From an uncultured delta proteobacterium (lineage in GTDB: Bacteria; Desulfobacterota; RBG-13-43-22), in assembly GCA_963790475.1 (NCBI GenBank), contig CAWBOS010000010.1, positions 1,536,001-1,600,000 on the forward strand: DNA of 64,000 nucleotides, read 5' to 3'. This document shows, piece by piece, positions 1-64,000 of this stretch. Below the pieces are notes generated by a model. That model was not told where the DNA came from and searched no databases. It saw nothing but the letters and a program-made list of their open reading frames with translations. The position numbers were made by a program, and so were the translations under genes. Numbering within the stretch: the first letter of the stretch is position 1; each line of letters opens with the position of its first letter.

Positions 1-58
1 GACCGCGAGGGTCGGGGGATTTTGAGTCCCCTGCGTCTACCAGTTTCACCACTCCGGC
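1..58 (-). tRNA. tRNA-Leu(CAA), 3' end beyond window edge
   Basis: Reverse complement reads GCCGGAGTGGTGAAACTGGTAGACGCAGGGGACTCAAAATCCCCCG...; anticodon arm GGGGA-CTCAAAA-TCCCC followed by a long variable arm. Confidence 0.93.
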
Positions 59-69
59 ACGTTTGGAAA

Positions 70-153
70 CTATAAACAAAGGGGGCTGTTCCTGTCAAGA
101 AAAAATACGGAACAAAAAAAACATTGACACAGGAAACAAGAAGATGGTAAAAA
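70..153. promoter_or_regulatory. Divergent sigma70-like promoters for the two tRNAs
   Basis: Plus strand TTGACA (124-129) with TG-n-TAAAAA downstream; minus strand TTGACA (93-98) with TATAGT near 70. Confidence 0.5.
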
Positions 154-170
154 AAATACTTTAGGTTATC

Positions 171-246
171 GGGGCTGTAGCTCAGCTGGGAGAGCGCTTG
201 ACTGGCAGTCAAGAGGTCGACGGTTCGATCCCGTTCAGCTCCACCA
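171..246 (+). tRNA. tRNA-Ala(GGC), integration target of the island
   Basis: GGGGCTGTAGCTCAGCTGGGAGAGCG...; anticodon arm CTTGA-CTGGCAG-TCAAG; GGTTCGATCC T-loop; encoded CCA. Confidence 0.97.
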
Positions 247-247
247 A
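201..247 (+). repeat. attL core (47 bp)
   Basis: ACTGGCAGTCAAGAGGTCGACGGTTCGATCCCGTTCAGCTCCACCAA, identical to 59438-59484. Confidence 0.95.
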
Positions 248-256
248 TGAAAAATC

Positions 257-292
257 AAGGAGTTAGCCGTCACTGGTTAGCTCCTTTTTTTT
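257..292 (+). terminator. Rho-independent terminator after tRNA-Ala
   Basis: AAGGAGTTAGCC...GGTTAGCTCCTT hairpin followed by a T-run. Confidence 0.75.
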
Positions 293-1361
293 GTAAATTG
301 TGCTCTTTTTGTGCACTTGATTTTTCATTCATGGCTGAATCAAGAATCTTCACGGCGTTGACCTTATGACTCGGTGCAAGATGGGCGTACCTGAGGGTCA
401 TAGTCAAAGTTTTATGGCCCAATAACTCTTTAATGGTGGTGAGATCTACCCCACTCATTACAAGATGAGAGGCAAAGCAATGCCTCAGATCATGAAAGGT
501 AAAATCTTTAATTCCTGCTTTACAACAAGCAGTTTTAAACGACCGCTTAACGTCCTGGTAGTTTTTCCCTGTTTTAGTTTCATAGAATACCCAGGGAATA
601 TCCAATCTTCTTGGTCTCTTTTGAGTTCCTTTAAAGAGGTTTTCCAAGGATTCTTTGAGGGTCTGGTTAATCGGAATCTCCCTTCTTTCTCCATTCTTGG
701 TATGATCCAGAAGAACAAACCCATGCTTCAGATCCACCTGATCCCATCGTAGATTGAGAATCTCCGATTTACGACATCCGGTATTTAGGGCCATAGTAAC
801 AATGGGTTTCAAATGAGAATCACAGTGGTCTAAGAGACTTTGGATCTCTTCTTTAGAAAGATACCTTAACCGCCGGTTATTTTCTTCAAGCAGTTTTACT
901 TTCCTGATCCGCCTTAAAGTTTCTTCTTCCACCATATCCCATTCAACCGCCTTGGTGAACATATGCTTGATCGTGGCCAAAAACCGGTTGATTGTGGCCG
1001 GCTTATTGCCCTTATTGATTCTCTCTGTCTGGTATTGCTCAAGAAGCATAGAAGAAAACCGTCTCAGGGGCATATACCGAAAGGCAACAGTTAATTGATC
1101 GATCAGATAAGATTTGCTTTTAAAACACCTTTGCCTTTCAGCCCATTTAATATATTCTTCTGAAAGCTCCTTGAAACTGAAGTTGGCAATCTTCCTGACC
1201 TCCGGTTGTTTTCCTTCCTTAATAGTCTGTCTTCTTTTAATGAGTAGGGTCTCGGCATCCTTGAATTTAGACTCTTTCGATGATTCTCGTATAATCCGCC
1301 CATCAAGCCCGACATACCTGATCCAGTAAATATTTCCCCTTTTATAAATTCCTTTTGCCAT
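270..1361 (-). CDS. int: Tyrosine recombinase/integrase
   Basis: Motifs TGCRKSE, FHDLRH, LLGH and TLRYAH; N-terminal arm-binding region GIYKRGNIYWIRY. Start placed at ATG 1361 behind a GGGGGTG RBS. Confidence 0.95.
   Translation of the reverse strand: MAKGIYKRGNIYWIRYVGLDGRIIRESSKESKFKDAETLLIKRRQTIKEGKQPEVRKIANFSFKELSEEYIKWAERQRCFKSKSYLIDQLTVAFRYMPLRRFSSMLLEQYQTERINKGNKPATINRFLATIKHMFTKAVEWDMVEEETLRRIRKVKLLEENNRRLRYLSKEEIQSLLDHCDSHLKPIVTMALNTGCRKSEILNLRWDQVDLKHGFVLLDHTKNGERREIPINQTLKESLENLFKGTQKRPRRLDIPWVFYETKTGKNYQDVKRSFKTACCKAGIKDFTFHDLRHCFASHLVMSGVDLTTIKELLGHKTLTMTLRYAHLAPSHKVNAVKILDSAMNEKSSAQKEHNLQKKGANQ
298..316 (+). repeat. Putative integrase arm-type binding sites
   Basis: TTGTGCTC/TTGTGCAC with an 11-bp period; related pairs at 1630-1649 (inverted) and 59300-59318. 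Confidence 0.6.
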
Positions 1362-1581
1362 ACTCTTTTTCACCCCCTTTCCCGTCCTTTGATTTTCGTT
1401 TACCGAACTCCTGCTCCAACTTTCCAAGAAGAATCCTTGCGGTCATCGATGGAATAATTATCCCCTTCTCCCATCGATAAACCGTATTAAGGGCAACCCC
1501 GGTTAATTCTCCCAATTCCTTTTGGGTAAGTCCCTGACTCTTTCTGAATTCTTCAATCTCTCTTGGAGTCCAGGCTTTTAT
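1342..1581 (-). CDS. XRE/Cro-like HTH regulator with non-canonical ATA start (absent from ORF track)
   Basis: Manual translation: (I/M)KAWTPREIEEFRKSQGLTQKELGELTGVALNTVYRWEKG...; its 3' end overlaps the integrase start. Confidence 0.75.
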   Translation of the reverse strand: MKAWTPREIEEFRKSQGLTQKELGELTGVALNTVYRWEKGIIIPSMTARILLGKLEQEFGKRKSKDGKGGEKEYGKRNL

Positions 1582-1594
1582 GGGCTTATTTAAC

Positions 1595-1609
1595 TCTACT
1601 TAAAGTAGA
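1595..1609. promoter_or_regulatory. Palindromic operator inside the promoter of the XRE-int unit
   Basis: TCTACTT-A-AAGTAGA lies between minus-strand TTGACG and TTAAAT. Confidence 0.6.
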
Positions 1610-1705
1610 ATCGTCAAGAACTTTTTTTAGTGCACAATTTAGAGCACACAACATTTTAATGACTTGAATTCATAAATATTTTTTCCATGATTACATGATA
1701 TACAA

Positions 1706-2023
1706 TCAAGAGGTCATCTTTTTGGTTCGGACCAAATTTAATAATGGAAGCGGCTTAACATTTTGTTCGCTCAACCATTTATCTATCTGATTTTTCCTGA
1801 ACTTTATTAAGCCTCCCCCAAGTTTTATGAAAGGAATTTCTTTTAAGGATGTTTTCTTGTAAACCCAATCGGCACTGACTCCCAGATATTGAGATAGACC
1901 CTTTACATCGAAAAAAACATCTTCATCATGACCCTTTAGTAAAAGTGGTTTTAATTCCTTAACCACTCCTCGAATGATTTCGTCAATAAGCCCTTGGGTA
2001 TCAAAATCAATTTTCGCTTCCAT
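1706..2023 (-). CDS. Excisionase-like HTH DNA-binding protein
   Basis: FDVKGLSQYLGVSADWVYK...IPFIKLGG..IKFRKNQIDKWL is a typical HTH_17/Xis pattern. Confidence 0.8.
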   Translation of the reverse strand: MEAKIDFDTQGLIDEIIRGVVKELKPLLLKGHDEDVFFDVKGLSQYLGVSADWVYKKTSLKEIPFIKLGGGLIKFRKNQIDKWLSEQNVKPLPLLNLVRTKKMTS

Positions 2024-2064
2024 AAGTCCTTAACCTAATTGTCGGTTCCTGTCCCTGATTAATT

Positions 2065-2586
2065 TCATTTTGCTTGGCAAGAGATGGAGACACCGGCGGC
2101 CCTGGCCTTGAACTCATCCAGGGCCAGCAAGGCCCTTTCCTGATCTTGGTTAAAGGTTGCCGTCTCTACCTGTGGCGACAGACCTGTGCCGCCGTTGACG
2201 ATCTGATCGGTCAGTTTGGCTTTTAGTTTGGTGAGCAGGTCCGATTTGTAAGGGGTGAAGCTGGACTGGATCACCTCGCCGGGTATGGCCATGTCTTCCA
2301 GGGTCAGGTCCGGAAAAATGGGGGCATCCGGGGATGCGGGATAAACCGGTGTAAAATTTCTCGGTTTGACCGGCCTGGTCCCGTTAATGCCGCCCAGGGA
2401 AGGGCCGGTGGTAGGCTGGACCTGGATGTTGCCATCCACATTGATGGTCGGCTCAAATTCCCTCAGAGCCTTGATAGCCCCGGAGGCCAGTTTATAGGGC
2501 GAAGAGGCGTTACTCCGGGCCCTCAGGAGCCCGGTGGTGACCAGGTTTCCGGTGTTTTGGCTGCCTTGAATATAGGGTACAGTCAT
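2065..2586 (-). pseudogene. Truncated phage virion-type protein
   Basis: Higher GC than its neighbours; NGGTGLSPQVETATFNQDQER resembles phage structural proteins; ends abruptly. Confidence 0.4.
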
Positions 2587-2874
2587 TTAAAACCTTCTTT
2601 TGCCTGTTCGGCGATTAATTATCGACAAGAAACTGTAGACACTCGATTTTCTGGGAAAGAACTGAGTCAAAACTATCAGAACAAATCTGATTTTCATGGA
2701 AACGTAAAGTCTTAAAAAAAAGCTTATCGCGGAGACCACGCCGGTCTTTCCGCTATTTGCTTAGAAGGCCCTGGATTATTTTTACCGCGCGGCTATTTAG
2801 TAAAATTTTCTTCATTCAACATTTCCATGATTTCCAAATCTACTTTTTTTTCACGATTCATTGAAGAGCCCTTT

Positions 2875-3132
2875 TTAATTTGTTTTAGGAGATCTCAAAA
2901 TTATTTCAATTTTCTGGTTGTGTTCCATCTCTCTTGGGAAAACATCATCGATCGAAGCATTAAGGGCTTTGGAAATTCGTTCTTTCTCGTAACTGTGGGG
3001 ATTTTTAAGCCCCCTCTCGACCAGATAGATAAGTTGAGCCGGAATCTTGCTGAGGAGTTGAAGATCGTAGCCAGACAAGTTTTTTTTAATCCGAATCTCG
3101 CGAAGTCAATTTCTTTTTCTGATTAATGCCAT
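2875..3132 (-). pseudogene. XRE HTH regulator with a nonsense codon
   Basis: MALIRKRN*LREIRIKKNLSGYDLQ...LVERG; in-frame TGA at 3106-3108, probably from CGA. Confidence 0.7.
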
Positions 3133-3170
3133 TTGATTTCTCCTGTTTCCTTTGAATAAAATTTTAAACG

Positions 3171-3292
3171 TTATTGTTTATAAAAGAAATTAATCCAGCC
3201 CATAACTTGAGGATAGAAGTAATGGGTTCTTCGAATCCTTTGCCACCCCTGCGCCCCCCGTAAAGGGGAAGTCTGATTCTGTATATTTTTGC
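3171..3292 (-). repeat. Duplicated leader element, copy 1 (copy 2 at ~6506-6625)
   Basis: Both copies share TTGTTTATAAAA...ATCCAGCCCATAACTTG.GGAT.GAAGTAATGGGTT...ATCCTTTGC. Confidence 0.75.
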
Positions 3293-3400
3293 ACGGTCCT
3301 TGAATGCCAATCGTAATTGACACCATCCCCAATCTGGAAGATTTTTCGATATCCCCTATTCCTAAAATAGCGATCTTTATGCATCGGGCTTTTTATTTGG

Positions 3401-3637
3401 CCTTCATTGTGGGTTTCATAATTTGTTCAATTTGATAATTATAATAAAATGTGATAGTTATAATCAATCCCCTGTGGGCTTCATCGTGGGGTTCATCGAG
3501 ATTTGATATTACTTGATGAACCCGGTTCTATATGGTCTTCATCATTGGATTCGCTATGGTATTCATATCTTTTTTAATTGTTAAATATTTAATGATTTGT
3601 TATAATCACTATACATCCTTCATTGTGGTGCTCATTG
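3401..3637. repeat. Iteron-like TTCAT cluster
   Basis: CCTTCATTGTGG at 3401 and 3617, GCTTCATCGTGG at 3478, plus further TTCAT units separated by AT-rich spacers. Confidence 0.6.
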
Positions 3638-3643
3638 TTAGCT

Positions 3644-3865
3644 TTATTTAGCCATCCTTGAAAGCCGATGAAAATACCTTACCGCCCTCAAAAAATCACA
3701 TAAGATCTCTGACGCCCAAACTTTTGTTTGCAAGTGTTCCACCCAATCATTAATCTCTGATTGGGTCCGACATTCGTCAAGATCAACCTCGTTCCCGCCC
3801 ATAACATCAAAAACAAGAACCAGACGATCCAAATCTATCGCAACCTTTCCCATCACTATTTCCAT
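3644..3865 (-). CDS. Hypothetical protein
   Basis: 73-aa ORF with an AAGGAA RBS, co-oriented with the backbone. Confidence 0.55.
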   Translation of the reverse strand: MEIVMGKVAIDLDRLVLVFDVMGGNEVDLDECRTQSEINDWVEHLQTKVWASEILCDFLRAVRYFHRLSRMAK

Positions 3866-3958
3866 TTCATTATTCCTTTCATAATTTTTTTACCCACCCT
3901 ACCCTTCCCCGGGGGCTCGGTCCCAGGGCACGCCGATAAATTTTTATCCTCTTATCTC

Positions 3959-4140
3959 GTTCACCATTCACCCCCTATAGGGGGGGTGGGTGAATGAACG
4001 GAACCCGTTCACTATGGGGTTCACTCTTACTGATCCTGAATGTTTAAAAATTCCATATAGTTAAAAATTCCTATTCACTTCCATTCACCACCTGTTCATT
4101 ATTTCCCAAAAGTGTCCCGTTCACCGTTTCGTTCACCACT
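3959..4140. repeat. Putative replication origin (TTCAC iterons) just downstream of the primase-helicase
   Basis: About ten (G/A)TTCAC units, inverted GTGAA/TGAAC copies and the palindrome CCCCCTATAGGGGG (3971-3984). Confidence 0.65.
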
Positions 4141-4166
4141 TTTAAGCTGCTTTACAGATATATTTT

Positions 4167-5972
4167 TCACCCATGAACGATCTGAAATCCGCTCGGTGTC
4201 AGCTTGCCGAGCGGACTCAAAAGACCGGCTTTGATGGCGTCCTTTTTGATCTTGGTAATATAGCTCTTGGCAACCCCGACCTGTTCTTTGATCCCATCAT
4301 ATGAAATGCCCTCATCGAGGAGGCGCAGGATTTCCAACCGGGTCTGCTTTTTAACGTTACCCCAAGACCAGATCATTCCGCCGGTCGGGTCTTCAATTAA
4401 CTGGAATTGACAATCTTGAATTAAAGGGAGGTCTTTTGTATTCACCCGGGCCTTTGAGAACGATACGATAAATTTCGCTCCGTCCTCTGCGGTATAATCA
4501 AATGGTTTTTTAAGAACTATCGAATAATCCAGATTGTCTTCTCGGGCACTGGTTCCCCTTTGTTCACCACTTTTGCCTGTGTGGTGAAGCATCAACGTTG
4601 ATATTCCAGCAAAGCGCAGGTCCAGCAGCCAAGCATTTATGGGGCTCCATTCCTTCGCTGAATTTTCATCAATTCCACCGGTCAGGGAAACCAGGTTGTC
4701 GATAATGAACAGCTTAATGTGCCTGGTCAAAAGCAGCCTTTTGACCGTACCCCGCCAGGTCTCGTTTAACAGATTAGCCCGTTGTAGCCCGGCCGCACTC
4801 GCCATGGCGTCGGAGTAGACGTAGAGAGGGGCTTTCCGGATGTTATTTGGATTGAGAGAAACAATCCGTTCTTGAGTATCAGTGGTGCTCATTTCACCAT
4901 CCAGGACCAAGGTTGAAACGGCCTCAGTCTGCCATGGTCCGAATGACTCATTACGTGTGATGGCATCAGCTATTGAATCCGCGAACCAAGTCTTACCGGT
5001 CCCCCGGGGTGCTGTTAATAAGCCGGTGCTATTTTCCTGCAACCAGGGACTAACAATTTTTCTTCGTTCAGGCAATTCAACCCGAATGAAGTCTCCGGCC
5101 TCCATGACGATATCGTCCAGGGTCTTTTTATGAGGCGGTTCATATTTTTGGGCCCTCTCGATCATTAAGGCCAGTTGGTCCCTTGCTAATTTTGAATTCC
5201 CGACTTTCACAATCCAGTCGGACATATCCCCCTTGCTTGGAAGATCCGGGAGGTCCAGCCATTTCAGTGAAGCCGCAATACCTCTTAAAGAGGCCCCAAT
5301 TTTAACCATACTTTCGCGGCCCACTCCATCGTTGTCAGGAACGAGGACAACTCGTTTTCCTTTTAAGGATGAGCTATATTCGGCCCGCCATTTCCCAGCC
5401 CCCATGGGAGAAGTCGTTGCGACAAAACCCAGGGCCTTAAGATTTTCAACATCCTTTTCGCCTTCAACAATAATGACTTCTTCCGCTGATGTAATTGCTG
5501 GCAAATCATACAAAACCGGTTCGATGCCTTTCAGGTTCCAAATCCAACCACCGTTTCCATTCGGGCGCCGCTGAGAAAAGCCTTTGGGCTCGAAACGGGC
5601 GACCTGAAAGACAAGATTTCCTTTTGCGTCGACATAATCGTAAGTTTTAACGATCCGACGCTTTTGCTCCTCATGGGATATTTCGAAATCATTGGAAATC
5701 CCACGGAGTATTTTTCCAAAATCAGTTTTGGTCTCCAGGCCATTGATCTTCCCGTAAAAATGAATGATATCGCCCTTTTTCCCGCATCCATGACAAAAAT
5801 ATTGTCCGTTTTGGTTATTAAAATTGAAAGAAGGGTCTGAGTCCGCGTGGAAAGGACAAAGGGCCAAAAATTCATCGCCGCCGATTTGCTTGACTTTTTG
5901 AAGATATTTCGAATAAAAAGTCTGATAATTTCCCTTGAAATAATTCTGTATCGCTTCCTTAGTGGTATCCAT
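4167..5972 (-). CDS. Primase-helicase (CHC2 zinc finger + TOPRIM + AAA/RepA-like helicase)
   Basis: CPFH...CHGC; IIVEGEKD and LVPDND; Walker A APRGTGKT, IIDNL and LHHTGK. Confidence 0.92.
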   Translation of the reverse strand: MDTTKEAIQNYFKGNYQTFYSKYLQKVKQIGGDEFLALCPFHADSDPSFNFNNQNGQYFCHGCGKKGDIIHFYGKINGLETKTDFGKILRGISNDFEISHEEQKRRIVKTYDYVDAKGNLVFQVARFEPKGFSQRRPNGNGGWIWNLKGIEPVLYDLPAITSAEEVIIVEGEKDVENLKALGFVATTSPMGAGKWRAEYSSSLKGKRVVLVPDNDGVGRESMVKIGASLRGIAASLKWLDLPDLPSKGDMSDWIVKVGNSKLARDQLALMIERAQKYEPPHKKTLDDIVMEAGDFIRVELPERRKIVSPWLQENSTGLLTAPRGTGKTWFADSIADAITRNESFGPWQTEAVSTLVLDGEMSTTDTQERIVSLNPNNIRKAPLYVYSDAMASAAGLQRANLLNETWRGTVKRLLLTRHIKLFIIDNLVSLTGGIDENSAKEWSPINAWLLDLRFAGISTLMLHHTGKSGEQRGTSAREDNLDYSIVLKKPFDYTAEDGAKFIVSFSKARVNTKDLPLIQDCQFQLIEDPTGGMIWSWGNVKKQTRLEILRLLDEGISYDGIKEQVGVAKSYITKIKKDAIKAGLLSPLGKLTPSGFQIVHG

Positions 5973-6105
5973 TCCGAGCCTCAAAAATTATTTTTTAAAT
6001 TGGCCGATAAACGATCAGAAGGACGAACATCACCCCCCGAATCAAGCTGAGGACATCCGCTTACCATAAGCTCACCGGGGTTGCCGTGGGCATCCCGTGA
6101 TGGTT

Positions 6106-6405
6106 TTATTTTTCGAATTTCCGAAAAAATCTCTTGGTCCATGATTGTGGGGAGACAACCCTTGGTCTTTGACCTTCAACCAATTGCCGAAAATACATAT
6201 TCATCCCACGAAGAACCTCATCGATAATGGGTCGAAAAACCTCTTGAATGTCATAGTCATAGTAAGTAGGAAGTTCAGCATCCTCAATTTGACAGGTGAC
6301 TAAGCCAGAATCGCCCTTTGTCACCCTTACCTGGACGTTGAAAAAAACTGATCCCATTTTTTCTGTCTTAGGGCCCTGGTCGAACAATCCCAAAGTTTCT
6401 TTCAT
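6106..6405 (-). CDS. Hypothetical protein
   Basis: 99-aa ORF co-oriented with and upstream of the primase. Confidence 0.55.
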   Translation of the reverse strand: MKETLGLFDQGPKTEKMGSVFFNVQVRVTKGDSGLVTCQIEDAELPTYYDYDIQEVFRPIIDEVLRGMNMYFRQLVEGQRPRVVSPQSWTKRFFRKFEK

Positions 6406-6505
6406 CTTGGTATCCCTGCTTTCTCTTTTTTCTTACGTGTCGACCATTCGGGTTAAAGGCCCTCAACCAGGACCTCACAGCCATCTGATGTTTTCCTTAT
6501 AGCAG

Positions 6506-6625
6506 TTGTTGTTTATAAAAAAGATTGATCCAGCCCATAACTTGGGGATGGAAGTAATGGGTTGACAAATCCTTTGCTGGCCAGTCCCTCCCTTTAACGG
6601 GTGATTCAATTCTCGTATATTTTGC
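6506..6625 (-). repeat. Duplicated leader element, copy 2
   Basis: Matches 3171-3292. Confidence 0.75.
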
Positions 6626-6781
6626 TAAAAACAGGAAAATGCTGGAAGGATGCCCTTAAGGTTATCGCTGGCCGGTTTTCAACCTTATACCCGGCCTGAA
6701 ATAACTCAGGGTTTCATGGAAAGGATGGTTTGAGGCCTTAAACTCTGGGGTAGGTAGGAATTTGGGGGGAATTAAAAAGAA

Positions 6782-8434
6782 CTATGACGGTAGTGTGATT
6801 TTATTGAGGAGATTTTGGAGTCCTTTTGGATTACGGCTTATTCTTTTTCCAATGATCTGTAAGGAAATTTTTCCGGGTGTCATTGAAAACTCTTTTGAGT
6901 AAAAAGAGCATTCTTTACATTTTGGGTCCTCACCAGGCGAGCATTGCTCTTTTCTGATTTTCAGTTTGAGTATATTACAATAAATTATCTTTGATTTATC
7001 CCCTTTTTCAAATAAAGTGCTTGCTAAAATCGAGAGTTCATCTTTCCTTAACACTTCCAGGATTTTTGGAAATGCCACCTTAATTTCTTCTGCAGCATCT
7101 TTGTCTTCTAAGCTTACATACTCGAATTCGCGCCTAATATCATTAATGATGTCCAGGAGTTCCTTATGGTTATATTTTAACAGGACAATTTGGTAAGGCA
7201 TTATAATAGAGCGTCCCCGGGTGCCTCCTTGGGTTTTCGGAAAAAATTCATGCAATTTATCGAGTACAGACTTATCCAATTCCGGCCAGCTTTTTCTTTC
7301 TAAAACTTGGGCTCGGGCCTTATATACGCAATCTATCCACTGTTTCTCTATTGTGTCAGACATTATTGGTGAAAGAACACGCCGTTTTTTTAGATCCTGT
7401 TTCAATAATTGACGAAAATCGTCATCAGTCCAATTCTTCACCTTAAAATCCATTTCCTCAAAAGCCCCGCGGATGGCAGTGATGATTTCTTTCAAAATTT
7501 TCGAGATCTGCAATTTTTTGTCCTTCTCAGCCTCCTCGGCCATCTGTATAATCAATTTTTCTATAACCAGCATCTTCTCTTTAGGCTTATTCAAGTCCAA
7601 CCCATAACCCTTGGCGATGTCTCCTATCTTCTCGGGGCCGTAAGCCGTAGAGATCCGATTCATCACCTGTTTGAATCCATCTCTCAAAAGCCCGTGGACT
7701 CCCAAAAGTCCAATCAGTTCATAACCTGTGGTTTTTTGAATATCGGTTATGCAATCGGCTACCAAGTAAATAGTATTGGTCTCAGGGTCAATGGCCCCTT
7801 CGTATTGACCTTTTTCCGAAATATCAACCGAAAGATGCTTGGGAAGATCACTTATGCGGGCTACCACTGTAATTTTAATATTCGGAATCATCTGAACAAT
7901 TTTGGAGCAAATACGATCAAGAATCGTCCTCATCAGACCGATGTTCATGTTCAAATCACCTGCCCCATAAGAATCAAATATTTTCATTACCTCAATAATT
8001 TTTTCTTCCGGACAGGCTAAATCTTTTAACTCTCCCTTGTTCCATCTATAGAGAAATGGATACTTCCTTCGTATTTCTCCTATTACAGATAAGTCCGGCG
8101 GTTGCTTATGGGAATCAATATCCTCTTTCCCTCTAAAAAGAAAAGGGAGCCTCCTTTTCATTTCTTCTATTTCAGATAAATTCAGAGGCTGCCCATTGAG
8201 ATCGGTATCCACTTCACCCACAAGCTTCCCTGTGGGAGCCTCTATATGCCATTTTTTACGACATATTTTTATATGTTCATCGCGGAGAAATTCATTTTCA
8301 AATGTCTGAAGGCAAAGTGGGCATGATTGAGACTCTTCGGGTTCGGGAGGTTCTGCTGGAGAAGCTTTCGTGAGGGGAATAGTTTTCTGTTGCTTTTTAG
8401 TCTTTCGGGTTAAAGTCTGTGATTTATCCTTCAA
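6782..8434 (-). CDS. Hypothetical protein with C2H2-like zinc finger and degenerate zincin-like (polyvalent-protein) domain
   Basis: CPLC...HIKIC; EGAIDPETNTIYLVADCI...YELIGLLGVHGLL; TTG start behind a CAGGAGG RBS. Confidence 0.7.
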   Translation of the reverse strand: MKDKSQTLTRKTKKQQKTIPLTKASPAEPPEPEESQSCPLCLQTFENEFLRDEHIKICRKKWHIEAPTGKLVGEVDTDLNGQPLNLSEIEEMKRRLPFLFRGKEDIDSHKQPPDLSVIGEIRRKYPFLYRWNKGELKDLACPEEKIIEVMKIFDSYGAGDLNMNIGLMRTILDRICSKIVQMIPNIKITVVARISDLPKHLSVDISEKGQYEGAIDPETNTIYLVADCITDIQKTTGYELIGLLGVHGLLRDGFKQVMNRISTAYGPEKIGDIAKGYGLDLNKPKEKMLVIEKLIIQMAEEAEKDKKLQISKILKEIITAIRGAFEEMDFKVKNWTDDDFRQLLKQDLKKRRVLSPIMSDTIEKQWIDCVYKARAQVLERKSWPELDKSVLDKLHEFFPKTQGGTRGRSIIMPYQIVLLKYNHKELLDIINDIRREFEYVSLEDKDAAEEIKVAFPKILEVLRKDELSILASTLFEKGDKSKIIYCNILKLKIRKEQCSPGEDPKCKECSFYSKEFSMTPGKISLQIIGKRISRNPKGLQNLLNKITLPS

Positions 8435-8444
8435 TTCCGCCTCC

Positions 8445-8532
8445 TGTGGGCACTCCTGGAAGTTTCCAGAGGAAGGCCGGCCAGGATTTCCGGCCGTGTC
8501 GATCCTGATGATCAGTCAGGATCTATCCCCTG
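8445..8532. ncRNA. Candidate structured RNA (c4-like, uncertain)
   Basis: Stacked hairpins CTGGAA..TTCCAG, GGCCGG-CCAGGATTT-CCGGCC and TCCTGA-TGATCAG-TCAGGA directly upstream of the 550-aa gene. Confidence 0.4.
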
Positions 8533-8705
8533 GAAATTAAAAATAAAAAAATAGCTCTCTTGAAACTCCATTGTGCTTTCTTCTCTCGTCTCCCGAGACA
8601 TCATGCCTATTCCGAAAATTCCGGCCAGGGGGTCGGAGCGAAGCGACGCCGGGTGAAGCATTATACAATGTAGTGGGCCACCTAAGTCAAGGGAGACGTG
8701 TTTTT

Positions 8706-8746
8706 GGTAGTGGGTCAGTTTGAAGTAATCAAACTGACCCACTACC
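8706..8746. mobile_element. 41-bp minimal IS/MITE with 18-bp perfect TIRs and 8-bp target duplication
   Basis: GTGTTTTT|GGTAGTGGGTCAGTTTGA-AGTAA-TCAAACTGACCCACTACC|GTGTTTTT. Confidence 0.85.
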
Positions 8747-8847
8747 GTGTTTTTGGCATGGAATCTCCTTTGAGGGTTATTTTATCCTGAAAACCATTTT
8801 TCAGCTAAAAAAGGCTGTAAATATAGGCGGAATACGTATTTTTAGGA

Positions 8848-8892
8848 CCTCTCACGCCGGTAACACGGGTTTGAACCACATTGGGACCACCA
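8848..8892 (+). other. Degenerate 3' half of tRNA-Glu(CTC), att-core relic
   Basis: CCTCTCACGCCGGTAACACGGGTTTGAACCACATTGGGACCACCA. Confidence 0.75.
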
Positions 8893-9007
8893 ATATTTTC
8901 AGTAGCTTATAGTTAAAAAGACGTTACCAAACTGCTACCAACAATATTTCGCTACCCTTGAAAAAATCTCCTTCCTCGTCTTATAAGGAAACGACTTATA
9001 CTGCAAA

Positions 9008-9036
9008 ACTCTTAATCAGTAGGTCGGTAATTCGAT
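9008..9036 (+). other. Degenerate tRNA-Lys(CTT) fragment, att-core relic
   Basis: ACTCTTAATCAGTAGGTCGGTAATTCGAT. Confidence 0.55.
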
Positions 9037-9048
9037 CTCTTTGGGGAG

Positions 9049-9098
9049 ACAGATTCCTAATCTGTAGGCCGTGAGTTCAAGTCTCGCCGGGGGCACCA
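9049..9098 (+). other. 3' half of tRNA-Arg(CCT), att-core relic
   Basis: ACAGA-TTCCTAA-TCTGT anticodon arm, GTGAGTTCAAGTCTCGC T-arm and GGGGGCACCA end; no 5' half upstream. Confidence 0.85.
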
Positions 9099-10589
9099 TT
9101 TAAATAAGTATAAAATAAAAGGACTTATGCCACAAACAAGCTTTAAATCCTTTTCTTTTTTTCCCAGTGTATCGTCTTTACTTCTATTTTGTCCCCACCC
9201 TGTCCCCACTATTTAAAAGACGGTAGCCACTCCCCATTCCCCTCAGACTCGTAAACAAAAGGCCGCGTTGATTCCTAACCAGCCCCTTTCATGAAGCCAC
9301 TGGCTTACTGTGCATCCCATGGCGAGACACTGTTGAATGGAATCCCGAGTTGTCCGGGTATTTAACTCCTATTTCTTATAGGTCGCTGGTAGGTCATCAA
9401 CCTCCCGGCCAACATTTCCATCCCTTTCCGCTTATCGTTCTTCCGGGATATCGTGACAATCGTTACACCAGATCTTCGTTAATCCGTGACACGGTATACG
9501 AGTTTTAATTTAAACCAGGCAAGCTGATCGATAATGAAGAACTTCCCTCTGTGTGGTCCATAACAAAGCCCCGTAAAGCCTTCTGTGGGACGGTCTGTCC
9601 GAGGCATGAGTCTTTGTATGTCCCGGAAAATTGCCCTACATAAACGCTCCTGGTGAGCCCGAGAAGGTCATACAATCATCAGCTCAATGGACCCCCCGGA
9701 ATCCATCAAGATCATCGTTATTGATTATCTGGAAGTCAGCCGCCGCTATGTATCCGGCCCCTAAGCCAGGGGGGGTATACCCATCAGTCCTATGGGCATT
9801 GGCCTAAAGGCCCTTCTGTCCACATATATCGGCATGTATGAATCGACCTTCTAAAATTTTTCGGGAGTATCCAGTCCAATTCTGTGAGATTCGAGTCCCA
9901 AAATTTTCCCGGGGAAATTAATCGATTTCTACCATATCCGAGTCTAAAAATTTTTCGGGTAGTTTTTATAGTTTTGGGTAAAAAAACTGTATACAGTGTC
10001 CCGTTAACTGGGAACCGGACTTAGAAAAATATCCTGGGGGATTGGTGTTGTTCCGGGGTTGTTTAAAGAACACTTCAAAATATTGGGGTGGGTTCGTGTT
10101 GCCAATAAAGCTGATGGGAGTACCACCCATCAATTTCTTTCGCAATCGAAGTGCTGTATATGACAATCTAATAATTTTCCGGAATGGTTTGATGGTATCC
10201 TGCGTTTTCTGATTTTAAAGGGGACACTGGGTGGTATGGAAGATGTTTTTGAGATAACAGTTTCGCTTAAATTGGTTTGAAGCGGAAAAGGAAAATCATG
10301 TTGTCGAAATACTGAAATATTTCAGGATGGGAATGTTTCCCTTAAAACAAATATCGGTTATAAGTTTCTTACTGATACCCTTTGTATGTGATATAATACG
10401 AATTTAAAGGTTACAAAAGGTTAATCTTTGATTATTAGTTAACTAAGTTGTATTAAAATATTAACTATTTATATACTCATATTTTATTATGAATGATCTA
10501 TAACTCTTTTAAATATATACAAGAATTCAATTTTTTATATTAATTATTGGAAGGATAGCTATTATATTTTTTAATTTTAGGGGGGGCCT

Positions 10590-11378
10590 ATGGGAACTTG
10601 TTTCGTCATACAACCATTCGATAAGGGGGTTTATGATAAAAGATATGAGGACGTATTTGCCCCAGCAATAGCTTCTGCTGGACTAAAGCCGTACCGGGTA
10701 GATCGTGACCCAGCAGCAAGTATACCAATTGAAGAAATTCAATCCGGAATACGAAACGCAGAATTATGTCTTGCTGAAATAAGTACAGACAATCCTAACG
10801 TTTGGTTTGAACTCGGGTACTCAATTGCAAGTTCCAAAGAAGTTGTATTAATTTGCTCCTCAGACCGTAAGACAAAATTCCCTTTTGACGTTCAGCATAG
10901 GAATATTACAATATACAAGTCAGAATCAACAAGGGATTTTGATGAATTAAAAAATAATATCACTAAGAGGATAAAAGCAATCTTAGCCAAGGAGGAAACT
11001 CTTGGCCGGATGTCCAATATGCCCTCTATTGCGGAAACCGAAGGTCTGGGACACCACGAGATTGTTGCCTTGGTGACTATTGCAGAGAATATTGACTCGC
11101 CTTCAGATAAGGTTTCGGCTTACACGATCAAAGAAGATATGGATAGAGCTGGTTTTACAAAAATCGCGGTCACTTTGGCTCTCAGCACACTGTTACGAAA
11201 GGACTTGATTGAGGATCAAATGGATTCAGACAGGAACGGCAATGAATTCTTTGTTTATTCCCTATCCGGAAAAGGAATTGAGTGGCTTCTCCAGAATCAA
11301 GACAGGCTGGTACTTAAGAAAGAAAAAGGTGAAGCTGATATTCCATCGCAAAATCCGGATGAAGATATACCATTCTGA
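10590..11378 (+). CDS. Nucleoside 2-deoxyribosyltransferase/TIR-like domain plus C-terminal wHTH-like domain
   Basis: CFVIQPF...YRVD...AEISTDNPNVWFELG...PFDV. Confidence 0.8.
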   Translation: MGTCFVIQPFDKGVYDKRYEDVFAPAIASAGLKPYRVDRDPAASIPIEEIQSGIRNAELCLAEISTDNPNVWFELGYSIASSKEVVLICSSDRKTKFPFDVQHRNITIYKSESTRDFDELKNNITKRIKAILAKEETLGRMSNMPSIAETEGLGHHEIVALVTIAENIDSPSDKVSAYTIKEDMDRAGFTKIAVTLALSTLLRKDLIEDQMDSDRNGNEFFVYSLSGKGIEWLLQNQDRLVLKKEKGEADIPSQNPDEDIPF

Positions 11379-11461
11379 TCTTTCGCACACCAATCGGTTT
11401 CAAGGGACTACTTCAAAGTTGCGGATTCTGAACGGCATCCTTCGTTATCAAAGGAGAACTT

Positions 11462-12202
11462 ATGGACGAAGTCAAGCGGGTCCTTCGATATACACTTCCA
11501 GGTATGGCGAGCCTAAGCCAGCTTTTACTCGCGGTTTATTTTACCAGGAGCCCAGCAATAGAGTTATTGCTTAAAAATCTCGACAGTCACACTGGCCTAA
11601 TTGGTGGGGTTATTGCTGTCTTCATAACATCTGGAGTCGTTGGCTACATCTTAGCAAGTGCATACCACACAGCTTACTGGACAATTTTTTCTTGGTTTTC
11701 GATTGATCACCTGACTATCGTGAGAAACCTCATTTCACTTGATAAAATGGTGGTAACTGACTCCAATGAAAATCCGATACCAAAGAAAAACCTGAACAAA
11801 CGTGACGCATGGAAGATTCTCACATACTACTGGTATGCAAATCTTGAAGAATCGAAAGAACTAAAAGGATTAAACAAGATTACAGACCGTTTGGCCGATT
11901 TTACTCACGCCCATGGAACTTCATTCTTGGGGACGACGCTCGGTCTTTTGGTGTGGTTTTTCTGGTTCTCAGATTTTGCAGTTGGAATATTGTCCTGCCG
12001 AGATTACATGGTATTGGGATACTGGCTAATTCTGCTCATAATCTATGGCACAGGTCATCACTTTAGTAATAAGGCACTTGAGTCTATGGCAAATGCTGCT
12101 GTTCTCTCCCATATGGAAAAGATGGGCAAATTCCCAGTTATTATACCATCTTTCAGTAAAGGAAAGGGGAAACGAGTTAGTTTCCTAAGAGAAAAATGCT
12201 AA
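11462..12202 (+). CDS. Multi-pass membrane protein
   Basis: About four hydrophobic segments; AAGGAG RBS. Confidence 0.75.
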   Translation: MDEVKRVLRYTLPGMASLSQLLLAVYFTRSPAIELLLKNLDSHTGLIGGVIAVFITSGVVGYILASAYHTAYWTIFSWFSIDHLTIVRNLISLDKMVVTDSNENPIPKKNLNKRDAWKILTYYWYANLEESKELKGLNKITDRLADFTHAHGTSFLGTTLGLLVWFFWFSDFAVGILSCRDYMVLGYWLILLIIYGTGHHFSNKALESMANAAVLSHMEKMGKFPVIIPSFSKGKGKRVSFLREKC

Positions 12203-12401
12203 ACTTAAGCCTTGAGAGAGACGAGAGTTAGGCTACAGATCCACGCACGCTCCTCAAGCTGGCGATATATTATATTAAGTAAAACATTTTTAAAACGTGA
12301 CACACTTTATCAAGTAAATGCTTTAGGTTAGCGGGCCATCAGATTTTTTCATTTGCGGAGTTATCCGGGTTAGAATTTATTTTGAGCCTTGAGGTTCAGC
12401 A

Positions 12402-13136
12402 TTGAAGCCACAACTTTATCTGCATGACATGCAAAAACGATATTTGAAAAATCAAATTGGCAGATTTGTAGAAATTTATAATCTAAAACTAAAACCTATT
12501 TTTGATAACATTGACAGTGAGGCTGAAGAACACGGAGACAATTTTTTTAAGGGTGTAATGGAAAATTGTTCGGATCCAGATGCAATAGATCCCTCTGACA
12601 TTGCAGATGAGGCAATGGATCGCGTTTATAAGCACTGGGAATTATTAAACCATGGCAAGTATGTCCTTCTGTCATCTTGGCATGTTGCATTGTATGAAGC
12701 CTTTGAACAACAATTACGGAACTACCTGTTTAAGGAACTCAAACATAATTTTAACCTCACAATTAACCATATATTTTCTAAACTCGAAGACATGAAGAAA
12801 CTTCTTTTTCTTTACGGAGTCGATCTCAGTTCTCTTAACGGATTGAAACAAATTGATCATTTACGGTTAGTGTGCAATGTCGTCAAGCATGGCGAAGGTT
12901 CATCTGCCAATGAACTTCGAAAAAAACGCCCGGATCTTATAAAAACTTATGATAAAATCGAATTGCTTGAACTCTATGGCTCAAGTCTGCTTGATGAGGT
13001 TCTTGCAATTAATGAGACAACTTTAATTGAATTCGGGAAAGCTATTGAAGATTTTTGGGACAGTTTTCCGGAGAGTAGTTTTTGTGAAGAACCCGAAAAC
13101 CTATTGAAAATAATAAACAAACAATCCATAAAATAA
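12402..13136 (+). CDS. Helical HEPN-like hypothetical protein
   Basis: LRLVCNVVKHGEGSS motif in an all-helical context. Confidence 0.55.
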   Translation: MKPQLYLHDMQKRYLKNQIGRFVEIYNLKLKPIFDNIDSEAEEHGDNFFKGVMENCSDPDAIDPSDIADEAMDRVYKHWELLNHGKYVLLSSWHVALYEAFEQQLRNYLFKELKHNFNLTINHIFSKLEDMKKLLFLYGVDLSSLNGLKQIDHLRLVCNVVKHGEGSSANELRKKRPDLIKTYDKIELLELYGSSLLDEVLAINETTLIEFGKAIEDFWDSFPESSFCEEPENLLKIINKQSIK

Positions 13137-13178
13137 CATAAAAAATCACTTTTAAGAACGCGAAATAGCCGCAAAGAT

Positions 13179-13246
13179 GCCCAATAAACTGGTGCACCGG
13201 TTAGGCGGGAAAGAACACCCGCCGCATAGTTCGCTCTTTGTTGGGC
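13179..13246 (+). other. Degenerate integron attC-like site
   Basis: GCCCAAT...GTTGGGC terminal boxes and an inner GGCGGG/CCCGCC stem, immediately before the next ORF. Confidence 0.5.
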
Positions 13247-13277
13247 ATAAAGATCAATTTCATCAAGGGAACGCAAA

Positions 13278-14222
13278 ATGGATGATTTAGGAATAGAGGG
13301 ACGCAGACTCGCAATTGAGATCATAGCAACACTGGTTCACATCAAGTCTACGATGGTAGAACTCATTCTGAAGCCTGCTGGAATTTCTTCCGGCATTTAT
13401 GGCCCACTTCTTCACAAACATGATGAATCGACTGGCCGCGTATTATCAAAAAGGCAAATCGCCCCGCTCATCCTTGACGCGGTCACGCAATCTGGCAGTA
13501 TTGATTCGTCGATTCGGAGGATTATTGAAATCGCTGCACACTGGTCAAGCTTCCACCTGGCAGACGATGAATATGCGGCAAGAGCGACTGTTCAAAAGGC
13601 AAGAGAGTTGCTTGGCACTATTGAGATAATGGAGGCTCGTGAGGCAAAACAACGGGAATTGGTCCTCAAGGAAGAACTGGCACGCATGGAACATGAACGT
13701 GCGGAGTTAATACAAAAGAACTCAGACCTATTATTGATGATGTTTGACGATCTTGCTATCTCAAATGATCCACATCGGCGGGGTTATTTGTTGCAAGAAT
13801 TATTAAACAGATTATTTGACTTATATCAACTTCCGGTCACAAAATCATTCACTCGAAACGAAGGGGGAGAACAGATTGACGGTGCATTCCGGATGGAGGG
13901 GTGGCATTACCTCGTCGAATGTCGATGGCGGGAGAAGCTCGATGATATTCGTAATTTGGATGGATTACAAGGCCAGGTAGGTCGTTCAGGAAAACAGGTG
14001 ATGGGCTTATATTTGTCCATCAATGGATGGTCCAACAATGTGCCCAATTTACTGAAGCAAAACCCTGATAAGAATATCGTCTTAATGGATGGCTATGATC
14101 TTCGGACAATCTTATCATGCCAGGCAAATCTTCAAAAATTTCTTTTGGCAAAGGTTACACATTTGAACCTGAAAAGTGAACCATTCCTCTCTGCAAGGAT
14201 CTTCTTGGATAAACTTAACTAA
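13278..14222 (+). CDS. Mrr-like PD-(D/E)xK restriction endonuclease domain protein
   Basis: RRGYLLQELL...EQIDG...YLVECRW...GLYLSING..IVLMDG. Confidence 0.8.
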   Translation: MDDLGIEGRRLAIEIIATLVHIKSTMVELILKPAGISSGIYGPLLHKHDESTGRVLSKRQIAPLILDAVTQSGSIDSSIRRIIEIAAHWSSFHLADDEYAARATVQKARELLGTIEIMEAREAKQRELVLKEELARMEHERAELIQKNSDLLLMMFDDLAISNDPHRRGYLLQELLNRLFDLYQLPVTKSFTRNEGGEQIDGAFRMEGWHYLVECRWREKLDDIRNLDGLQGQVGRSGKQVMGLYLSINGWSNNVPNLLKQNPDKNIVLMDGYDLRTILSCQANLQKFLLAKVTHLNLKSEPFLSARIFLDKLN

Positions 14223-14529
14223 CCTTAATGAGAACCCATGATTCATAACGTCCCAACATCGATTCACGGCTATCCCTATCCTTGACCTTTTCCTTATTAT
14301 TTTCATTCCTCAGTGGGGACGGTGTTCCCCTTCCCTACCTCCTACTGGTGGTTCCCGATGTGGGCTTCAAATTGGAAGTAACTCGGTGTCTTCCCCCGGC
14401 AGTCTGTGGGAAAGGGTCATGATATTTTTGGACTTGTGCATATTTCCCATTTTATTGAATATTCAGAAATTTTCTGATATTATCCAGAAAACTGTTCAAT
14501 AATTCATCATCTGTGGAGCGACAAGAAGA

Positions 14530-15303
14530 ATGACTCGGGGCAGCCGAAAGCACATCCTTGATTGGACATCAACCCCAGACTTCCCTAAGGAGTTCATCGA
14601 ACTCATCGGCTTGAGCGACTGTAGACTCTCTCGTTCCATGGTTTGGCAGCCTAAAGGTTATATCGAGCCGGAAGAGGCCTGTCTGGAGGACTGTGGAGAC
14701 CGGTTCATTCCGGGAACAAACTGCTGGAAAGAATTGGCTGCATGGTGGCTGGTCCACCGTGGTGGAGCAAATAAGCCCAACTGGGATCTTGTGGTGGCCT
14801 GTGACATTGCGGGGAAGCCTGGCCTTGCACTGGTCGAAGCCAAGGCCCACGAACGTGAGTTGGACTGGGCCGGAAAGCGGCATCGCTCTGGTATCTCGAC
14901 AAATTCAGACGATAACCACGAACAGATAGGGAAGGCAATTGCTGAAGCCTCTCTTGCACTGAGCAAGATTGTGCCTGGCGTGAACATCTCGCGAGACTCG
15001 CACTACCAGCTTGCAAACCGGCTCGCGTACAGTTGGAAGATAGCCTCTATGGGTATTCCTGTAATTCTGGTCACCCTTGGGTTTACTGGCGATGAAGGCA
15101 TTAAGGACGTTGGAATTCCTTTGCGGGACCATATCCACTGGGAAGCGGTCATGCGTACCTATACAGAGGGGATACTTCCTGAAGGGTTTGTTGACCGCCC
15201 TTTGAATTGTGGCAAATCCTATATGCGAATGCTGGTAAGGTCCAGGCCGGTATTGGAGCAAAGTGAACCGCGAAGACAGGGTAATTACCGGATGCACCCA
15301 TAG
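14530..15303 (+). CDS. Putative PD-(D/E)xK nuclease
   Basis: PNWDLVV...LVEAKAH...YQLANR. Confidence 0.65.
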   Translation: MTRGSRKHILDWTSTPDFPKEFIELIGLSDCRLSRSMVWQPKGYIEPEEACLEDCGDRFIPGTNCWKELAAWWLVHRGGANKPNWDLVVACDIAGKPGLALVEAKAHERELDWAGKRHRSGISTNSDDNHEQIGKAIAEASLALSKIVPGVNISRDSHYQLANRLAYSWKIASMGIPVILVTLGFTGDEGIKDVGIPLRDHIHWEAVMRTYTEGILPEGFVDRPLNCGKSYMRMLVRSRPVLEQSEPRRQGNYRMHP

Positions 15304-15352
15304 CCCAAAACTCGGGCTTTGGGTAAAAGTCCTAATATGAGACAATGAAGAC

Positions 15353-15916
15353 ATGGATATTCAAGAAAGAATACTGAGAGTATACATGGAGGATGGGATC
15401 AAGCAGGAGTTCAATCAGACACTTTCGTCCCGAGTCGAACGCTACTTGAAGGTAAAGCCTCATGGAATAGTCCCTCTCACGGAATTTGCACCAGTTTCGG
15501 CTGAATGCACCCTTCTGTTCCGAGATGGCCACTTCTATGGCTCTATTGCTCTGTCTCAGGCTGTTGCTGAGGCTCTTGCCAAATTCCTTTGCCAAAAGAA
15601 CGGCTGGAAACCAAAAAGGAATTTTGAAGAAAACATCGCAAAACTGCGAACCAGACAATTCATATCGGAGGGCATGAAAGACAAGTTTCTTAGGATATGG
15701 GAAAAGAGAGACGATTACCACCATCTAAATCCAACAATAGAGACGGATCGAGAGAAGCTTGAGGCTCTTGCTTATGAGAAAGTCTTACTCCTGAAAGAAA
15801 TCGAATCGGAAATCTTTAAATTTTCGGTTGTTGAGGGAAAATTATTACCCGCGAACAGGAAGTATTGGGTGCTGCAACAAAACGGAACAGTTCCAGTTTT
15901 TCTGAAGTTGGAATAA
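15353..15916 (+). CDS. HEPN (DUF4145-like) domain protein
   Basis: GHFYGSIALSQAVAEAL and the Rx4H motif RDDYHH. Confidence 0.7.
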   Translation: MDIQERILRVYMEDGIKQEFNQTLSSRVERYLKVKPHGIVPLTEFAPVSAECTLLFRDGHFYGSIALSQAVAEALAKFLCQKNGWKPKRNFEENIAKLRTRQFISEGMKDKFLRIWEKRDDYHHLNPTIETDREKLEALAYEKVLLLKEIESEIFKFSVVEGKLLPANRKYWVLQQNGTVPVFLKLE

Positions 15917-16171
15917 ATCGGCTAATAACCAACTGCTGCCCCATACCGGCCGGTTAACCGGCTCTTGAAAGAATCAGGATTTTAGACTAAAGGAAAGACG
16001 CATTTTCATTGAATGTCCTTTGCCAGGTTTGACCCAAATACTGACTATATGGATTGATCACCTCTCCAAGTCAGATTATTTTCGGGTCATCGATGAGGAG
16101 CACCAGAAATGAAGACTCTGGGAAAGGCATAGGCTAATGAACGTATTGTACCGGAAGAAAGGAAGGCCAAA

Positions 16172-17128
16172 ATGCCAAATGATTGCCCGGTTTGTCAGTC
16201 GGCATTAACTGTTGTTGACCAACTTAGTGGGAGAGATGCAGCCTTTTTCTCCTGTCCACTCTGTGGAGAATTTGTTCTTTCTGGGACCCTATTCACTATT
16301 CTTCCCCATATCCTTCAAGATAACAAGGACGCAAGTGCCAAAATAAGTCATGCGATTAGAACTATGCAAAACATAAACAAAGGAGCAGAACTGGACACAG
16401 ATACAGTAAATGAAATTTTAAAGCGACCTTTGCCAACAATTCGTGAGCAGGCAGATCTTCTCATTCGTTGGATCGCTGAAAATGTCGAAGGTCCTGGCGA
16501 GACTATTCTGGTTGAACCGGAAAAGCACCGTTCAATTGTTGGTGCTAAATCAGATGAAGGTTTTGGTCTTATCCTTCGATACCTTTTCGATGCTGGTCTT
16601 GTTGAAGGAAACCTTATCGATGCAATGAGTGCCCCAGGTAGAGGCCTGGTAACGCTTTCATTTAAAGGCTGGGATTACTATGAGCAGTTACGTAGGGGAT
16701 CAAAGAGTTATCGAAAGGCTTTCATAGCGATGAAATTTGGAGACCCGATACTTGACACGATTATGTCTGAAATTTTTAAGCCATGTGTTAAGGATGCCGG
16801 GTTTGAACTCTGTCGTTTGGATGATACCCCCAAAGCTGGCCTCATTGACGACAGATTGCGTGTGGAGATCCAATCTTCCGACTTCTTAATTGCAGATTTA
16901 ACACACGAAAATCCAGGGGCTTATTGGGAGGCAGGATATGCCGAAGGGTTGGGAAAACCGGTGATTTACACTTGTGAAAAAGGAAAATTCGAGAAGGACA
17001 AGACCCATTTTGACACAAATCATCATCTCACAATTATATGGGATAAGGACACCCCGGAGAAAGCAGGAGAAAATTTAAAGGCTACTATTCGTGCAACATT
17101 GCCTCATTTAGCTAAACAGGAAGATTAA
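16172..17128 (+). CDS. Zn-ribbon + wHTH + NDT/TIR-like domain protein
   Basis: CPVC...CPLCG at the N-terminus; KAFIAMKF...IADLTHENPGAYWEAGYAEGLGKPVIYTC...HFD. Confidence 0.8.
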   Translation: MPNDCPVCQSALTVVDQLSGRDAAFFSCPLCGEFVLSGTLFTILPHILQDNKDASAKISHAIRTMQNINKGAELDTDTVNEILKRPLPTIREQADLLIRWIAENVEGPGETILVEPEKHRSIVGAKSDEGFGLILRYLFDAGLVEGNLIDAMSAPGRGLVTLSFKGWDYYEQLRRGSKSYRKAFIAMKFGDPILDTIMSEIFKPCVKDAGFELCRLDDTPKAGLIDDRLRVEIQSSDFLIADLTHENPGAYWEAGYAEGLGKPVIYTCEKGKFEKDKTHFDTNHHLTIIWDKDTPEKAGENLKATIRATLPHLAKQED

Positions 17129-17213
17129 AGACCACCCACGGTACTACCCTAATTACGAGCCCTACCCAAAATGATCGAGACGGTTCCCCCGGTTAGGAAT
17201 AGACCAGGGGTAG

Positions 17214-17329
17214 TGTCAACCCTGTCAAGGTGTCAACCCTATTCTATACCTGATTATATAGAATAAAATGATAATAAGATAATTAGAGTAAGAGATAGAA
17301 ACTGCCTTGACACCTTGACACCCTTGACG
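17214..17329. repeat. Inverted iteron set (orphan origin-like site)
   Basis: TGTCAA three times (17214, 17223, 17231) and TTGACA/TTGACG three times (17307, 17315, 17324) around an AT-rich spacer. Confidence 0.7.
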
Positions 17330-17681
17330 CGAACATTCGTAAAAAAAATTGGTCGAAGGATGCGGGCATCCCTAAATGCCATTGAATCAACCACTTATAC
17401 ACCGTTACGACCGTCTCTGCTCCTATGTCAGCCCGGAATCATGCTTAACATGCGTTAATGCTTGCCTGGAATTCGGTTCACCCTGAGACCATGCTCGTAA
17501 GATGTCATTTCCACACTTTAATACCGGTTAATGGGGGGCTCCGGCCCTCTTTGACCCCCGGATATGTGCATCCACATCCGCTAATAACTTTTGCTTTCAA
17601 GGTTGACTTTAACTGTTTGTTATGGTTTAAATTATCCAATCTAATTTTCTCTCCTTTTCCGCTTAACCAACAAACAGGGGA

Positions 17682-20600
17682 ATGATGGAAGAAATTAAGC
17701 CAGGGACTATCCTTAAAGGCCCGAATTGGCCGGAACCGGTCGAGATCAAGCTCTTCGAGGACTTTGGAGAGTATGTCCATATTGTCGGGGCCACGACCCT
17801 TTCCTCAACTTATATAGACCAGATCATCCCGAGAAATGAATTCCCCTTCCCCCCTCCCTCTACCGAACCAGACCTTTTTAACGAAGAACCATGGAAAGTC
17901 TTCTTGGCCCTGGAAGCCCGGCGTTATCGTTTCGCCTCCATCTACGACCCCCTCCTGGCTATGAATACTTCCAAGGTAGATCCCCTCCCGCATCAAATCG
18001 AAGCGGTTTATGGGTACGTCCTTCAACTGCCCCGCATTCGGTTTCTGATTGCAGACGACCCTGGAGCGGGCAAAACGATTATGGCTGGACTGATAATTAA
18101 GGAACTTAAACTCCGTAACCTGATAAGCCGTATCCTGATTATTTCTCCAGGCCACCTCAAAGACCAATGGCGACGAGAACTGGCTGATCGCTTCGAGGAA
18201 AAGTTCATTCCCATCGACCGGGGCCTCTTGGATGCCTTTTACGCTGAAAACGTCTGGTCCCGAGAAAATCAGATCATCGCTTCAATGGATTTTGTCAAAC
18301 AGGAAACCGTCCTCCCTTCCATCATCTCTGCCACCCATTTTGACTTGATCATCATCGACGAAGCACACAAATTGAGTGCCTACCGATATGGGGACAAAAC
18401 CGAGCGGACTGGTCGTTATAAGATGGGAGAGGCCTTGTCCCGTATCACCGAACACCTCCTCTTTTTGACTGCTACCCCCCATAAAGGAGATCCGGAGAAC
18501 TTCCGCCTTTTTCTGGATCTCTTGGAGCCAGGCTTTTTTGCCACCAATGAAATGCTTCAGGAGTCCATCGCCAACAAGGATAATCCCTTGTTTATCCGGC
18601 GAGTCAAAGAAGACTTAAAAGATTTCGAGGGTCGCCCCTTGTTTTTGCCACGCTCGGTTAAAACCATTTCCTTTAACCTTGGCTCGGGATCCCCTGCCGA
18701 AAAAGACCTTTACAATGCCCTTTCTAAGTATGTAAATTTCCAGTACAACAAGGCCCTAAGTAAAGACAAGAAACGCAATATCGCTTTTGCCCTGGTCATC
18801 CTGCAACGCCGCTTGGCCTCCAGCACCTTTGCCCTTTTCCGATCCCTGGAACGCCGAAAAAAACGACTGGAGGAGTTGCTCAAAGGAGTCCAAAACAAAA
18901 ATAAAGTCCAGGAAGAAGGCTTTGATTTCGAAACGGTGGAAGACCTGAGTGAGGAAGAACGCTGGAAGGAAGAAGAGATCTGGGAAACCTTGAGCGTAGC
19001 AGAAAACCGGGAGGAACTGGAAAGGGAAATCAAGACCATTAACGACCTGATGTCCCAGGCCAAGGACATTATCCAGGAGGAGTCTGAGATCAAGCTGCGA
19101 GAGCTTAAAAAGACCCTCCAACAGCTATATCAAATCTACCCCGATCCCAAAGACAAAAAGATCCTCATTTTCACCGAGTCGAGGGACACCCTTGATTATC
19201 TGAACAAAAAGATCAGGGAATGGGGTTACACCTCCAATATGATCCATGGCGGCATGAAATTGGAAGACAGGGTCAAGGCCGAAAGCATTTTCAAAAACGA
19301 AACGGAAATTCTGGTGGCCACCGAGGCTGCTGGTGAGGGCATCAACCTTCAGTTCTGCCACTTAATGATCAATTATGACATCCCCTGGAATCCAAACCGT
19401 CTTGAACAACGAATGGGACGAATACATCGCTATGGTCAACAAAAGGAGGTATCGGTTTTTAACCTGGTAGCCGAAGATACTCGGGAAGGTAAGGTCCTCC
19501 ACTGCCTTTTCGAAAAACTGGATGAAATCAGGAAGGCTATGGGCAGCGATAAAGTTTTTGATGTCCTGAGCGAGGTCCTCTACGACAAGAGTCTCTCCCA
19601 GCTTCTCATGGAGGCCGCCGCCAATGCCCGCAACATAGATGAAATCCTGAAAGACATGGATATAGAAGTCGATGAAAGTTATATCGCCAGAGTGAAGGAA
19701 AACCTGGGTGAGACCCTCGCCACTCATTATATAGATTACACCAGGATCAAGGAAATGGCCGAACAAGCCCGAGAGTATCGCCTGATCCCGGAATATACCG
19801 AAGCCTTCTTTAAAAAAGCCTATATCAAAGCCGGGGGTAAAATCAAAGAGGTGAAGCCGAATTTCCTGTCAATCGAGGCCGTTCCTCCCGATCTCCGCCG
19901 GATTGCTGAACAGGAAAAGTTCAAAAAGTTTCATGGTGACTTGATCCGCAGGTATCCCAAGGCCACCTTCGATAAGGAGCAGGCCTTCAGGAACCCCGAT
20001 CTGGAATTCATATCTTTTGGCCATCCCTTGTTTGAAGCGGTTCTCTCCTGGATCGAGATCAGCTTCTCTGATGCCCTATTTAAAGGAGCGTTATTTACCG
20101 ATCCCGAGGGCCGGATGAACGGTTATCTGCTTTTCTACGAGGGAGAAATTAAAGACGGAACTGGGCACGTAGCCGGGAAAAGGCTTTTTGCTTTTTATAT
20201 GGAATCCGGAGGGGTCCGACCGGTTTCCCCGGCCATCATTTGGGACTTGGCCGAAGGCGGAATCACCTCAGGGAAGACCGAAAATTTAGAAAGCCTGAAA
20301 AAAAATGTCACTCCCCAGGCCATCCAGAAACTTAAGGAATACCGGGAGGAGTTGCTGAAGGAAAGGGAACGACAGGCCAACATAAAACAAAAATACGGTA
20401 TCAGATCCCTGGAATATCTGATTGTCCGACTGGATGGAGAACTAATCCAACTTTACGACCGAAAAAATCTGGGGGAACCTGTTGAACTTCCCATTCACAA
20501 CAAGGAAGAACGGAAGGCAAAATATGAAAAGGCCCTGGAGGAACTAAGGGAAAATATCGAAAAAGAACGCAGCCTGACCATGACCATGCCCCGGTTTATC

Positions 20601-21038
20601 GGAATGATCCGGGTTGTCCCCAGTGACAGGGTCGAAGAGGCAATGAAGTCCGATCCGGAGATTGAGCGGATCGGGATGGAAACGGCCATGGAGTATGAAA
20701 AAGATCAAGGTAGGGAACCCCAGGACGTATCCGCTGAAAATCTTGGTTTTGATATCAGGTCCTTCGGGCTCGGACAAAAAACCCGTTATATTGAGGTGAA
20801 GGCCAGGTCGTATTTAGGACCTGTAGCCTTGACCCCTAATGAATGGTTTAAGGCCAGACGCTTCGGGGAGGATTATTACCTGTATGCCGTGATGAATGCC
20901 GCACCCAACCCAGAGCTTTATATCATCCCTAACCCGGCCCTCACCCTCCAAGCGGAGGAAAGAATCGAAGTGGTTCGTTACATCATTCCTTTTAATGAAT
21001 TAATAGAAAAAGGACACAAATTAAATATTGAAAGCTAA
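17682..21038 (+). CDS. SNF2-family helicase with C-terminal DUF3883 nuclease domain
   Basis: LIADDPGAGKT, IIDEAH, LTATP and QRMGRIHRYGQ; C-terminal GFDIRS..YIEVKAR. Confidence 0.92.
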   Translation: MMEEIKPGTILKGPNWPEPVEIKLFEDFGEYVHIVGATTLSSTYIDQIIPRNEFPFPPPSTEPDLFNEEPWKVFLALEARRYRFASIYDPLLAMNTSKVDPLPHQIEAVYGYVLQLPRIRFLIADDPGAGKTIMAGLIIKELKLRNLISRILIISPGHLKDQWRRELADRFEEKFIPIDRGLLDAFYAENVWSRENQIIASMDFVKQETVLPSIISATHFDLIIIDEAHKLSAYRYGDKTERTGRYKMGEALSRITEHLLFLTATPHKGDPENFRLFLDLLEPGFFATNEMLQESIANKDNPLFIRRVKEDLKDFEGRPLFLPRSVKTISFNLGSGSPAEKDLYNALSKYVNFQYNKALSKDKKRNIAFALVILQRRLASSTFALFRSLERRKKRLEELLKGVQNKNKVQEEGFDFETVEDLSEEERWKEEEIWETLSVAENREELEREIKTINDLMSQAKDIIQEESEIKLRELKKTLQQLYQIYPDPKDKKILIFTESRDTLDYLNKKIREWGYTSNMIHGGMKLEDRVKAESIFKNETEILVATEAAGEGINLQFCHLMINYDIPWNPNRLEQRMGRIHRYGQQKEVSVFNLVAEDTREGKVLHCLFEKLDEIRKAMGSDKVFDVLSEVLYDKSLSQLLMEAAANARNIDEILKDMDIEVDESYIARVKENLGETLATHYIDYTRIKEMAEQAREYRLIPEYTEAFFKKAYIKAGGKIKEVKPNFLSIEAVPPDLRRIAEQEKFKKFHGDLIRRYPKATFDKEQAFRNPDLEFISFGHPLFEAVLSWIEISFSDALFKGALFTDPEGRMNGYLLFYEGEIKDGTGHVAGKRLFAFYMESGGVRPVSPAIIWDLAEGGITSGKTENLESLKKNVTPQAIQKLKEYREELLKERERQANIKQKYGIRSLEYLIVRLDGELIQLYDRKNLGEPVELPIHNKEERKAKYEKALEELRENIEKERSLTMTMPRFIGMIRVVPSDRVEEAMKSDPEIERIGMETAMEYEKDQGREPQDVSAENLGFDIRSFGLGQKTRYIEVKARSYLGPVALTPNEWFKARRFGEDYYLYAVMNAAPNPELYIIPNPALTLQAEERIEVVRYIIPFNELIEKGHKLNIES

Positions 21039-22134
21039 CTTGGATATGATCGAAAAAAGAGTTTTTATCTTAGGGGCGGGTAGTTCGATTGCGATAAGTG
21101 GAGGAAATTTTCCAACGGTAAACGACTTTTTTATTTCAGCACAACATTTGGGATTAACCAAGAGCCCCGAATTTGAAGAAATTAAGAAATTCTTTCTAAA
21201 ATCTCTTGGGTTAAATTTATCCGGAAGGATAAACATTGAAGATTTGTTCACTCATATTGAGATAGAACTTGAACGTTTCGACTCTCCAGAAATTAATAAA
21301 ATCCGCATACAGTTGCTCAAACTCATAAGAGAAATCCTTATCGGATTAGAGAAAGAAATAAAGAATAATCTCAAACTGGATGAGGTTCTTAATCAAAAAT
21401 GGAAAATCCGGGAGACCGATACACTTATTACTTTTAATTGGGATCTACTTCTTGATGATATGTTCGAACGGAAAAATATTTTGAATGATCATCGAAAGAA
21501 TTACCATGTTGGATATTCCCTTCCTCAATACAGGAATTTTATAAAAAATTTATCCGTACACAGCGAATTTAGTATAGATCATATGTCAATTAGCGATCCA
21601 TATATTAAATGGGATTCAAGTAATGGATATATCTTAAAATTGCATGGATTTGTTGATTGGTTCCATTGCATAAATGAAAAATGCCGAGGATGGCAAAAAG
21701 TTTTTCCTTTATCCAAACCCCTCCAGACTCATAATTGTTCCGAATGTCATGAACCTTTGGAGAATCTCCTTATTCCCCCTATTCTTAATAAAACCTATCG
21801 ACAATATTCTTTTATACGAAGGATATGGAATTTAGCAGCTCAAGAGGTCCGATCCGCCACCGAAATTATTGTTTGGGGTTATAGCCTTCCTCCCACGGAT
21901 TTCTATAGCAAATGGCTTCTTAGACAAGCCCGAACAAATTTATTAAAAAAAATGGTAATAATAAATCCATATCTCCTATTGGGTAAAAAAGATAAAAAGA
22001 TAAGAAAATCCTTTTTAAAAAATTTTTCAGAAATATTTAATGGAATCGAAAACCTTGAAATTACATTATATGAGTTCTTTGATGATTATTGCAAGGGGTT
22101 AGATATAAAGAAAAAGTATAAACTTTCTATTTAA
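21028..22134 (+). CDS. SIR2-like protein
   Basis: VFILGAGSS, ITFNWDLLLD, LKLHG, two Cys pairs and WGYSLPPTD; AT-rich relative to its flanks. Confidence 0.85.
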   Translation: MKANLDMIEKRVFILGAGSSIAISGGNFPTVNDFFISAQHLGLTKSPEFEEIKKFFLKSLGLNLSGRINIEDLFTHIEIELERFDSPEINKIRIQLLKLIREILIGLEKEIKNNLKLDEVLNQKWKIRETDTLITFNWDLLLDDMFERKNILNDHRKNYHVGYSLPQYRNFIKNLSVHSEFSIDHMSISDPYIKWDSSNGYILKLHGFVDWFHCINEKCRGWQKVFPLSKPLQTHNCSECHEPLENLLIPPILNKTYRQYSFIRRIWNLAAQEVRSATEIIVWGYSLPPTDFYSKWLLRQARTNLLKKMVIINPYLLLGKKDKKIRKSFLKNFSEIFNGIENLEITLYEFFDDYCKGLDIKKKYKLSI

Positions 22135-22150
22135 ATTATTATAGAAGAAA

Positions 22151-24909
22151 ATGGATAAACGCTTTATCGAAGAAAGCTTTCCCGTAAAAGAGGTCAGTGT
22201 CGAGTCGGCCAAGGAGAAAAATATCCGCCATGGCCATATTTCCACCCTGCATATCTGGTGGGCCAGGCGTCCTTTGGCTTCCTCACGGCCACCAACTATG
22301 CGGCTTTGATACCTCCTGCCAAAACCCCCGAAGAATGGAACCAGCAGCGGAACTTCATCATTGAATTTTCAAAATGGGAGAATTCCTTGAACGGGCAAAT
22401 GATCCAAAAGGCTCGTGAGGACATCCTAAAGGCCAATGGGGGAAAGCCCCCGAAAGTCCTGGACCCTTTTGGCGGTGGAGGTGCTATTCCTTTGGAAGCC
22501 CTTCGTCTCGGATGCGAAGTTTATTCGAACGACTACAACCCAGTGGCTGTATTGATTCAGAAATGTACGCTTGAGTATCCCCAGAAATATGGGCAAATGA
22601 CCGGCAAAGGTTCCACCTCACCTTCAAAGAATCCAAAACAGATGACAATGCTGATGGACGAGCAGATGGAATCTGGCAGAAAATGTAACCTTCTGGATGA
22701 TGTCAAAAAGTGGGGGACCTGGGTCCTGGAGGAAACCAGAAAGGAAATCGGTAAGTATTACCCCCCCGACCCTGATGGATCGATCCCAGTTGGCTATATC
22801 TGGGCCAAGACCATACCTTGTCAAAACCCGGCCTGTAGGGCTGAAATCCCGCTGTTACGCCATCTCTGGTTGGCCAAGAAGGCTAATAACAAGGTGGCCC
22901 TATATCCCTACCCCGATGGGAAAGAAGTAAAGTTAAAAATTGTGGGGTCAGGGTATGAAAAAATGCCTCAAGGATTTAATCCTGATGACGGGACTACGGC
23001 CAAGGCTATAGTGACCTGCCCCGTCTGTGGATCATCGGTGGAGGCCAATAATACACGACGACTTTTTCAGGAAGGGAAAGCTGGACAACGACTGGTAGCA
23101 GTAGTCCTGCATAAATCGGGAGTGAGCGGGAAACGATATCGCTTGGCTACAGGAAAAGACCAGGAGATTTTTAACCAATCCGCCGTCAACTTGGAAGAAA
23201 AACGTCAAACCCTTATGAAGGAATGGGGTCTGGACCCAGTGCCGGATGAAGAGATACCTACAACTCCTTCAAATACAATGGGAGGAACAAATCGTGTTTT
23301 AAACTATAAAATAAAAACTTGGGGGGATCTTTTCAACTCACGACAAAAACTCGCCCTTATTACATTCGTTGACCAGGTTCGTCAAAGCTGGGAGAAAATA
23401 AAAGAAGAGACGAAGGATGAGGATTATGCCAAGGCAGTTGTTAGTTACTTATCTCTTAGTGTTAACAAAATCGTTGACTCATGTAGCTCATTATGTAGGT
23501 GGAAACCTGATACAGTTCAAGTAATACCCGGATTAAGTGGCAGACAAGCAATCTCCATGATTTGGGATTATTTTGAACTAAACCCAATATCGGGAATAAG
23601 TAGAAGCTGGGATAAGACTTTAGATGAATTGATGACAAGCTTTAAAATTCTTAATGGCCTTGAGAAGTTTGCCATCGTATCACAATCTTCGGCCACTAAC
23701 CTTCTGCACACCGATAATTTCTTTGATGCTGTTTTTACAGATCCGCCTTATTATGACAATGTCCCATACTCTTATCTCTCCGATTTCTTCTATGTCTGGT
23801 TGAAACGTTCACTGGGGTCCGTTTACCCAGAATTATTCTCAACTCCACTGGTTCCCAAAAAACAGGAGATCGTAGCCTACTCCAACGGCCCCGGAGGAAG
23901 GGAAGACGGCAAAGCCTTTTTTGAAGAGATGCTAAAAAAATCTTTCCAGGAAATCCATAGAACTTTGAAACCGAAAGGAATTGCAGTAATCGTTTATGCT
24001 CATAAATCAACTAAAGGCTGGGAGAGTTTGATCAACTCTTTGCTCGACTCGGGCTTGGTCATAACCGGTGCTTGGCCAATTCGTACCGAAATGCAGGCTC
24101 GAATGAACGCCCAGGAAACTGCCTCACTGGCATCTTCAATATATATAATCGCTCGAAAAATGAAACGTGAAGCCACAGGGTTTTACAATAAAGTAAAAGA
24201 AGACCTTCAGGTCCATCTGAAGACCAAGCTGGATCGTCTCTGGCAGGAAGGTATCGGTGGAGCGGATTTTTTTATTTCTGCCATTGGATCAGCTATAGAA
24301 ATATTTGGTAAATATGAAAAGATCATGGACTACGAAGGGAATCTGATCCGGGCCGACCGTCTGCTGGAGGACATCCGGGGGATCACCACCGATTACGCTG
24401 TCCGCCAGATCCTCCACAATGGTTTTGCCGAAGAGATTACCGACCTCACCCGGTTTTACGTTCTGTACCGCTGGAATTATGGCAAGGCCAAAATACTTTT
24501 CGACGAGGCCCAGAAATTGGCCAAGGGTTGTAGTATGGACCTATCAAAAGAATGGGGCCGCCATGGCTTCATTAAGAAAGAGAAAGAATTCATTCATATC
24601 CTTGGTCCCGAAGAACGGAAATTGGAAGACTTTAAAAATTCCAGGGAGTTAATCGACGTGCTACACCATGTCCTTTTACTTTGGGAGAACAGCAAGCGAG
24701 ATAACCTAATCACTGTTTTAAAAGAAACCGGGTTCGGAAATCGAGAAGCTTTCTATCGGGTGGCACAAGCCGTATCGGAGACCTTGCCCTTGGAGAGTAA
24801 GGAGAAAAAACTCCTGGATGGGTTTCTTGCTGGTCGGGAAAAGGTTCAAGAGGCGGTAAGGGATATATCAATAATTAGAGAAGAACAGAAAGGGTTTAAA
24901 TTCGAATGA
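22151..24909 (+). pseudogene. DUF1156 adenine DNA methyltransferase with a 1-nt frameshift near 22288
   Basis: ATG 22151 gives MDKRFIEESFP...HIWWARRPLASSR; the frame then shifts to ATNYAALIP...VLDPFGGGG...TDPPYYD. Confidence 0.88.
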
Positions 24910-27452
24910 AACCATTTCATGCCATAGCCATTCCAGATAAGGACATTCTGGAAGGTCGTTTGACCATGGATGTTTTTGCAGCCGATCTTTGGGAAACGTA
25001 TCAGGGCCGAGGCCACAAAGAATACAGGGATGCAGACCTCTTCTTCCGAAGAACCTATCTGACTCAAGGCCTCCAGAATTTGTTGTCTATCGTAGAAAAA
25101 AGGTTGGCTGGAAGAGGGGGAGATCCGTTTATTCGAATCCAGACCCCATTTGGAGGAGGGAAAACCCATACCTTGATTGCTTTGTTCCATAAAACCCAAG
25201 TCTGGAAAGCAAAAAAGGTAGTGGTCTCCGGTACAGCCCTGAACCCCAAGGAAACCTTGTGGGGGCTGATGGAGAAGCAGTTGACCGGGCGAATACAAAA
25301 ATTTTCCGACCCGGTCTCTCCAGGGAAAGAGGCCATCAGAGAACTGCTTGTTTCTCGGCAGCCTGTTCTGATTCTGATGGACGAAGTCCTCGAATATGTG
25401 ACCAAGGCCTCCGGGGTTAAGGTTGAAGAAAGCACCCTGGCCGCCCAAACGATAGCCTTTATCCAGGAACTGACCGAGACCGTCAGCACCCTGGATAAGA
25501 CCTGCCTGGTGGTCACTCTGCCTTCGAGTGTGATCGAGCATTACGACGATAGGGCCGACAAGCTTTTCCAACAACTGCAAAAGGTTTCCGGGCGAACGGA
25601 AAAGATTTACACCCCTGTCCAGGATGAGGAAATTACCCGGATCATAGGAAGGAGGATTTTCAGCCGGATTGACGAAGAAGAAGCAAAGAAGGTCGTGTTG
25701 GAATTCCTGGACTATGCGGAACGGGAAAGTCTTCTTCCACCGGGAGTACAGCCCAGTGAATACCGGGCTCAATTCATGGCCTCTTATCCCTTCTTGCCGG
25801 AAGTGATTGATGTCCTTTATCATCGGTGGGGAAGCTTTCCGACCTTTCAAAGGACCCGTGGGGTGCTCCGGCTCCTATCCCTGGTGATCCACAGCTTAAA
25901 GGAGAGCAACCAGCCTTACATCACCTTGGCCGATTTTGATCTGGCCAGACAGGAAATTAGGCAAGAACTGGTCAAGCATATCGGGATGCATTACAACGGG
26001 ATTATCGATGCGGATATCACCGGGGAAAAATCCAATGCCCGGAAGGTTAATTCGGCTCTCGGTAAGGCCTACCAGGGACTTAACCTGGGTTGCAGGGCGG
26101 CCACGACCATCTTTATGCATTCCTTCTCCGGCGGCCAGGACCATGGCCTCAACATGGTGGAAATAAAAAGGCAAGCGACTACTATGGAGAATCCTTCCAG
26201 TGTGGTGGCCGAAGCCGCGGACCAGTTAACCGGGAAGCTTTTCTACCTTCAAAGCTTCGGGGACAAGTATTATTTCAGTAATCAGCCCAACCTGAACAGT
26301 ATCCGCCTGGCCAAGATGGAAAACATCAAAAACCCGGAAATACAGACAGTGGAAAAAGATCTCCTCAAGTCGAACCTGGCCGGGGGCAAACTTAAGACCT
26401 TTATCTGGGAAGAGACTCCTGGCAACATCGCCGATACGGAAGACCTAAAGCTGGTAGTCATAAAAAATGGGACCCTTGAGGTCATAGACAGCATTCTTAA
26501 AACAAAAGGCCAAACTCCCCGAGTTTTCCGAAATACCATTTTCTTTCTTTATCCCCACGAAATGGAACGTCCACATTTTGAACAGACGGTTAGGCAGAAA
26601 CTGGCCTGCGAGGCCATTGAAGAGGACAAGACCCTGAACCTATCCGAGGATCAGCGTAAAAAGAACCGCCAGGAATTGAAGAAGTCCGAGGATAACCTTA
26701 AGGAAGCCATCCGACGGTTATACCGGACGATTGCTGTTCCCGTAAAAGACGGGACTAATGAAATTGATTTGGGAATACCTACGTTCGGGGAGGTCAAAGC
26801 CCTGGACCAGGAGATTTACGAAAAGCTTAGGACTGGGGGAGAGATCCTGGAGAAGGTTGCTCCCCTGGTTCTAAAGGAAAAATTTCTGGCAAATAGGGAC
26901 TATGTATTGACCGATCAGGTTTACCAGTCATCTATGAAGACCCCTGGAGAAACCCGCTTTTTCAATCGAGCTGTCCTGGAGCAAGGGATATCCGAAGGGG
27001 TCCGGAGCGGACTCTTCGGGTTGGGGGAACTGGAGGAGAACAGACCCGTTTGCCGTTTCTTCAAAGATAAAGAATTGCCTTCGGTTGCCCTGAGCGGGAA
27101 AGAAATCATGATCACCGAAGCGATCTGCCGGGAGCAGCAGAAAAAAGAGGAGGAACAAAAACTTTCTGTTCCCTACCCAGGTCCTGGAGGGAAGCCGGAG
27201 CCTCCCAAAGAAGCCGACTCCAAAAAAACGCTCCCCAGAGGACAGGTAATAAATAAAGTCGGAATAAAATTCGAACTCCCCAAGGGAAAAGTTTCCAACA
27301 TCATGGGGACCCTGAACTATTTACAAAGTAAATTTAATAAATTGGAAATCACCATAAAAGCCGAGGATGGCCAACTTACCGAGCAGGAATACGAAGACAA
27401 GATCGAGGAGGCCTTTACCCAATCGGGGATTGATGTAGAAGATATTGATTAG
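24906..27452 (+). CDS. DUF499 family AAA+ ATPase
   Basis: FAADLW, QTPFGGGKTH, LILMDE, SYPFLPE and FQRTRGVLRLL; ATGA overlap with the methylase. Confidence 0.9.
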   Translation: MKPFHAIAIPDKDILEGRLTMDVFAADLWETYQGRGHKEYRDADLFFRRTYLTQGLQNLLSIVEKRLAGRGGDPFIRIQTPFGGGKTHTLIALFHKTQVWKAKKVVVSGTALNPKETLWGLMEKQLTGRIQKFSDPVSPGKEAIRELLVSRQPVLILMDEVLEYVTKASGVKVEESTLAAQTIAFIQELTETVSTLDKTCLVVTLPSSVIEHYDDRADKLFQQLQKVSGRTEKIYTPVQDEEITRIIGRRIFSRIDEEEAKKVVLEFLDYAERESLLPPGVQPSEYRAQFMASYPFLPEVIDVLYHRWGSFPTFQRTRGVLRLLSLVIHSLKESNQPYITLADFDLARQEIRQELVKHIGMHYNGIIDADITGEKSNARKVNSALGKAYQGLNLGCRAATTIFMHSFSGGQDHGLNMVEIKRQATTMENPSSVVAEAADQLTGKLFYLQSFGDKYYFSNQPNLNSIRLAKMENIKNPEIQTVEKDLLKSNLAGGKLKTFIWEETPGNIADTEDLKLVVIKNGTLEVIDSILKTKGQTPRVFRNTIFFLYPHEMERPHFEQTVRQKLACEAIEEDKTLNLSEDQRKKNRQELKKSEDNLKEAIRRLYRTIAVPVKDGTNEIDLGIPTFGEVKALDQEIYEKLRTGGEILEKVAPLVLKEKFLANRDYVLTDQVYQSSMKTPGETRFFNRAVLEQGISEGVRSGLFGLGELEENRPVCRFFKDKELPSVALSGKEIMITEAICREQQKKEEEQKLSVPYPGPGGKPEPPKEADSKKTLPRGQVINKVGIKFELPKGKVSNIMGTLNYLQSKFNKLEITIKAEDGQLTEQEYEDKIEEAFTQSGIDVEDID

Positions 27453-27517
27453 TCAACCTTTTCCCCACGTAGTTATATTTTTGAGGGACTTTTAATACCT
27501 TGATGAAGTCTTAAATC

Positions 27518-28432
27518 ATGACCGATTTGATTGAGCCCAAAGGCGATTACTGCATCGAAGTTCAATTTGAAAAAGGCACCGACCGCCCGGCAAGGGTCTT
27601 CCAGGCGATGTCGCAACTGATTGAGTCATTTCAAGCAGTAGATGGTGATCTTGCCAAATCAGTGGCAGCCAATATCGAGGCTGTCGTTGTCCTACAGGAA
27701 GTCGAAGCGGGCTCAATCCGAGCTTGGCTTGCAACAATCCTCAATTCAGTTGATGACGATGCTCTCAAGAACCTTGACTGGAAAAAGTGGGTGGGATCAT
27801 ACCTTTTAAAGGGAAAACGCAAGGTTGTTGAATTCCTCGAAGGCAAAGATCAAATCGAAAATCAAGCACAGCTCCGTGGCTTAGAAAATGGCCTCCTCAC
27901 GCTCGCCATGGAAACGCAAGTCCGACAGATTCCGGCCTACTCGCCAGTGCCATCACGACGCTTATTGGCAGACCTAAACTCCATAGGACAAGCACTTTCC
28001 CAGTTGTCGTCGAGCGACTCAGCAGCGATCATTATGCAAACTGACCGCTTCCCATTTAATCTCTCCTTCCGGGTGCCAGAGGCAACAATTGAAGAACTTC
28101 TAACCAATGAATCCCTTCATGGCGAAGTTGAGATGATCCTGAAAGTTAAAAAACCAGACTTTTTAGGCAGTTCCATGTGGGAATTTCGCCATGAGAAACG
28201 GGTCATTGAGGCTAAGGTTGTTGATAAGATCTGGCTTCAAAAATTTCAGAGTCGTGAAGTTCTTGTCAGGCCAGGCGACTCAATTCACGCCCGTGTTTCA
28301 ACAACAGTGTTTTACGATCAATACGGTGAAGTTGTATCTCAACGTTTCGATGTGACTGAGGTCATAAAGATAATACCTCTTCCCCCATGGGATCAGAATA
28401 CGCAGTTACCCCTTAATCTTAGCGAAACATAG
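27518..28432 (+). CDS. Hypothetical protein, possible C-terminal OB-like domain
   Basis: 304-aa ORF; VEAGSI and KPDFLGSSMWEF...PGD motifs. Confidence 0.7.
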   Translation: MTDLIEPKGDYCIEVQFEKGTDRPARVFQAMSQLIESFQAVDGDLAKSVAANIEAVVVLQEVEAGSIRAWLATILNSVDDDALKNLDWKKWVGSYLLKGKRKVVEFLEGKDQIENQAQLRGLENGLLTLAMETQVRQIPAYSPVPSRRLLADLNSIGQALSQLSSSDSAAIIMQTDRFPFNLSFRVPEATIEELLTNESLHGEVEMILKVKKPDFLGSSMWEFRHEKRVIEAKVVDKIWLQKFQSREVLVRPGDSIHARVSTTVFYDQYGEVVSQRFDVTEVIKIIPLPPWDQNTQLPLNLSET

Positions 28433-28469
28433 ATAATTCTATTCTTTTCATGTATGTGGGTCTGAAAAC

Positions 28470-29184
28470 ATGAGAATGACCCCGGAGATTGCTGAGATCC
28501 TCAAGTTCTACGTGTACCTATATACTGACCCACGTGACGGCCGACCATTCTATCTCGGCAAAGGGCCAGGGCAACCGACTATTCTCCCATCTTGAAGACA
28601 CATCGGAGACAGAGAAGACAGAAATAATCTCGGCTATACGAAAATCGGGGCAGGAACCGCAAATTGATATAATTCGATATGGCCTAACTGATCCAGAGGC
28701 GAAGCTGGTCGAAGCATCCGCCATTGATCTTATCGGGCTATCGCACCTCTCAAACAAGGTCGCCGGTCATCACGAGAAATCATTTGGACGGATTGGGTCA
28801 AGGGAGATCATCGCAATGCTGAGTGCTAAGCCGGTACGTGTACGTCACAAGTCTATTCTTATCACGATCAACAAGCTTTATAGAAGCGACATGACGGCCT
28901 TAGAATTGTACGAGGCAACCCGAGGCATTTGGGTCGTTGGACCTCGGCGTGAGAATGCTGATTATGGGATGGCGGTCTACCAAGGTATTGTCAGAGAAGT
29001 TTACAAGATACAAAAATGGCATCCAGCGGGAACGCTCAAATACCAAACTCGCGACTCGAAAGGATTCAAGTCGAGCGGGCGATGGGAATTTGAGGGAATT
29101 GTGGCAACTGAAATCCGAGACGAATACGTGGGATACTCTGTAGGCATGGGTGGTCGAAATCCAATCCGGTACAAGAACATATGA
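28470..29184 (+). pseudogene. GIY-YIG (LEM-3-like) nuclease with +1 frameshift near 28560
   Basis: ATG 28470 gives MRMTPEIAEILKFYVYLYTDPRDGRPFYLGK, which continues as GQGNRLFSH in another frame. Confidence 0.8.
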
Positions 29185-29278
29185 AAAGGTAACCATCGTC
29201 TAATCCGTGGGGGCTCACCGACGGTGGGTTCGCCGCTTGGTGAGGCATAGGGTTTTGTGGGAAGATAGGGGCAATAGC

Positions 29279-29851
29279 TTGAATCCAAAATATCTTGGCG
29301 ACTCCTATGATATCGTAAAACAAAGCCTACTGAGGTGGCTATCAGCCTTAGGGCCGTGGTACACCCATCCGATGTTTACAGAGCCCCTTACTCCAGACCA
29401 GACAGACATTTATTCCCGTCTTTTAAGCACTCATCTCCTGTCTTCTAAAACACTAACTCCTGGAACTGATCGAAATACCTACATTGAACCAGCTCGAAAA
29501 TGCACTGATCATGTCTTCCTTGATCCGGACATAGGGGTTCGCCTTAATCCCATCAGAGGGGCGAAGGCACCCCGATACCTTTTCAGTACCGAGTTGATTG
29601 AAATTGTAGAGGCCGGGCCTGAAAGGCTCGTTCTCGTTTTCGACCAGTCAATTGCCAGGGGTGAAGAACGTAAGGAACTTGAAAACAAACTGAAGATCTT
29701 CGCTAAACAGGGCATTCTGGGTATCGCTTATGTCTCCCATGCCTGCTTTATTCTCATGGGGAAGAATCGGGGGTTACTTGAGTCGGCGTTTGAGACACTA
29801 AAGAAGGAATCACGGTTGCCGGAAAGTCGATTTGTCATTGAAGTTTTATAA
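29279..29851 (+). CDS. Hypothetical protein
   Basis: Likely TTG start giving MNPKYLGDSYDIVK; VFLDPDIG motif. Confidence 0.65.
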   Translation: MNPKYLGDSYDIVKQSLLRWLSALGPWYTHPMFTEPLTPDQTDIYSRLLSTHLLSSKTLTPGTDRNTYIEPARKCTDHVFLDPDIGVRLNPIRGAKAPRYLFSTELIEIVEAGPERLVLVFDQSIARGEERKELENKLKIFAKQGILGIAYVSHACFILMGKNRGLLESAFETLKKESRLPESRFVIEVL

Positions 29852-29949
29852 TCAGACATAGTCGTCGGTAAACCCCGAACGCCCTCCCAAGGACCACAAC
29901 CAGTTTTAGAACGGAACGTTTTTCATCTCAAACGATTTCGGAGGTTAAT

Positions 29950-31725
29950 ATGGCAAAAAAGAAATTGAACGAGAAAGATCTAAAGCGAGAATTACAAGGG
30001 TTCAGGGAGCAATTTCCCCGCCTTGCCGAAGATGAACTATTCGTTTTATGGTTCATTAGGGCTTTTGTGACTGAGAACGAGGAAGCAGCCGTCAATGCTC
30101 TAACGGGGACTTCCGGAGACAAAGGTACCGACGCCATACTTATTCTTGATAAATCAAAGGATGTCTATATTATTCAGGGAAAATATAGAGAAATAATCAA
30201 TCACAAGGCCGAAAATCGTAGTGATATTATTAGTTTTGCTGACATAGCTATAAATTTATCCGCTCCGAAAAAAACCTTTGATTCATTTTTAGAGGGGATG
30301 GCTCAAGTAGTCCAAGAACGTATGAAGGAGGCCAGAGAGAGAATCGTAAAAAGAGATTATAGACTTCAACTCTACTATGCCACCCTCGGAAAATGTAGTG
30401 AAGACTTAGAAAAAGAAGCCATCAACATCGTAAGGAGAGCAAAGTGCCACGCAGGCATTGAAATCTGCGGAGGCCAAAGGATCATGCTTTTGCTTGCAGA
30501 CTATCTCGAAGGAGTAGCACCTCCTGTTCCTTCTTTGGATCTTGAGATGGAATCTGGTCATGGGGTTGTTATGAAAGGGATACTCCAAAGGCATGACAAA
30601 AAGACTGATATAGAGTCCTGGATTTTCTCTATGTCAGGGCAAGCTGTTGCAGAGATTTTTGAAAGAACAGGCCCCAGAATTTTTGCAAGGAACGTAAGAG
30701 GCTTCTTGGAGAATACTGATGTCAACAAGAGTATGGTAATAACCCTTAAGCATGAGCCTGAATTCTTTTGGTATTACAATAATGGTATTACGATAGTCTG
30801 TGATTCTGCTGAACAGAGGAGCAGTAGCGGTAAAGATATCCTTCACGTTGATAATCCACAGATCATTAATGGGCAGCAAACAACGCGAACACTTCATCGA
30901 ATGTTTGAGATGTCTGCTAAGGCAAGCGTTCCTGTCAGAGTTATTCGAGTCCTTCGTGACCCGAAGTCGGATCATGAAAATTTTGAGAACTTGGTGTCAT
31001 GCATTGTAAGGGCCACCAATTGGCAAAATGCAATACAGGCTTCAGATCTTGTGTCTAACGACAGACGACAGATTGAGATAGAAAGGGCTTTAAGGAAGAT
31101 TGGCTATCTGTATATGCGAAAACGTCAGGCAAAATCAGAGGTAAGGGGTGCTGCTGGGGCCAATAAGTTCTGGACTGTATCCAAGGAGGAGATTGCCCAA
31201 GCGGTTGCCTCATGCGATCTGGATCCGGTTACTCTTCGACTCGGAAAAGGAAAACTTTTTGAAGAGGAATACTATAAAACCATATTCCCGAACGCGAATC
31301 CAGACTATTACTTAACCAGATATTGGCTTATGAAGAGGGCGGCTCAAGCAGCAAAGGGGTATCCCGAAAGAGCTTATGCTAAGTGGCTGGTGATCTACTT
31401 TCTTTGGTCTAATCTTAATCCGATAATCAGGTCAGGCAATCCTGCCAGAGTCTTCAGACAAGCATGCGAAAAAAATGGCCCCCTTATTGTACCGCTCAAA
31501 AGATCTACTAACTCAGTATTCAACGCTGCTTTAGCTTTCTATAGGCATAAAAGAGGCAAGGGTGCAACAGCAATAGATGTTTCTTCCTTTTTTAGGAGAA
31601 AAGGGCTTCCGAGTGATTTCCTTCAATTCTGGAGTAGCAATCGGAATAAGCATAGAAGGACCTTTGAGAAATCATGGCAGAAATTCAGAAAGAGTTTAGA
31701 GGAAGCTCCTCTGAGAGTAATGTGA
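29950..31725 (+). CDS. AIPR family protein
   Basis: GDKGTDA..IIQGKY; IFARNVRGFL, FWYYNNGITIVC, QIINGQQTT and ATNWQN. Confidence 0.9.
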   Translation: MAKKKLNEKDLKRELQGFREQFPRLAEDELFVLWFIRAFVTENEEAAVNALTGTSGDKGTDAILILDKSKDVYIIQGKYREIINHKAENRSDIISFADIAINLSAPKKTFDSFLEGMAQVVQERMKEARERIVKRDYRLQLYYATLGKCSEDLEKEAINIVRRAKCHAGIEICGGQRIMLLLADYLEGVAPPVPSLDLEMESGHGVVMKGILQRHDKKTDIESWIFSMSGQAVAEIFERTGPRIFARNVRGFLENTDVNKSMVITLKHEPEFFWYYNNGITIVCDSAEQRSSSGKDILHVDNPQIINGQQTTRTLHRMFEMSAKASVPVRVIRVLRDPKSDHENFENLVSCIVRATNWQNAIQASDLVSNDRRQIEIERALRKIGYLYMRKRQAKSEVRGAAGANKFWTVSKEEIAQAVASCDLDPVTLRLGKGKLFEEEYYKTIFPNANPDYYLTRYWLMKRAAQAAKGYPERAYAKWLVIYFLWSNLNPIIRSGNPARVFRQACEKNGPLIVPLKRSTNSVFNAALAFYRHKRGKGATAIDVSSFFRRKGLPSDFLQFWSSNRNKHRRTFEKSWQKFRKSLEEAPLRVM

Positions 31726-31972
31726 GTGATAGGGGGAACTGAGACGGAGACTCTTCTGATCATCAAGTCCAAAGAACCATGCCAGATCAGGCTAAACCAG
31801 GAACTAATGATCGTATGTCAACCAGACAGACTCAGAGCCACCGCTTCATCGCGGAACACTTCCAGGTCCAGGTCGAAGTGTTTAAAGTCCAGGTTATGAG
31901 TCCGACCCTTGAGTAACTTTTTCTCTGTGCCATAAAATAATAATAAAGTAAGTAAGTTACAGCTATTGCCAG

Positions 31973-32021
31973 AAAGTTGTTTTTCTATATACTATGAAGG
32001 TTCTTATAGAAAAACGACTTT
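31973..32021. promoter_or_regulatory. 17-bp inverted repeat upstream of a TTGACA/TATATT promoter
   Basis: AAAGTTGTTTTTCTATA-N15-TATAGAAAAACGACTTT (one mismatch). Confidence 0.55.
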
Positions 32022-32097
32022 TTATTCTTTGACAAAACCAGTTGAATTTATTATATTATTAGCCAAATTTAAATAAGTTGCTGAAATAAGGATATTT

Positions 32098-32745
32098 ATG
32101 GATACCAGGCCTCCGAAAGGTCGATTTCATTATAGGAGGGAGGAATTAGCCTCACGTTGTGGACAAGCTTTTTCTTACTTTACAATCAATGGTACTTTCA
32201 GCAGAGGAAGAACCTGTAAAAATTGGTCTTTCCCTCTTTGTGTCGAAATCAAGGTTAATGAAATCATTGAATGTCTGGAACAGAACATAACTGGACCAAA
32301 TGTTTTTGTGTCAAAGATTTGGCTTACCAAAAAAAGATTAAGTAATTGGATAGAGGAAAGCAAGCCGGGGAAAGTATCGAATTTTTTTTACTACGCGTTT
32401 CAGAGGTGTCACGAGAATACTCTCTTGATCTCAAGTCATAGTTTTCCAATCGAATATAAACGTCGTTCTAAAATTGGGTGTCTAAAAGAGCTTAGAGCCT
32501 ATCTACTGGAGCATCACATTGAAATAGAAAGAACTTCTCGTTCACTGATAAGTTCAAATTATGAGAAGGAGCCTCCATTTATTTTAGCGAAACTACCTAA
32601 GAATTCTGAAAGAGAATCGGAATATAAAAAACTTAGGACAGATAAAGAAAAAGCTGAGTGGCTGTATGTTAACAGAGACATGATTAAGTTGTATCACATA
32701 GGTAGACAATTGATAAGGGAACATCTCGGAGACCAGGCTTTATAA
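32098..32745 (+). CDS. Hypothetical protein
   Basis: 215-aa ORF with RBS and an upstream promoter. Confidence 0.6.
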   Translation: MDTRPPKGRFHYRREELASRCGQAFSYFTINGTFSRGRTCKNWSFPLCVEIKVNEIIECLEQNITGPNVFVSKIWLTKKRLSNWIEESKPGKVSNFFYYAFQRCHENTLLISSHSFPIEYKRRSKIGCLKELRAYLLEHHIEIERTSRSLISSNYEKEPPFILAKLPKNSERESEYKKLRTDKEKAEWLYVNRDMIKLYHIGRQLIREHLGDQAL

Positions 32746-32831
32746 GATGATGATCTGCGAAGGAGGACTTCTCATACCTCTTGCAAATAGAACCCATCCG
32801 GGCTAATCTTGCCCATCTTGCGGAGGTCAGA

Positions 32832-33380
32832 ATGAGAAAACCCTTTACCCCTTTTTTCCTTTTTACGGTCCTTGTTTTATTACTCATTCCCTCCTTGTCC
32901 TATTCCCTCAACCTGCCCCTGGCCAACATCCCCACCCAAGTCTATTTCAGCCCCCATGGAGGTTGCACTGAGGCTATTATCCGGGAGATCGACCGAGCCA
33001 AGGTGGAAATCCTGGTCCAAGCCTATTCTTTCACTTCCCAGCCTATAGCCAAGGCCCTCTTTGGAGCCCATAAACGGGGGGTAAAGGTTCAAGCCATTGT
33101 GGATAAAAGCCAGAGGTCCAAGAAATACACCTCCGCCACCTTCCTGGCTAACGTTGGCATCCCGACCTATATTGATCCTGCCCATGCCATCGCCCACAAT
33201 AAGGTTATGGTTATCGACCGAGAGACGGTTATCACCGGGTCGTTTAACTTCACCAGGGCGGCTGAGGAGAAGAATGCTGAAAACCTCTTGATCATCAAAT
33301 CCAAAGACCTGGCCAGGCCCTATATAGACAACTGGAACCAACATAGGGGGCATTCTGAGCCTTATCAGGCCAGGTATTAG
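32832..33380 (+). CDS. Secreted phospholipase D-family nuclease (Nuc-like)
   Basis: Signal peptide; VYFSPHGG and the HKD motif HNKVMVID..VITGSFNFT. Confidence 0.9.
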   Translation: MRKPFTPFFLFTVLVLLLIPSLSYSLNLPLANIPTQVYFSPHGGCTEAIIREIDRAKVEILVQAYSFTSQPIAKALFGAHKRGVKVQAIVDKSQRSKKYTSATFLANVGIPTYIDPAHAIAHNKVMVIDRETVITGSFNFTRAAEEKNAENLLIIKSKDLARPYIDNWNQHRGHSEPYQARY

Positions 33381-33760
33381 ATCTGTTTCATTCTTGAAGG
33401 TTAAAACCAGGTTGGTGAATAATTATTTCTCTCCTCCCGAGATCTCATTTGGCAGAAATCTTTTTCATTAATAAGGACCTCCTAAGCATCCTACACCTTA
33501 AACCTATACTTTGCCTTACAGAGGTCAAAGAAGTCGGCCTGTGGGAGATCCCCCAAAAAGACAGAAATAAGTATTGTTGACACGCAAATAATGTGATAAG
33601 TTATTAATATTTCTATTATCCAGATACCCGGGGACTAAATTCCCAAGATTGTATCCATGGGTAAAAAAATAGGAAAAACCAGGAGGTAATTTATATTGAT
33701 TTTAAGAATTATTTGATCTGATTGGAATAAGCATTTAACCTTAAATTAAGGAGGCTTACC

Positions 33761-34003
33761 ATGAAAAAATTAGTTAATATTTTTATCATTATGGTTTCCT
33801 TGATTCTAACCTTTACCCTCCCTGTACTTACCGAAGAAATTCAAAACATCGATTGTTTTCTTAAAGAAATTTCATTTACAAGTCCCCTTGCAGATCCCGA
33901 AAGGAGCGGGTGCTGTTCCTGGCATGGAGGAGTCTGCGGGTGCAGTTCGACTGGAAGAGTGATTTGTTGTGATGGAACCTTAAGCCCAAGTTGTACTTGC
34001 TAA
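33761..34003 (+). CDS. Small secreted Cys-rich protein
   Basis: Signal peptide; RSGCCSWHGGVCGC...CCDGTLSPSCTC. Confidence 0.75.
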   Translation: MKKLVNIFIIMVSLILTFTLPVLTEEIQNIDCFLKEISFTSPLADPERSGCCSWHGGVCGCSSTGRVICCDGTLSPSCTC

Positions 34004-34019
34004 GAAAGAGAGGCTAAAT

Positions 34020-34295
34020 ATGAAAAGGATTATCATTTTAACTTTGGCGATTATTCTGTTAGTTCCTGCAATAACCTTTGGTGCCAGTGTACGTGGATAT
34101 TGGCGAGATTCAAACCACGACGGAATAAAAGACACCTATGTCCAGCCATACCAACGAACCAATCCCAACAATACCCTACGGGATAATTATAATTATCCCG
34201 GAAATTATAATCCCAATACGGACAGAATCACACCTGGGGATCCCTATAATTACGAGCGAAGCCATCAAAATAAAAGCAATAGATATGGTTGGTAA
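34020..34295 (+). CDS. Small secreted protein
   Basis: Signal peptide; VRGYWR..TYVQPYQRT.PN...DNY...GNYNP. Confidence 0.75.
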   Translation: MKRIIILTLAIILLVPAITFGASVRGYWRDSNHDGIKDTYVQPYQRTNPNNTLRDNYNYPGNYNPNTDRITPGDPYNYERSHQNKSNRYGW

Positions 34296-34338
34296 GTTCT
34301 ATTAATAAAAATTAAATCCTTACTGAAGGAGATCAATC

Positions 34339-34545
34339 ATGGCACAGTGTCCAGAATGCGATTCTGTTGCAGTATTTTCCATCCCAACCAGAGGGAACGG
34401 TAAATGTTCAAGGTGTCACGGTGATGGTAAAAAATTGTTGTCGGGTCTGAACGAAGCTATTTTTGATACACCGCTGGAGTGTGAGAATTGTGGAGGTTCA
34501 GGGGAGTGCCCTACTTGCGGAGGAACAGGCGAAATTGACGATTAG
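34339..34545 (+). CDS. DnaJ-type zinc-finger small protein
   Basis: CxxCxGxG repeats; AAGGAG RBS. Confidence 0.7.
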   Translation: MAQCPECDSVAVFSIPTRGNGKCSRCHGDGKKLLSGLNEAIFDTPLECENCGGSGECPTCGGTGEIDD

Positions 34546-34674
34546 ACTAATAGGAAAACTAATTATGGCCATTTCTGTTAGTGATGATACCTGCTTCACT
34601 TATTTCCGCCTACTTTCTATATTTATTTATTGACTAAAAGGGGCCTCTTACTATTCCAGGTATCCTAATAACGA

Positions 34675-34929
34675 GTGATACAGGGCTGGGGTCCCCAATT
34701 TCATCCATATGGTATAGCCATAACGCCAGACGCCTCGGTGTGGTACAGCGAATCCGGCCTAAATTCAAATACCATTGTTCGATTCGATCCCTCCTCAAAG
34801 GGATTCCAAAGTTGGCCGATACCGTCTGGATGTGGTACGGTGCGAAACATGGTATCCACTCTGGAAGAAAGTCTTTACATTGTCTGTAGTGGGGTCAACA
34901 AGGTGGGGATCGTCAAAATCGAGCGTTAA
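34675..34929 (+). pseudogene. C-terminal fragment of a Vgb-like beta-propeller protein
   Basis: PYGIAITPD..VWYSESG...IVRFDP..WPIPSG.G.VRNM. Confidence 0.65.
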
Positions 34930-35015
34930 TTATATTGACAAAAAAGCATCATCTTGGTGTCAAGATAAGCGTGGAAGTTACCATTACGCAGTCAGATTTG
35001 GTTTAAAGGTGAATC

Positions 35016-35459
35016 ATGGATATCTATGAAGAAATGGCGATGTATTTTGTGACGGCAAATAAAGAAACCTTTGTTTCTCCCCAATATGACATTGGAAACG
35101 GTTGGAGTTGTCCCGACTTTGTGGCAATGAGACCCCCGAAAAGAACTGTCTATATTGTTGAGGTATCTGCTGGAGGAAACCTGTCGGGGCTTGCTGAGAA
35201 GGTACTCAATTACGAGGGGCATTGGCTTAACCCACTTCGGGAGCACCTAATGGCTCTTAATCTCGTCGATTCTGACTGGTCTTTTAAGGTGCTTGTGTTC
35301 ATACGGCGAGACCAACTCAAATGGTTCAAGACCACGGTAGACAGTTCTAAAGGAGTTGTAATTATCTGCCTGGAGGATGTATTTAAACACTGGCTCTGGG
35401 ACAACAAAGTCTGGACTGGTGACTTTTTATTTGGAAAGGATTCGATAAAAAGGAAATAA
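35016..35459 (+). CDS. Small PD-(D/E)xK-like protein
   Basis: CPDFVAM...YIVEVS. Confidence 0.6.
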   Translation: MDIYEEMAMYFVTANKETFVSPQYDIGNGWSCPDFVAMRPPKRTVYIVEVSAGGNLSGLAEKVLNYEGHWLNPLREHLMALNLVDSDWSFKVLVFIRRDQLKWFKTTVDSSKGVVIICLEDVFKHWLWDNKVWTGDFLFGKDSIKRK

Positions 35460-35650
35460 TGGCTGAAAAACTTGATCCCAAGAAAGTAGTTGACTATAAA
35501 GAACTCCTGATGAGCAATGTCTATGAACAAGAGGCCCTGATCAATCTTCTGGAGAAGAAAGGGCTCATTACCAAAGCCGAACTGCTCGAAGAGATAAGGG
35601 ATCTCCATCAAAAGATGCCAAGAGGTAAAAAGGTAATCAAAGAAACTTAA
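35459..35650 (+). CDS. Small hypothetical protein
   Basis: TAATG coupling to the upstream ORF; EALINLLEKKGLITKAELLEEI. Confidence 0.65.
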   Translation: MAEKLDPKKVVDYKELLMSNVYEQEALINLLEKKGLITKAELLEEIRDLHQKMPRGKKVIKET

Positions 35651-35775
35651 CGGGTTGGAGGATCAGTCGTCTCCTTGTTCCCGGATTTTATTTCGCAACG
35701 AGAATGGTGATTTTCTCAGACTGATATTTAGTAAAATTCGCTTATACCATTGAAGACACCCCAAACCATCGGCTT

Positions 35776-35982
35776 TCATTTCTTTTTTGATGTCTTTCTT
35801 CCACTACAAAATGGACATCCACTTCCATGGCTTCTGTTGGAGATAGTCGCTTTCCATTCATGACCTTTTGAACAGATCCACCATGCTTTTTTGTTTGATC
35901 CAGAGACGGCATCTTCAGGAATTAAACCTCCATTTTTAGTGGGATGCCACTCCTTCGCTATTCCAGGGTTGTAGGATGTCAA
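35776..35982 (-). pseudogene. Zinc-ribbon (DUF4379-like) fragment
   Basis: EWHPTKNG...WWICSKGHEW...GCPFC. Confidence 0.7.
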
Positions 35983-36065
35983 ATTAAATGGGCATATTTT
36001 TTTAAATTATGTGGTATCGACTTTTTCCAATTAGGAGGCATTAATTCGCTTAGGTACTTTGGGTT

Positions 36066-36145
36066 GCGCTGAAATTCATGGCAGTAAGTTTTTATTCTCC
36101 CTTAGATTTCAAGATCCTTGAGGTTACTGCCATAAATTTCAGCGC
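36066..36145. mobile_element. 80-bp MITE-like element with 22-bp TIRs
   Basis: GCGCTGAAATTCATGGCAGTAA...TTACTGCCATAAATTTCAGCGC (one mismatch). Confidence 0.55.
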
Positions 36146-36207
36146 TTGAATAAAGACCATATTAGTTGAAAAAAAAGGCCAGTCATTCTGAATAAAAAGG
36201 GCCGTTT

Positions 36208-36513
36208 TTAGGCACTATAATTTGAAAAACAACAAGGGTTAACAGTTTTGAGACAATTTTCCTTACAAACTCGATGACCTGAACAGAATGGACAATTCCA
36301 ACCCCGGACAGTTCTATAATGAACCAATGTTTCATACTCGTGACCATTTGGACACATCCACCAGGCAAGCTTGCAGGCCCTGGCTTTGATCTCTTTGGGG
36401 GTCAAGCTTCCATTTTTGGAGGGATGCCATTCTTTGGCTAAAGCAGGGTATAAATATTCAAGACTTTCTTCTTCTGATTTTGCATTCCAGGTTGGCACTG
36501 TAATTTCCCCCAA
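36208..36513 (-). pseudogene. Zinc-ribbon (DUF4379-like) fragment
   Basis: EWHPSKNG...WWMCPNGHEY...CPFCSG, then the start of another repeat that is cut off. Confidence 0.7.
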
Positions 36514-36677
36514 AAGATATTATAATTATTGACTTTTTACCAATTGAAGGGTAGAAAATCAATAGTAAAGTGAAGAAGTTCTCTTGTTGGCAACCTTTGA
36601 GAGAGGGAATAATATAATTGAAAAACCCACCCCTCAACCGTTAGCCTCACCATCTTAATCTAAATTAGAGGTCTTTT

Positions 36678-36944
36678 GTGAAAGACGAATTAGTTTTGAG
36701 TCAACTTGAAGGCCTGGCCTATAAGCTGGGAATAACCATACGCCATGACAAGGTCATACGAGATGAATCATCCGGTAGAGGAGGGCTCTGTCGGATAAGA
36801 GGGGATTACGTTTTGTTTATTGACTCCCAGGCAACAACAAAAGAGAAGATTCGGGTCTCCATAGAGGCCTTAAAACAGTTCAACTTGGCTGACATTCAGG
36901 TCATGCCGCTTATCCGGGACCTCCTGGATGGTCCTAAAGAATAA
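36678..36944 (+). CDS. Hypothetical protein
   Basis: LGITIRHD...GGLCRIRG motif; GAGG RBS. Confidence 0.65.
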   Translation: MKDELVLSQLEGLAYKLGITIRHDKVIRDESSGRGGLCRIRGDYVLFIDSQATTKEKIRVSIEALKQFNLADIQVMPLIRDLLDGPKE

Positions 36945-37076
36945 TTGGGAAAATAAGGATAAGACCTGATGGGAACTTGAAGGTGATTTAGCGAGTAGTT
37001 CCTCTTACTGAAGTCCTTATAGGTCTAAAAACATGATGGCTGATATTGAATCGAGAAATATTTCAGAAAGGACATA

Positions 37077-37532
37077 ATGTTTTCTAAGATTATCTCCGGT
37101 GGCCAGACCGGTGTTGACCGAGCGGCTCTCGATGTGGCCCTGGAACTCGGTATTCCTTGTGGGGGCTGGTGTCCCAAAGGACGAAAGGCTGAGGATGGCC
37201 CTATTGACCCCAAGTATCCCCTTCAAGAAACGCTCTCCCCCAATTACCAGCATAGGACGGAGAAGAATCTAAGGGAAGCTGATGGCACCCTTATTCTAAC
37301 CAAGGGACCGGTTAGCGGGGGAACTTCCTTTACAGTCCAGTTGGCCGTTGAATACAAAAAACCCCACCTGATAATTGACTTTGACGACAAAATAGACCCA
37401 CAAATGGTCAGGGCCTGGGGAGAGAAAAACAAGATTGAAATTCTCAACGTGGCCGGACCACGGGAAAGCAAGGTTCCGGAGATTCATGACCGAGCGGTTG
37501 AATTTCTCAAAAAGGTCTTAACAGGACTATGA
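37077..37532 (+). CDS. Putative molybdenum-carrier-like (SLOG) protein
   Basis: KIISGGQTGVDRAALD..GGWCPKGR..RTEKN..LNVAGPRES. Confidence 0.85.
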   Translation: MFSKIISGGQTGVDRAALDVALELGIPCGGWCPKGRKAEDGPIDPKYPLQETLSPNYQHRTEKNLREADGTLILTKGPVSGGTSFTVQLAVEYKKPHLIIDFDDKIDPQMVRAWGEKNKIEILNVAGPRESKVPEIHDRAVEFLKKVLTGL

Positions 37533-38485
37533 GAATACTCCTCATTATTATTGCCATTCTGGTTTGCATAGTCGTTGGATTTATTTTAATAACCTATCCA
37601 GGTTATCATCGTGAAATGCAGGGGGCTCGCGACCGTCTGTTAGCTGGTAGCAAAGTCTTGAAAACAGATCAAGGAGATATCGAGTATTCAGTAATTGGAC
37701 AAGGGACGCCGATCCTCTTGATACATGGTGCAGGGGGCGGTTATGACCAGGGTCTATGGGCTGGCAAGATTTTTCTCGGTCAGACTGGTTACCAGTTCAT
37801 CTCGGTTTCGCGATTTGGTTATCTTCGCTCGCCGATTCCGGGGCAAGCTTCGATGGAAGCACAGGTTTCATTGTACAGTTCTCTCTTAGATCATTTGAAT
37901 ATCAAACGCGTAATTGTTATTGGCATATCAGCGGGAGGACCTTCAGCCACACAGTTTGCCAATGACTTTCCAAATAAATGTTCAGCACTGATACTGCTGT
38001 CCGCAGTAAGGAAGACTCTAACTCCTGGCGGTAAAGATCCATTTTTCATTAATATTATCCATCTCATCCAGCAATCTGATTATGCTTATTGGCTTTTCAC
38101 CAAGTTCATGCGGTCTCTAATCCTTAATCTCATGGGCATTCCTTCTAAAGTGTACGATAATTTTACCCCTGAACAGAAGGATCTCGCTCAGGAAATGCTG
38201 GACATAATGCACCCCATGAGCCAAAGATATAAGGGTACGATCAACGATGGTAAAATGATCCCTCCTGACGGGGTGCCGACAAACAATATCTCAGCACCTA
38301 CGCTAATTATACATGCCAAAGACGATGCATTGGTAAGCTACTCTCACGCCGAGAATGCTCATCAAAGAATTAAACGGTCGAAACTAATCCTACTTGACAC
38401 TGGGGGCCATGCGATGCTTTCTCAAAGAGACAAAGTCCGGGATTATATGAGAGGTTTTTTAAGGGATATTCCCGAAATCAGATAA
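37529..38485 (+). CDS. Alpha/beta hydrolase
   Basis: LIHGAGGG, GISAGG nucleophile, HAKDD and GGH. Confidence 0.88.
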   Translation: MRILLIIIAILVCIVVGFILITYPGYHREMQGARDRLLAGSKVLKTDQGDIEYSVIGQGTPILLIHGAGGGYDQGLWAGKIFLGQTGYQFISVSRFGYLRSPIPGQASMEAQVSLYSSLLDHLNIKRVIVIGISAGGPSATQFANDFPNKCSALILLSAVRKTLTPGGKDPFFINIIHLIQQSDYAYWLFTKFMRSLILNLMGIPSKVYDNFTPEQKDLAQEMLDIMHPMSQRYKGTINDGKMIPPDGVPTNNISAPTLIIHAKDDALVSYSHAENAHQRIKRSKLILLDTGGHAMLSQRDKVRDYMRGFLRDIPEIR

Positions 38486-38525
38486 ACGAATCTTGGTGTA
38501 ACAGGATAATTTCCTCTAAGAGTCA

Positions 38526-38894
38526 ATGATTGATATTCCTCTATTAGACAATGATTACCGGGAAGCCTTTCTCTACCTGATGGATGAAATCAATACTGTA
38601 ATGTCCTGTTCAGATAATAAGGAACCCTGGTATCCCAGAGATGCGGAAAAATTAGAAGAGGCCTTGCGGGTTTATAGACAATGGCATCCGGATCCAGATA
38701 AAAACGCTATTCTTAACTTCCCTTGGCCAAAGCCTGGGGGTATCCCCAAAGTCCCGGCCGATTATTTAAAACCTACCGATGAAGAAAAAAAGAAGGTTAA
38801 GGATTTTATAGCCGAAAATGAAGGTCCTGAAATGGACCCGTTTACAGAAGGGATAGTTCAACTGGCTAAGGAGTTATTGCAAGAGATTCATTAA
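38526..38894 (+). CDS. Hypothetical protein
   Basis: 122-aa co-oriented ORF. Confidence 0.6.
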   Translation: MIDIPLLDNDYREAFLYLMDEINTVMSCSDNKEPWYPRDAEKLEEALRVYRQWHPDPDKNAILNFPWPKPGGIPKVPADYLKPTDEEKKKVKDFIAENEGPEMDPFTEGIVQLAKELLQEIH

Positions 38895-38907
38895 AAGAGA
38901 TAGGAGG

Positions 38908-39795
38908 TTGCTGAACATGAATAGATCATTAAACGTTAGATGTATCTTAGGTTTGGCATTTTTAATTCTTTTCTATTTTGATCAGGTGGCCAAGCCTGAA
39001 ACCATGGATGAAGTATTTCAGACTGTTGCCTATCTCCAAGGGAAGGGAGAAGTAGAACGCACCCCAATTGATGGTACTGAGTATGAAATCTGGTTAAAGG
39101 CTCCGAGCGAAACTCAACCTCACCCTTACAGAAAAAGTAATTCTGGGACAGGGTTTTTCGTCAGAAAAGGTTCTCAAATATATCTCATCACCGCAGAACA
39201 CGTGGCAACAGGTCTCAAATACGATGTGAAAGTCACCGTCCATGGTCCAGACGATAAACCATTGACCTATGACATTAAAGACCTGACAGGACCTGGTAAA
39301 GGGCAATCTTGGTTCTATCATCCCGAAGCAGATGTAGCATTGCTATCGCTAAAGCCTTCAGAAGAATTCAAAGCCATAATAAAGGTCTTAGAGCCTAACA
39401 TGTTCTTAATGAATGAGAATGAATATAGCCAATATGAGAATCGTGTATTGACTACTGTTGGCTTCCCCCTCGCTTTAGGCCTGACCGGGAAATTCTCTCC
39501 TATTAAAAAGTCCTCCAAAGTAGCAAGTAATCTGTTTCGCCATAAAAGATTTGACAAGAACATTGAGACTACCTTTCTAATTATGGAAGATCCGACCGTG
39601 CAGGGTTTTAGCGGAGCACCCGTTTATGCTTTAAGCACAGTAAGTTTAGGAGGCGTGGCTTTTGGCACAGGCCGATTTGCTTGCATCGGCTTAGTTCACG
39701 GTACGCTCTCAGATAATACGGGTGGCAAGTTTGCAGCCGTGGTACCAGCATATTTCATTATCCAAACCATCGATAAATTTGAGGCTGGGAAATGA
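38908..39795 (+). CDS. Trypsin-like serine protease, probably exported
   Basis: GTGFF, TAEHV, ADVALL and GFSGAPV. Confidence 0.85.
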   Translation: MLNMNRSLNVRCILGLAFLILFYFDQVAKPETMDEVFQTVAYLQGKGEVERTPIDGTEYEIWLKAPSETQPHPYRKSNSGTGFFVRKGSQIYLITAEHVATGLKYDVKVTVHGPDDKPLTYDIKDLTGPGKGQSWFYHPEADVALLSLKPSEEFKAIIKVLEPNMFLMNENEYSQYENRVLTTVGFPLALGLTGKFSPIKKSSKVASNLFRHKRFDKNIETTFLIMEDPTVQGFSGAPVYALSTVSLGGVAFGTGRFACIGLVHGTLSDNTGGKFAAVVPAYFIIQTIDKFEAGK

Positions 39796-39799
39796 TTTG

Positions 39800-39865
39800 A
39801 ACTAACCAGCCGCTCCACCAGATCGCCAACGAACTCGTCTCCCAGTGACCGTCATGTTGTTGGCT
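39800..39865 (+). other. Degenerate integron attC-like site
   Basis: AACTAACCAGCCGCTCCACCAGATCGCC...CTCCCAGTGACCGTCATGTT directly after the stop codon. Confidence 0.5.
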
Positions 39866-40016
39866 TTCAATCAGTAATACTTGGTTATTTATCCTTACGA
39901 AATCAACGAATAGTAGGTGAATTCCCCTACCTGAAATTATAGATCAATTGGCCAAGGATCTGATTCAGGAGGTCCATTAGGCATGATGAATGGAATACTC
40001 TTAAATAAAGAAGAAG

Positions 40017-40205
40017 GTGACAAAATCAATGGACCCTAAAAAGGAGCAGATAGTGTCTTTAGAGGAGGCTTTAATCGGGGTTAAAGATCAAAGGGAGGAG
40101 GCTTTCGTATTACTCAATGCCATTCCGGAAGTATACCTGCCAGATATAGTTGAGTATTTCCGAATATTGAGCGGGCTGAAGAAGTCCCCACCCCGATCTT
40201 GTTAG
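40017..40205 (+). CDS. Small hypothetical protein, paralog of 49316-49507
   Basis: EAFVLLNAIPEVYLPDIVEY versus EAFLLLNATPEEYLPDIAEY. Confidence 0.65.
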   Translation: MTKSMDPKKEQIVSLEEALIGVKDQREEAFVLLNAIPEVYLPDIVEYFRILSGLKKSPPRSC

Positions 40206-40214
40206 GTTTGACCG

Positions 40215-40655
40215 ATGAGCACCTTAGAACGAGCCGTGGTGATCGCAGCAGAGGCCCATGCCGGGCAGGTTGACAAGGCTGGGGCACCGTATATCCTCCA
40301 CCCTCTGAGGCTTATGCTCCAAATGGAAGAGCCCGAAGACCGCATTGTCGCTGTGCTGCATGACGTTGTAGAGGATACCAATTGGACCCTTCAACGGCTT
40401 CGTAAAGAAGGGTTCCCCCATGTGATCATAGATGCCATTGACTCGGTTACTTGGCGAAAATATGAAGATTACGAAGATTTTATCCAGAGGGCTGCACAGA
40501 ATCCGATAGGAAGTCGGGTGAAGCTTGCCGATCTTCGAGACAATTGTGACCTGAGTAGGATAGCGAACCCGAAGGAAGTCGATTTCAAGCGGGTCGCCAA
40601 GTACAGGGAGGCGATAAGGACGATTGAGAGGCATTCCCAGAGGAGTGCCCCTTAA
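40215..40655 (+). CDS. HD-domain protein, small alarmone hydrolase-like
   Basis: AHAGQVDKAGAPYILHP...AVLHDVVEDT...VKLADLRDN. Confidence 0.85.
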   Translation: MSTLERAVVIAAEAHAGQVDKAGAPYILHPLRLMLQMEEPEDRIVAVLHDVVEDTNWTLQRLRKEGFPHVIIDAIDSVTWRKYEDYEDFIQRAAQNPIGSRVKLADLRDNCDLSRIANPKEVDFKRVAKYREAIRTIERHSQRSAP

Positions 40656-40777
40656 GGTTATGAATGTCAATGGGGGTGAACAGGGAATAATCTTGCATTT
40701 CCATAAATAATTACTTATAGCTATCCTGAAATTATCAATGTCTCCACGGAGAGACTCAATACCAAGGAGGGTTAACG

Positions 40778-40978
40778 ATGCCAGAAGGAAAAGTTAAATG
40801 GTTTAATGATTCAAAGGGATATGGTTTTATTGAGCAGGATGGGGGCAAGGACCTATTCGTACATCATTCCGCGATACAGGGAGAAGGTTTTAAATCGCTG
40901 GCCGAAGGTGATCGTGTCAGTTTCGATGTTGTCCAAGGTGCTAAGGGACCTGCTGCTGAGAATGTTCGTAAGCTGTAA
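40778..40978 (+). CDS. Cold-shock protein
   Basis: [32 protein letters not shown]. Confidence 0.95.
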
Positions 40979-41176
40979 AAGTGATCATATAGGGGCTTTA
41001 ATGTTTTAGGCACCGCATTTTTCATTAGTGGTGATCATCGCCCCTAATAGACCAACTTTTAAAATGGAGTGTGAGATTTAGAGATTTCTTATATGAAGTC
41101 TCCAAAGGGGTCCAACCCTTGTGGAGGCTTTTAATTTTTGAGTCTTTGACAAATCAAATTAAGGAGAAGGAGAACT

Positions 41177-41353
41177 ATGAAGAATGTTGAAATGACCGTG
41201 GAACAAAGCATCCTAACTATCAAAGTCGATCTTTCCAAAGAGTTCGGCCCGTCGTCTTCGGGAAAGACCATCATCATTGCATCCACTGAGGGGAATGTAT
41301 CAATTCCAGACAGGGAAGAAAAAGTCGGACTGAACGTATACCGAAAGAAATGA
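41177..41353 (+). CDS. 58-aa hypothetical protein (below ORF-track cutoff)
   Basis: MKNVEMTVEQSILTIKVDLSKEFGPSSSGKTIIIASTEGNV...; strong AAGGAG RBS. Confidence 0.75.
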   Translation: MKNVEMTVEQSILTIKVDLSKEFGPSSSGKTIIIASTEGNVSIPDREEKVGLNVYRKK

Positions 41354-41446
41354 GGGGTGATTAAGCTAATTATTAGCTGCCAGCGGCAAGTTAAAATCTA
41401 ATTTTTCGAAGAGGTGCGGTTTAAACCTTCCCGCAGGAGGAGAAAA

Positions 41447-41824
41447 ATGAGTCTTAAACCCAAAATTCTCTTATTATCCATCCTTATTCTCACCTTTGCC
41501 GTCTCTGTCTTCGCCCAGGAGACCGTCACCCCTGAAGATGCCGCCAAATTCATAGGGCAGCAAAAAACCGTATGCGGCACCGTAGCCAGTGCCCATCATG
41601 CCACTCGTAGCAAAGGCCAGCCAACCTTCTTAAATCTCAACAAGCCCTATCCCCACCCAATTTTTACAGTCCTCATTTGGGGCTCAGATCGGGACAAGTT
41701 TAAAGAACCTCCTGAACCCCTTTCTGGAAAGGAGGTCTGTGTTAGCGGGGTGATCCAAAGCTTCCATGGGAAACCCGAAATAATCGTTAAAGACCCGACA
41801 CAGATTAAGGCGAAGCAGATTTGA
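41447..41824 (+). CDS. Secreted OB-fold nucleic-acid-binding protein
   Basis: Signal peptide; TVCGTV..PTFLNL.KPYP..FTVLIW...GKPEII. Confidence 0.75.
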   Translation: MSLKPKILLLSILILTFAVSVFAQETVTPEDAAKFIGQQKTVCGTVASAHHATRSKGQPTFLNLNKPYPHPIFTVLIWGSDRDKFKEPPEPLSGKEVCVSGVIQSFHGKPEIIVKDPTQIKAKQI

Positions 41825-41895
41825 TCATCCGCAAGATTTTCTATATAATAATAAAAAATAGAACACCGGTCCCGTCATTGGAGTCTTAATACACA

Positions 41896-42660
41896 ATGTG
41901 TAAAAAAAACAAATCATTTATCCTTGGAGTTTGGCGTGACCCTGTTTGGAGTAAAGTCATTGCAATTGGGATCGTGGCATTAATAGGAGTTTCTTGGGCA
42001 TGGCTAAAGAATGATAATCGTATGGCTCCTAATATCATTGAGAAAAAAACTTTTCATCCTCAAGAAAAAGGGGGAAATGGAAAAACACCAGATTTTAATC
42101 CTGTTGAAGGGAAGCCTTCTTCTCCAAAGCCATTGGAAACAGATCAGGGGCAAGAAGTACCAAAAGAATTTGCTCTTTTAATAAATCGGGATATTCCTAT
42201 TCGTGTGGGCAAGTCAAATATAGCTATAGTAATTAAGTCAAGGAAAGATGAAAAGGGATTTACCCCTGAAAATTCCCTTTATAGTCTTTTAAGAACTGAA
42301 AAGGTTAACCTAATAGTTAATCTATTTAAGGAAAAATCATTTAAAGCAAAAGGATTCTTTAGAGAAATTTACGATGGAAACACGGATCTCTTAAGACAGG
42401 CAAAGGCTTTATCAAAAATTGATTTTCTTATCCTTGGAGAACTAAGTTACTCATTTCAAAAAGATTCAAAGATTGATAGCGACTTAATTTCATGTAACAT
42501 CAACTTCTCTTATAAAACCTTAAACAAGAACGCTGAAATTATTAAAAGTGATACTGTCAGTGTCATCGGGCCTGGTTTTTCTGAGAATGCGGCTTTGGGA
42601 CGTGGGTTAGAAATCCTTGCAGAGCAATATTCAGATAAAATATTAACTCCAAATCATTAA
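41896..42660 (+). CDS. Membrane-anchored hypothetical protein
   Basis: WRDPVWSKVIA followed by a transmembrane segment. Confidence 0.7.
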   Translation: MCKKNKSFILGVWRDPVWSKVIAIGIVALIGVSWAWLKNDNRMAPNIIEKKTFHPQEKGGNGKTPDFNPVEGKPSSPKPLETDQGQEVPKEFALLINRDIPIRVGKSNIAIVIKSRKDEKGFTPENSLYSLLRTEKVNLIVNLFKEKSFKAKGFFREIYDGNTDLLRQAKALSKIDFLILGELSYSFQKDSKIDSDLISCNINFSYKTLNKNAEIIKSDTVSVIGPGFSENAALGRGLEILAEQYSDKILTPNH

Positions 42661-42673
42661 AGGAGGAGATGAA

Positions 42674-43654
42674 ATGCATCGATTCTTGTCTGTAATAATC
42701 ATTTTATCAATCTTTTTATTATTAAATTCTAATCCTTCGATGGCTTACGACAAGGAGATAAAAAGCCTTTCCGCAAATATGGCAGAAAGTATTTCTAAGT
42801 TCCATAAAAAAACCATAGCCGTTGTTGATTTTACAGATTTACAGGGAAATGTGACAGAACTTGGTAGATTTCTTGCTGAGGAAATTTCAGCAGATTTAAC
42901 AATCGTAGCCCAAGGCTTTGAGGTAATTGATAGAACCCATTTAAAAACTATACTTGCTGAACACAAGCTCTCAATTTCAGGTCTTCTTAATCCTAATACT
43001 GTTAAAAAACTTGGACAAATTTCAGGAGTTGATGCGATTATAACAGGATCGGTTACCCCGTTTGGAGATAGTATCAGGGTCACAGCCAAAATGATAACAA
43101 CGGATACAGCCAGGATAATTGGGGCTGCCAATGGAAATATTGATAAGACAAAGGCTATTGAAGAACTTCTTGCAAAAGGGATAGGGACAGGTCGATCTTC
43201 TTCTGTAGACGATAGGAGTGAAGGTTCGCCCTTGTCGAAGAGCGAACGCCCCTTCTTTGATAGTTCCTTGCTTAGATTAGATGTTGTCTCATTTGAGCAA
43301 TCCGGTCCATATTTTCACCTTCTTTTGAAACATACTAATAAGACAAATCAGAGCTTAGAGATTAGAGCTATTGATCACAGAGAAAATACTTTCCTACAAG
43401 ATGATAACAACATCCAATTTAATTATGTTACGACCTATACAGCAGGCAGAAATAATGAATTGGAGTTGTCTGATCGCGGGCGTACCATTGAACTTCCACC
43501 CAACGGCTCAAGGGTTATATCTTTAAATTTTGAAGGTTCCTCCGTAGCTAAAGGAAAAAGATATTCTTTCTCGTCGAAATACGGATATCGCATAGGCAGT
43601 GGACGTTGGGCTCCATACAAGCCACTTTTCGTTAGTATTAAGGGGATTCAGTAA
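42674..43654 (+). CDS. Secreted FlgO/CsgG-like domain protein
   Basis: IAVVDFTDLQG..ELGRFLAEE..VIDR..L.E..L..SGL..KLG..GVDAIITG. Confidence 0.8.
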   Translation: MHRFLSVIIILSIFLLLNSNPSMAYDKEIKSLSANMAESISKFHKKTIAVVDFTDLQGNVTELGRFLAEEISADLTIVAQGFEVIDRTHLKTILAEHKLSISGLLNPNTVKKLGQISGVDAIITGSVTPFGDSIRVTAKMITTDTARIIGAANGNIDKTKAIEELLAKGIGTGRSSSVDDRSEGSPLSKSERPFFDSSLLRLDVVSFEQSGPYFHLLLKHTNKTNQSLEIRAIDHRENTFLQDDNNIQFNYVTTYTAGRNNELELSDRGRTIELPPNGSRVISLNFEGSSVAKGKRYSFSSKYGYRIGSGRWAPYKPLFVSIKGIQ

Positions 43655-43860
43655 GTTAACTCTCCTGAATCCGACAGAAATAATCGACAATTAGAAAAAC
43701 CTGGCTTGAACCAACGAAACAACATTATACACGCTCTAATGGAAATCCGACAAGGTATTAATATGAATTTCATCAATATGAATAACTTTAAAATACTTCT
43801 ATAAGAATTAACCCTTCTCAGATTAGGGCAAAGTAGTCCGATCAATTCCGTGATTACCCC

Positions 43861-44553
43861 ATGCTTATAAAAAATAGAATCCAAAGGATAGTTGCATTAA
43901 CAATTCTGCTATTCCTCAATCTTCCCGGTCTTTCCCAGGCGTGGTATGACAACACCCACTTAGCCATTGCCAAGGCAGCCGGATATCAGCAATGGTACAA
44001 TGCCGCTGGGCCGGACATCGCAAAAATCAAGGCAGGGGATAAGGAAGCCCGGAATCATTACTCCAATAATCCGCCTGGTTCGGTAATTACCCCTCAGATG
44101 ATTCTCGATCAAATAACAAGGTATGATGATCCCAGCGATGAAAAAGGCCACCTCTACGGGGCCATTGTAGCTTCCCTCCGGGACTATAGATCCGCTAAGG
44201 CTGCTGGGAAGTACGCCGTATATTATCTCGCCTACTGTGTCCATTACGTTGGCGACCTGTCCATGCCCCTCCATAATACCCTCTACAATTCGTTCAACCG
44301 GCAGAACCATGCAGCCATGGATGGAGCCGTAGATGATGAAGTTCTGGATCACTTGGACCGGATCAAGATCTACCCCATAAAGATCAATTCTGAAGACGAT
44401 CTGATCAAGGAAATAGCCAGAATAGCCAATCTCTCCATGAAATTGGGCTATCAGCTTGAGAAGGAGAATCGAAATTTGACCTAAGAGGAAGCTTATATTC
44501 AACTGGCCCACAGCACTTCCCTTTTCAAGGCCATTTTGGATTACGCTCGATAA
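43861..44553 (+). pseudogene. S1/P1 nuclease or Zn-dependent phospholipase C-like protein with premature stop at 44482
   Basis: AWYDNTH, HYVGDLSMPLH and H..MD; the frame continues EEAYIQLAHS... after the TAA. Confidence 0.75.
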
Positions 44554-44566
44554 GAAGGAGGATACT

Positions 44567-45244
44567 ATGAAGATTACAGCCATTGTTGGCAGCCCGAGAG
44601 GAGTTAAAGGGGCCACAGGCTCCCTCATGAAGATAGTTCTCCAGGGGGCTGAAAGCCTTGGAGCTACCGCCGAGATCTTCGCCATCAAAGGGCAAGAGGT
44701 AAAACCTTGCAAAGCCTGCAATACATGCCACAAGATGGGGTCATGCCCACAGAAAGACTCATTCAGAACGATCAAGGAGAGCATCGACAAGGCCGATGAC
44801 CTCATTCTCGCCAGCCCCAATTACATATTTCATGTTAGTGCTCAACTGAAAGCCTTCTTCGACCGCTGCTGCGGCGTGATCCATTGCCAGGGCTTTGAGG
44901 GAAAGTATGGTGTTGCGGTAGTTACTTCTGGAGGAGGGGATGAGGCCCCTATTGCGGACTACATACAGCATTTTCTGGCTACTACTGGGGCTATCCCTGT
45001 TGGTGCTGTATGGGCGACAATGGGTCAGATTCAGGACTATAACTTCCCTCCAGAATTAAGAGAAAAGGCCTTTACCTTGGGTCAGAGGCTTGTGAAGGCA
45101 TGGCGGGACAAAGAAACCAGCCCCGAGTACAAAAAGATTAGCCGGGAGTTCAAAAAAAGGATGCGTTCACTGATGCTCTGGCGTAAAGAGGAATGGCCCT
45201 ATGAGTACGAATACTGGAAGGCACACCAGGGTCTGAAGGGATAA
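44567..45244 (+). CDS. Flavodoxin-family iron-sulfur flavoprotein
   Basis: GSPR, CKACNTC...C and ASPNY..VSAQLKAFFDR. Confidence 0.88.
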   Translation: MKITAIVGSPRGVKGATGSLMKIVLQGAESLGATAEIFAIKGQEVKPCKACNTCHKMGSCPQKDSFRTIKESIDKADDLILASPNYIFHVSAQLKAFFDRCCGVIHCQGFEGKYGVAVVTSGGGDEAPIADYIQHFLATTGAIPVGAVWATMGQIQDYNFPPELREKAFTLGQRLVKAWRDKETSPEYKKISREFKKRMRSLMLWRKEEWPYEYEYWKAHQGLKG

Positions 45245-45348
45245 GGCTGGCGGTCAACATCCGACTGCTGAGATGGAAAAACCGGTCGAAAGTCAGATTA
45301 CGATTTTATAGAAACAACAGTATAACAGCCTTGCCCATGTGAGATGGT

Positions 45349-45729
45349 ATGGTCATAAAGCTGAAAGCATCATATAAGGCCGCACTTCTATCCCTATTCG
45401 TCTTTCCTGGCCTTGGCCATCTCTATCTAAAAAGGTACTGGAGGGGTCTGGTTATCATGTTATTTTTCCTTACCGGAGTAAGCTATATGGTCTGGTTCAT
45501 CACGGCATCTGCTCTAAAGCGTCTTGACCGGGCAATGGTTATGATGAAGGGTGATATTACGAAATTGCAACACCTGCCAGACATTGTCGGATCAAAAATG
45601 TTAGTTACAGGACTCTATCAAGACGTTGTTTCCTATGTTATTATTTGCTTATGGATATTTGCCGTCATAGATGCCTATAGAATCGGAAGGCAGAGAGAAC
45701 TTCAAGACAAAGGGACTTCTAAAGTATAA
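45349..45729 (+). CDS. Membrane protein
   Basis: AALLSLFVFPGLGHLYL...WIFAVIDAY. Confidence 0.75.
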   Translation: MVIKLKASYKAALLSLFVFPGLGHLYLKRYWRGLVIMLFFLTGVSYMVWFITASALKRLDRAMVMMKGDITKLQHLPDIVGSKMLVTGLYQDVVSYVIICLWIFAVIDAYRIGRQRELQDKGTSKV

Positions 45730-45752
45730 TTCCTTCATATCATCAGTGATAA

Positions 45753-47945
45753 ATGCCTACAAATAATCTCACCGATCTCCAAGGCCAAATTGAACGAATA
45801 ACCTATACCAATGATGAAAACGGTTATACCGTTGCCAAGGTAAAGGTCTATGGAAGACGGGACCTGGTAACGATTATCGGCAATATCATCAACCCCACAC
45901 CCGGTGAAATCATCAAAATGAAGGGGGAATGGGGCAACCATCCCAAATTTGGTGAGCAATTCAAGATTGTCTTTTGCCAGACCACAACCCCGGCCACGGT
46001 ATACGGCATCGAAAAATACCTGGGTTCAGGTCTGGTTAAAGGTATCGGTCCGGTTATGGCCAAACGGATCGTCAAGATGTTCAAGGAAGAGACCCTGAAT
46101 ATCATTGAACTGGAGATCGATAAACTCGCTGACGTTGAAGGGATAGGTAAAAAACGAATAGGTATGATCAAACATGCCTGGGAAGAACAGAAAGAGATCC
46201 GGGCGGTAATGATTTTTCTTCAATCCCATGGGGTCAGTTCCGGATACGCGGCCAAGATCTTCAAACAATATGGTAATGAGGCCATCAAGATTGTCCAGGA
46301 GAACCCCTATCGGCTGGCCACTGATATCTTCGGGATAGGATTTATCACCGCCGACAAGATAGCCGAGAAGCTTGGGTTTGCCAAAGACTCGGATCTGCGG
46401 GCCGGGGCCGGCATCCTCTACGTTCTCCAGGAAATGACCGATGAGGGTCATGTCTATTACCCCTATGAACCCCTGATTGTGAAATGCAAGGAGGTCCTGG
46501 ACATTGACCGGGAGGTTATTGTCAAGGCCTTGGGTACCCTGGCGGCCGACAAAGAGATCGTCATTGAGGACCTGAACCAGGATCTGGAGGCCTTCCAGGA
46601 GAACAACAAGGCGGTTTATCTGATTGGGTATCATATAGCCGAAACAAGCCTGGCCGCTCGCCTCAAGAGGCTCCTCACCACCCCGCAGGCGATTAGAGAA
46701 ATAGACTCAGAAAAGGCCATTCAATGGGTTCAGGCTAAGCTCTCCATCACCCTGGCCGATAAACAGGTCGAAGCCGTCCGATCTGCCGCTGGTAATAAGG
46801 TCATGATAATTACCGGGGGTCCCGGAACCGGCAAGACGACCATTATTACTGCCATCCTCAAGATATTCGCGGCCCTTAAAACCAAGATCATGCTGGCGGC
46901 CCCCACCGGAAGAGCGGCCAAACGGATGAGCGAAGCCACAGGGCACGAAGCCAAGACCATTCACCGGCTCCTGGAATACAATATGCGGAAAAGGGCCTTT
47001 GATAAGAACGACGAAAAGCCTCTGGATTGTCAACTCCTGATCATCGATGAAGCCTCCATGATCGACACCCTGCTCATGCATCATCTATTAAAAGCCATTC
47101 CACTAACCGCCACCTTTATCCTGGTTGGAGACGTAAACCAGCTCCCTTCCGTCGGGGCCGGGAATGTCTTAAGGGACATAATTGATTCAGGCGTAGCCCC
47201 AGTGGTCGAGTTAAATGAAATTTTCCGCCAGGCCCAGGAAAGCTCAATAATCGTCAATGCTCATAGGATCAACCAAGGTCTTACCCCGAACCTTAAGTCC
47301 AACCCGGATAAACTGGAAGATTTCTACTTTATCGAACAGGAGGATCCAGAAAAGGTCCTGGAGTTGATCATCAGCCTGGTCAAGGACCGGATACCGCATC
47401 GATTTGGGCTTAAGCACGGCACTGAGATTCAGGTCCTCACCCCTATGCACCGGGGGATAGTCGGGGCCGGGAACCTGAACATAGAGCTTCAGAAGGCCCT
47501 TAATCCGCGAGAAGATGGGGTCCTGCGGGGAGGAAGGACCTTTAAAGTCAACGACCGGGTTATGCAGATTGTCAATAACTACGACAAAGAGGTCTATAAT
47601 GGAGACATTGGGAGGATCGGCCTAATCGATGAAGAAGCCCAGGAGGTCACGGTGACCATCGATGACCGAAGGATTATCTATGACTACAGCGATCTGGATG
47701 AATTGGTCCACGCCTATGCTGTATCCATCCATAAATCCCAAGGCTCGGAATATCCGGCCGTGGTTATACCCATCCTCATACAGCATTATATCCTGCTCCA
47801 GAGGAATCTACTGTATACCGGGGTAACCAGGGGGAAAAAGTTGGTGGTGCTGGTCGGAACGAAAAAGGCCTTAGCTATAGCTATCAGAAACAACAAGACG
47901 GAGAAGAGATATACCCTGTTGCGGCAGAGATTAACGGCCAGGTAG
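45753..47945 (+). CDS. recD2: RecD-like ATP-dependent DNA helicase
   Basis: HhH region, TGGPGTGKT, APTGRAAKR, IIDEASM, GDVNQLPSV and HKSQGSEY. Confidence 0.95.
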   Translation: MPTNNLTDLQGQIERITYTNDENGYTVAKVKVYGRRDLVTIIGNIINPTPGEIIKMKGEWGNHPKFGEQFKIVFCQTTTPATVYGIEKYLGSGLVKGIGPVMAKRIVKMFKEETLNIIELEIDKLADVEGIGKKRIGMIKHAWEEQKEIRAVMIFLQSHGVSSGYAAKIFKQYGNEAIKIVQENPYRLATDIFGIGFITADKIAEKLGFAKDSDLRAGAGILYVLQEMTDEGHVYYPYEPLIVKCKEVLDIDREVIVKALGTLAADKEIVIEDLNQDLEAFQENNKAVYLIGYHIAETSLAARLKRLLTTPQAIREIDSEKAIQWVQAKLSITLADKQVEAVRSAAGNKVMIITGGPGTGKTTIITAILKIFAALKTKIMLAAPTGRAAKRMSEATGHEAKTIHRLLEYNMRKRAFDKNDEKPLDCQLLIIDEASMIDTLLMHHLLKAIPLTATFILVGDVNQLPSVGAGNVLRDIIDSGVAPVVELNEIFRQAQESSIIVNAHRINQGLTPNLKSNPDKLEDFYFIEQEDPEKVLELIISLVKDRIPHRFGLKHGTEIQVLTPMHRGIVGAGNLNIELQKALNPREDGVLRGGRTFKVNDRVMQIVNNYDKEVYNGDIGRIGLIDEEAQEVTVTIDDRRIIYDYSDLDELVHAYAVSIHKSQGSEYPAVVIPILIQHYILLQRNLLYTGVTRGKKLVVLVGTKKALAIAIRNNKTEKRYTLLRQRLTAR

Positions 47946-48107
47946 ATTGATGATTAGGGATGTACAGTTTCAAGACTGAGGACGAAAAATTTAACCAAGC
48001 TTCACCTATTGTCTATATTGTTTACGTTTAAATCGAGTTTATGGTACATTTCGGGAAAACCACTTAAAATAATTACATTGTTCTACATAAGGAGAGAGTT
48101 GTCACAT

Positions 48108-48626
48108 ATGTTTCATAGCCTTCTACCGTTCGTCATCATCATAATAGTCCTCTTGGTCGTCTCTGCCGTTATCAAGATCGTGTTGAGACGAAGAGCACGG
48201 GAGCCGCAGAACTACCCATACGAAAAGATGGACGCCTTATTCTCTCCTGCCGAGCGATCTTTTTTGGGTGTACTTGAACAGGCAGTCAACGGTCGTTACC
48301 GGTTCATGGGAAAAGTACGTTTGGCAGATATCGTGAGGGTAAAAGGCGGGATGAACAAAGGCAGTTGGCAAAACGCCTTCAACAGAATCCAGAACAAGCA
48401 TGTGGACATAGTGGGATGTGACCCAGCGACCCTGAACATCCAATTCGTGGTGGAACTTGACGACAGCACCCACGGCCAGTCGAGAAGACAAAGCCGAGAC
48501 CAGTTTCTTGACAACGCCCTTCAGACCGCTGGAATTCCAATCGTTCATGTTTCGGCGAAAAAGGGTTATTCATCACAGGATATCCAAGACGTGCTCTCGC
48601 AAGCAGGGGTAGTGACAAGAACGTGA
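48108..48626 (+). CDS. DUF2726 domain protein
   Basis: N-terminal TM; SPAERSF..KVRLAD..KHVD..VELDDSTH..RD. Confidence 0.8.
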   Translation: MFHSLLPFVIIIIVLLVVSAVIKIVLRRRAREPQNYPYEKMDALFSPAERSFLGVLEQAVNGRYRFMGKVRLADIVRVKGGMNKGSWQNAFNRIQNKHVDIVGCDPATLNIQFVVELDDSTHGQSRRQSRDQFLDNALQTAGIPIVHVSAKKGYSSQDIQDVLSQAGVVTRT

Positions 48627-48759
48627 TTCTATAAATTATTGCGTCTCTGGGGTCGAAAATACCTAAGAAATTCAAAAAGCAATTCTTACCCTTCTTAGCT
48701 TTAAACTTTTCCAATTTGATTCAAAGGGCTTTAGTCTTCCTTTAACTTAAGCCAGCTAT

Positions 48760-49032
48760 ATGGATAACCCAGATCGAAGCAAATTCTATTTCCGAGACCT
48801 TCACCCCAACATCTACCTTGGAACGACTTCAGACCGTTACGCCGGATGGATCGGCCAGATTTATTCAAAGGACCGCTATGCTGGCAGGATTAACCGTCGA
48901 ACTAATGTCATAGGTGGGAAAAAGTTTATCGAAGAGGTCCTCCCGGTCGATAGCGTTGATGAATATTTCCAACATTTTCATTTTCCCGGAATCGATTATA
49001 CCTTCTTTCGTCCTCTTACTGAGTTCAGATGA
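48760..49032 (+). pseudogene. DUF72-like N-terminal fragment
   Basis: IYLGTTSDRYAGWIGQIY...EYFQHF...IDYTFFRP, then an early stop. Confidence 0.6.
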
Positions 49033-49241
49033 GCCAGTGCGTCAATCCATTACTATGAGAATTATCGTTAGTGAAATGATATTTGTGAAATAAAATTGGA
49101 ATAAACGGAAATGTTTTTCCCTCCTAAAAAGGGAAATAAATCAGGAAAAAATGGAAATTTTCTTCATTTCTCAATAGTGCTCAAGTCTTTAGTTAAACAA
49201 TAAACCAATAAAAACAATCAATTAAAAAGTATTGAAGTTAG

Positions 49242-49257
49242 TGGCATCGGATTTGCT
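49242..49257 (+). promoter_or_regulatory. Sigma54 -24/-12 promoter
   Basis: TGGCATCGGATTTGCT (GG-N10-GC) upstream of ORF 49316. Confidence 0.65.
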
Positions 49258-49315
49258 TAATACTTATTATCAGATGATCCAATTATCCAAAGATTTATAA
49301 TTAAGGTTAAAGTGA

Positions 49316-49507
49316 ATGGGGCAATTAATAAAGACAGAAAGCAATGGTGAGAAGATAGAGGCCTTAAAAAGGGCTTTAATCGGTATTAATAATAAGAGAA
49401 TGGAGGCTTTTTTATTACTGAATGCAACTCCGGAAGAATATTTGCCTGATATAGCGGAGTACCTTTGGATCCTTAATGGACTCAATAAAACAGGGAGAAG
49501 AAATTAG
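49316..49507 (+). CDS. Small hypothetical protein, paralog of 40017-40205
   Basis: Clear local similarity to 40017-40205. Confidence 0.65.
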   Translation: MGQLIKTESNGEKIEALKRALIGINNKRMEAFLLLNATPEEYLPDIAEYLWILNGLNKTGRRN

Positions 49508-49779
49508 GGATGGCTTTGGGCTGGAGGTGGATAGTAACATGACGGAGGGTTATAGCAACCCAGCTCCCAGCCCCAGCCCATAAGACCGCCGATAGTCAAT
49601 CCGGGAAAGAACTCCCCATACCCTCACCACCTACGATGTCCATACCTATCATATCTATATCCTCTATGCCATCCACGTTCACTATATCTTTCAGGCCCAC
49701 GGTAAGCTTCGGCCTGTATAGACGGCATGAATAGGGCTAACACAAAAAGAATGCTTAACAGACTAATGAGTTTTTTCAT
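49505..49779 (-). pseudogene. Decayed short paralog of the Gly/Arg-rich secreted protein
   Basis: Same MKKLISLLSILFVL start; TGA at 49624, after which GYGEFFPGLTIGGLMGW continues. Confidence 0.7.
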
Positions 49780-49923
49780 GTTCTTTCCTCCAGGCCTGTT
49801 TGGAACAGGCAACCGGCTTAACCTGGTCTTTTTTAAATGAGATTTAAAGGGACTGAATTTCTTACATTACCCTTCGATCAAGCCCAGTAAGCTTTAATAT
49901 GCAGAACACCAGCGTATGGCCAA

Positions 49924-50715
49924 TTATTGTTTTTTTAAGGTATACCCCCGGGCATCAAGGCAGGCACTGATCGCCCTAAGATAATCCCCGCTCTTTTGAA
50001 TTCTCTGAGCATCGGGGGCGTCCTCGGGTGGCGTTTGCGGATCAAAGCCTGCCTGATCAACAGCCCAGTCATGGCACTCGTCAAAATCCAGGGCCTGTTG
50101 CTCTTCACTCTGACCTTCTCGGGGGTAGATTAACATCCGGTTTTCCGATTCTTGGCTTGACAAGGGTGGCACCGGACTTCCCTCGACTGGAGGTGGATAA
50201 TATTCATCTGGAGGCAGTGGATAACCATAGTAAGGAGAGTAATAATATGGCCACAAGTTCCACCCTATGACTCCGCCGATAATCAATCCGGGCAAGAACC
50301 CTCTATGTCCACGAAATCCTCTATGTCTTCCATCCCGACGAAATCCATCATGTATTCCATCTCGACGAAACCCTCCAGGTATTCCATCCCTTCGGAACCC
50401 TCCAGATATTCCAGGCCTCCGAAACCCTCCGGATATTCCAGGCCCACGAAACCCTTCAGACCTTCCTGATCCACGAAAGCCTTCACGTCCTCCATCCCGA
50501 CGAAAGCCTTCATTTCTTCCGGATCCACGAAACCCTCCGGATATTCCAGGTCCACGAAACCCTTCAGACCTTCCAGGCCCGCGAGATCCTCCGGATATTC
50601 CATGCCCCCCAGATCCACGAGATCCTCTGGACCCACGGTCGGCCTCGGCCTGCTTAAGCGGCATGAATAGGGTCAACACAAAAAGGATGCTTAACAAACT
50701 AATGAGCTTTTTCAT
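49924..50715 (-). CDS. Secreted Gly/Arg-rich repeat protein
   Basis: Signal peptide; about a dozen 9-aa GFR(G/R)xGxxG units; C-terminal YPREGQSEEQQ..D..EC..WA...ACL.ARGY domain. Confidence 0.8.
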   Translation of the reverse strand: MKKLISLLSILFVLTLFMPLKQAEADRGSRGSRGSGGHGISGGSRGPGRSEGFRGPGISGGFRGSGRNEGFRRDGGREGFRGSGRSEGFRGPGISGGFRRPGISGGFRRDGIPGGFRRDGIHDGFRRDGRHRGFRGHRGFLPGLIIGGVIGWNLWPYYYSPYYGYPLPPDEYYPPPVEGSPVPPLSSQESENRMLIYPREGQSEEQQALDFDECHDWAVDQAGFDPQTPPEDAPDAQRIQKSGDYLRAISACLDARGYTLKKQ

Positions 50716-51080
50716 ACTCTCTCCCCGCCGGTTCGGAACAGGCAACCGCTTCAAACTGGTCTTTTTTACATAAGACTTTAAGGGGACTGAAAAGTTAAAG
50801 AATAACAAGCAAGACCATTTATACACTGGTTAACACCATGTTATATGGTAATACTTTTTAGCCCGTTATCAAGAGGGATCAAGTCTTAAAAGGAAAGGGG
50901 TAAAGTGGTAATCAGGACAGGCGGAGAAGAATCCTCTTTTTGCCTTCCCGGTATTTCTCCTTGACCCCACTTTTCCTTATATTATACTTCTTCCATCAAT
51001 AAACAAATTCTATCAATCATTCTCATCATTTTTTGCGACCTTCGCCCAACGGTGAAGGTGTCTTCAACTCAGGGGGAAAA

Positions 51081-51473
51081 ATGACCCTTCAAAATAGGCA
51101 TCGTCTTGCGGCATTATTAGCGATCATACCAGGGTTGCTTTCCATCAAGGAAGGCGGGAGCGTACTGCTCGGTCTCGTAACCAAGGACTATACTATTCTG
51201 CCCTGGCTCGTGTGGTACAATGTTGTCCTGGGATTCGCCTCAGTTATTATCGGTATTTGGTTGTGGAGGGAACGCAAGGGGAGCATCAAGATTGCAACAA
51301 CGATCCTTTCACTCCATGGCCTTGTCTTAATCATCCTCATCATTTTATTCTTTTTCAAGGCACCTGTGTCGTTAATCAGCATCACAGCGATGCTATTCAG
51401 GACAAGTATATGGATCGCAATCATTCTGTTATTGGGACTGAAGGGAAAAGAGCAAACCGGTAAGGCAAAGTAA
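51081..51473 (+). CDS. Four-TM membrane protein
   Basis: Hydrophobic segments; GGGGG RBS. Confidence 0.7.
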   Translation: MTLQNRHRLAALLAIIPGLLSIKEGGSVLLGLVTKDYTILPWLVWYNVVLGFASVIIGIWLWRERKGSIKIATTILSLHGLVLIILIILFFFKAPVSLISITAMLFRTSIWIAIILLLGLKGKEQTGKAK

Positions 51474-51630
51474 CCTGAGATCCCACTCAAACCCAAAACA
51501 CTTGAACTTAAGATCGACTCATCAGATTCCCAGCTTCCTTCTACCTGCCTTTAGGTTTAATTGACCAGTTCACCTATATGTTGTATACTATAATGGTTAG
51601 TAAAGGGTGTATTGGAGAGGAGGATATGAG

Positions 51631-52014
51631 ATGACGCTTCTGGAAGACTGGAAAAAGAAGACGGAAGAAGGCTTGAAGAAAATAAAGGAGAAAGCCGATG
51701 TCATTGCCTTCAACTTAGAGAAATTGGCGAAAATCGGCAAACGGAAGAGGGAGATCGTGAGGATCCAGAGGAGGACACGGAAACTCTACTTAGAAATCGG
51801 GGAGTACGTTTACGACGAGTGCACCATGGAAGAACCTCTTACCAACGAAGCACCTTTCCTGAAGGAGAGGGTCTCTTCGATAAGCCAGATGAAGGTGGAT
51901 ATACAGAAGATAGAGGCGGAGATAGAGGAGCTGCGGAGGATGCAGCCGCCCAAGACTGAAGAAAAAACCCAAAAGGAATTGGGTGAGGTTGATTCAAAAG
52001 ATATTCAAAGTTGA
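51631..52014 (+). CDS. Coiled-coil hypothetical protein
   Basis: GGAGGA RBS; LYLEIGEYVY motif. Confidence 0.7.
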   Translation: MTLLEDWKKKTEEGLKKIKEKADVIAFNLEKLAKIGKRKREIVRIQRRTRKLYLEIGEYVYDECTMEEPLTNEAPFLKERVSSISQMKVDIQKIEAEIEELRRMQPPKTEEKTQKELGEVDSKDIQS

Positions 52015-52176
52015 TCCCCTAATCTATCCCGGCAATAATCCATAACGATATCCACTTAAACATCCCCATTAAAGCTTTAATCCTTTAACTTCAATAATAA
52101 TTCAACAAACCCATCGCGCCCAACCCTACCGGATTAATTAAGGCTGAAGTCATTCGGACTAACTTTCAATTTTCTC

Positions 52177-52206
52177 TTGACACTGTACAAATGAACAGTA
52201 TATCAT
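52177..52206 (+). promoter_or_regulatory. lexA promoter with SOS box
   Basis: TTGACA (52177), CTGT-ACAAATGA-ACAG (52183-52198) and TATCAT (52201). Confidence 0.8.
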
Positions 52207-52212
52207 AAAACC

Positions 52213-52821
52213 ATGAATCCTCTTACAACCCGACAGAATGAGATCTTGACCTTAATCCGGGATTACCAGACCAAACATGGTTACCCTCCTTCTCTGCGGG
52301 AGTTGGCCAGCCACTTTAAGGTCTACCCGAATTCCATCCAAGACCACCTGAAGGCCCTGATCAAGAAAGGATATTTAAAACGCGAGCCCAACCGCTCTCG
52401 TGGGGTGAGTTTGACCCGATCTTCCGGCCAACTCCGGACCATCCCACTTTATGGGGCCATCTCAGCCGGAGGGCCGCTTTTGATCGAAGAGGAGGTGGAG
52501 GACTATGTCACCCTTCCCGAGAGATGGACCAAGGGAGAGGAGGTCTTCCTTCTCCGGGTTCGGGGGGTGAGCATGAGCCCCTTTATCCTTCCTGGAGACC
52601 AGGTAATCGTCCGCCGCCAGCAAAGGATTCCTGAAGGGGCGGTTGGGGTTTTTCGCTTGGATAATGAGGTTACCCTCAAACGTTACTACCCGCAAAAAGG
52701 TCAAGTAATGTTGAAGGGAGATAATCCGGAAATCAAGCCCCTGATCATAAAGAGGGAGGACCTACACACTTTTTCGATCCTGGGGAAAGTCATCGGGGTC
52801 TATCGCTCTTTAACCGCCTGA
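52213..52821 (+). CDS. lexA: LexA repressor
   Basis: LTTRQ..GYPPSLREL HTH; AG cleavage site; VRGVSM serine and VTLKR lysine. Confidence 0.92.
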   Translation: MNPLTTRQNEILTLIRDYQTKHGYPPSLRELASHFKVYPNSIQDHLKALIKKGYLKREPNRSRGVSLTRSSGQLRTIPLYGAISAGGPLLIEEEVEDYVTLPERWTKGEEVFLLRVRGVSMSPFILPGDQVIVRRQQRIPEGAVGVFRLDNEVTLKRYYPQKGQVMLKGDNPEIKPLIIKREDLHTFSILGKVIGVYRSLTA

Positions 52822-52837
52822 TCAAATAAGTATTACA

Positions 52838-54028
52838 ATGACTGCTCGCGGCTGGCTTATTGATCTATATGTCCGGGATGATATCATAATCCTCTGGTTC
52901 CAGCTCGAATCGGGAACCCTCCTTTGCCTGACCGATGCCTTCTCGTACTGCTTTTATGCAGAGGGGAGTCCAAGAAATATCCTGGCCCTTGAAAAAGACC
53001 TCTCGTACCTTATCCGCCGGACCGGCTGGACCAAACGGAGAGACTTTTGGACCGGGAAGCTGATCCAGGTCAGGGAACTGGAAGCCTTCTCGTTTAAGAA
53101 GCTATTTGACATCCAAAAGGTTCTCTCGCGAGCCACTGAAGGACTTAGCTTCTATAATATTGACCTGGCTGTGCCCCAGTATTATGCCTATCTAAAAGGC
53201 CTATTCCCCCTATGTAATTGTCAACTCAACTGGGAAGAGAAAAGGCTTCTCGGCTTTGAACTCCTGGACTCTCCCTGGGACCCGGATGCCGAGCTTCCCC
53301 CTTTCAAGACCATAGAACTTAGCCTCACCCAGGACCCCCAAATTCCGCTTGAGAGGGGCAACAGCCTGGAACTAATCCATGAGGGTAGGTCCTATGAACT
53401 TGGTGGATCGAACAAGGTTGAGCTTTTAGAAAAGTTGAACGGCTATCTGAAGGAGTCCGATCCCGATCTGATCGTCTCAAGAAAGGGAGATGACAGGATC
53501 CTGCCTATACTCTGGAACTGGGCTCAGAGGGAAAAGATACCCCTGGTCTTGGACCGGGACCCCCATCCCCCTTTGAGACAAAAAGTCGGTCAGTGGAGAT
53601 CTTATTTCAGCTATGGTCAGATTATTTATCAGAGTTCAACCTTCCCCCTTTACGGCCGGTTCCATATCGATCAAAGCAACTCCTTCTTTTACCGTGAAGC
53701 CGGGTTGCAGGGGCTCCTTTTTATCTCCCGGCTGACAAAGATCCCTGTCCAAACCCTGGCCAGGTCCTCTCCAGGGACCGCTATAACATCCATGCAGCTT
53801 GACCGGGCTATCAGCAAGGGAATCCTCATCCCCTGGAAGAAGGGAAGACCCGAAGACTTTAAAACCGCCTGGGACCTCTTGGTGGCTGATAAAGGGGGCC
53901 TGGTCTTTCAACCACCCATAGGGCTCAGGGAAAATGTCGCTGAAATTGATTTTGCATCGATGTATCCGAACATCATGCCAAGGAGATCTACGGTGACCTG
54001 GAACGCCTCAAAGCCGATGGCTTGGTGA
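52838..54028 (+). pseudogene. Family B DNA polymerase (PolB2-like), truncated after motif A
   Basis: DPDLI..GD, LYGRFHID, SPGTAITSMQ and DKGGLVFQP.IG..ENVAEIDFASMYPNIM, then an unrelated tail. Motifs B and C are absent. Confidence 0.82.
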
Positions 54029-54261
54029 CTGTGGCCAACGACACCGACGAAGGGAAAACCCGTATCAGCTTGGTCGATCCCGCAAGTACCGATGATGCTC
54101 TGGCCGATCTTCCCGACGATTTCAAGGAGGACGTCGCCGCGATCCTTGATGCCTACGGCAATCTTGACAACAACGCTCTGCTTAAAACTGTCTATGAAAA
54201 GTATCCCGCCTATGCAAAGAAAAGTAGAATCTGGAAGGGATCCATAAAGAATAAATTTTAA
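53980..54261 (+). pseudogene. C-terminal fragment of a wHTH (DUF4065-like) protein
   Basis: KEIYGDLERLKADGLV...LLKTVYEKYPAYAKKS begins at the PolB break. Confidence 0.5.
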
Positions 54262-54291
54262 AGTAGACCTTAATCGGAGTCAAAGATAAAA

Positions 54292-54450
54292 ATGATTATA
54301 GATACTCAAGTCATGAGAGAATTATCATCGATCATTCATGAAATATTGCTTCCCCTTCAAGCCCTCGCCAGTGATGCAGACAATTTGCTCCACGAAACGC
54401 AAGAGAGAAATCCCGACATGGAATTCATTCGGTCAGCCTCGAGAAGCATC
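54292..54450 (+). pseudogene. HisKA-like N-terminal fragment
   Basis: IIHEILLPLQAL; runs head-on into the broken lysin. Confidence 0.35.
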
Positions 54451-54797
54451 TTATCCCAAATAGGCTTTCCGTCCCTGGTGACCGCAAAGTCGAAGGCTCG
54501 GGCTTTGTCGTTATCCGGATCATGGTCCTCGATGTCAACGATATGCAGCGACTTCAAAGTCCAGGTGATTATTCTGTTTTCGGGATCGTGGATAGGAGGA
54601 AGCCCAACCAGCCAGCGATAATGGTTGACGATATAAAGGCTGTCCCGGCCCTGGGAGTACAGGGCAACCTGCTCCTTATAGGAACAGGCCACCCTGGTCA
54701 GACAATACCGTAAACCCGCCTCCTGCATCCGCCGATCCCACACTAAATATCTATCGTATAGCCTGGGAGCCATGTCCTTTGGATTTCGGGTACTCAT
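54357..54797 (-). pseudogene. M15-family peptidase endolysin, C-terminally truncated near 54450
   Basis: EQVALYSQGR...ITWTLKSLH...ARAFDF...KPIWD; the downstream zinc-ligand segment is missing. Confidence 0.7.
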
Positions 54798-55006
54798 TTG
54801 GGACCTACCAGTTGGATGATTTTAATCATAACATCCCCTCCAACAAGAAAAGCCGAAAGGACCTGAATCAGCAGGAGCCAAAATATTTTATCCATGAGTT
54901 TGTCAATTTTCGAGAACAAGACCTCGATGTTTCCCGTTAACCCATCGTGTAGCGGGCAGGTCACGTCTTTTGGTTGCGGCATTAGGGATGTCCCCTTTCC
55001 GGTCAT
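54794..55006 (-). CDS. Holin-like small membrane protein
   Basis: Coiled segment plus C-terminal TM; overlaps the lysin start. Confidence 0.5.
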   Translation of the reverse strand: MTGKGTSLMPQPKDVTCPLHDGLTGNIEVLFSKIDKLMDKIFWLLLIQVLSAFLVGGDVMIKIIQLVGPK

Positions 55007-55131
55007 TTAAATACAATCGTTAATCCTGGTTGTGAGATCCACCAGGCGGTCCCCAGAGAGGCGGAGACCGCCAGGATAGCAATTATGATCAGCCGGATAT
55101 TTTGACCAATCTTTTTCAGTGCCCGTCTCAA
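55003..55131 (-). CDS. 42-aa membrane peptide
   Basis: TTG start; RRALKKIGQNIRLIIIAILAVSASLGTAWWI; ATGA overlap with the next gene. Confidence 0.4.
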   Translation of the reverse strand: MRRALKKIGQNIRLIIIAILAVSASLGTAWWISQPGLTIVFK

Positions 55132-55140
55132 GTGGCAACC

Positions 55141-55383
55141 CTACTTAAAGACGGACGATGAATTGGCGCCAGAACTGGAACCGGAGTTTCCCCCCTTGGT
55201 AGCGGCGCTTGATGTGGGCACACAAACCAGTTTTCCTTCGGCATCCGGAGTGCAAACCATTCCAGAAGCAGCGGTCGCGTCGCCCCCGGAAGCCGTGCCC
55301 TGACCGCTGGCATTGACGCTACAGGCCTGTTGACAGGCCGCCATTAGACACAAAAGCACGAGTAAAAAGAGTTTTTTTAACAT
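55141..55383 (-). CDS. Small lipoprotein
   Basis: Lipobox LMAAC; located in the lysis cluster. Confidence 0.65.
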   Translation of the reverse strand: MLKKLFLLVLLCLMAACQQACSVNASGQGTASGGDATAASGMVCTPDAEGKLVCVPTSSAATKGGNSGSSSGANSSSVFK

Positions 55384-55399
55384 AGTTCTAATTCCTTTC

Positions 55400-55957
55400 T
55401 TAAATGAGTTTTAAAGATTCATTGAATACCCCCAAAAGGGGGACCATATCCGGCCTGGGGGCCTTCTCTCCGATCACGATGTGGCCACCATCCCGATAAC
55501 AGAGAAAGATGGATTCCGTGCAAAACAGGGCCCTCATGTCTGCCGAGACCAGCCCAATGGCATTTTTAAGCAGGCCAAGAAAATCATAGTGCCTTCCGGC
55601 CAGAGTCATGGCATAACAACCGATATCCAGCCTGGCGTAATCGTATTGGCCTCGTAACGGATACCAGTAGACTTGCCCGTCATAGGTGGCCAGATAATCT
55701 GAGAGCAATACTGGAAAAACCCCAGCCGATCGCGCGTCCAGTACCCAGCGGCGGTCTGTCTTACCCTCGTACTCCGGGAAACGCAGGACCATGTTGCCAT
55801 GGCTAAAAATGATTCGATCTCTTTGGGCAGACCGCAACAGGACGTATTTAGTCCATTCCTGTATGGTCCAACCAATGCAGGATTTGCCTATATATAAGAG
55901 GGAATCCCCGGTCTGCATCTGAGGTGCGCACTGCTGATAAATGGCTAAATTATTCAT
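55400..55957 (-). CDS. Permuted papain-like NlpC/P60 family protein
   Basis: TGD.LL, FSH, YDF and FCTE (His before Cys). Confidence 0.75.
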   Translation of the reverse strand: MNNLAIYQQCAPQMQTGDSLLYIGKSCIGWTIQEWTKYVLLRSAQRDRIIFSHGNMVLRFPEYEGKTDRRWVLDARSAGVFPVLLSDYLATYDGQVYWYPLRGQYDYARLDIGCYAMTLAGRHYDFLGLLKNAIGLVSADMRALFCTESIFLCYRDGGHIVIGEKAPRPDMVPLLGVFNESLKLI

Positions 55958-55987
55958 AGCTACCTTCTTTGGGTTGGCTTAAAATAA

Positions 55988-56030
55988 AAAAGGCGATAAT
56001 GGAGCACGCGAGCCTCCATTATCGCCTTTT
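55988..56030. terminator. Bidirectional terminator-like hairpin
   Basis: AAAAGGCGATAATGGAG-N9-CTCCATTATCGCCTTTT, a perfect 17-bp stem. Confidence 0.8.
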
Positions 56031-56075
56031 AGGTTTTCTATATTAAAATCTCAGGAACGGCCAGATTCCCGAAAT

Positions 56076-59000
56076 TTACTGTTTTCTATTTTTGTCCTTA
56101 ATTTGCTCCTTCTTGCTTGGTTTCAGGTTATTTCTGATATAGGTTCTCAGGCTGTCGCCGGTGATCATGGGTTCCACCCCGGCCAGACCATGGGACTTGA
56201 CCCGCTCGTTGTATCGCTTTACCTGGTCGATCATTCCAATCATATTATTTTTATCACGATCCGGTTCCGGTTGCAAATAAAACTTTAAAAACTGGCTTTC
56301 AATACTACTTCTCCGGTCCTTATAATCCCGCCATACTTCTTTTTCGGCCCGCTCAATATCCTTCATGCGCTGGATCCGGGCCGGGTTAAATGACAGAGAT
56401 TTCAGAAACGCATCTACAAAATTTTCTTTAATCTGTTCCCGCCCAAAGAAGACCGGGGCATTGGTCTTGGTCGTCACTCCCTCGGTGGCCTCCCGATATC
56501 CCTGCATAACCGTCCCGGCAACCCGGGGCAATATCTTCTCAGCTCCTTTCCAGGCATTACCTTTGATAATATCGGCCCCTCCCTGATAAACATCAGAAAG
56601 GACCGATCCGGGGGCCCCGAGCAGTTCGATCATATTGGTCGGTATATCGATCTTCCCAGTTCCCAGCGAGGCTCTGAAATCCAAGAGGTGTCCGCCCATC
56701 CCGGCCAGGCCCTGGCGCGGGATCCCGCCCACATAATCGTCCAGGGCCTTTTCCATGGAGGAATAAATTTTTTCTTCCGGGTCGTCTATCCCGAGAAGGT
56801 GCTTTAAAATCCCCATCAAGGCATCCCAGGCCCAGGGAATGGGAAAGGCGCCGGTGCCGGCCAGCAGGGTCGGGGCGGCCAGCATGAAGGTAGCGGCTTG
56901 CCAGTTTTTTTGTTTCCATCCCAGTTCATACATGGTCTGGAGATAGTTGTGTTGAAACTTTTTAAACATATAGAGGGATTTTACCACCATGGCCGCCGGT
57001 CCCTTCCCCTGAGCGATGGCCGGTATCGTGGCCGGACCATAAACACCATGGGCCCGGTCGGAAACCTTCTTGGCCGTTTCCATGGCCTTATTGACGGCGG
57101 CCTGTTCCACCAGGGACAAATCCCCCTGCTTTTGGGTTCCCCCTTCCCTCTCCCTGATGGCCGCAAAGGTACCCATGATGGTCGCCACCCGGTTTAATTG
57201 CTCCGTCACACTAAACATCCACATTGAGGCATCCATGGCCATATTCCAACCCTGGCCCACTTTGGACTTCAAAACGGCCATGGCCTCTTTGTTATATTGG
57301 GACTCGGCCCAACCCTTATGTTGGATGATCTTAAAGGCGGCCCGAGTCTCCGCCGGTAAAGTGGCCCAGGTCTCCGGGTGACGGTATTGTCTCCAAAGAT
57401 CGGCCCCTTTGCCCAGCCATTTAAAAGTGGACGGGAGCGAAATACCGGCATAGCCCTGCATGGCTGCCGGTACTGAGGTAATCAGGGCGGTCATGTTGAC
57501 GATTGGGGCGGCCACCCGGAATCCCAAATATTTAAAATTAGCCAGGCCCTTGGCTACACCCACCACCCGATCGGCCATTTCCGGATTGCGTAAAGCCTCC
57601 TGGATATAAGTCAGGCCGTCATGGTAGGCGTTTTTCTGTTCCGTAGGCGAGACCCGTTGCGAATTTACATACTTCATATAATCCTCGTACTCGGCCTCTT
57701 CGTTTTCCATCTTGAACTCCGCCCAACTTTTTTCAGTTCCATTAAAGGCCCGAATCATCTTTAAAGCAGTCTCTTTCTTGGCCTCACCGGCCGCCAGGCG
57801 GCTGGCATAGGAGGTCATGGCCTTCAAGGGATCCTGCTCGTATCCCTCCCAAACATTGACTCCCACCTCGGGGCTCCTCTGGATCATCGAGGATCGATAA
57901 CCACGGCCCTTTTCGATGTTGGCCACATTGGTGGTCAGGGCCCGGGCGAATTCTTCCTCGACGGCCAGGAGGCGGTTATCGTACCGGGAAAGGGCCCGCC
58001 TTAATTTATTTTCCAGGCGCTTATCCTTCCCGACAAAATGCCAGTATTTGGGCTCACCCTTCTCTGCCGAATACCACTTCCCGCCCAGGGCCTTAATGAT
58101 CGGCATGACCTTGGCCAACTGCTCTTGCGGCACCTTCTTGGTGTCAACGATAAAATCGGTTTTATCATCCGCCGATGTTCCCCACATGGCCTTGATGCCC
58201 ATATCGGAAAACTGGAAATTACTCTTGTTACCCACTTCCTGCAGGGACCGATTCAGGGCCTCGTTGATCATTTGTTCCGTGCCCAAAACTTTGCCGTAAA
58301 TGGCGAACAGATCCTCGGGTATGGACTTTGATTTAAAATATTCAACCCGGAAGCCCCGTTTTCGCAACTCGGCTACCCGATGCTCCACAAAAAAATCCTT
58401 AAACTCCAGCCGGTCATGTATTCCCTTGGCTTTCATTGCATCCGTGGCCCTGGCTATGATCTGGTATTGCCCGGATTCCCGCAGCCGGGGCCAGTACCAG
58501 CCCCGCATTTCGCCCATGAGGGCAATGGCGGCCTTGACCGATACCTCTTTAGGGTGTCCCTTTTCATCGAGAATTACAATGGTAGGAGCCGGGAGACCGG
58601 CTTCCGCATTTCTTCGGACCATCTCCTGGTAGGAGGCGATTTGCCGATCAAAACCGTTATCCATGATCGCCCGGGCATCGGCCCAGGCAGCTACGGCCTG
58701 ATCGGAAAACCCCATCTTCTTAATCAGGTCGGCATTATAGACCCGTTTATTTTGATCGGCCTTGACCAGTAATTTCCCCAGGCGCTTATATTCCTCCGGC
58801 CTTTCCTTTTGCAGAGCCCGCATTCCCTCATGGAGGTCCCGCCCATTCGGATCACTGATCAGGTCGTTGAATTTCCCTACCCGCAGATCGGCCCGATCCA
58901 GGTTATAGGTCACGACCTTTTTAAGGGCTGGGACTTTCTCAAAGGTGAATTCCGGGGATCCGAAGAATCGTCCCATAAGAGAAGTATCCGGCCGCCCGGG

Positions 59001-59246
59001 TTTTTGGGTCTTGCCCCAATTCTTGGCCATGTCCTTAATGGTGGCCATGGAATCGGAAAAAGAGGTTTTGTCAAAATCAGCAAGCTCGGTGTCAACCTTG
59101 GCTTGGTCGAGATCGGTGCGGGATTTGAGGGCCAAAAGGGGATCCTGCTGTTCCGCCACCCGGAAGGTTTGGGCATCGCCCGATCTAAACAAAGAAGCGC
59201 TGTTAGCGTAGAATAGCGAGGCTCCCGGAAACCTTCCGAATGTCAA
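56076..59246 (-). pseudogene. C-terminal part of a large phage internal-virion/polyvalent protein, probably 5'-truncated
   Basis: 1056-aa helical ORF with a hydrophobic C-terminal region (EQLNRVAT, YMFKKF, GAEKILP); no clear RBS or start; lies upstream of the lysis genes. Confidence 0.65.
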
Positions 59247-59437
59247 TGGCTTTGTGGTCCTTCCCCTCTAAATTTTGAAATGATGTTCTCTCCGTTTTTT
59301 TGTGCAGTAATTGTGTTCCAGACAAAAGAAGAACCCGGAAAAGATAACCTAATACAGATCTCTTCTCCGGGTTCTTTTTTAGAAAAAAACATAAAGTTAT
59401 CTACAAAAAAGGAAAATATCTTTCCCTTAGAGAAATA

Positions 59438-59484
59438 ACTGGCAGTCAAGAGGTCGACGGTTCGATCCCGTTCAGCTCCACCAA
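59438..59484 (+). repeat. attR core (duplicate of the tRNA-Ala 3' half)
   Basis: Identical to 201-247. Confidence 0.95.
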
Positions 59485-59492
59485 AGATATTT

Positions 59493-59536
59493 AAGGAGTT
59501 AGTCCCGCCATTCAAGGCGGGATTAACTCCTTTTTT
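59493..59536 (+). terminator. Original tRNA-Ala terminator
   Basis: AAGGAGTTAGTCCCGCC...GGCGGGATTAACTCCTTTTTT. Confidence 0.8.
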
Positions 59537-59915
59537 ATTGGACTGCTAGTGATCGCGCACTTGACTTAACAAACTCGGCGATCTCATCTGCTTTTAATGA
59601 TTCCTTGACCAAAAAGCAATCAGCCCCATATTGAAGGGCCGCTTGTCTGTATTCAGGCAAATCGTAACCGGTCAGGATGGCTATCTGAATGTTTGGAAAG
59701 TCCCTCTTTATCATTTGAGTCGATTGAAGGCCATTGATTCCGGGCAAACGGATATCCATAAAAATGAGATGGGGCGGACTTTCTTTGACTTTCTGTAAAG
59801 CCTCTTCGCCGGTTGCGGCCTCTTCAATGACTATCGAAGGGAAATTCTCAAAGAGATTCCGCTTAATGGCTTCCCGAAAGAGAGGATTGTCTTCAACCGG
59901 CAATACGTTCAGCAT
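59535..59915 (-). CDS. Single-domain response regulator
   Basis: VED, FMDIRLPG.NG, LT and LVK receiver motifs. Confidence 0.9.
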   Translation of the reverse strand: MLNVLPVEDNPLFREAIKRNLFENFPSIVIEEAATGEEALQKVKESPPHLIFMDIRLPGINGLQSTQMIKRDFPNIQIAILTGYDLPEYRQAALQYGADCFLVKESLKADEIAEFVKSSARSLAVQ

Positions 59916-59944
59916 AGATATTTCTCCCTTCTAGCCTTAGTGTC

Positions 59945-62791
59945 TCAATCATTCTCCTGCAATGACCAGAAGGCACGAACCATAGTTCCTTGACCCGTAA
60001 CGGATTCAACTTCCAAGAGTCCCCCGGAAAGTTCCGTTCGCGCCTTCAGGTTCAAAAGCCCCAACCCCCCCCAGGGACTTCTCTTAACCATGACCTCCTC
60101 CGGGTCAAAACCGAGGCCGTTATCTTCAACGGTAAATTCCATCCGGTGGTCATTTTTCTGGAGGCGAAGCGTGACCCGGCGCGCCTGGCTGTGTTTGGCC
60201 ACATTGCTCAGCGTTTCCTGCAAGATTCTATAGATGACCAGTTTGGCCGATGAGGGGATTTCGTGTTCGGCCAGGCTTTCCTGTCTCTTAATGGTCAGGC
60301 CCGGATGGCTCTTTTCAAATTCCCGACAGTACCAATCTACCGTGGCCAGGATGCCGATATCATCGAGGACATAAGGCCATAGATCTCCCTGCATGGAACG
60401 GATTTTTCCCACTGCCTCGAGGAGGTCAGCCATGATTTTTTTCGATCTTTTCTGCAAAGCGGCCCGGTCCATTCCTTCCCGGTCGGAGAAGAGGTCTTCC
60501 ATCTCAAGACGAATGGCCACCAGCGCTTGCCAGGCATTGTCATGGAGATCATAAGAGACCCGCCTTCGTTCATCCTCCTGGGCGGAAACAAGCCGGGAAG
60601 AAAGATCGGCCAGCTCCGCGGTCCTTTCCTTGACGCGCTCTTCCAGCGTCTCCGTGAGATGCTCAAGTTCCAAGGTCCGTTGTTCCAATACCCCTTCAGC
60701 CCGCTTGCGCTCGGTGATGTCCAGAACGAAGGCTACCCCGTTGAACCGAACCTCATCCAGCATGGCACCGGCGATTAGGATTGGAAGGCGTGACCCATCC
60801 TTGCGTATATACTCCTTCTCGAAGGGCGTCTTGTTCATGCCTGTGGTTTTCAGTTCTGCAACCGAGTTCTCATCCAGAGGCCGATACTCTGGCGGGGTCA
60901 GGCCGCTCCATTCGATTCGACCCACAGTCAGGTCCTCCCGATCGAAGCCCACCATCTCCAGGAACTTATCATTGGCCTCAGTGATCTCGCCGTTCATGTT
61001 CCAGTAGAATACCCCGAGCAGGCCGGATTCATAAAATCGCCGCAGGCGGTTCTCGCTCTCGCGCAGCGCTTCTTGAGCCCGCCGCTTCTCGGTGACGTCA
61101 TGAAAGACCAGGACCATACCGGTGATGTTACCCGCATCGTCCTTGATCGGCGCTGCGCTGTCCTCGATGGGGATCAATTTCCCCTCTCGGGTGATAAGGG
61201 CCGTATGGTTTGAAAGGGTGACGACGGATCCGTCCCGCAGCACACGCCTAACGATGTCCTCGGCCGGCTCGCGATTCCGTTCGTTGATGATCCTGAAGAT
61301 GTTCTCAACCGGTTGTCCTGTGGTTTCCTCCGGTCGCCAGCCGGTCAGGGCCTGGGCAACCGGGTTAAGAAAAGTGATCCTGCCCGAAGCGTCCGTAGTC
61401 ATGACGGCATCGCCTATGCTCGTCAAAGTGACCCGGAGCCACTCACGCTGCCGGCGCAGTTCCTCCTCGGCCATGGTCCTCTGGATCCCGATACCTAAAG
61501 CCGAAGCCACCTGTTCCGAAACCTTCACCGTATTCAGGGGGACCCTGTTTTCATTGCGGTCCGCCAGATGAATAAGCCCCAGGATGTTCGGCCCGAGCCG
61601 TATCGGGATCAGGGCGACTGATTCGTAGCCCGTTTGATTACAGACATTCCGGGTCTGCCCCTTGTCCTCTTCAGAGACCGTGGCCAGGAACCGGGTAGTC
61701 CCGTTCATGTAGAAAGAGCCGCCCTCGGTGTAGAAGGACAATCCGGGGTCGGTGGTCCCCTTGATAACGTTGATGCACAGGCAATGGTCCGTTTTTAGAG
61801 AAAGGGGGCTTTCGGTTTCATAGAACTTTCGGCCGAACCCCAGATAGGCCATATAAGGGATGTTACCATTTTCCTCCCGTAAGCGGATACCGACGGCCTC
61901 GCACCCGGTGAATTCTTTCATTTCTCCGACGAAATCCTTGAGCAAGGGGTTTAGGTCAGTGTGCCGGTTGGCGATCTCCAGGAATTTTCTTGAGGCTCGA
62001 AGCTCCGTTTCCGCTTTGTGGCGCTCGACCATCTCCCTTTCAAGATCCGCTTTAGAGGCCGTCACTTCTTTCAAATTGAGGGTCATCCGGTTGAAGGCCT
62101 GGGTTAAATCTCCGATTTCATCATTGCGTCCTACAGTGATAGCATAGTCAAGGTTACCGGATCTGATGACTTCGATCCCATTGCGGAGTTTGGTCAGATC
62201 CGAGACGATGCTTCTCCTCATTCTGATCAGGATAAAGCCAAGAGGAAATGTGGTCAATACCAAAACCACGAAGATGAAGGTGAGAATTCCTGTTTGGGTC
62301 TTCCTTATGTCCTTATCAACCAAGCTTTTCAGGGCCGAGGCAATCGAATCCGCATTATGAGACCTTATCAGGAGTTGCCCCACCAACCGTTCGTCAACTT
62401 CTTTGATCAATTTATTGCTTTCGGCCGCACCGGAGAAGCCGGTGTTGGAGACCAGCTTAAAGAAGGCGTCTTTCATGGATTGACTATTAATACCGATCTC
62501 ATTCAGAAGCTTCTGCTGGTCGGGATTCCGGAAACGTGCGCCGGCGATAAGCCTCGTCATTTTCTCCTGCTCCGCCTGGAACTGTTCTTTCGGCCGTTCC
62601 TCCCGGTAAGTAATATAAGAAATGACCAGGTGGTTAAGCTCAGTAATACTGTCCCTGATCTGCCGCACTTTATCCCCATTGTCAAAGGCAGCTTCCATGG
62701 TGGCGTAGGAGAAGATTAAGGTGGCCCCGACCACCAGGACCAACAGAACGGGAACAAATACGGCCAGGAATAATTTCGTACCAATTTTCAT
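59945..62791 (-). CDS. Sensor histidine kinase (2TM-HAMP-GAF-PAS-PAS-HisKA_3-HATPase)
   Basis: NDEIGDL HAMP; EDERRRVSYDLHD; QETLSNVAKHS, DNGLGF and GLGL. Confidence 0.93.
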   Translation of the reverse strand: MKIGTKLFLAVFVPVLLVLVVGATLIFSYATMEAAFDNGDKVRQIRDSITELNHLVISYITYREERPKEQFQAEQEKMTRLIAGARFRNPDQQKLLNEIGINSQSMKDAFFKLVSNTGFSGAAESNKLIKEVDERLVGQLLIRSHNADSIASALKSLVDKDIRKTQTGILTFIFVVLVLTTFPLGFILIRMRRSIVSDLTKLRNGIEVIRSGNLDYAITVGRNDEIGDLTQAFNRMTLNLKEVTASKADLEREMVERHKAETELRASRKFLEIANRHTDLNPLLKDFVGEMKEFTGCEAVGIRLREENGNIPYMAYLGFGRKFYETESPLSLKTDHCLCINVIKGTTDPGLSFYTEGGSFYMNGTTRFLATVSEEDKGQTRNVCNQTGYESVALIPIRLGPNILGLIHLADRNENRVPLNTVKVSEQVASALGIGIQRTMAEEELRRQREWLRVTLTSIGDAVMTTDASGRITFLNPVAQALTGWRPEETTGQPVENIFRIINERNREPAEDIVRRVLRDGSVVTLSNHTALITREGKLIPIEDSAAPIKDDAGNITGMVLVFHDVTEKRRAQEALRESENRLRRFYESGLLGVFYWNMNGEITEANDKFLEMVGFDREDLTVGRIEWSGLTPPEYRPLDENSVAELKTTGMNKTPFEKEYIRKDGSRLPILIAGAMLDEVRFNGVAFVLDITERKRAEGVLEQRTLELEHLTETLEERVKERTAELADLSSRLVSAQEDERRRVSYDLHDNAWQALVAIRLEMEDLFSDREGMDRAALQKRSKKIMADLLEAVGKIRSMQGDLWPYVLDDIGILATVDWYCREFEKSHPGLTIKRQESLAEHEIPSSAKLVIYRILQETLSNVAKHSQARRVTLRLQKNDHRMEFTVEDNGLGFDPEEVMVKRSPWGGLGLLNLKARTELSGGLLEVESVTGQGTMVRAFWSLQEND

Positions 62792-62800
62792 ATTCTTTTC

Positions 62801-63802
62801 CTATCTTCCGGCTATCTTGACCGCCTCGGGCTTGACCGACTTCAGGACGTCGGGATAAATGAAGTCAAGGTAATTCGGCACTTTTTCCGCATTCATAATT
62901 CTGTTTCTTACGGCCCACCGGGCCTGGTCCTCCAGGGAAATCAGGATGGACTGATCCAGAAATAGCTTGAAAAGGAGGTCGTCCCAGATCGGCTTTATGC
63001 CCTCTTTATTTATTTTCAACTTTTGCCCGACAATCTTCATGGCCTCATTGCTGTTCTTCTGAATAAACGCCTCGGCTTTTTCAATGGCCCGGAGAAACCC
63101 CTTCAAGGCCTCGGTATGATCCTTTAGATAATCCTTGCGGGCAATAAAGTAAACGTCATCTCGAAAGATACCTTCGCTGGGCAAAAGAAGGGCCTTATCC
63201 CCCAGGGCCTTCCTGGCCGGGTAGATATGCGGCTCCCAGGTGGTTATGGCGTCTACCTGTCCTTGTATCAGGGCCGTGGATAAGCGGGCCGGTTCCAAAT
63301 CGACAATCTTGACGTCGGACATTTGCATTTGGTGATAGGTCAGAAATAAGCTCAGAAAAAAGTGGCTGGTGGTCCGGGTAGTCATTCCTACGATCTTGCC
63401 TTTCAGGTTTTCGGGGGCCTTTATTCCCTTGTCCTGCCTGGCCAGGATCTTGATATCCCTATCCGAGTAAACCATACCGCCGATAATGGAATAATCATTC
63501 CTATGGAAGCTGTTAATAATAACCGGCGTCTGGGATGCGGTGGCCAGGTCGATACCTTTGTCGTTCAACATGGCCTGCAGGGCCGCCTGTCCCGATGCAA
63601 ATTCCCTTATCTCCACCTTAAGGCCTTCTTCCTGGAAATAGCCCTTGTTTTCGGCTATCCAGACCGGTGCGATATGAGCTATCATCTGCGTCCCAAGGAC
63701 GATTTTCTCAGGCTGCTGCGGCGCCTTCTGGCCGCAACCGGCAATGACCAGAAATAGCATTGTCCCTAAAGCAGCGGGGATAAGTCCTTGGCCGATTTTC
63801 AT
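62801..63802 (-). CDS. NMT1/SsuA-like substrate-binding lipoprotein
   Basis: Lipobox IAGC; IAENKGYF.EEGL, LKGKIVG and VDAITTWEP. Confidence 0.88.
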   Translation of the reverse strand: MKIGQGLIPAALGTMLFLVIAGCGQKAPQQPEKIVLGTQMIAHIAPVWIAENKGYFQEEGLKVEIREFASGQAALQAMLNDKGIDLATASQTPVIINSFHRNDYSIIGGMVYSDRDIKILARQDKGIKAPENLKGKIVGMTTRTTSHFFLSLFLTYHQMQMSDVKIVDLEPARLSTALIQGQVDAITTWEPHIYPARKALGDKALLLPSEGIFRDDVYFIARKDYLKDHTEALKGFLRAIEKAEAFIQKNSNEAMKIVGQKLKINKEGIKPIWDDLLFKLFLDQSILISLEDQARWAVRNRIMNAEKVPNYLDFIYPDVLKSVKPEAVKIAGR

Positions 63803-64000
63803 AATGTTTTCCTCTTCGCAATAAATTGTTCTGAAGGGTTTTCATAGTTCTCACGCTGGAGCATGGGAACGATCAGATAAAAATAGGTCAGCCGTCTCGG
63901 CTGACATTTATTGGATTCAACCTATTGTCAGGCAAGATGCCTGCCCTATTCGCTAAATTTATGATTTGTATTGATGAAGGACTCGTAAAAAGTCGTCAAG

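Follow-up and report, generated by a model that had tools for sequence, protein, structure and literature searches.

Work on ICESt1 and ICESt3 is said to have described tandem accretion and cis-mobilizable elements, and phage–ICE tandems are reported in PMC13651849. In Hudson et al. (2015; PMC4383910), tDNA islands of the Islander/TIGER type have an attachment (att) site centred on the anticodon, a displaced fragment of the tRNA gene that runs from the anticodon loop to the 3′ end, and a tyrosine integrase gene beside the tRNA. Fragments of tRNA genes that arise from integration are treated by van der Gulik et al. (2023; PMC9897764). Here we analysed a 64,000-nt stretch of DNA (the window), which contains an island with a stack of tRNA-derived fragments. 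We consider it likely that the fragments are defunct or decaying attachment sites, the scars of integration-module swaps, and the stack may hold integration-module remnants of at least three other tRNA-targeting elements inside the defence island at tRNA-Ala.

The tRNA-Ala island and its backbone–cargo border

The island is 59 kb in length and is integrated at tRNA-Ala(GGC), the sole tRNA called in the window by ARAGORN and by Rfam at its gathering score (Table 1). No other PF00589 match occurs in the window besides its integrase, which is 97.9% identical in amino acid sequence to the integrase at tRNA-Ala in genome G004, 73.6% identical to that at tRNA-Arg(CCT) in G013 and 69.9% identical to that at tRNA-Lys(CTT) in G006. 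The terminator hairpin of the Ala P′ arm is strong (−18.5 kcal/mol, z −4.95, fold compared with shuffles), and the right end (59298–59501) shares 91% identity with that of the tRNA-Ala island in G004. The HTH_17 protein, whose position suggests an excisionase-like function, adjoins the integrase in sister elements too (45–92% amino acid identity). The primase gene matched three distant loci in a collection of genome contigs, none of them informative on the stack. The 550-aa ORF retrieved itself only from the protein collection searched and has one weak relative among 21 genomes of the order, its own genome counted; the relative in G004 adjoins tRNA-Ala(CGC) in a different layout. The int-alpA-like motif scored 32.2 bits (E 3e-4), under the Rfam gathering score of 35.8, and its region is about 80% conserved in the sister elements of G013 and G006.

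The stack starts 315 nt past the int-alpA-like region that closes the backbone and has the backbone, on the minus strand, to one side and the defence cargo, on the plus strand, to the other, which bears out the initial annotation where it placed the border between backbone and cargo here. The sister element of G006 is 8.8 kb long and has its attR 1.9 kb past the equivalent int-alpA-like region; the stack sits about where a minimal element would hold its own attachment site.

Table 1. Features of the tRNA-Ala island and the stack (positions in the window)
Feature	Position	Strand	Description	Basis
tRNA-Ala(GGC)	171–246	+	Present integration target, attL core	ARAGORN, Rfam
Ala-site P′ arm	247–314	+	Hairpin 257–286, then TTGTGC at 298–303 and 309–314, 11-bp period	Sequence
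Tyrosine integrase of the tRNA-Ala island	270–1427	−		PF00589, E 7e-39
HTH_17 protein	1706–2023	−	Excisionase-like by position	PF12728
Primase/helicase-like backbone gene	4167–5984	−		Zn_ribbon_DnaG, Toprim, AAA_25
Orphan 550-aa backbone ORF	6782–8434	−	Last gene ahead of the stack	Without Pfam family
int-alpA-like RNA motif	8454–8533	−	Upstream of the 550-aa ORF	RF02996
Glu P-side flank	8769–8847	+		Homology to G013 (L025)
tRNA-Glu(CTC) 3′ core, tRNA positions 32–76	8848–8892	+	Decayed	42/45 (93%) identical to host gene
Glu P′-side flank	8893–8968	+	GTTACCAA 8923–8930, GCTACCAA 8934–8941, GCTACCCT 8951–8958	
tRNA-Lys(CTT) core remnant, tRNA positions 31–60	9008–9037	+	3′ end gone	28/30 (93%)
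tRNA-Arg(CCT) 3′ core, tRNA positions 29–77	9050–9098	+	Intact	49/49 (100%)
Arg P′-type flank	9099–9258	+	Weak hairpin 9112–9159, T run, TGTCCCCAC 9190–9198 and 9201–9209	
Cargo, largely anti-phage defence genes	10590–59246	.		PADLOC, Pfam
TIR-like genes	10590–11378 and 16172–17128			PADLOC
HmaA/B/C	17682–27452			PADLOC
PD-T4-3	28489–29184			PADLOC
AbiU	29950–31725			PADLOC
PLD/DrmC-like	32781–33380			PADLOC
Ala P arm sites TTGTGC, TTGTGT	59300–59316	+	Starts 59300 and 59311, 11-bp period	
attR, displaced tRNA-Ala 3′ half, tRNA positions 31–76	59438–59483	+	Island right end	46/46 identical

Three tRNA-derived cores and their flanks

Using the 51 ARAGORN tRNA genes of the genome as BLAST queries against the genome, we recovered the fragments of tRNA-Glu(CTC), tRNA-Lys(CTT) and tRNA-Arg(CCT) that had been noticed within 250 bp on the strand of tRNA-Ala, at 93%, 93% and 100% identity. 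Within 8400–10700 their E-values are 2e-15, 8e-9 and 6e-25, respectively, the best value from 20 shuffles being 0.002. The three cores copy single-copy tRNAs of the host itself, and the description of them as foreign has to be withdrawn. They begin near the anticodon, as had been stated, at tRNA positions 32, 31 and 29; since most bona fide island repeats of this genome behave similarly (seven of the nine cognate repeats start at 31–33), the comparison supports the prediction that the three are att-type cores, with identity beginning in the anticodon stem-loop. The Glu and Arg cores extend to CCA and the Lys core does not. Three changes mark the Glu core: the T loop reads TTTGAAC in place of TTCGAAC, and the other two changes disrupt pairing in the T stem. 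The Lys remnant and the Arg unit are 12 nt apart. Two further candidates for a core, at 9381–9390 and 9890–9899, were weak tRNA-like words no better than shuffled sequence and were rejected.

The cognate full genes lie elsewhere: tRNA-Glu(CTC) on contig C15, tRNA-Lys(CTT) on C12, and tRNA-Arg(CCT) about 1 Mb distant on C10, on the opposite strand. For none of the three cores did we find what defines an Islander-type end, namely a cognate tRNA gene that shares replicon and strand with the fragment, with an integrase gene in the interval. Nor is the pattern that of a tandem array, in that the array head is tRNA-Ala and the junction cores copy other tRNAs; BLAST with the tRNAs of the genome found no tRNA-Ala fragment in 8400–10700. 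A decayed tRNA gene cluster, or a source of expressed tRNA-half RNAs such as anticodon-nuclease decoys, would have suitable neighbours in the defence genes, and the Rfam tRNA model does align at 9035–9087 with a D-arm-like hairpin ahead of the Arg core, at 22.9 bits and under the gathering score. However, all pieces start at the att crossover position, their flanks are the att flanks of other islands, and promoter-like sites in 8400–10700 number 4 against 4.8 expected from shuffles, with none ahead of the cores. We therefore regard an origin of this kind as extremely unlikely.

The flanks provide the link to integration. The P-side flank plus the Glu core (8769–8893) aligns at 78% identity with a G013 segment whose end is a 3′ fragment of tRNA-Glu(TTC); a terminator-like flank follows there, as in an attR. 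The stretch 8848–8968 aligns at 88% identity with G007, across its real tRNA-Glu(CTC) gene and the adjoining downstream DNA, and the motifs are kept. Given that the P side is homologous to an attR-type site and the P′ side to an attL-type site, the alignments support a full attP or tandem-junction layout for the putative Glu site, with P arm, core and P′ arm contiguous.

At the Arg site, core and flank (9050–9221) share 82% identity with the real tRNA-Arg(CCT) gene of this genome and its downstream DNA. Flanks homologous to the Arg flank occur in G001 and G004, after tRNA-Leu(TAA) in G020 and G014, which belong to another genus, and after tRNA-Leu(CAA) of this genome, which retains an integrase remnant. 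The downstream flanks of real tRNA-Arg(CCT) genes at seven loci in the genomes of six relatives have nothing in common with it, indicating that the Arg flank is not native chromosome. The real tRNA-Arg(CCT) and tRNA-Lys(CTT) genes of this genome themselves bear decayed attL-type flanks. The terminator-like stem described after the Arg core is weak in the stack (−7.4 kcal/mol, z −0.48, no better than shuffles), although the homologous hairpin at the real tRNA-Arg gene is strong (−18.3 kcal/mol, z −2.6). No TGTCCCCAC-type copy was found on the P side of the Arg core.

Taken together, the flanks are of the element type, as had been proposed: their homologues in other genomes directly follow real tRNA genes. 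The layout of an attP or tandem junction that had been suggested for the stack holds for Glu but not for Arg, where the alignments show a core with an element-side P′ arm only, nor for Lys, a bare, cut-off core. An unrecombined attP is represented neither at Arg, which lacks the P-side motif, nor at Lys; a cognate integrase adjoins none of the sites, and the Glu core has its T-arm changes.

Arm motifs of the stack and their distribution

The motif pairs that had been pointed out after the Glu core (8923 and 8934) and the Arg core (9190 and 9201) are real, and both the GTTACCAA/GCTACCAA pair and the TGTCCCCAC pair have the 11-bp period of the TTGTGC sites of tRNA-Ala. They represent two types, GCTACCA at Glu and TGTCCCCAC at Arg, neither of which is the TTGTGC type of the resident integrase. 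A GYTACCAA pair by itself is, by our estimate, not rare by chance, and its weight comes from its conservation in relatives. The GCTACCA type also occurs after the real tRNA-Lys(CTT) and after tRNA-Val(GAC), where the integrase is intact. The tRNA-Val(GAC) island has GCTACCA twice at the 11-bp period on its P′ side and GCAACCA/GCTACTA on its P side, and the integrase of that island shares 43% identity with the integrase remnant at tRNA-Lys(CTT), where the arms are GCTAC. Paired TGTCCSCA motifs have just two occurrences in the 6.3 Mb. On this evidence the arm motifs look genuine, and the pairs may be former arm-binding sites of integrases. The matches listed in a literature search with the letters of the arm motifs were all unrelated to bacteria.

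We also retrieved 80 metagenome loci with TGTCCCCACNNTGTCCCCAC, in which fragments were recognized partly by eye, 10 by BLAST. A full tRNA gene lay upstream on the same strand in 11 of the 80 (35–86 nt off in 10 of these), four further loci had a tRNA 3′ end at 35–86 nt, and 12 of the 80 had a tRNA 3′ half about 110–140 nt downstream, which is P-arm geometry. An integrase was nearby in nine of the 55 loci having a neighbouring ORF. The metagenome integrases that neighbour the TGTCCCCAC pair form diverse groups, with no more than about 30% identity from group to group, and some TGTCCCCAC matches fall in unrelated contexts. Many metagenome contigs have the TGTCCCCAC pair at a constant spacing from a tRNA-derived core, on one side or the other, which may reflect an arm-site code; this side result is perhaps the more useful one, as it could serve to map att sites.

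Integrases, a second stack and the probable origin of the cluster

No integrase or integrase remnant was found in 8400–10700; within 9200–10700, searches with three integrases (tblastn), with the tRNA-Leu(CAA) remnant (tblastx) and with the PF00589 profile were all negative. The window does not hold one intact recombinase for each extra att site. The genome has 20 PF00589 matches, of which only those at tRNA-Ala and tRNA-Val(GAC) are intact and adjacent to a tRNA, and no intact integrase of the genome is cognate to the cores of the stack. Sister elements, whose integrases are 70–74% identical to the resident one, occupy real tRNA-Arg(CCT) and tRNA-Lys(CTT) genes in relatives. Integrases thus do occur at two of the three tRNAs at which the initial annotation proposed to look for them, but with arms that do not match: these are TGTG(C/A)A, unlike either arm type of the stack, which is therefore not a plain record of the sister lineage. 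Modules next to att are shared between islands, one of about 220 nt being common to tRNA-Thr(CGT) of this genome, tRNA-Glu(CTC) of G007 and tRNA-Arg(CCT) of G006 and G007.

A second stack is present on another contig of the genome, where Lys, Arg and then Ser fragments follow tRNA-Ser(CGA). Over 250 nt, the Arg unit there shares 73% identity with the real tRNA-Arg(CCT) of G007 and its downstream DNA. The order Lys then Arg, on the tRNA strand, recurs in both stacks, the flanks of which are unrelated, and both stacks directly adjoin defence cargo. The tRNA-Ala island of G004 bears a homologous Arg unit with a mutated anticodon loop. A similar multi-core stack, as the initial annotation proposed to look for, was thus found within this genome but not among the matches listed for 40 relatives (at most 12 candidates scored per genome), where no contig had two different cores within 1 kb. 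None of the 80 metagenome loci had two fragments, the detectable fragments being those that resemble tRNAs of this host. Three public DNA metagenome runs cover parts of 8400–9700, and no RNA run was among the matches listed. Placed on 6000–12000, the contigs of the three runs are short and thin, none spans the stack and none shows a joint, so that they carry no information on recombination or expression. A literature search found no report of stacks of different tRNA cores, which does not by itself prove their absence.

Two origins had been offered at the outset, successive integrase swaps and spare attP sites. Swaps are the probable one, although a version confined to one lineage is weakened by the arms of the sister elements. 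We infer the following route. In the circular element, attP would have the integrase gene on one side and the backbone's right end on the other; recombination with a different lineage of islands would bring in a new core, arms and integrase, and leave the older core at the right end of the backbone; cargo would later build up between the old cores and the P arm in current use. Because islands share att-proximal modules, recombination that swaps modules would be easy here. The stacked sites would then have no present function, consistent with the signs of decay, namely the spoiled Glu T arm, the cut Lys core and the decayed Arg hairpin. There are counterpoints. The Arg core is perfect (49/49) in contrast to its 82% identical flank, an outcome with a probability of about 6e-5 at equal divergence by our arithmetic; it follows that the core either remains in use or was under constraint until recently. 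The recurring Lys–Arg order hints at something besides random debris, and simple decay of whole modules predicts integrase remnants between the cores, against which their absence counts.

In a second reading the stack would be a functional adaptor or landing pad, in which the Arg site, and perhaps the Glu site, would still be a substrate for integrases acting in trans, so that integrases of other islands may capture, rearrange or move the island or its cargo, or incoming elements may dock inside it. The intact Arg core with two exact arm motifs, the P arm, core and P′ arm retained at Glu, the intact integrase of the GCTACCA-armed island at tRNA-Val(GAC), the position of both stacks directly beside defence cargo and the repeated Lys–Arg order all agree with this. 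However, the Arg core has no P-side copy of its motif and a decayed hairpin, recombination at the Glu core would leave the T arm of tRNA-Glu damaged, and the Lys core is cut. In addition, a cognate integrase is intact nowhere in the genome, the homologous Arg unit of G004 is mutated in the anticodon loop, a three-core stack is absent among the matches listed for the 40 relatives and the 80 metagenome loci offer no two-core stack. We judge such a role improbable. Spare, usable attP sites, as first envisaged, do not agree with the damage at Glu and Lys, the missing P-side motif at Arg and the lack of an integrase remnant nearby, and a working multi-attP adaptor is unsupported overall, with the Arg site as the remaining candidate. 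Even less likely is a working recombination platform, in which a row of tRNA-derived half-sites of different integrase clades, at the seam of a small replicative backbone and defence cargo devoid of integrases, would let any tRNA-island integrase in the cell dock, capture or hand over cargo, as at an integron-like exchange point; the two stacks with their Lys–Arg order would be two instances of it in this genome. If the Arg site were still active, islands could exchange cargo by site-specific recombination.

Alternatively, the scars may have been made at the real tRNA-Glu, tRNA-Lys and tRNA-Arg genes, as tandem junctions or attL, and have moved into the Ala island later, through homologous recombination or rearrangement between related islands rather than through replacement of the island's own module. 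A core with P′ and no P arm has the look of a collapsed tandem junction, the Arg fragment of G001 shows the order integrase, core, P′, and both the att-proximal modules common to different islands (such as that of about 220 nt) and the decayed attL-type flanks at the real tRNA-Arg(CCT) and tRNA-Lys(CTT) genes would fit. Yet three transfers within 250 bp on one strand demand an extra cause, and no chromosomal flank of a donor locus was carried along. We consider this origin unlikely; it differs from module swapping in the island itself by route alone, and the present data do not separate the two.

As a set of dead sites left by module swaps, the stack would be a compact record of the exchange of cores, arms and integrases among defence islands. 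In this genus alone three arm-motif types and at least 10 tRNA targets have been re-assorted, which helps to explain how landing sites change. For annotation, tRNA fragments within islands are not necessarily island ends.

Comparison with described integrative elements

The outer tRNA-Ala island fits the Islander type fully, the tRNA 3′ fragment of the element restoring the split gene, as set out in PMC4383910. Unlike such islands, the stacked fragments have no cognate tRNA nearby on the same strand and no integrase between. Being unpaired and without an integrase between them, they would fail the Islander filters (cognate tDNA, integrase and minimum length), and appear as heterologous passengers in an island at another tRNA rather than as island ends. 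The tripartite ICEs of Mesorhizobium (Haskett et al. 2018; PMC5882170) resemble the stack in having several att sites for different recombinases in one element, but each site there is reported to come with an intact integrase and a directionality factor, and the sites to act in a set order; the island of the stack has one intact integrase, and its extra sites are damaged. Tandem accretion yields an attP layout like that of the Glu site wherever P arm, core and P′ arm meet at an internal junction of two elements, but its junctions all copy the one tRNA or gene that heads the array, and the cores of the stack derive from three other tRNAs. Fossil heterologous attP remnants in mosaic prophages likewise consist of a tRNA 3′ copy with element-type flanks and no working integrase inside a different element. 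The stack differs from these remnants in bringing together three tRNAs within 250 bp, with a second stack in the same genome, two types of arm motif and one site that has both arms.

Cores at the border of backbone and cargo

In the genome under study (G000), 50 tRNA genes and one tmRNA gene were called and then searched back against the whole genome, which gave 19 rows of non-gene matches at 16 places. Nine of these 16 places are repeats of a nearby tRNA on the same strand, the usual mark of an island that has integrated, and seven of the nine begin at tRNA position 31-33. The window (G000:C10:1536001-1600000) has a single tRNA gene, tRNA-Ala(GGC) at 171-246 (ARAGORN; Rfam at gathering score), and its 3' half recurs at 59438-59483 (46/46 identical), indicating a 59-kb island at this gene. 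Inside the island, three of the 16 places form a stack of att cores derived from tRNA 3' ends (Table). When the search was confined to 8400-10700, the E-values were 2e-15 for Glu, 8e-9 for Lys and 6e-25 for Arg, against 0.002 for the best of 20 shuffles, and no further tRNA piece in this interval rose above shuffle noise. The initial annotation called these fragments foreign; they are indeed alien to this tRNA-Ala site but are copies of the host's own single-copy tRNAs. The motif pairs (putative integrase arm sites) that it had reported were all recovered, those of the Glu site, the Arg unit and the Ala island each with an 11-bp period, and its placing of the stack at the seam of the element held up as well, with a minus-strand backbone on the left and defence cargo on the right. 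The cargo begins at 10.6 kb and is for the most part on the plus strand; the 1.2-kb stretch 8743-9965 has no ORF of ≥60 aa.

Features of the tRNA-Ala island and of related loci (window positions unless a contig is named)
Feature	Position	Strand	Details
Integrase	270-1427	-	left of stack
HTH_17 protein, then primase/helicase-like protein and orphan 550-aa ORF		-	left of stack
int-alpA RNA motif (RF02996)	8454-8533	-	just under Rfam gathering score; directly upstream of 550-aa ORF
Glu core	8848-8892		tRNA-Glu(CTC) positions 32-76; 42/45 identical
Glu-site motifs	8923; 8934		GTTACCAA; GCTACCAA; 11-bp period
Lys core	9008-9037		tRNA-Lys(CTT) positions 31-60; 28/30 identical
Arg core	9050-9098		tRNA-Arg(CCT) positions 29-77; 49/49 identical
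Arg-unit motif	9190; 9201		TGTCCCCAC; 11-bp period
Ala-island sites	298, 309; 59300, 59311		TTGTGC twice; TTGTGC/TTGTGT; 11-bp period
TIR-like proteins (two)	10590-11378; 16172-17128		defence cargo
HmaA/B/C	17682-27452		defence cargo
PD-T4-3	28489-29184		defence cargo
AbiU/AIPR	29950-31725		defence cargo
PLD/DrmC-like protein	32781-33380		defence cargo
~220-nt att-proximal module (whole or in part)	36520-36596; G000:C13:158655-158877; loci L012, L019
Second-stack Lys(CTT) fragment			45/48 identical; AGTTTAGATA twice
Second-stack Arg(CCT) fragment			45/46 identical; TTGGTGG three times
Second-stack Ser 3' fragment			flank repeats that of the tRNA-Ser(CGA) gene; GGTGGC twice

Many ORFs between the defence genes (10590-33380) belong to no family. 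In the sister elements (related integrase/HTH modules at tRNA genes) of the related genomes G013 and G006, the int-alpA stretch recurs with about 80% conservation. Back to back with tRNA-Ala stands tRNA-Leu(CAA) (window 1-58, minus strand; gene and island together G000:C10:1532889-1536058). Its far side bears a separate, decayed 3-kb island that contains an integrase remnant of 88 aa, one TGTCCCCA motif and a repeat of the tRNA end at 91% identity.

Origin of the flanking DNA

The Glu core and the 76 nt after it (8848-8968) match, at 88% identity, the genuine tRNA-Glu(CTC) of the related genome G007 and the DNA that follows it, where the motifs are kept as GTTGCCAA and GCTACCAA. The core with the 79 nt before it (8769-8893) has a counterpart in G013, at 78% identity, in which a tRNA-Glu(TTC) 3' fragment precedes a terminator-like flank, an attR layout. 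Taking the two matches together, the Glu site reads as P arm, core and P' arm, an arrangement typical of attP before recombination or of a tandem junction.

The Arg unit (9050-9221) shares 82% identity with the genuine tRNA-Arg(CCT) of G000 and its downstream DNA, in which the match extends over the hairpin and a TGTCCGCAC pair. Its flank recurs after Arg fragments in G001 and G004, after tRNA-Leu(TAA) in two genomes from a different genus, and after tRNA-Leu(CAA) just left of the window, beside the surviving integrase remnant. At seven tRNA-Arg(CCT) loci of relatives (six genomes) the motif is absent downstream of the real gene, and none of those flanks shares anything with that of the Arg unit; the flank of the Arg unit is therefore element DNA rather than native chromosome. 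The genuine tRNA-Arg(CCT) of G000 (G000:C10:484584-484779, locus L006) is followed by such an element-type flank, with a strong hairpin and TGTCCGCAC twice, and neither an integrase nor a downstream repeat of its 3' half was found there. Because of this combination, the present 3' half of the gene probably derives from a lost element.

Other segments are also shared. Window 8605-8790 contains a conserved non-coding element of ~100-180 nt that matches no Rfam family and recurs at G000:C10:1532394-1532489 as well as in five relatives; in the window it includes an additional, near-perfect hairpin of 41 nt (8706-8746), absent from the other copies examined. The ~220-nt module lies just past the arm region at tRNA-Thr(CGT) in G000, tRNA-Glu(CTC) in G007 and tRNA-Arg(CCT) in G006 and G007, and its final 80 nt (TTGACTT ... 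TTGGCAACC), which may be a shared promoter region, occur at about eight island-linked places, including one inside the window. The DNA downstream of tRNA-Lys(CTT) is a mosaic (G000:C12:1505144-1505573, locus L008; locus L174, 2707-2800): TTGCCCTGCCTCTTAAGCTAA after the gene is common to G000 and G006, and the arm motifs past it diverge, being of GCTAC type in G000 and TGTGAAG type in G006, in line with different integrase clades at the same target.

Related elements, a second stack and putative arm motifs

Integrase/HTH modules related to that of the window are found at tRNA-Ala(GGC) of G004 (97.9% aa identity), beside the real tRNA-Arg(CCT) of G013 (73.6%) and beside the real tRNA-Lys(CTT) of G006 (69.9%), the last as part of an 8.8-kb element that ends with a Lys fragment. 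The expectation of related elements at the tRNAs of the stack is thus borne out for two of the three, Arg(CCT) and Lys(CTT), but their arms, TGTG(C/A)A, are unlike the types in the stack. At its right end, the tRNA-Ala island of G004 shares 91% identity with window 59298-59501; 2.9 kb farther in, on the opposite strand, it carries a full-length but mutated copy of tRNA-Arg(CCT) whose flank matches that of the Arg unit (83% over 113 nt), another fossil.

Another multi-core stack is present in G000 itself. At C12:854738-855806 (locus L007, 2739-3806), tRNA-Ser(CGA) is followed by Lys, Arg and Ser pieces within 1.1 kb, each trailed by a repeated motif of its own (Table), and the cargo beyond comprises a Dcm methylase, Vsr and a type I restriction system. 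Over 250 nt, its Arg unit matches the genuine tRNA-Arg(CCT) of G007 and the adjoining downstream DNA at 73% identity; outside their cores, the two stacks are unrelated.

Three motif types recur with an 11-bp period directly after tRNA genes. TTGTGC and its relatives TGTGCAG and TGTGAAG are associated with the integrase clade of the window. GCTACCA is associated with an intact 411-aa integrase at tRNA-Val(GAC), where the P side has GCAACCA/GCTACTA, and is also found beside an integrase remnant at tRNA-Lys(CTT) that shares 43% identity with the Val enzyme. The G000 genome has the paired TGTCCSCA motif in only two places. Scanning metagenome contigs for the TGTCCCCACNNTGTCCCCAC pair (window 9190-9209) yielded at least 115 stretches, 80 of which were examined (L046-L125). 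A full tRNA lies upstream on the same strand in 11 of the 80, at 35-86 nt in 10 of them, the nearest tRNAs being of nine kinds, and a tRNA 3' end lies at this distance in four more. A tRNA 3' half is found downstream in 12 of the 80 (two on one contig), beginning ~110-140 nt past the pair, with its T loop 144-183 nt away; these fragments were read by eye and 10 were confirmed by BLAST. This arrangement would correspond to P-arm geometry. An integrase is encoded close by in 9 of the 55 loci having a nearby ORF, and these enzymes are diverse (P4-like, SAM_5-like and others). Some matches fall in unrelated contexts, one upstream of dnaN, and we estimate that dozens may be due to chance, given the size of the collection. 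We regard the link of the pair, a candidate arm site, to att sites as strong, and the recurring geometry is a by-product worth testing.

Evidence of decay and proposed formation of the stack

The Glu core carries three changes, with the T loop altered from TTCGAAC to TTTGAAC and two of the five T-stem pairs unpaired, and integration through it would be expected to spoil tRNA-Glu(CTC); the real tRNA-Glu(CTC) of G000 looks unoccupied. The Lys core ends inside the T loop. The hairpin after the Arg core has a predicted energy of -7.4 kcal/mol (z -0.48), compared with -18.3 (z -2.6) for its homologue at the real gene and -18.5 (z -4.95) for the tRNA-Ala terminator. No copy of the Arg-type motif was found on the P side of the Arg core, and no integrase remnant in 8400-10700. 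Among 20 PF00589 matches in G000, only those at Ala and Val(GAC) are whole and tRNA-adjacent; six tRNA loci, including tRNA-Lys(CTT) and tRNA-Leu(CAA), have integrase fragments only.

The simplest account of the stack, and in our judgement a likely one, is an attachment-site graveyard. When the element is circular, attP would separate the integrase gene from the right end of the backbone. Recombination with another island, which should be easy because different islands share att-proximal modules, would import a new core, arms and integrase, leaving the older core at the right end of the backbone, and cargo would later gather between the old core and the new P arm. The observed order (backbone, old cores, cargo, Ala P arm, Ala repeat) fits this route, which we infer. 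Four observations weigh against the plain graveyard reading: a perfect Arg core next to a flank of 82% identity, the Lys-then-Arg order in two unrelated stacks, the cores without integrase remnants between them, and arm types that do not match those of the sister elements. On account of these, we place the graveyard at likely and allow a slim chance that the Arg or the Glu site is still usable. A similarly low probability attaches to scars imported from other loci through inter-island recombination, which differs from the graveyard in route only, and the small remainder goes to readings as RNA or a tRNA cluster.

The outer island is a standard member of the class of anticodon-centred tRNA islands, as described in PMC4383910, and tRNA fragments are well known as integration scars (PMC9897764). 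Two known systems, tandem accretion (for phage-ICE tandems see PMC13651849) and tripartite ICEs (see PMC5882170), resemble part of the picture, but each departs from it in a defining trait. Tandem accretion needs the same tRNA at every junction, whereas the cores here come from different tRNAs; tripartite ICEs need one intact recombinase per site, which the stack lacks. The stack stands out by its density, with three different cores inside 250 bp, a second stack in this one genome, and one site that keeps both arms.
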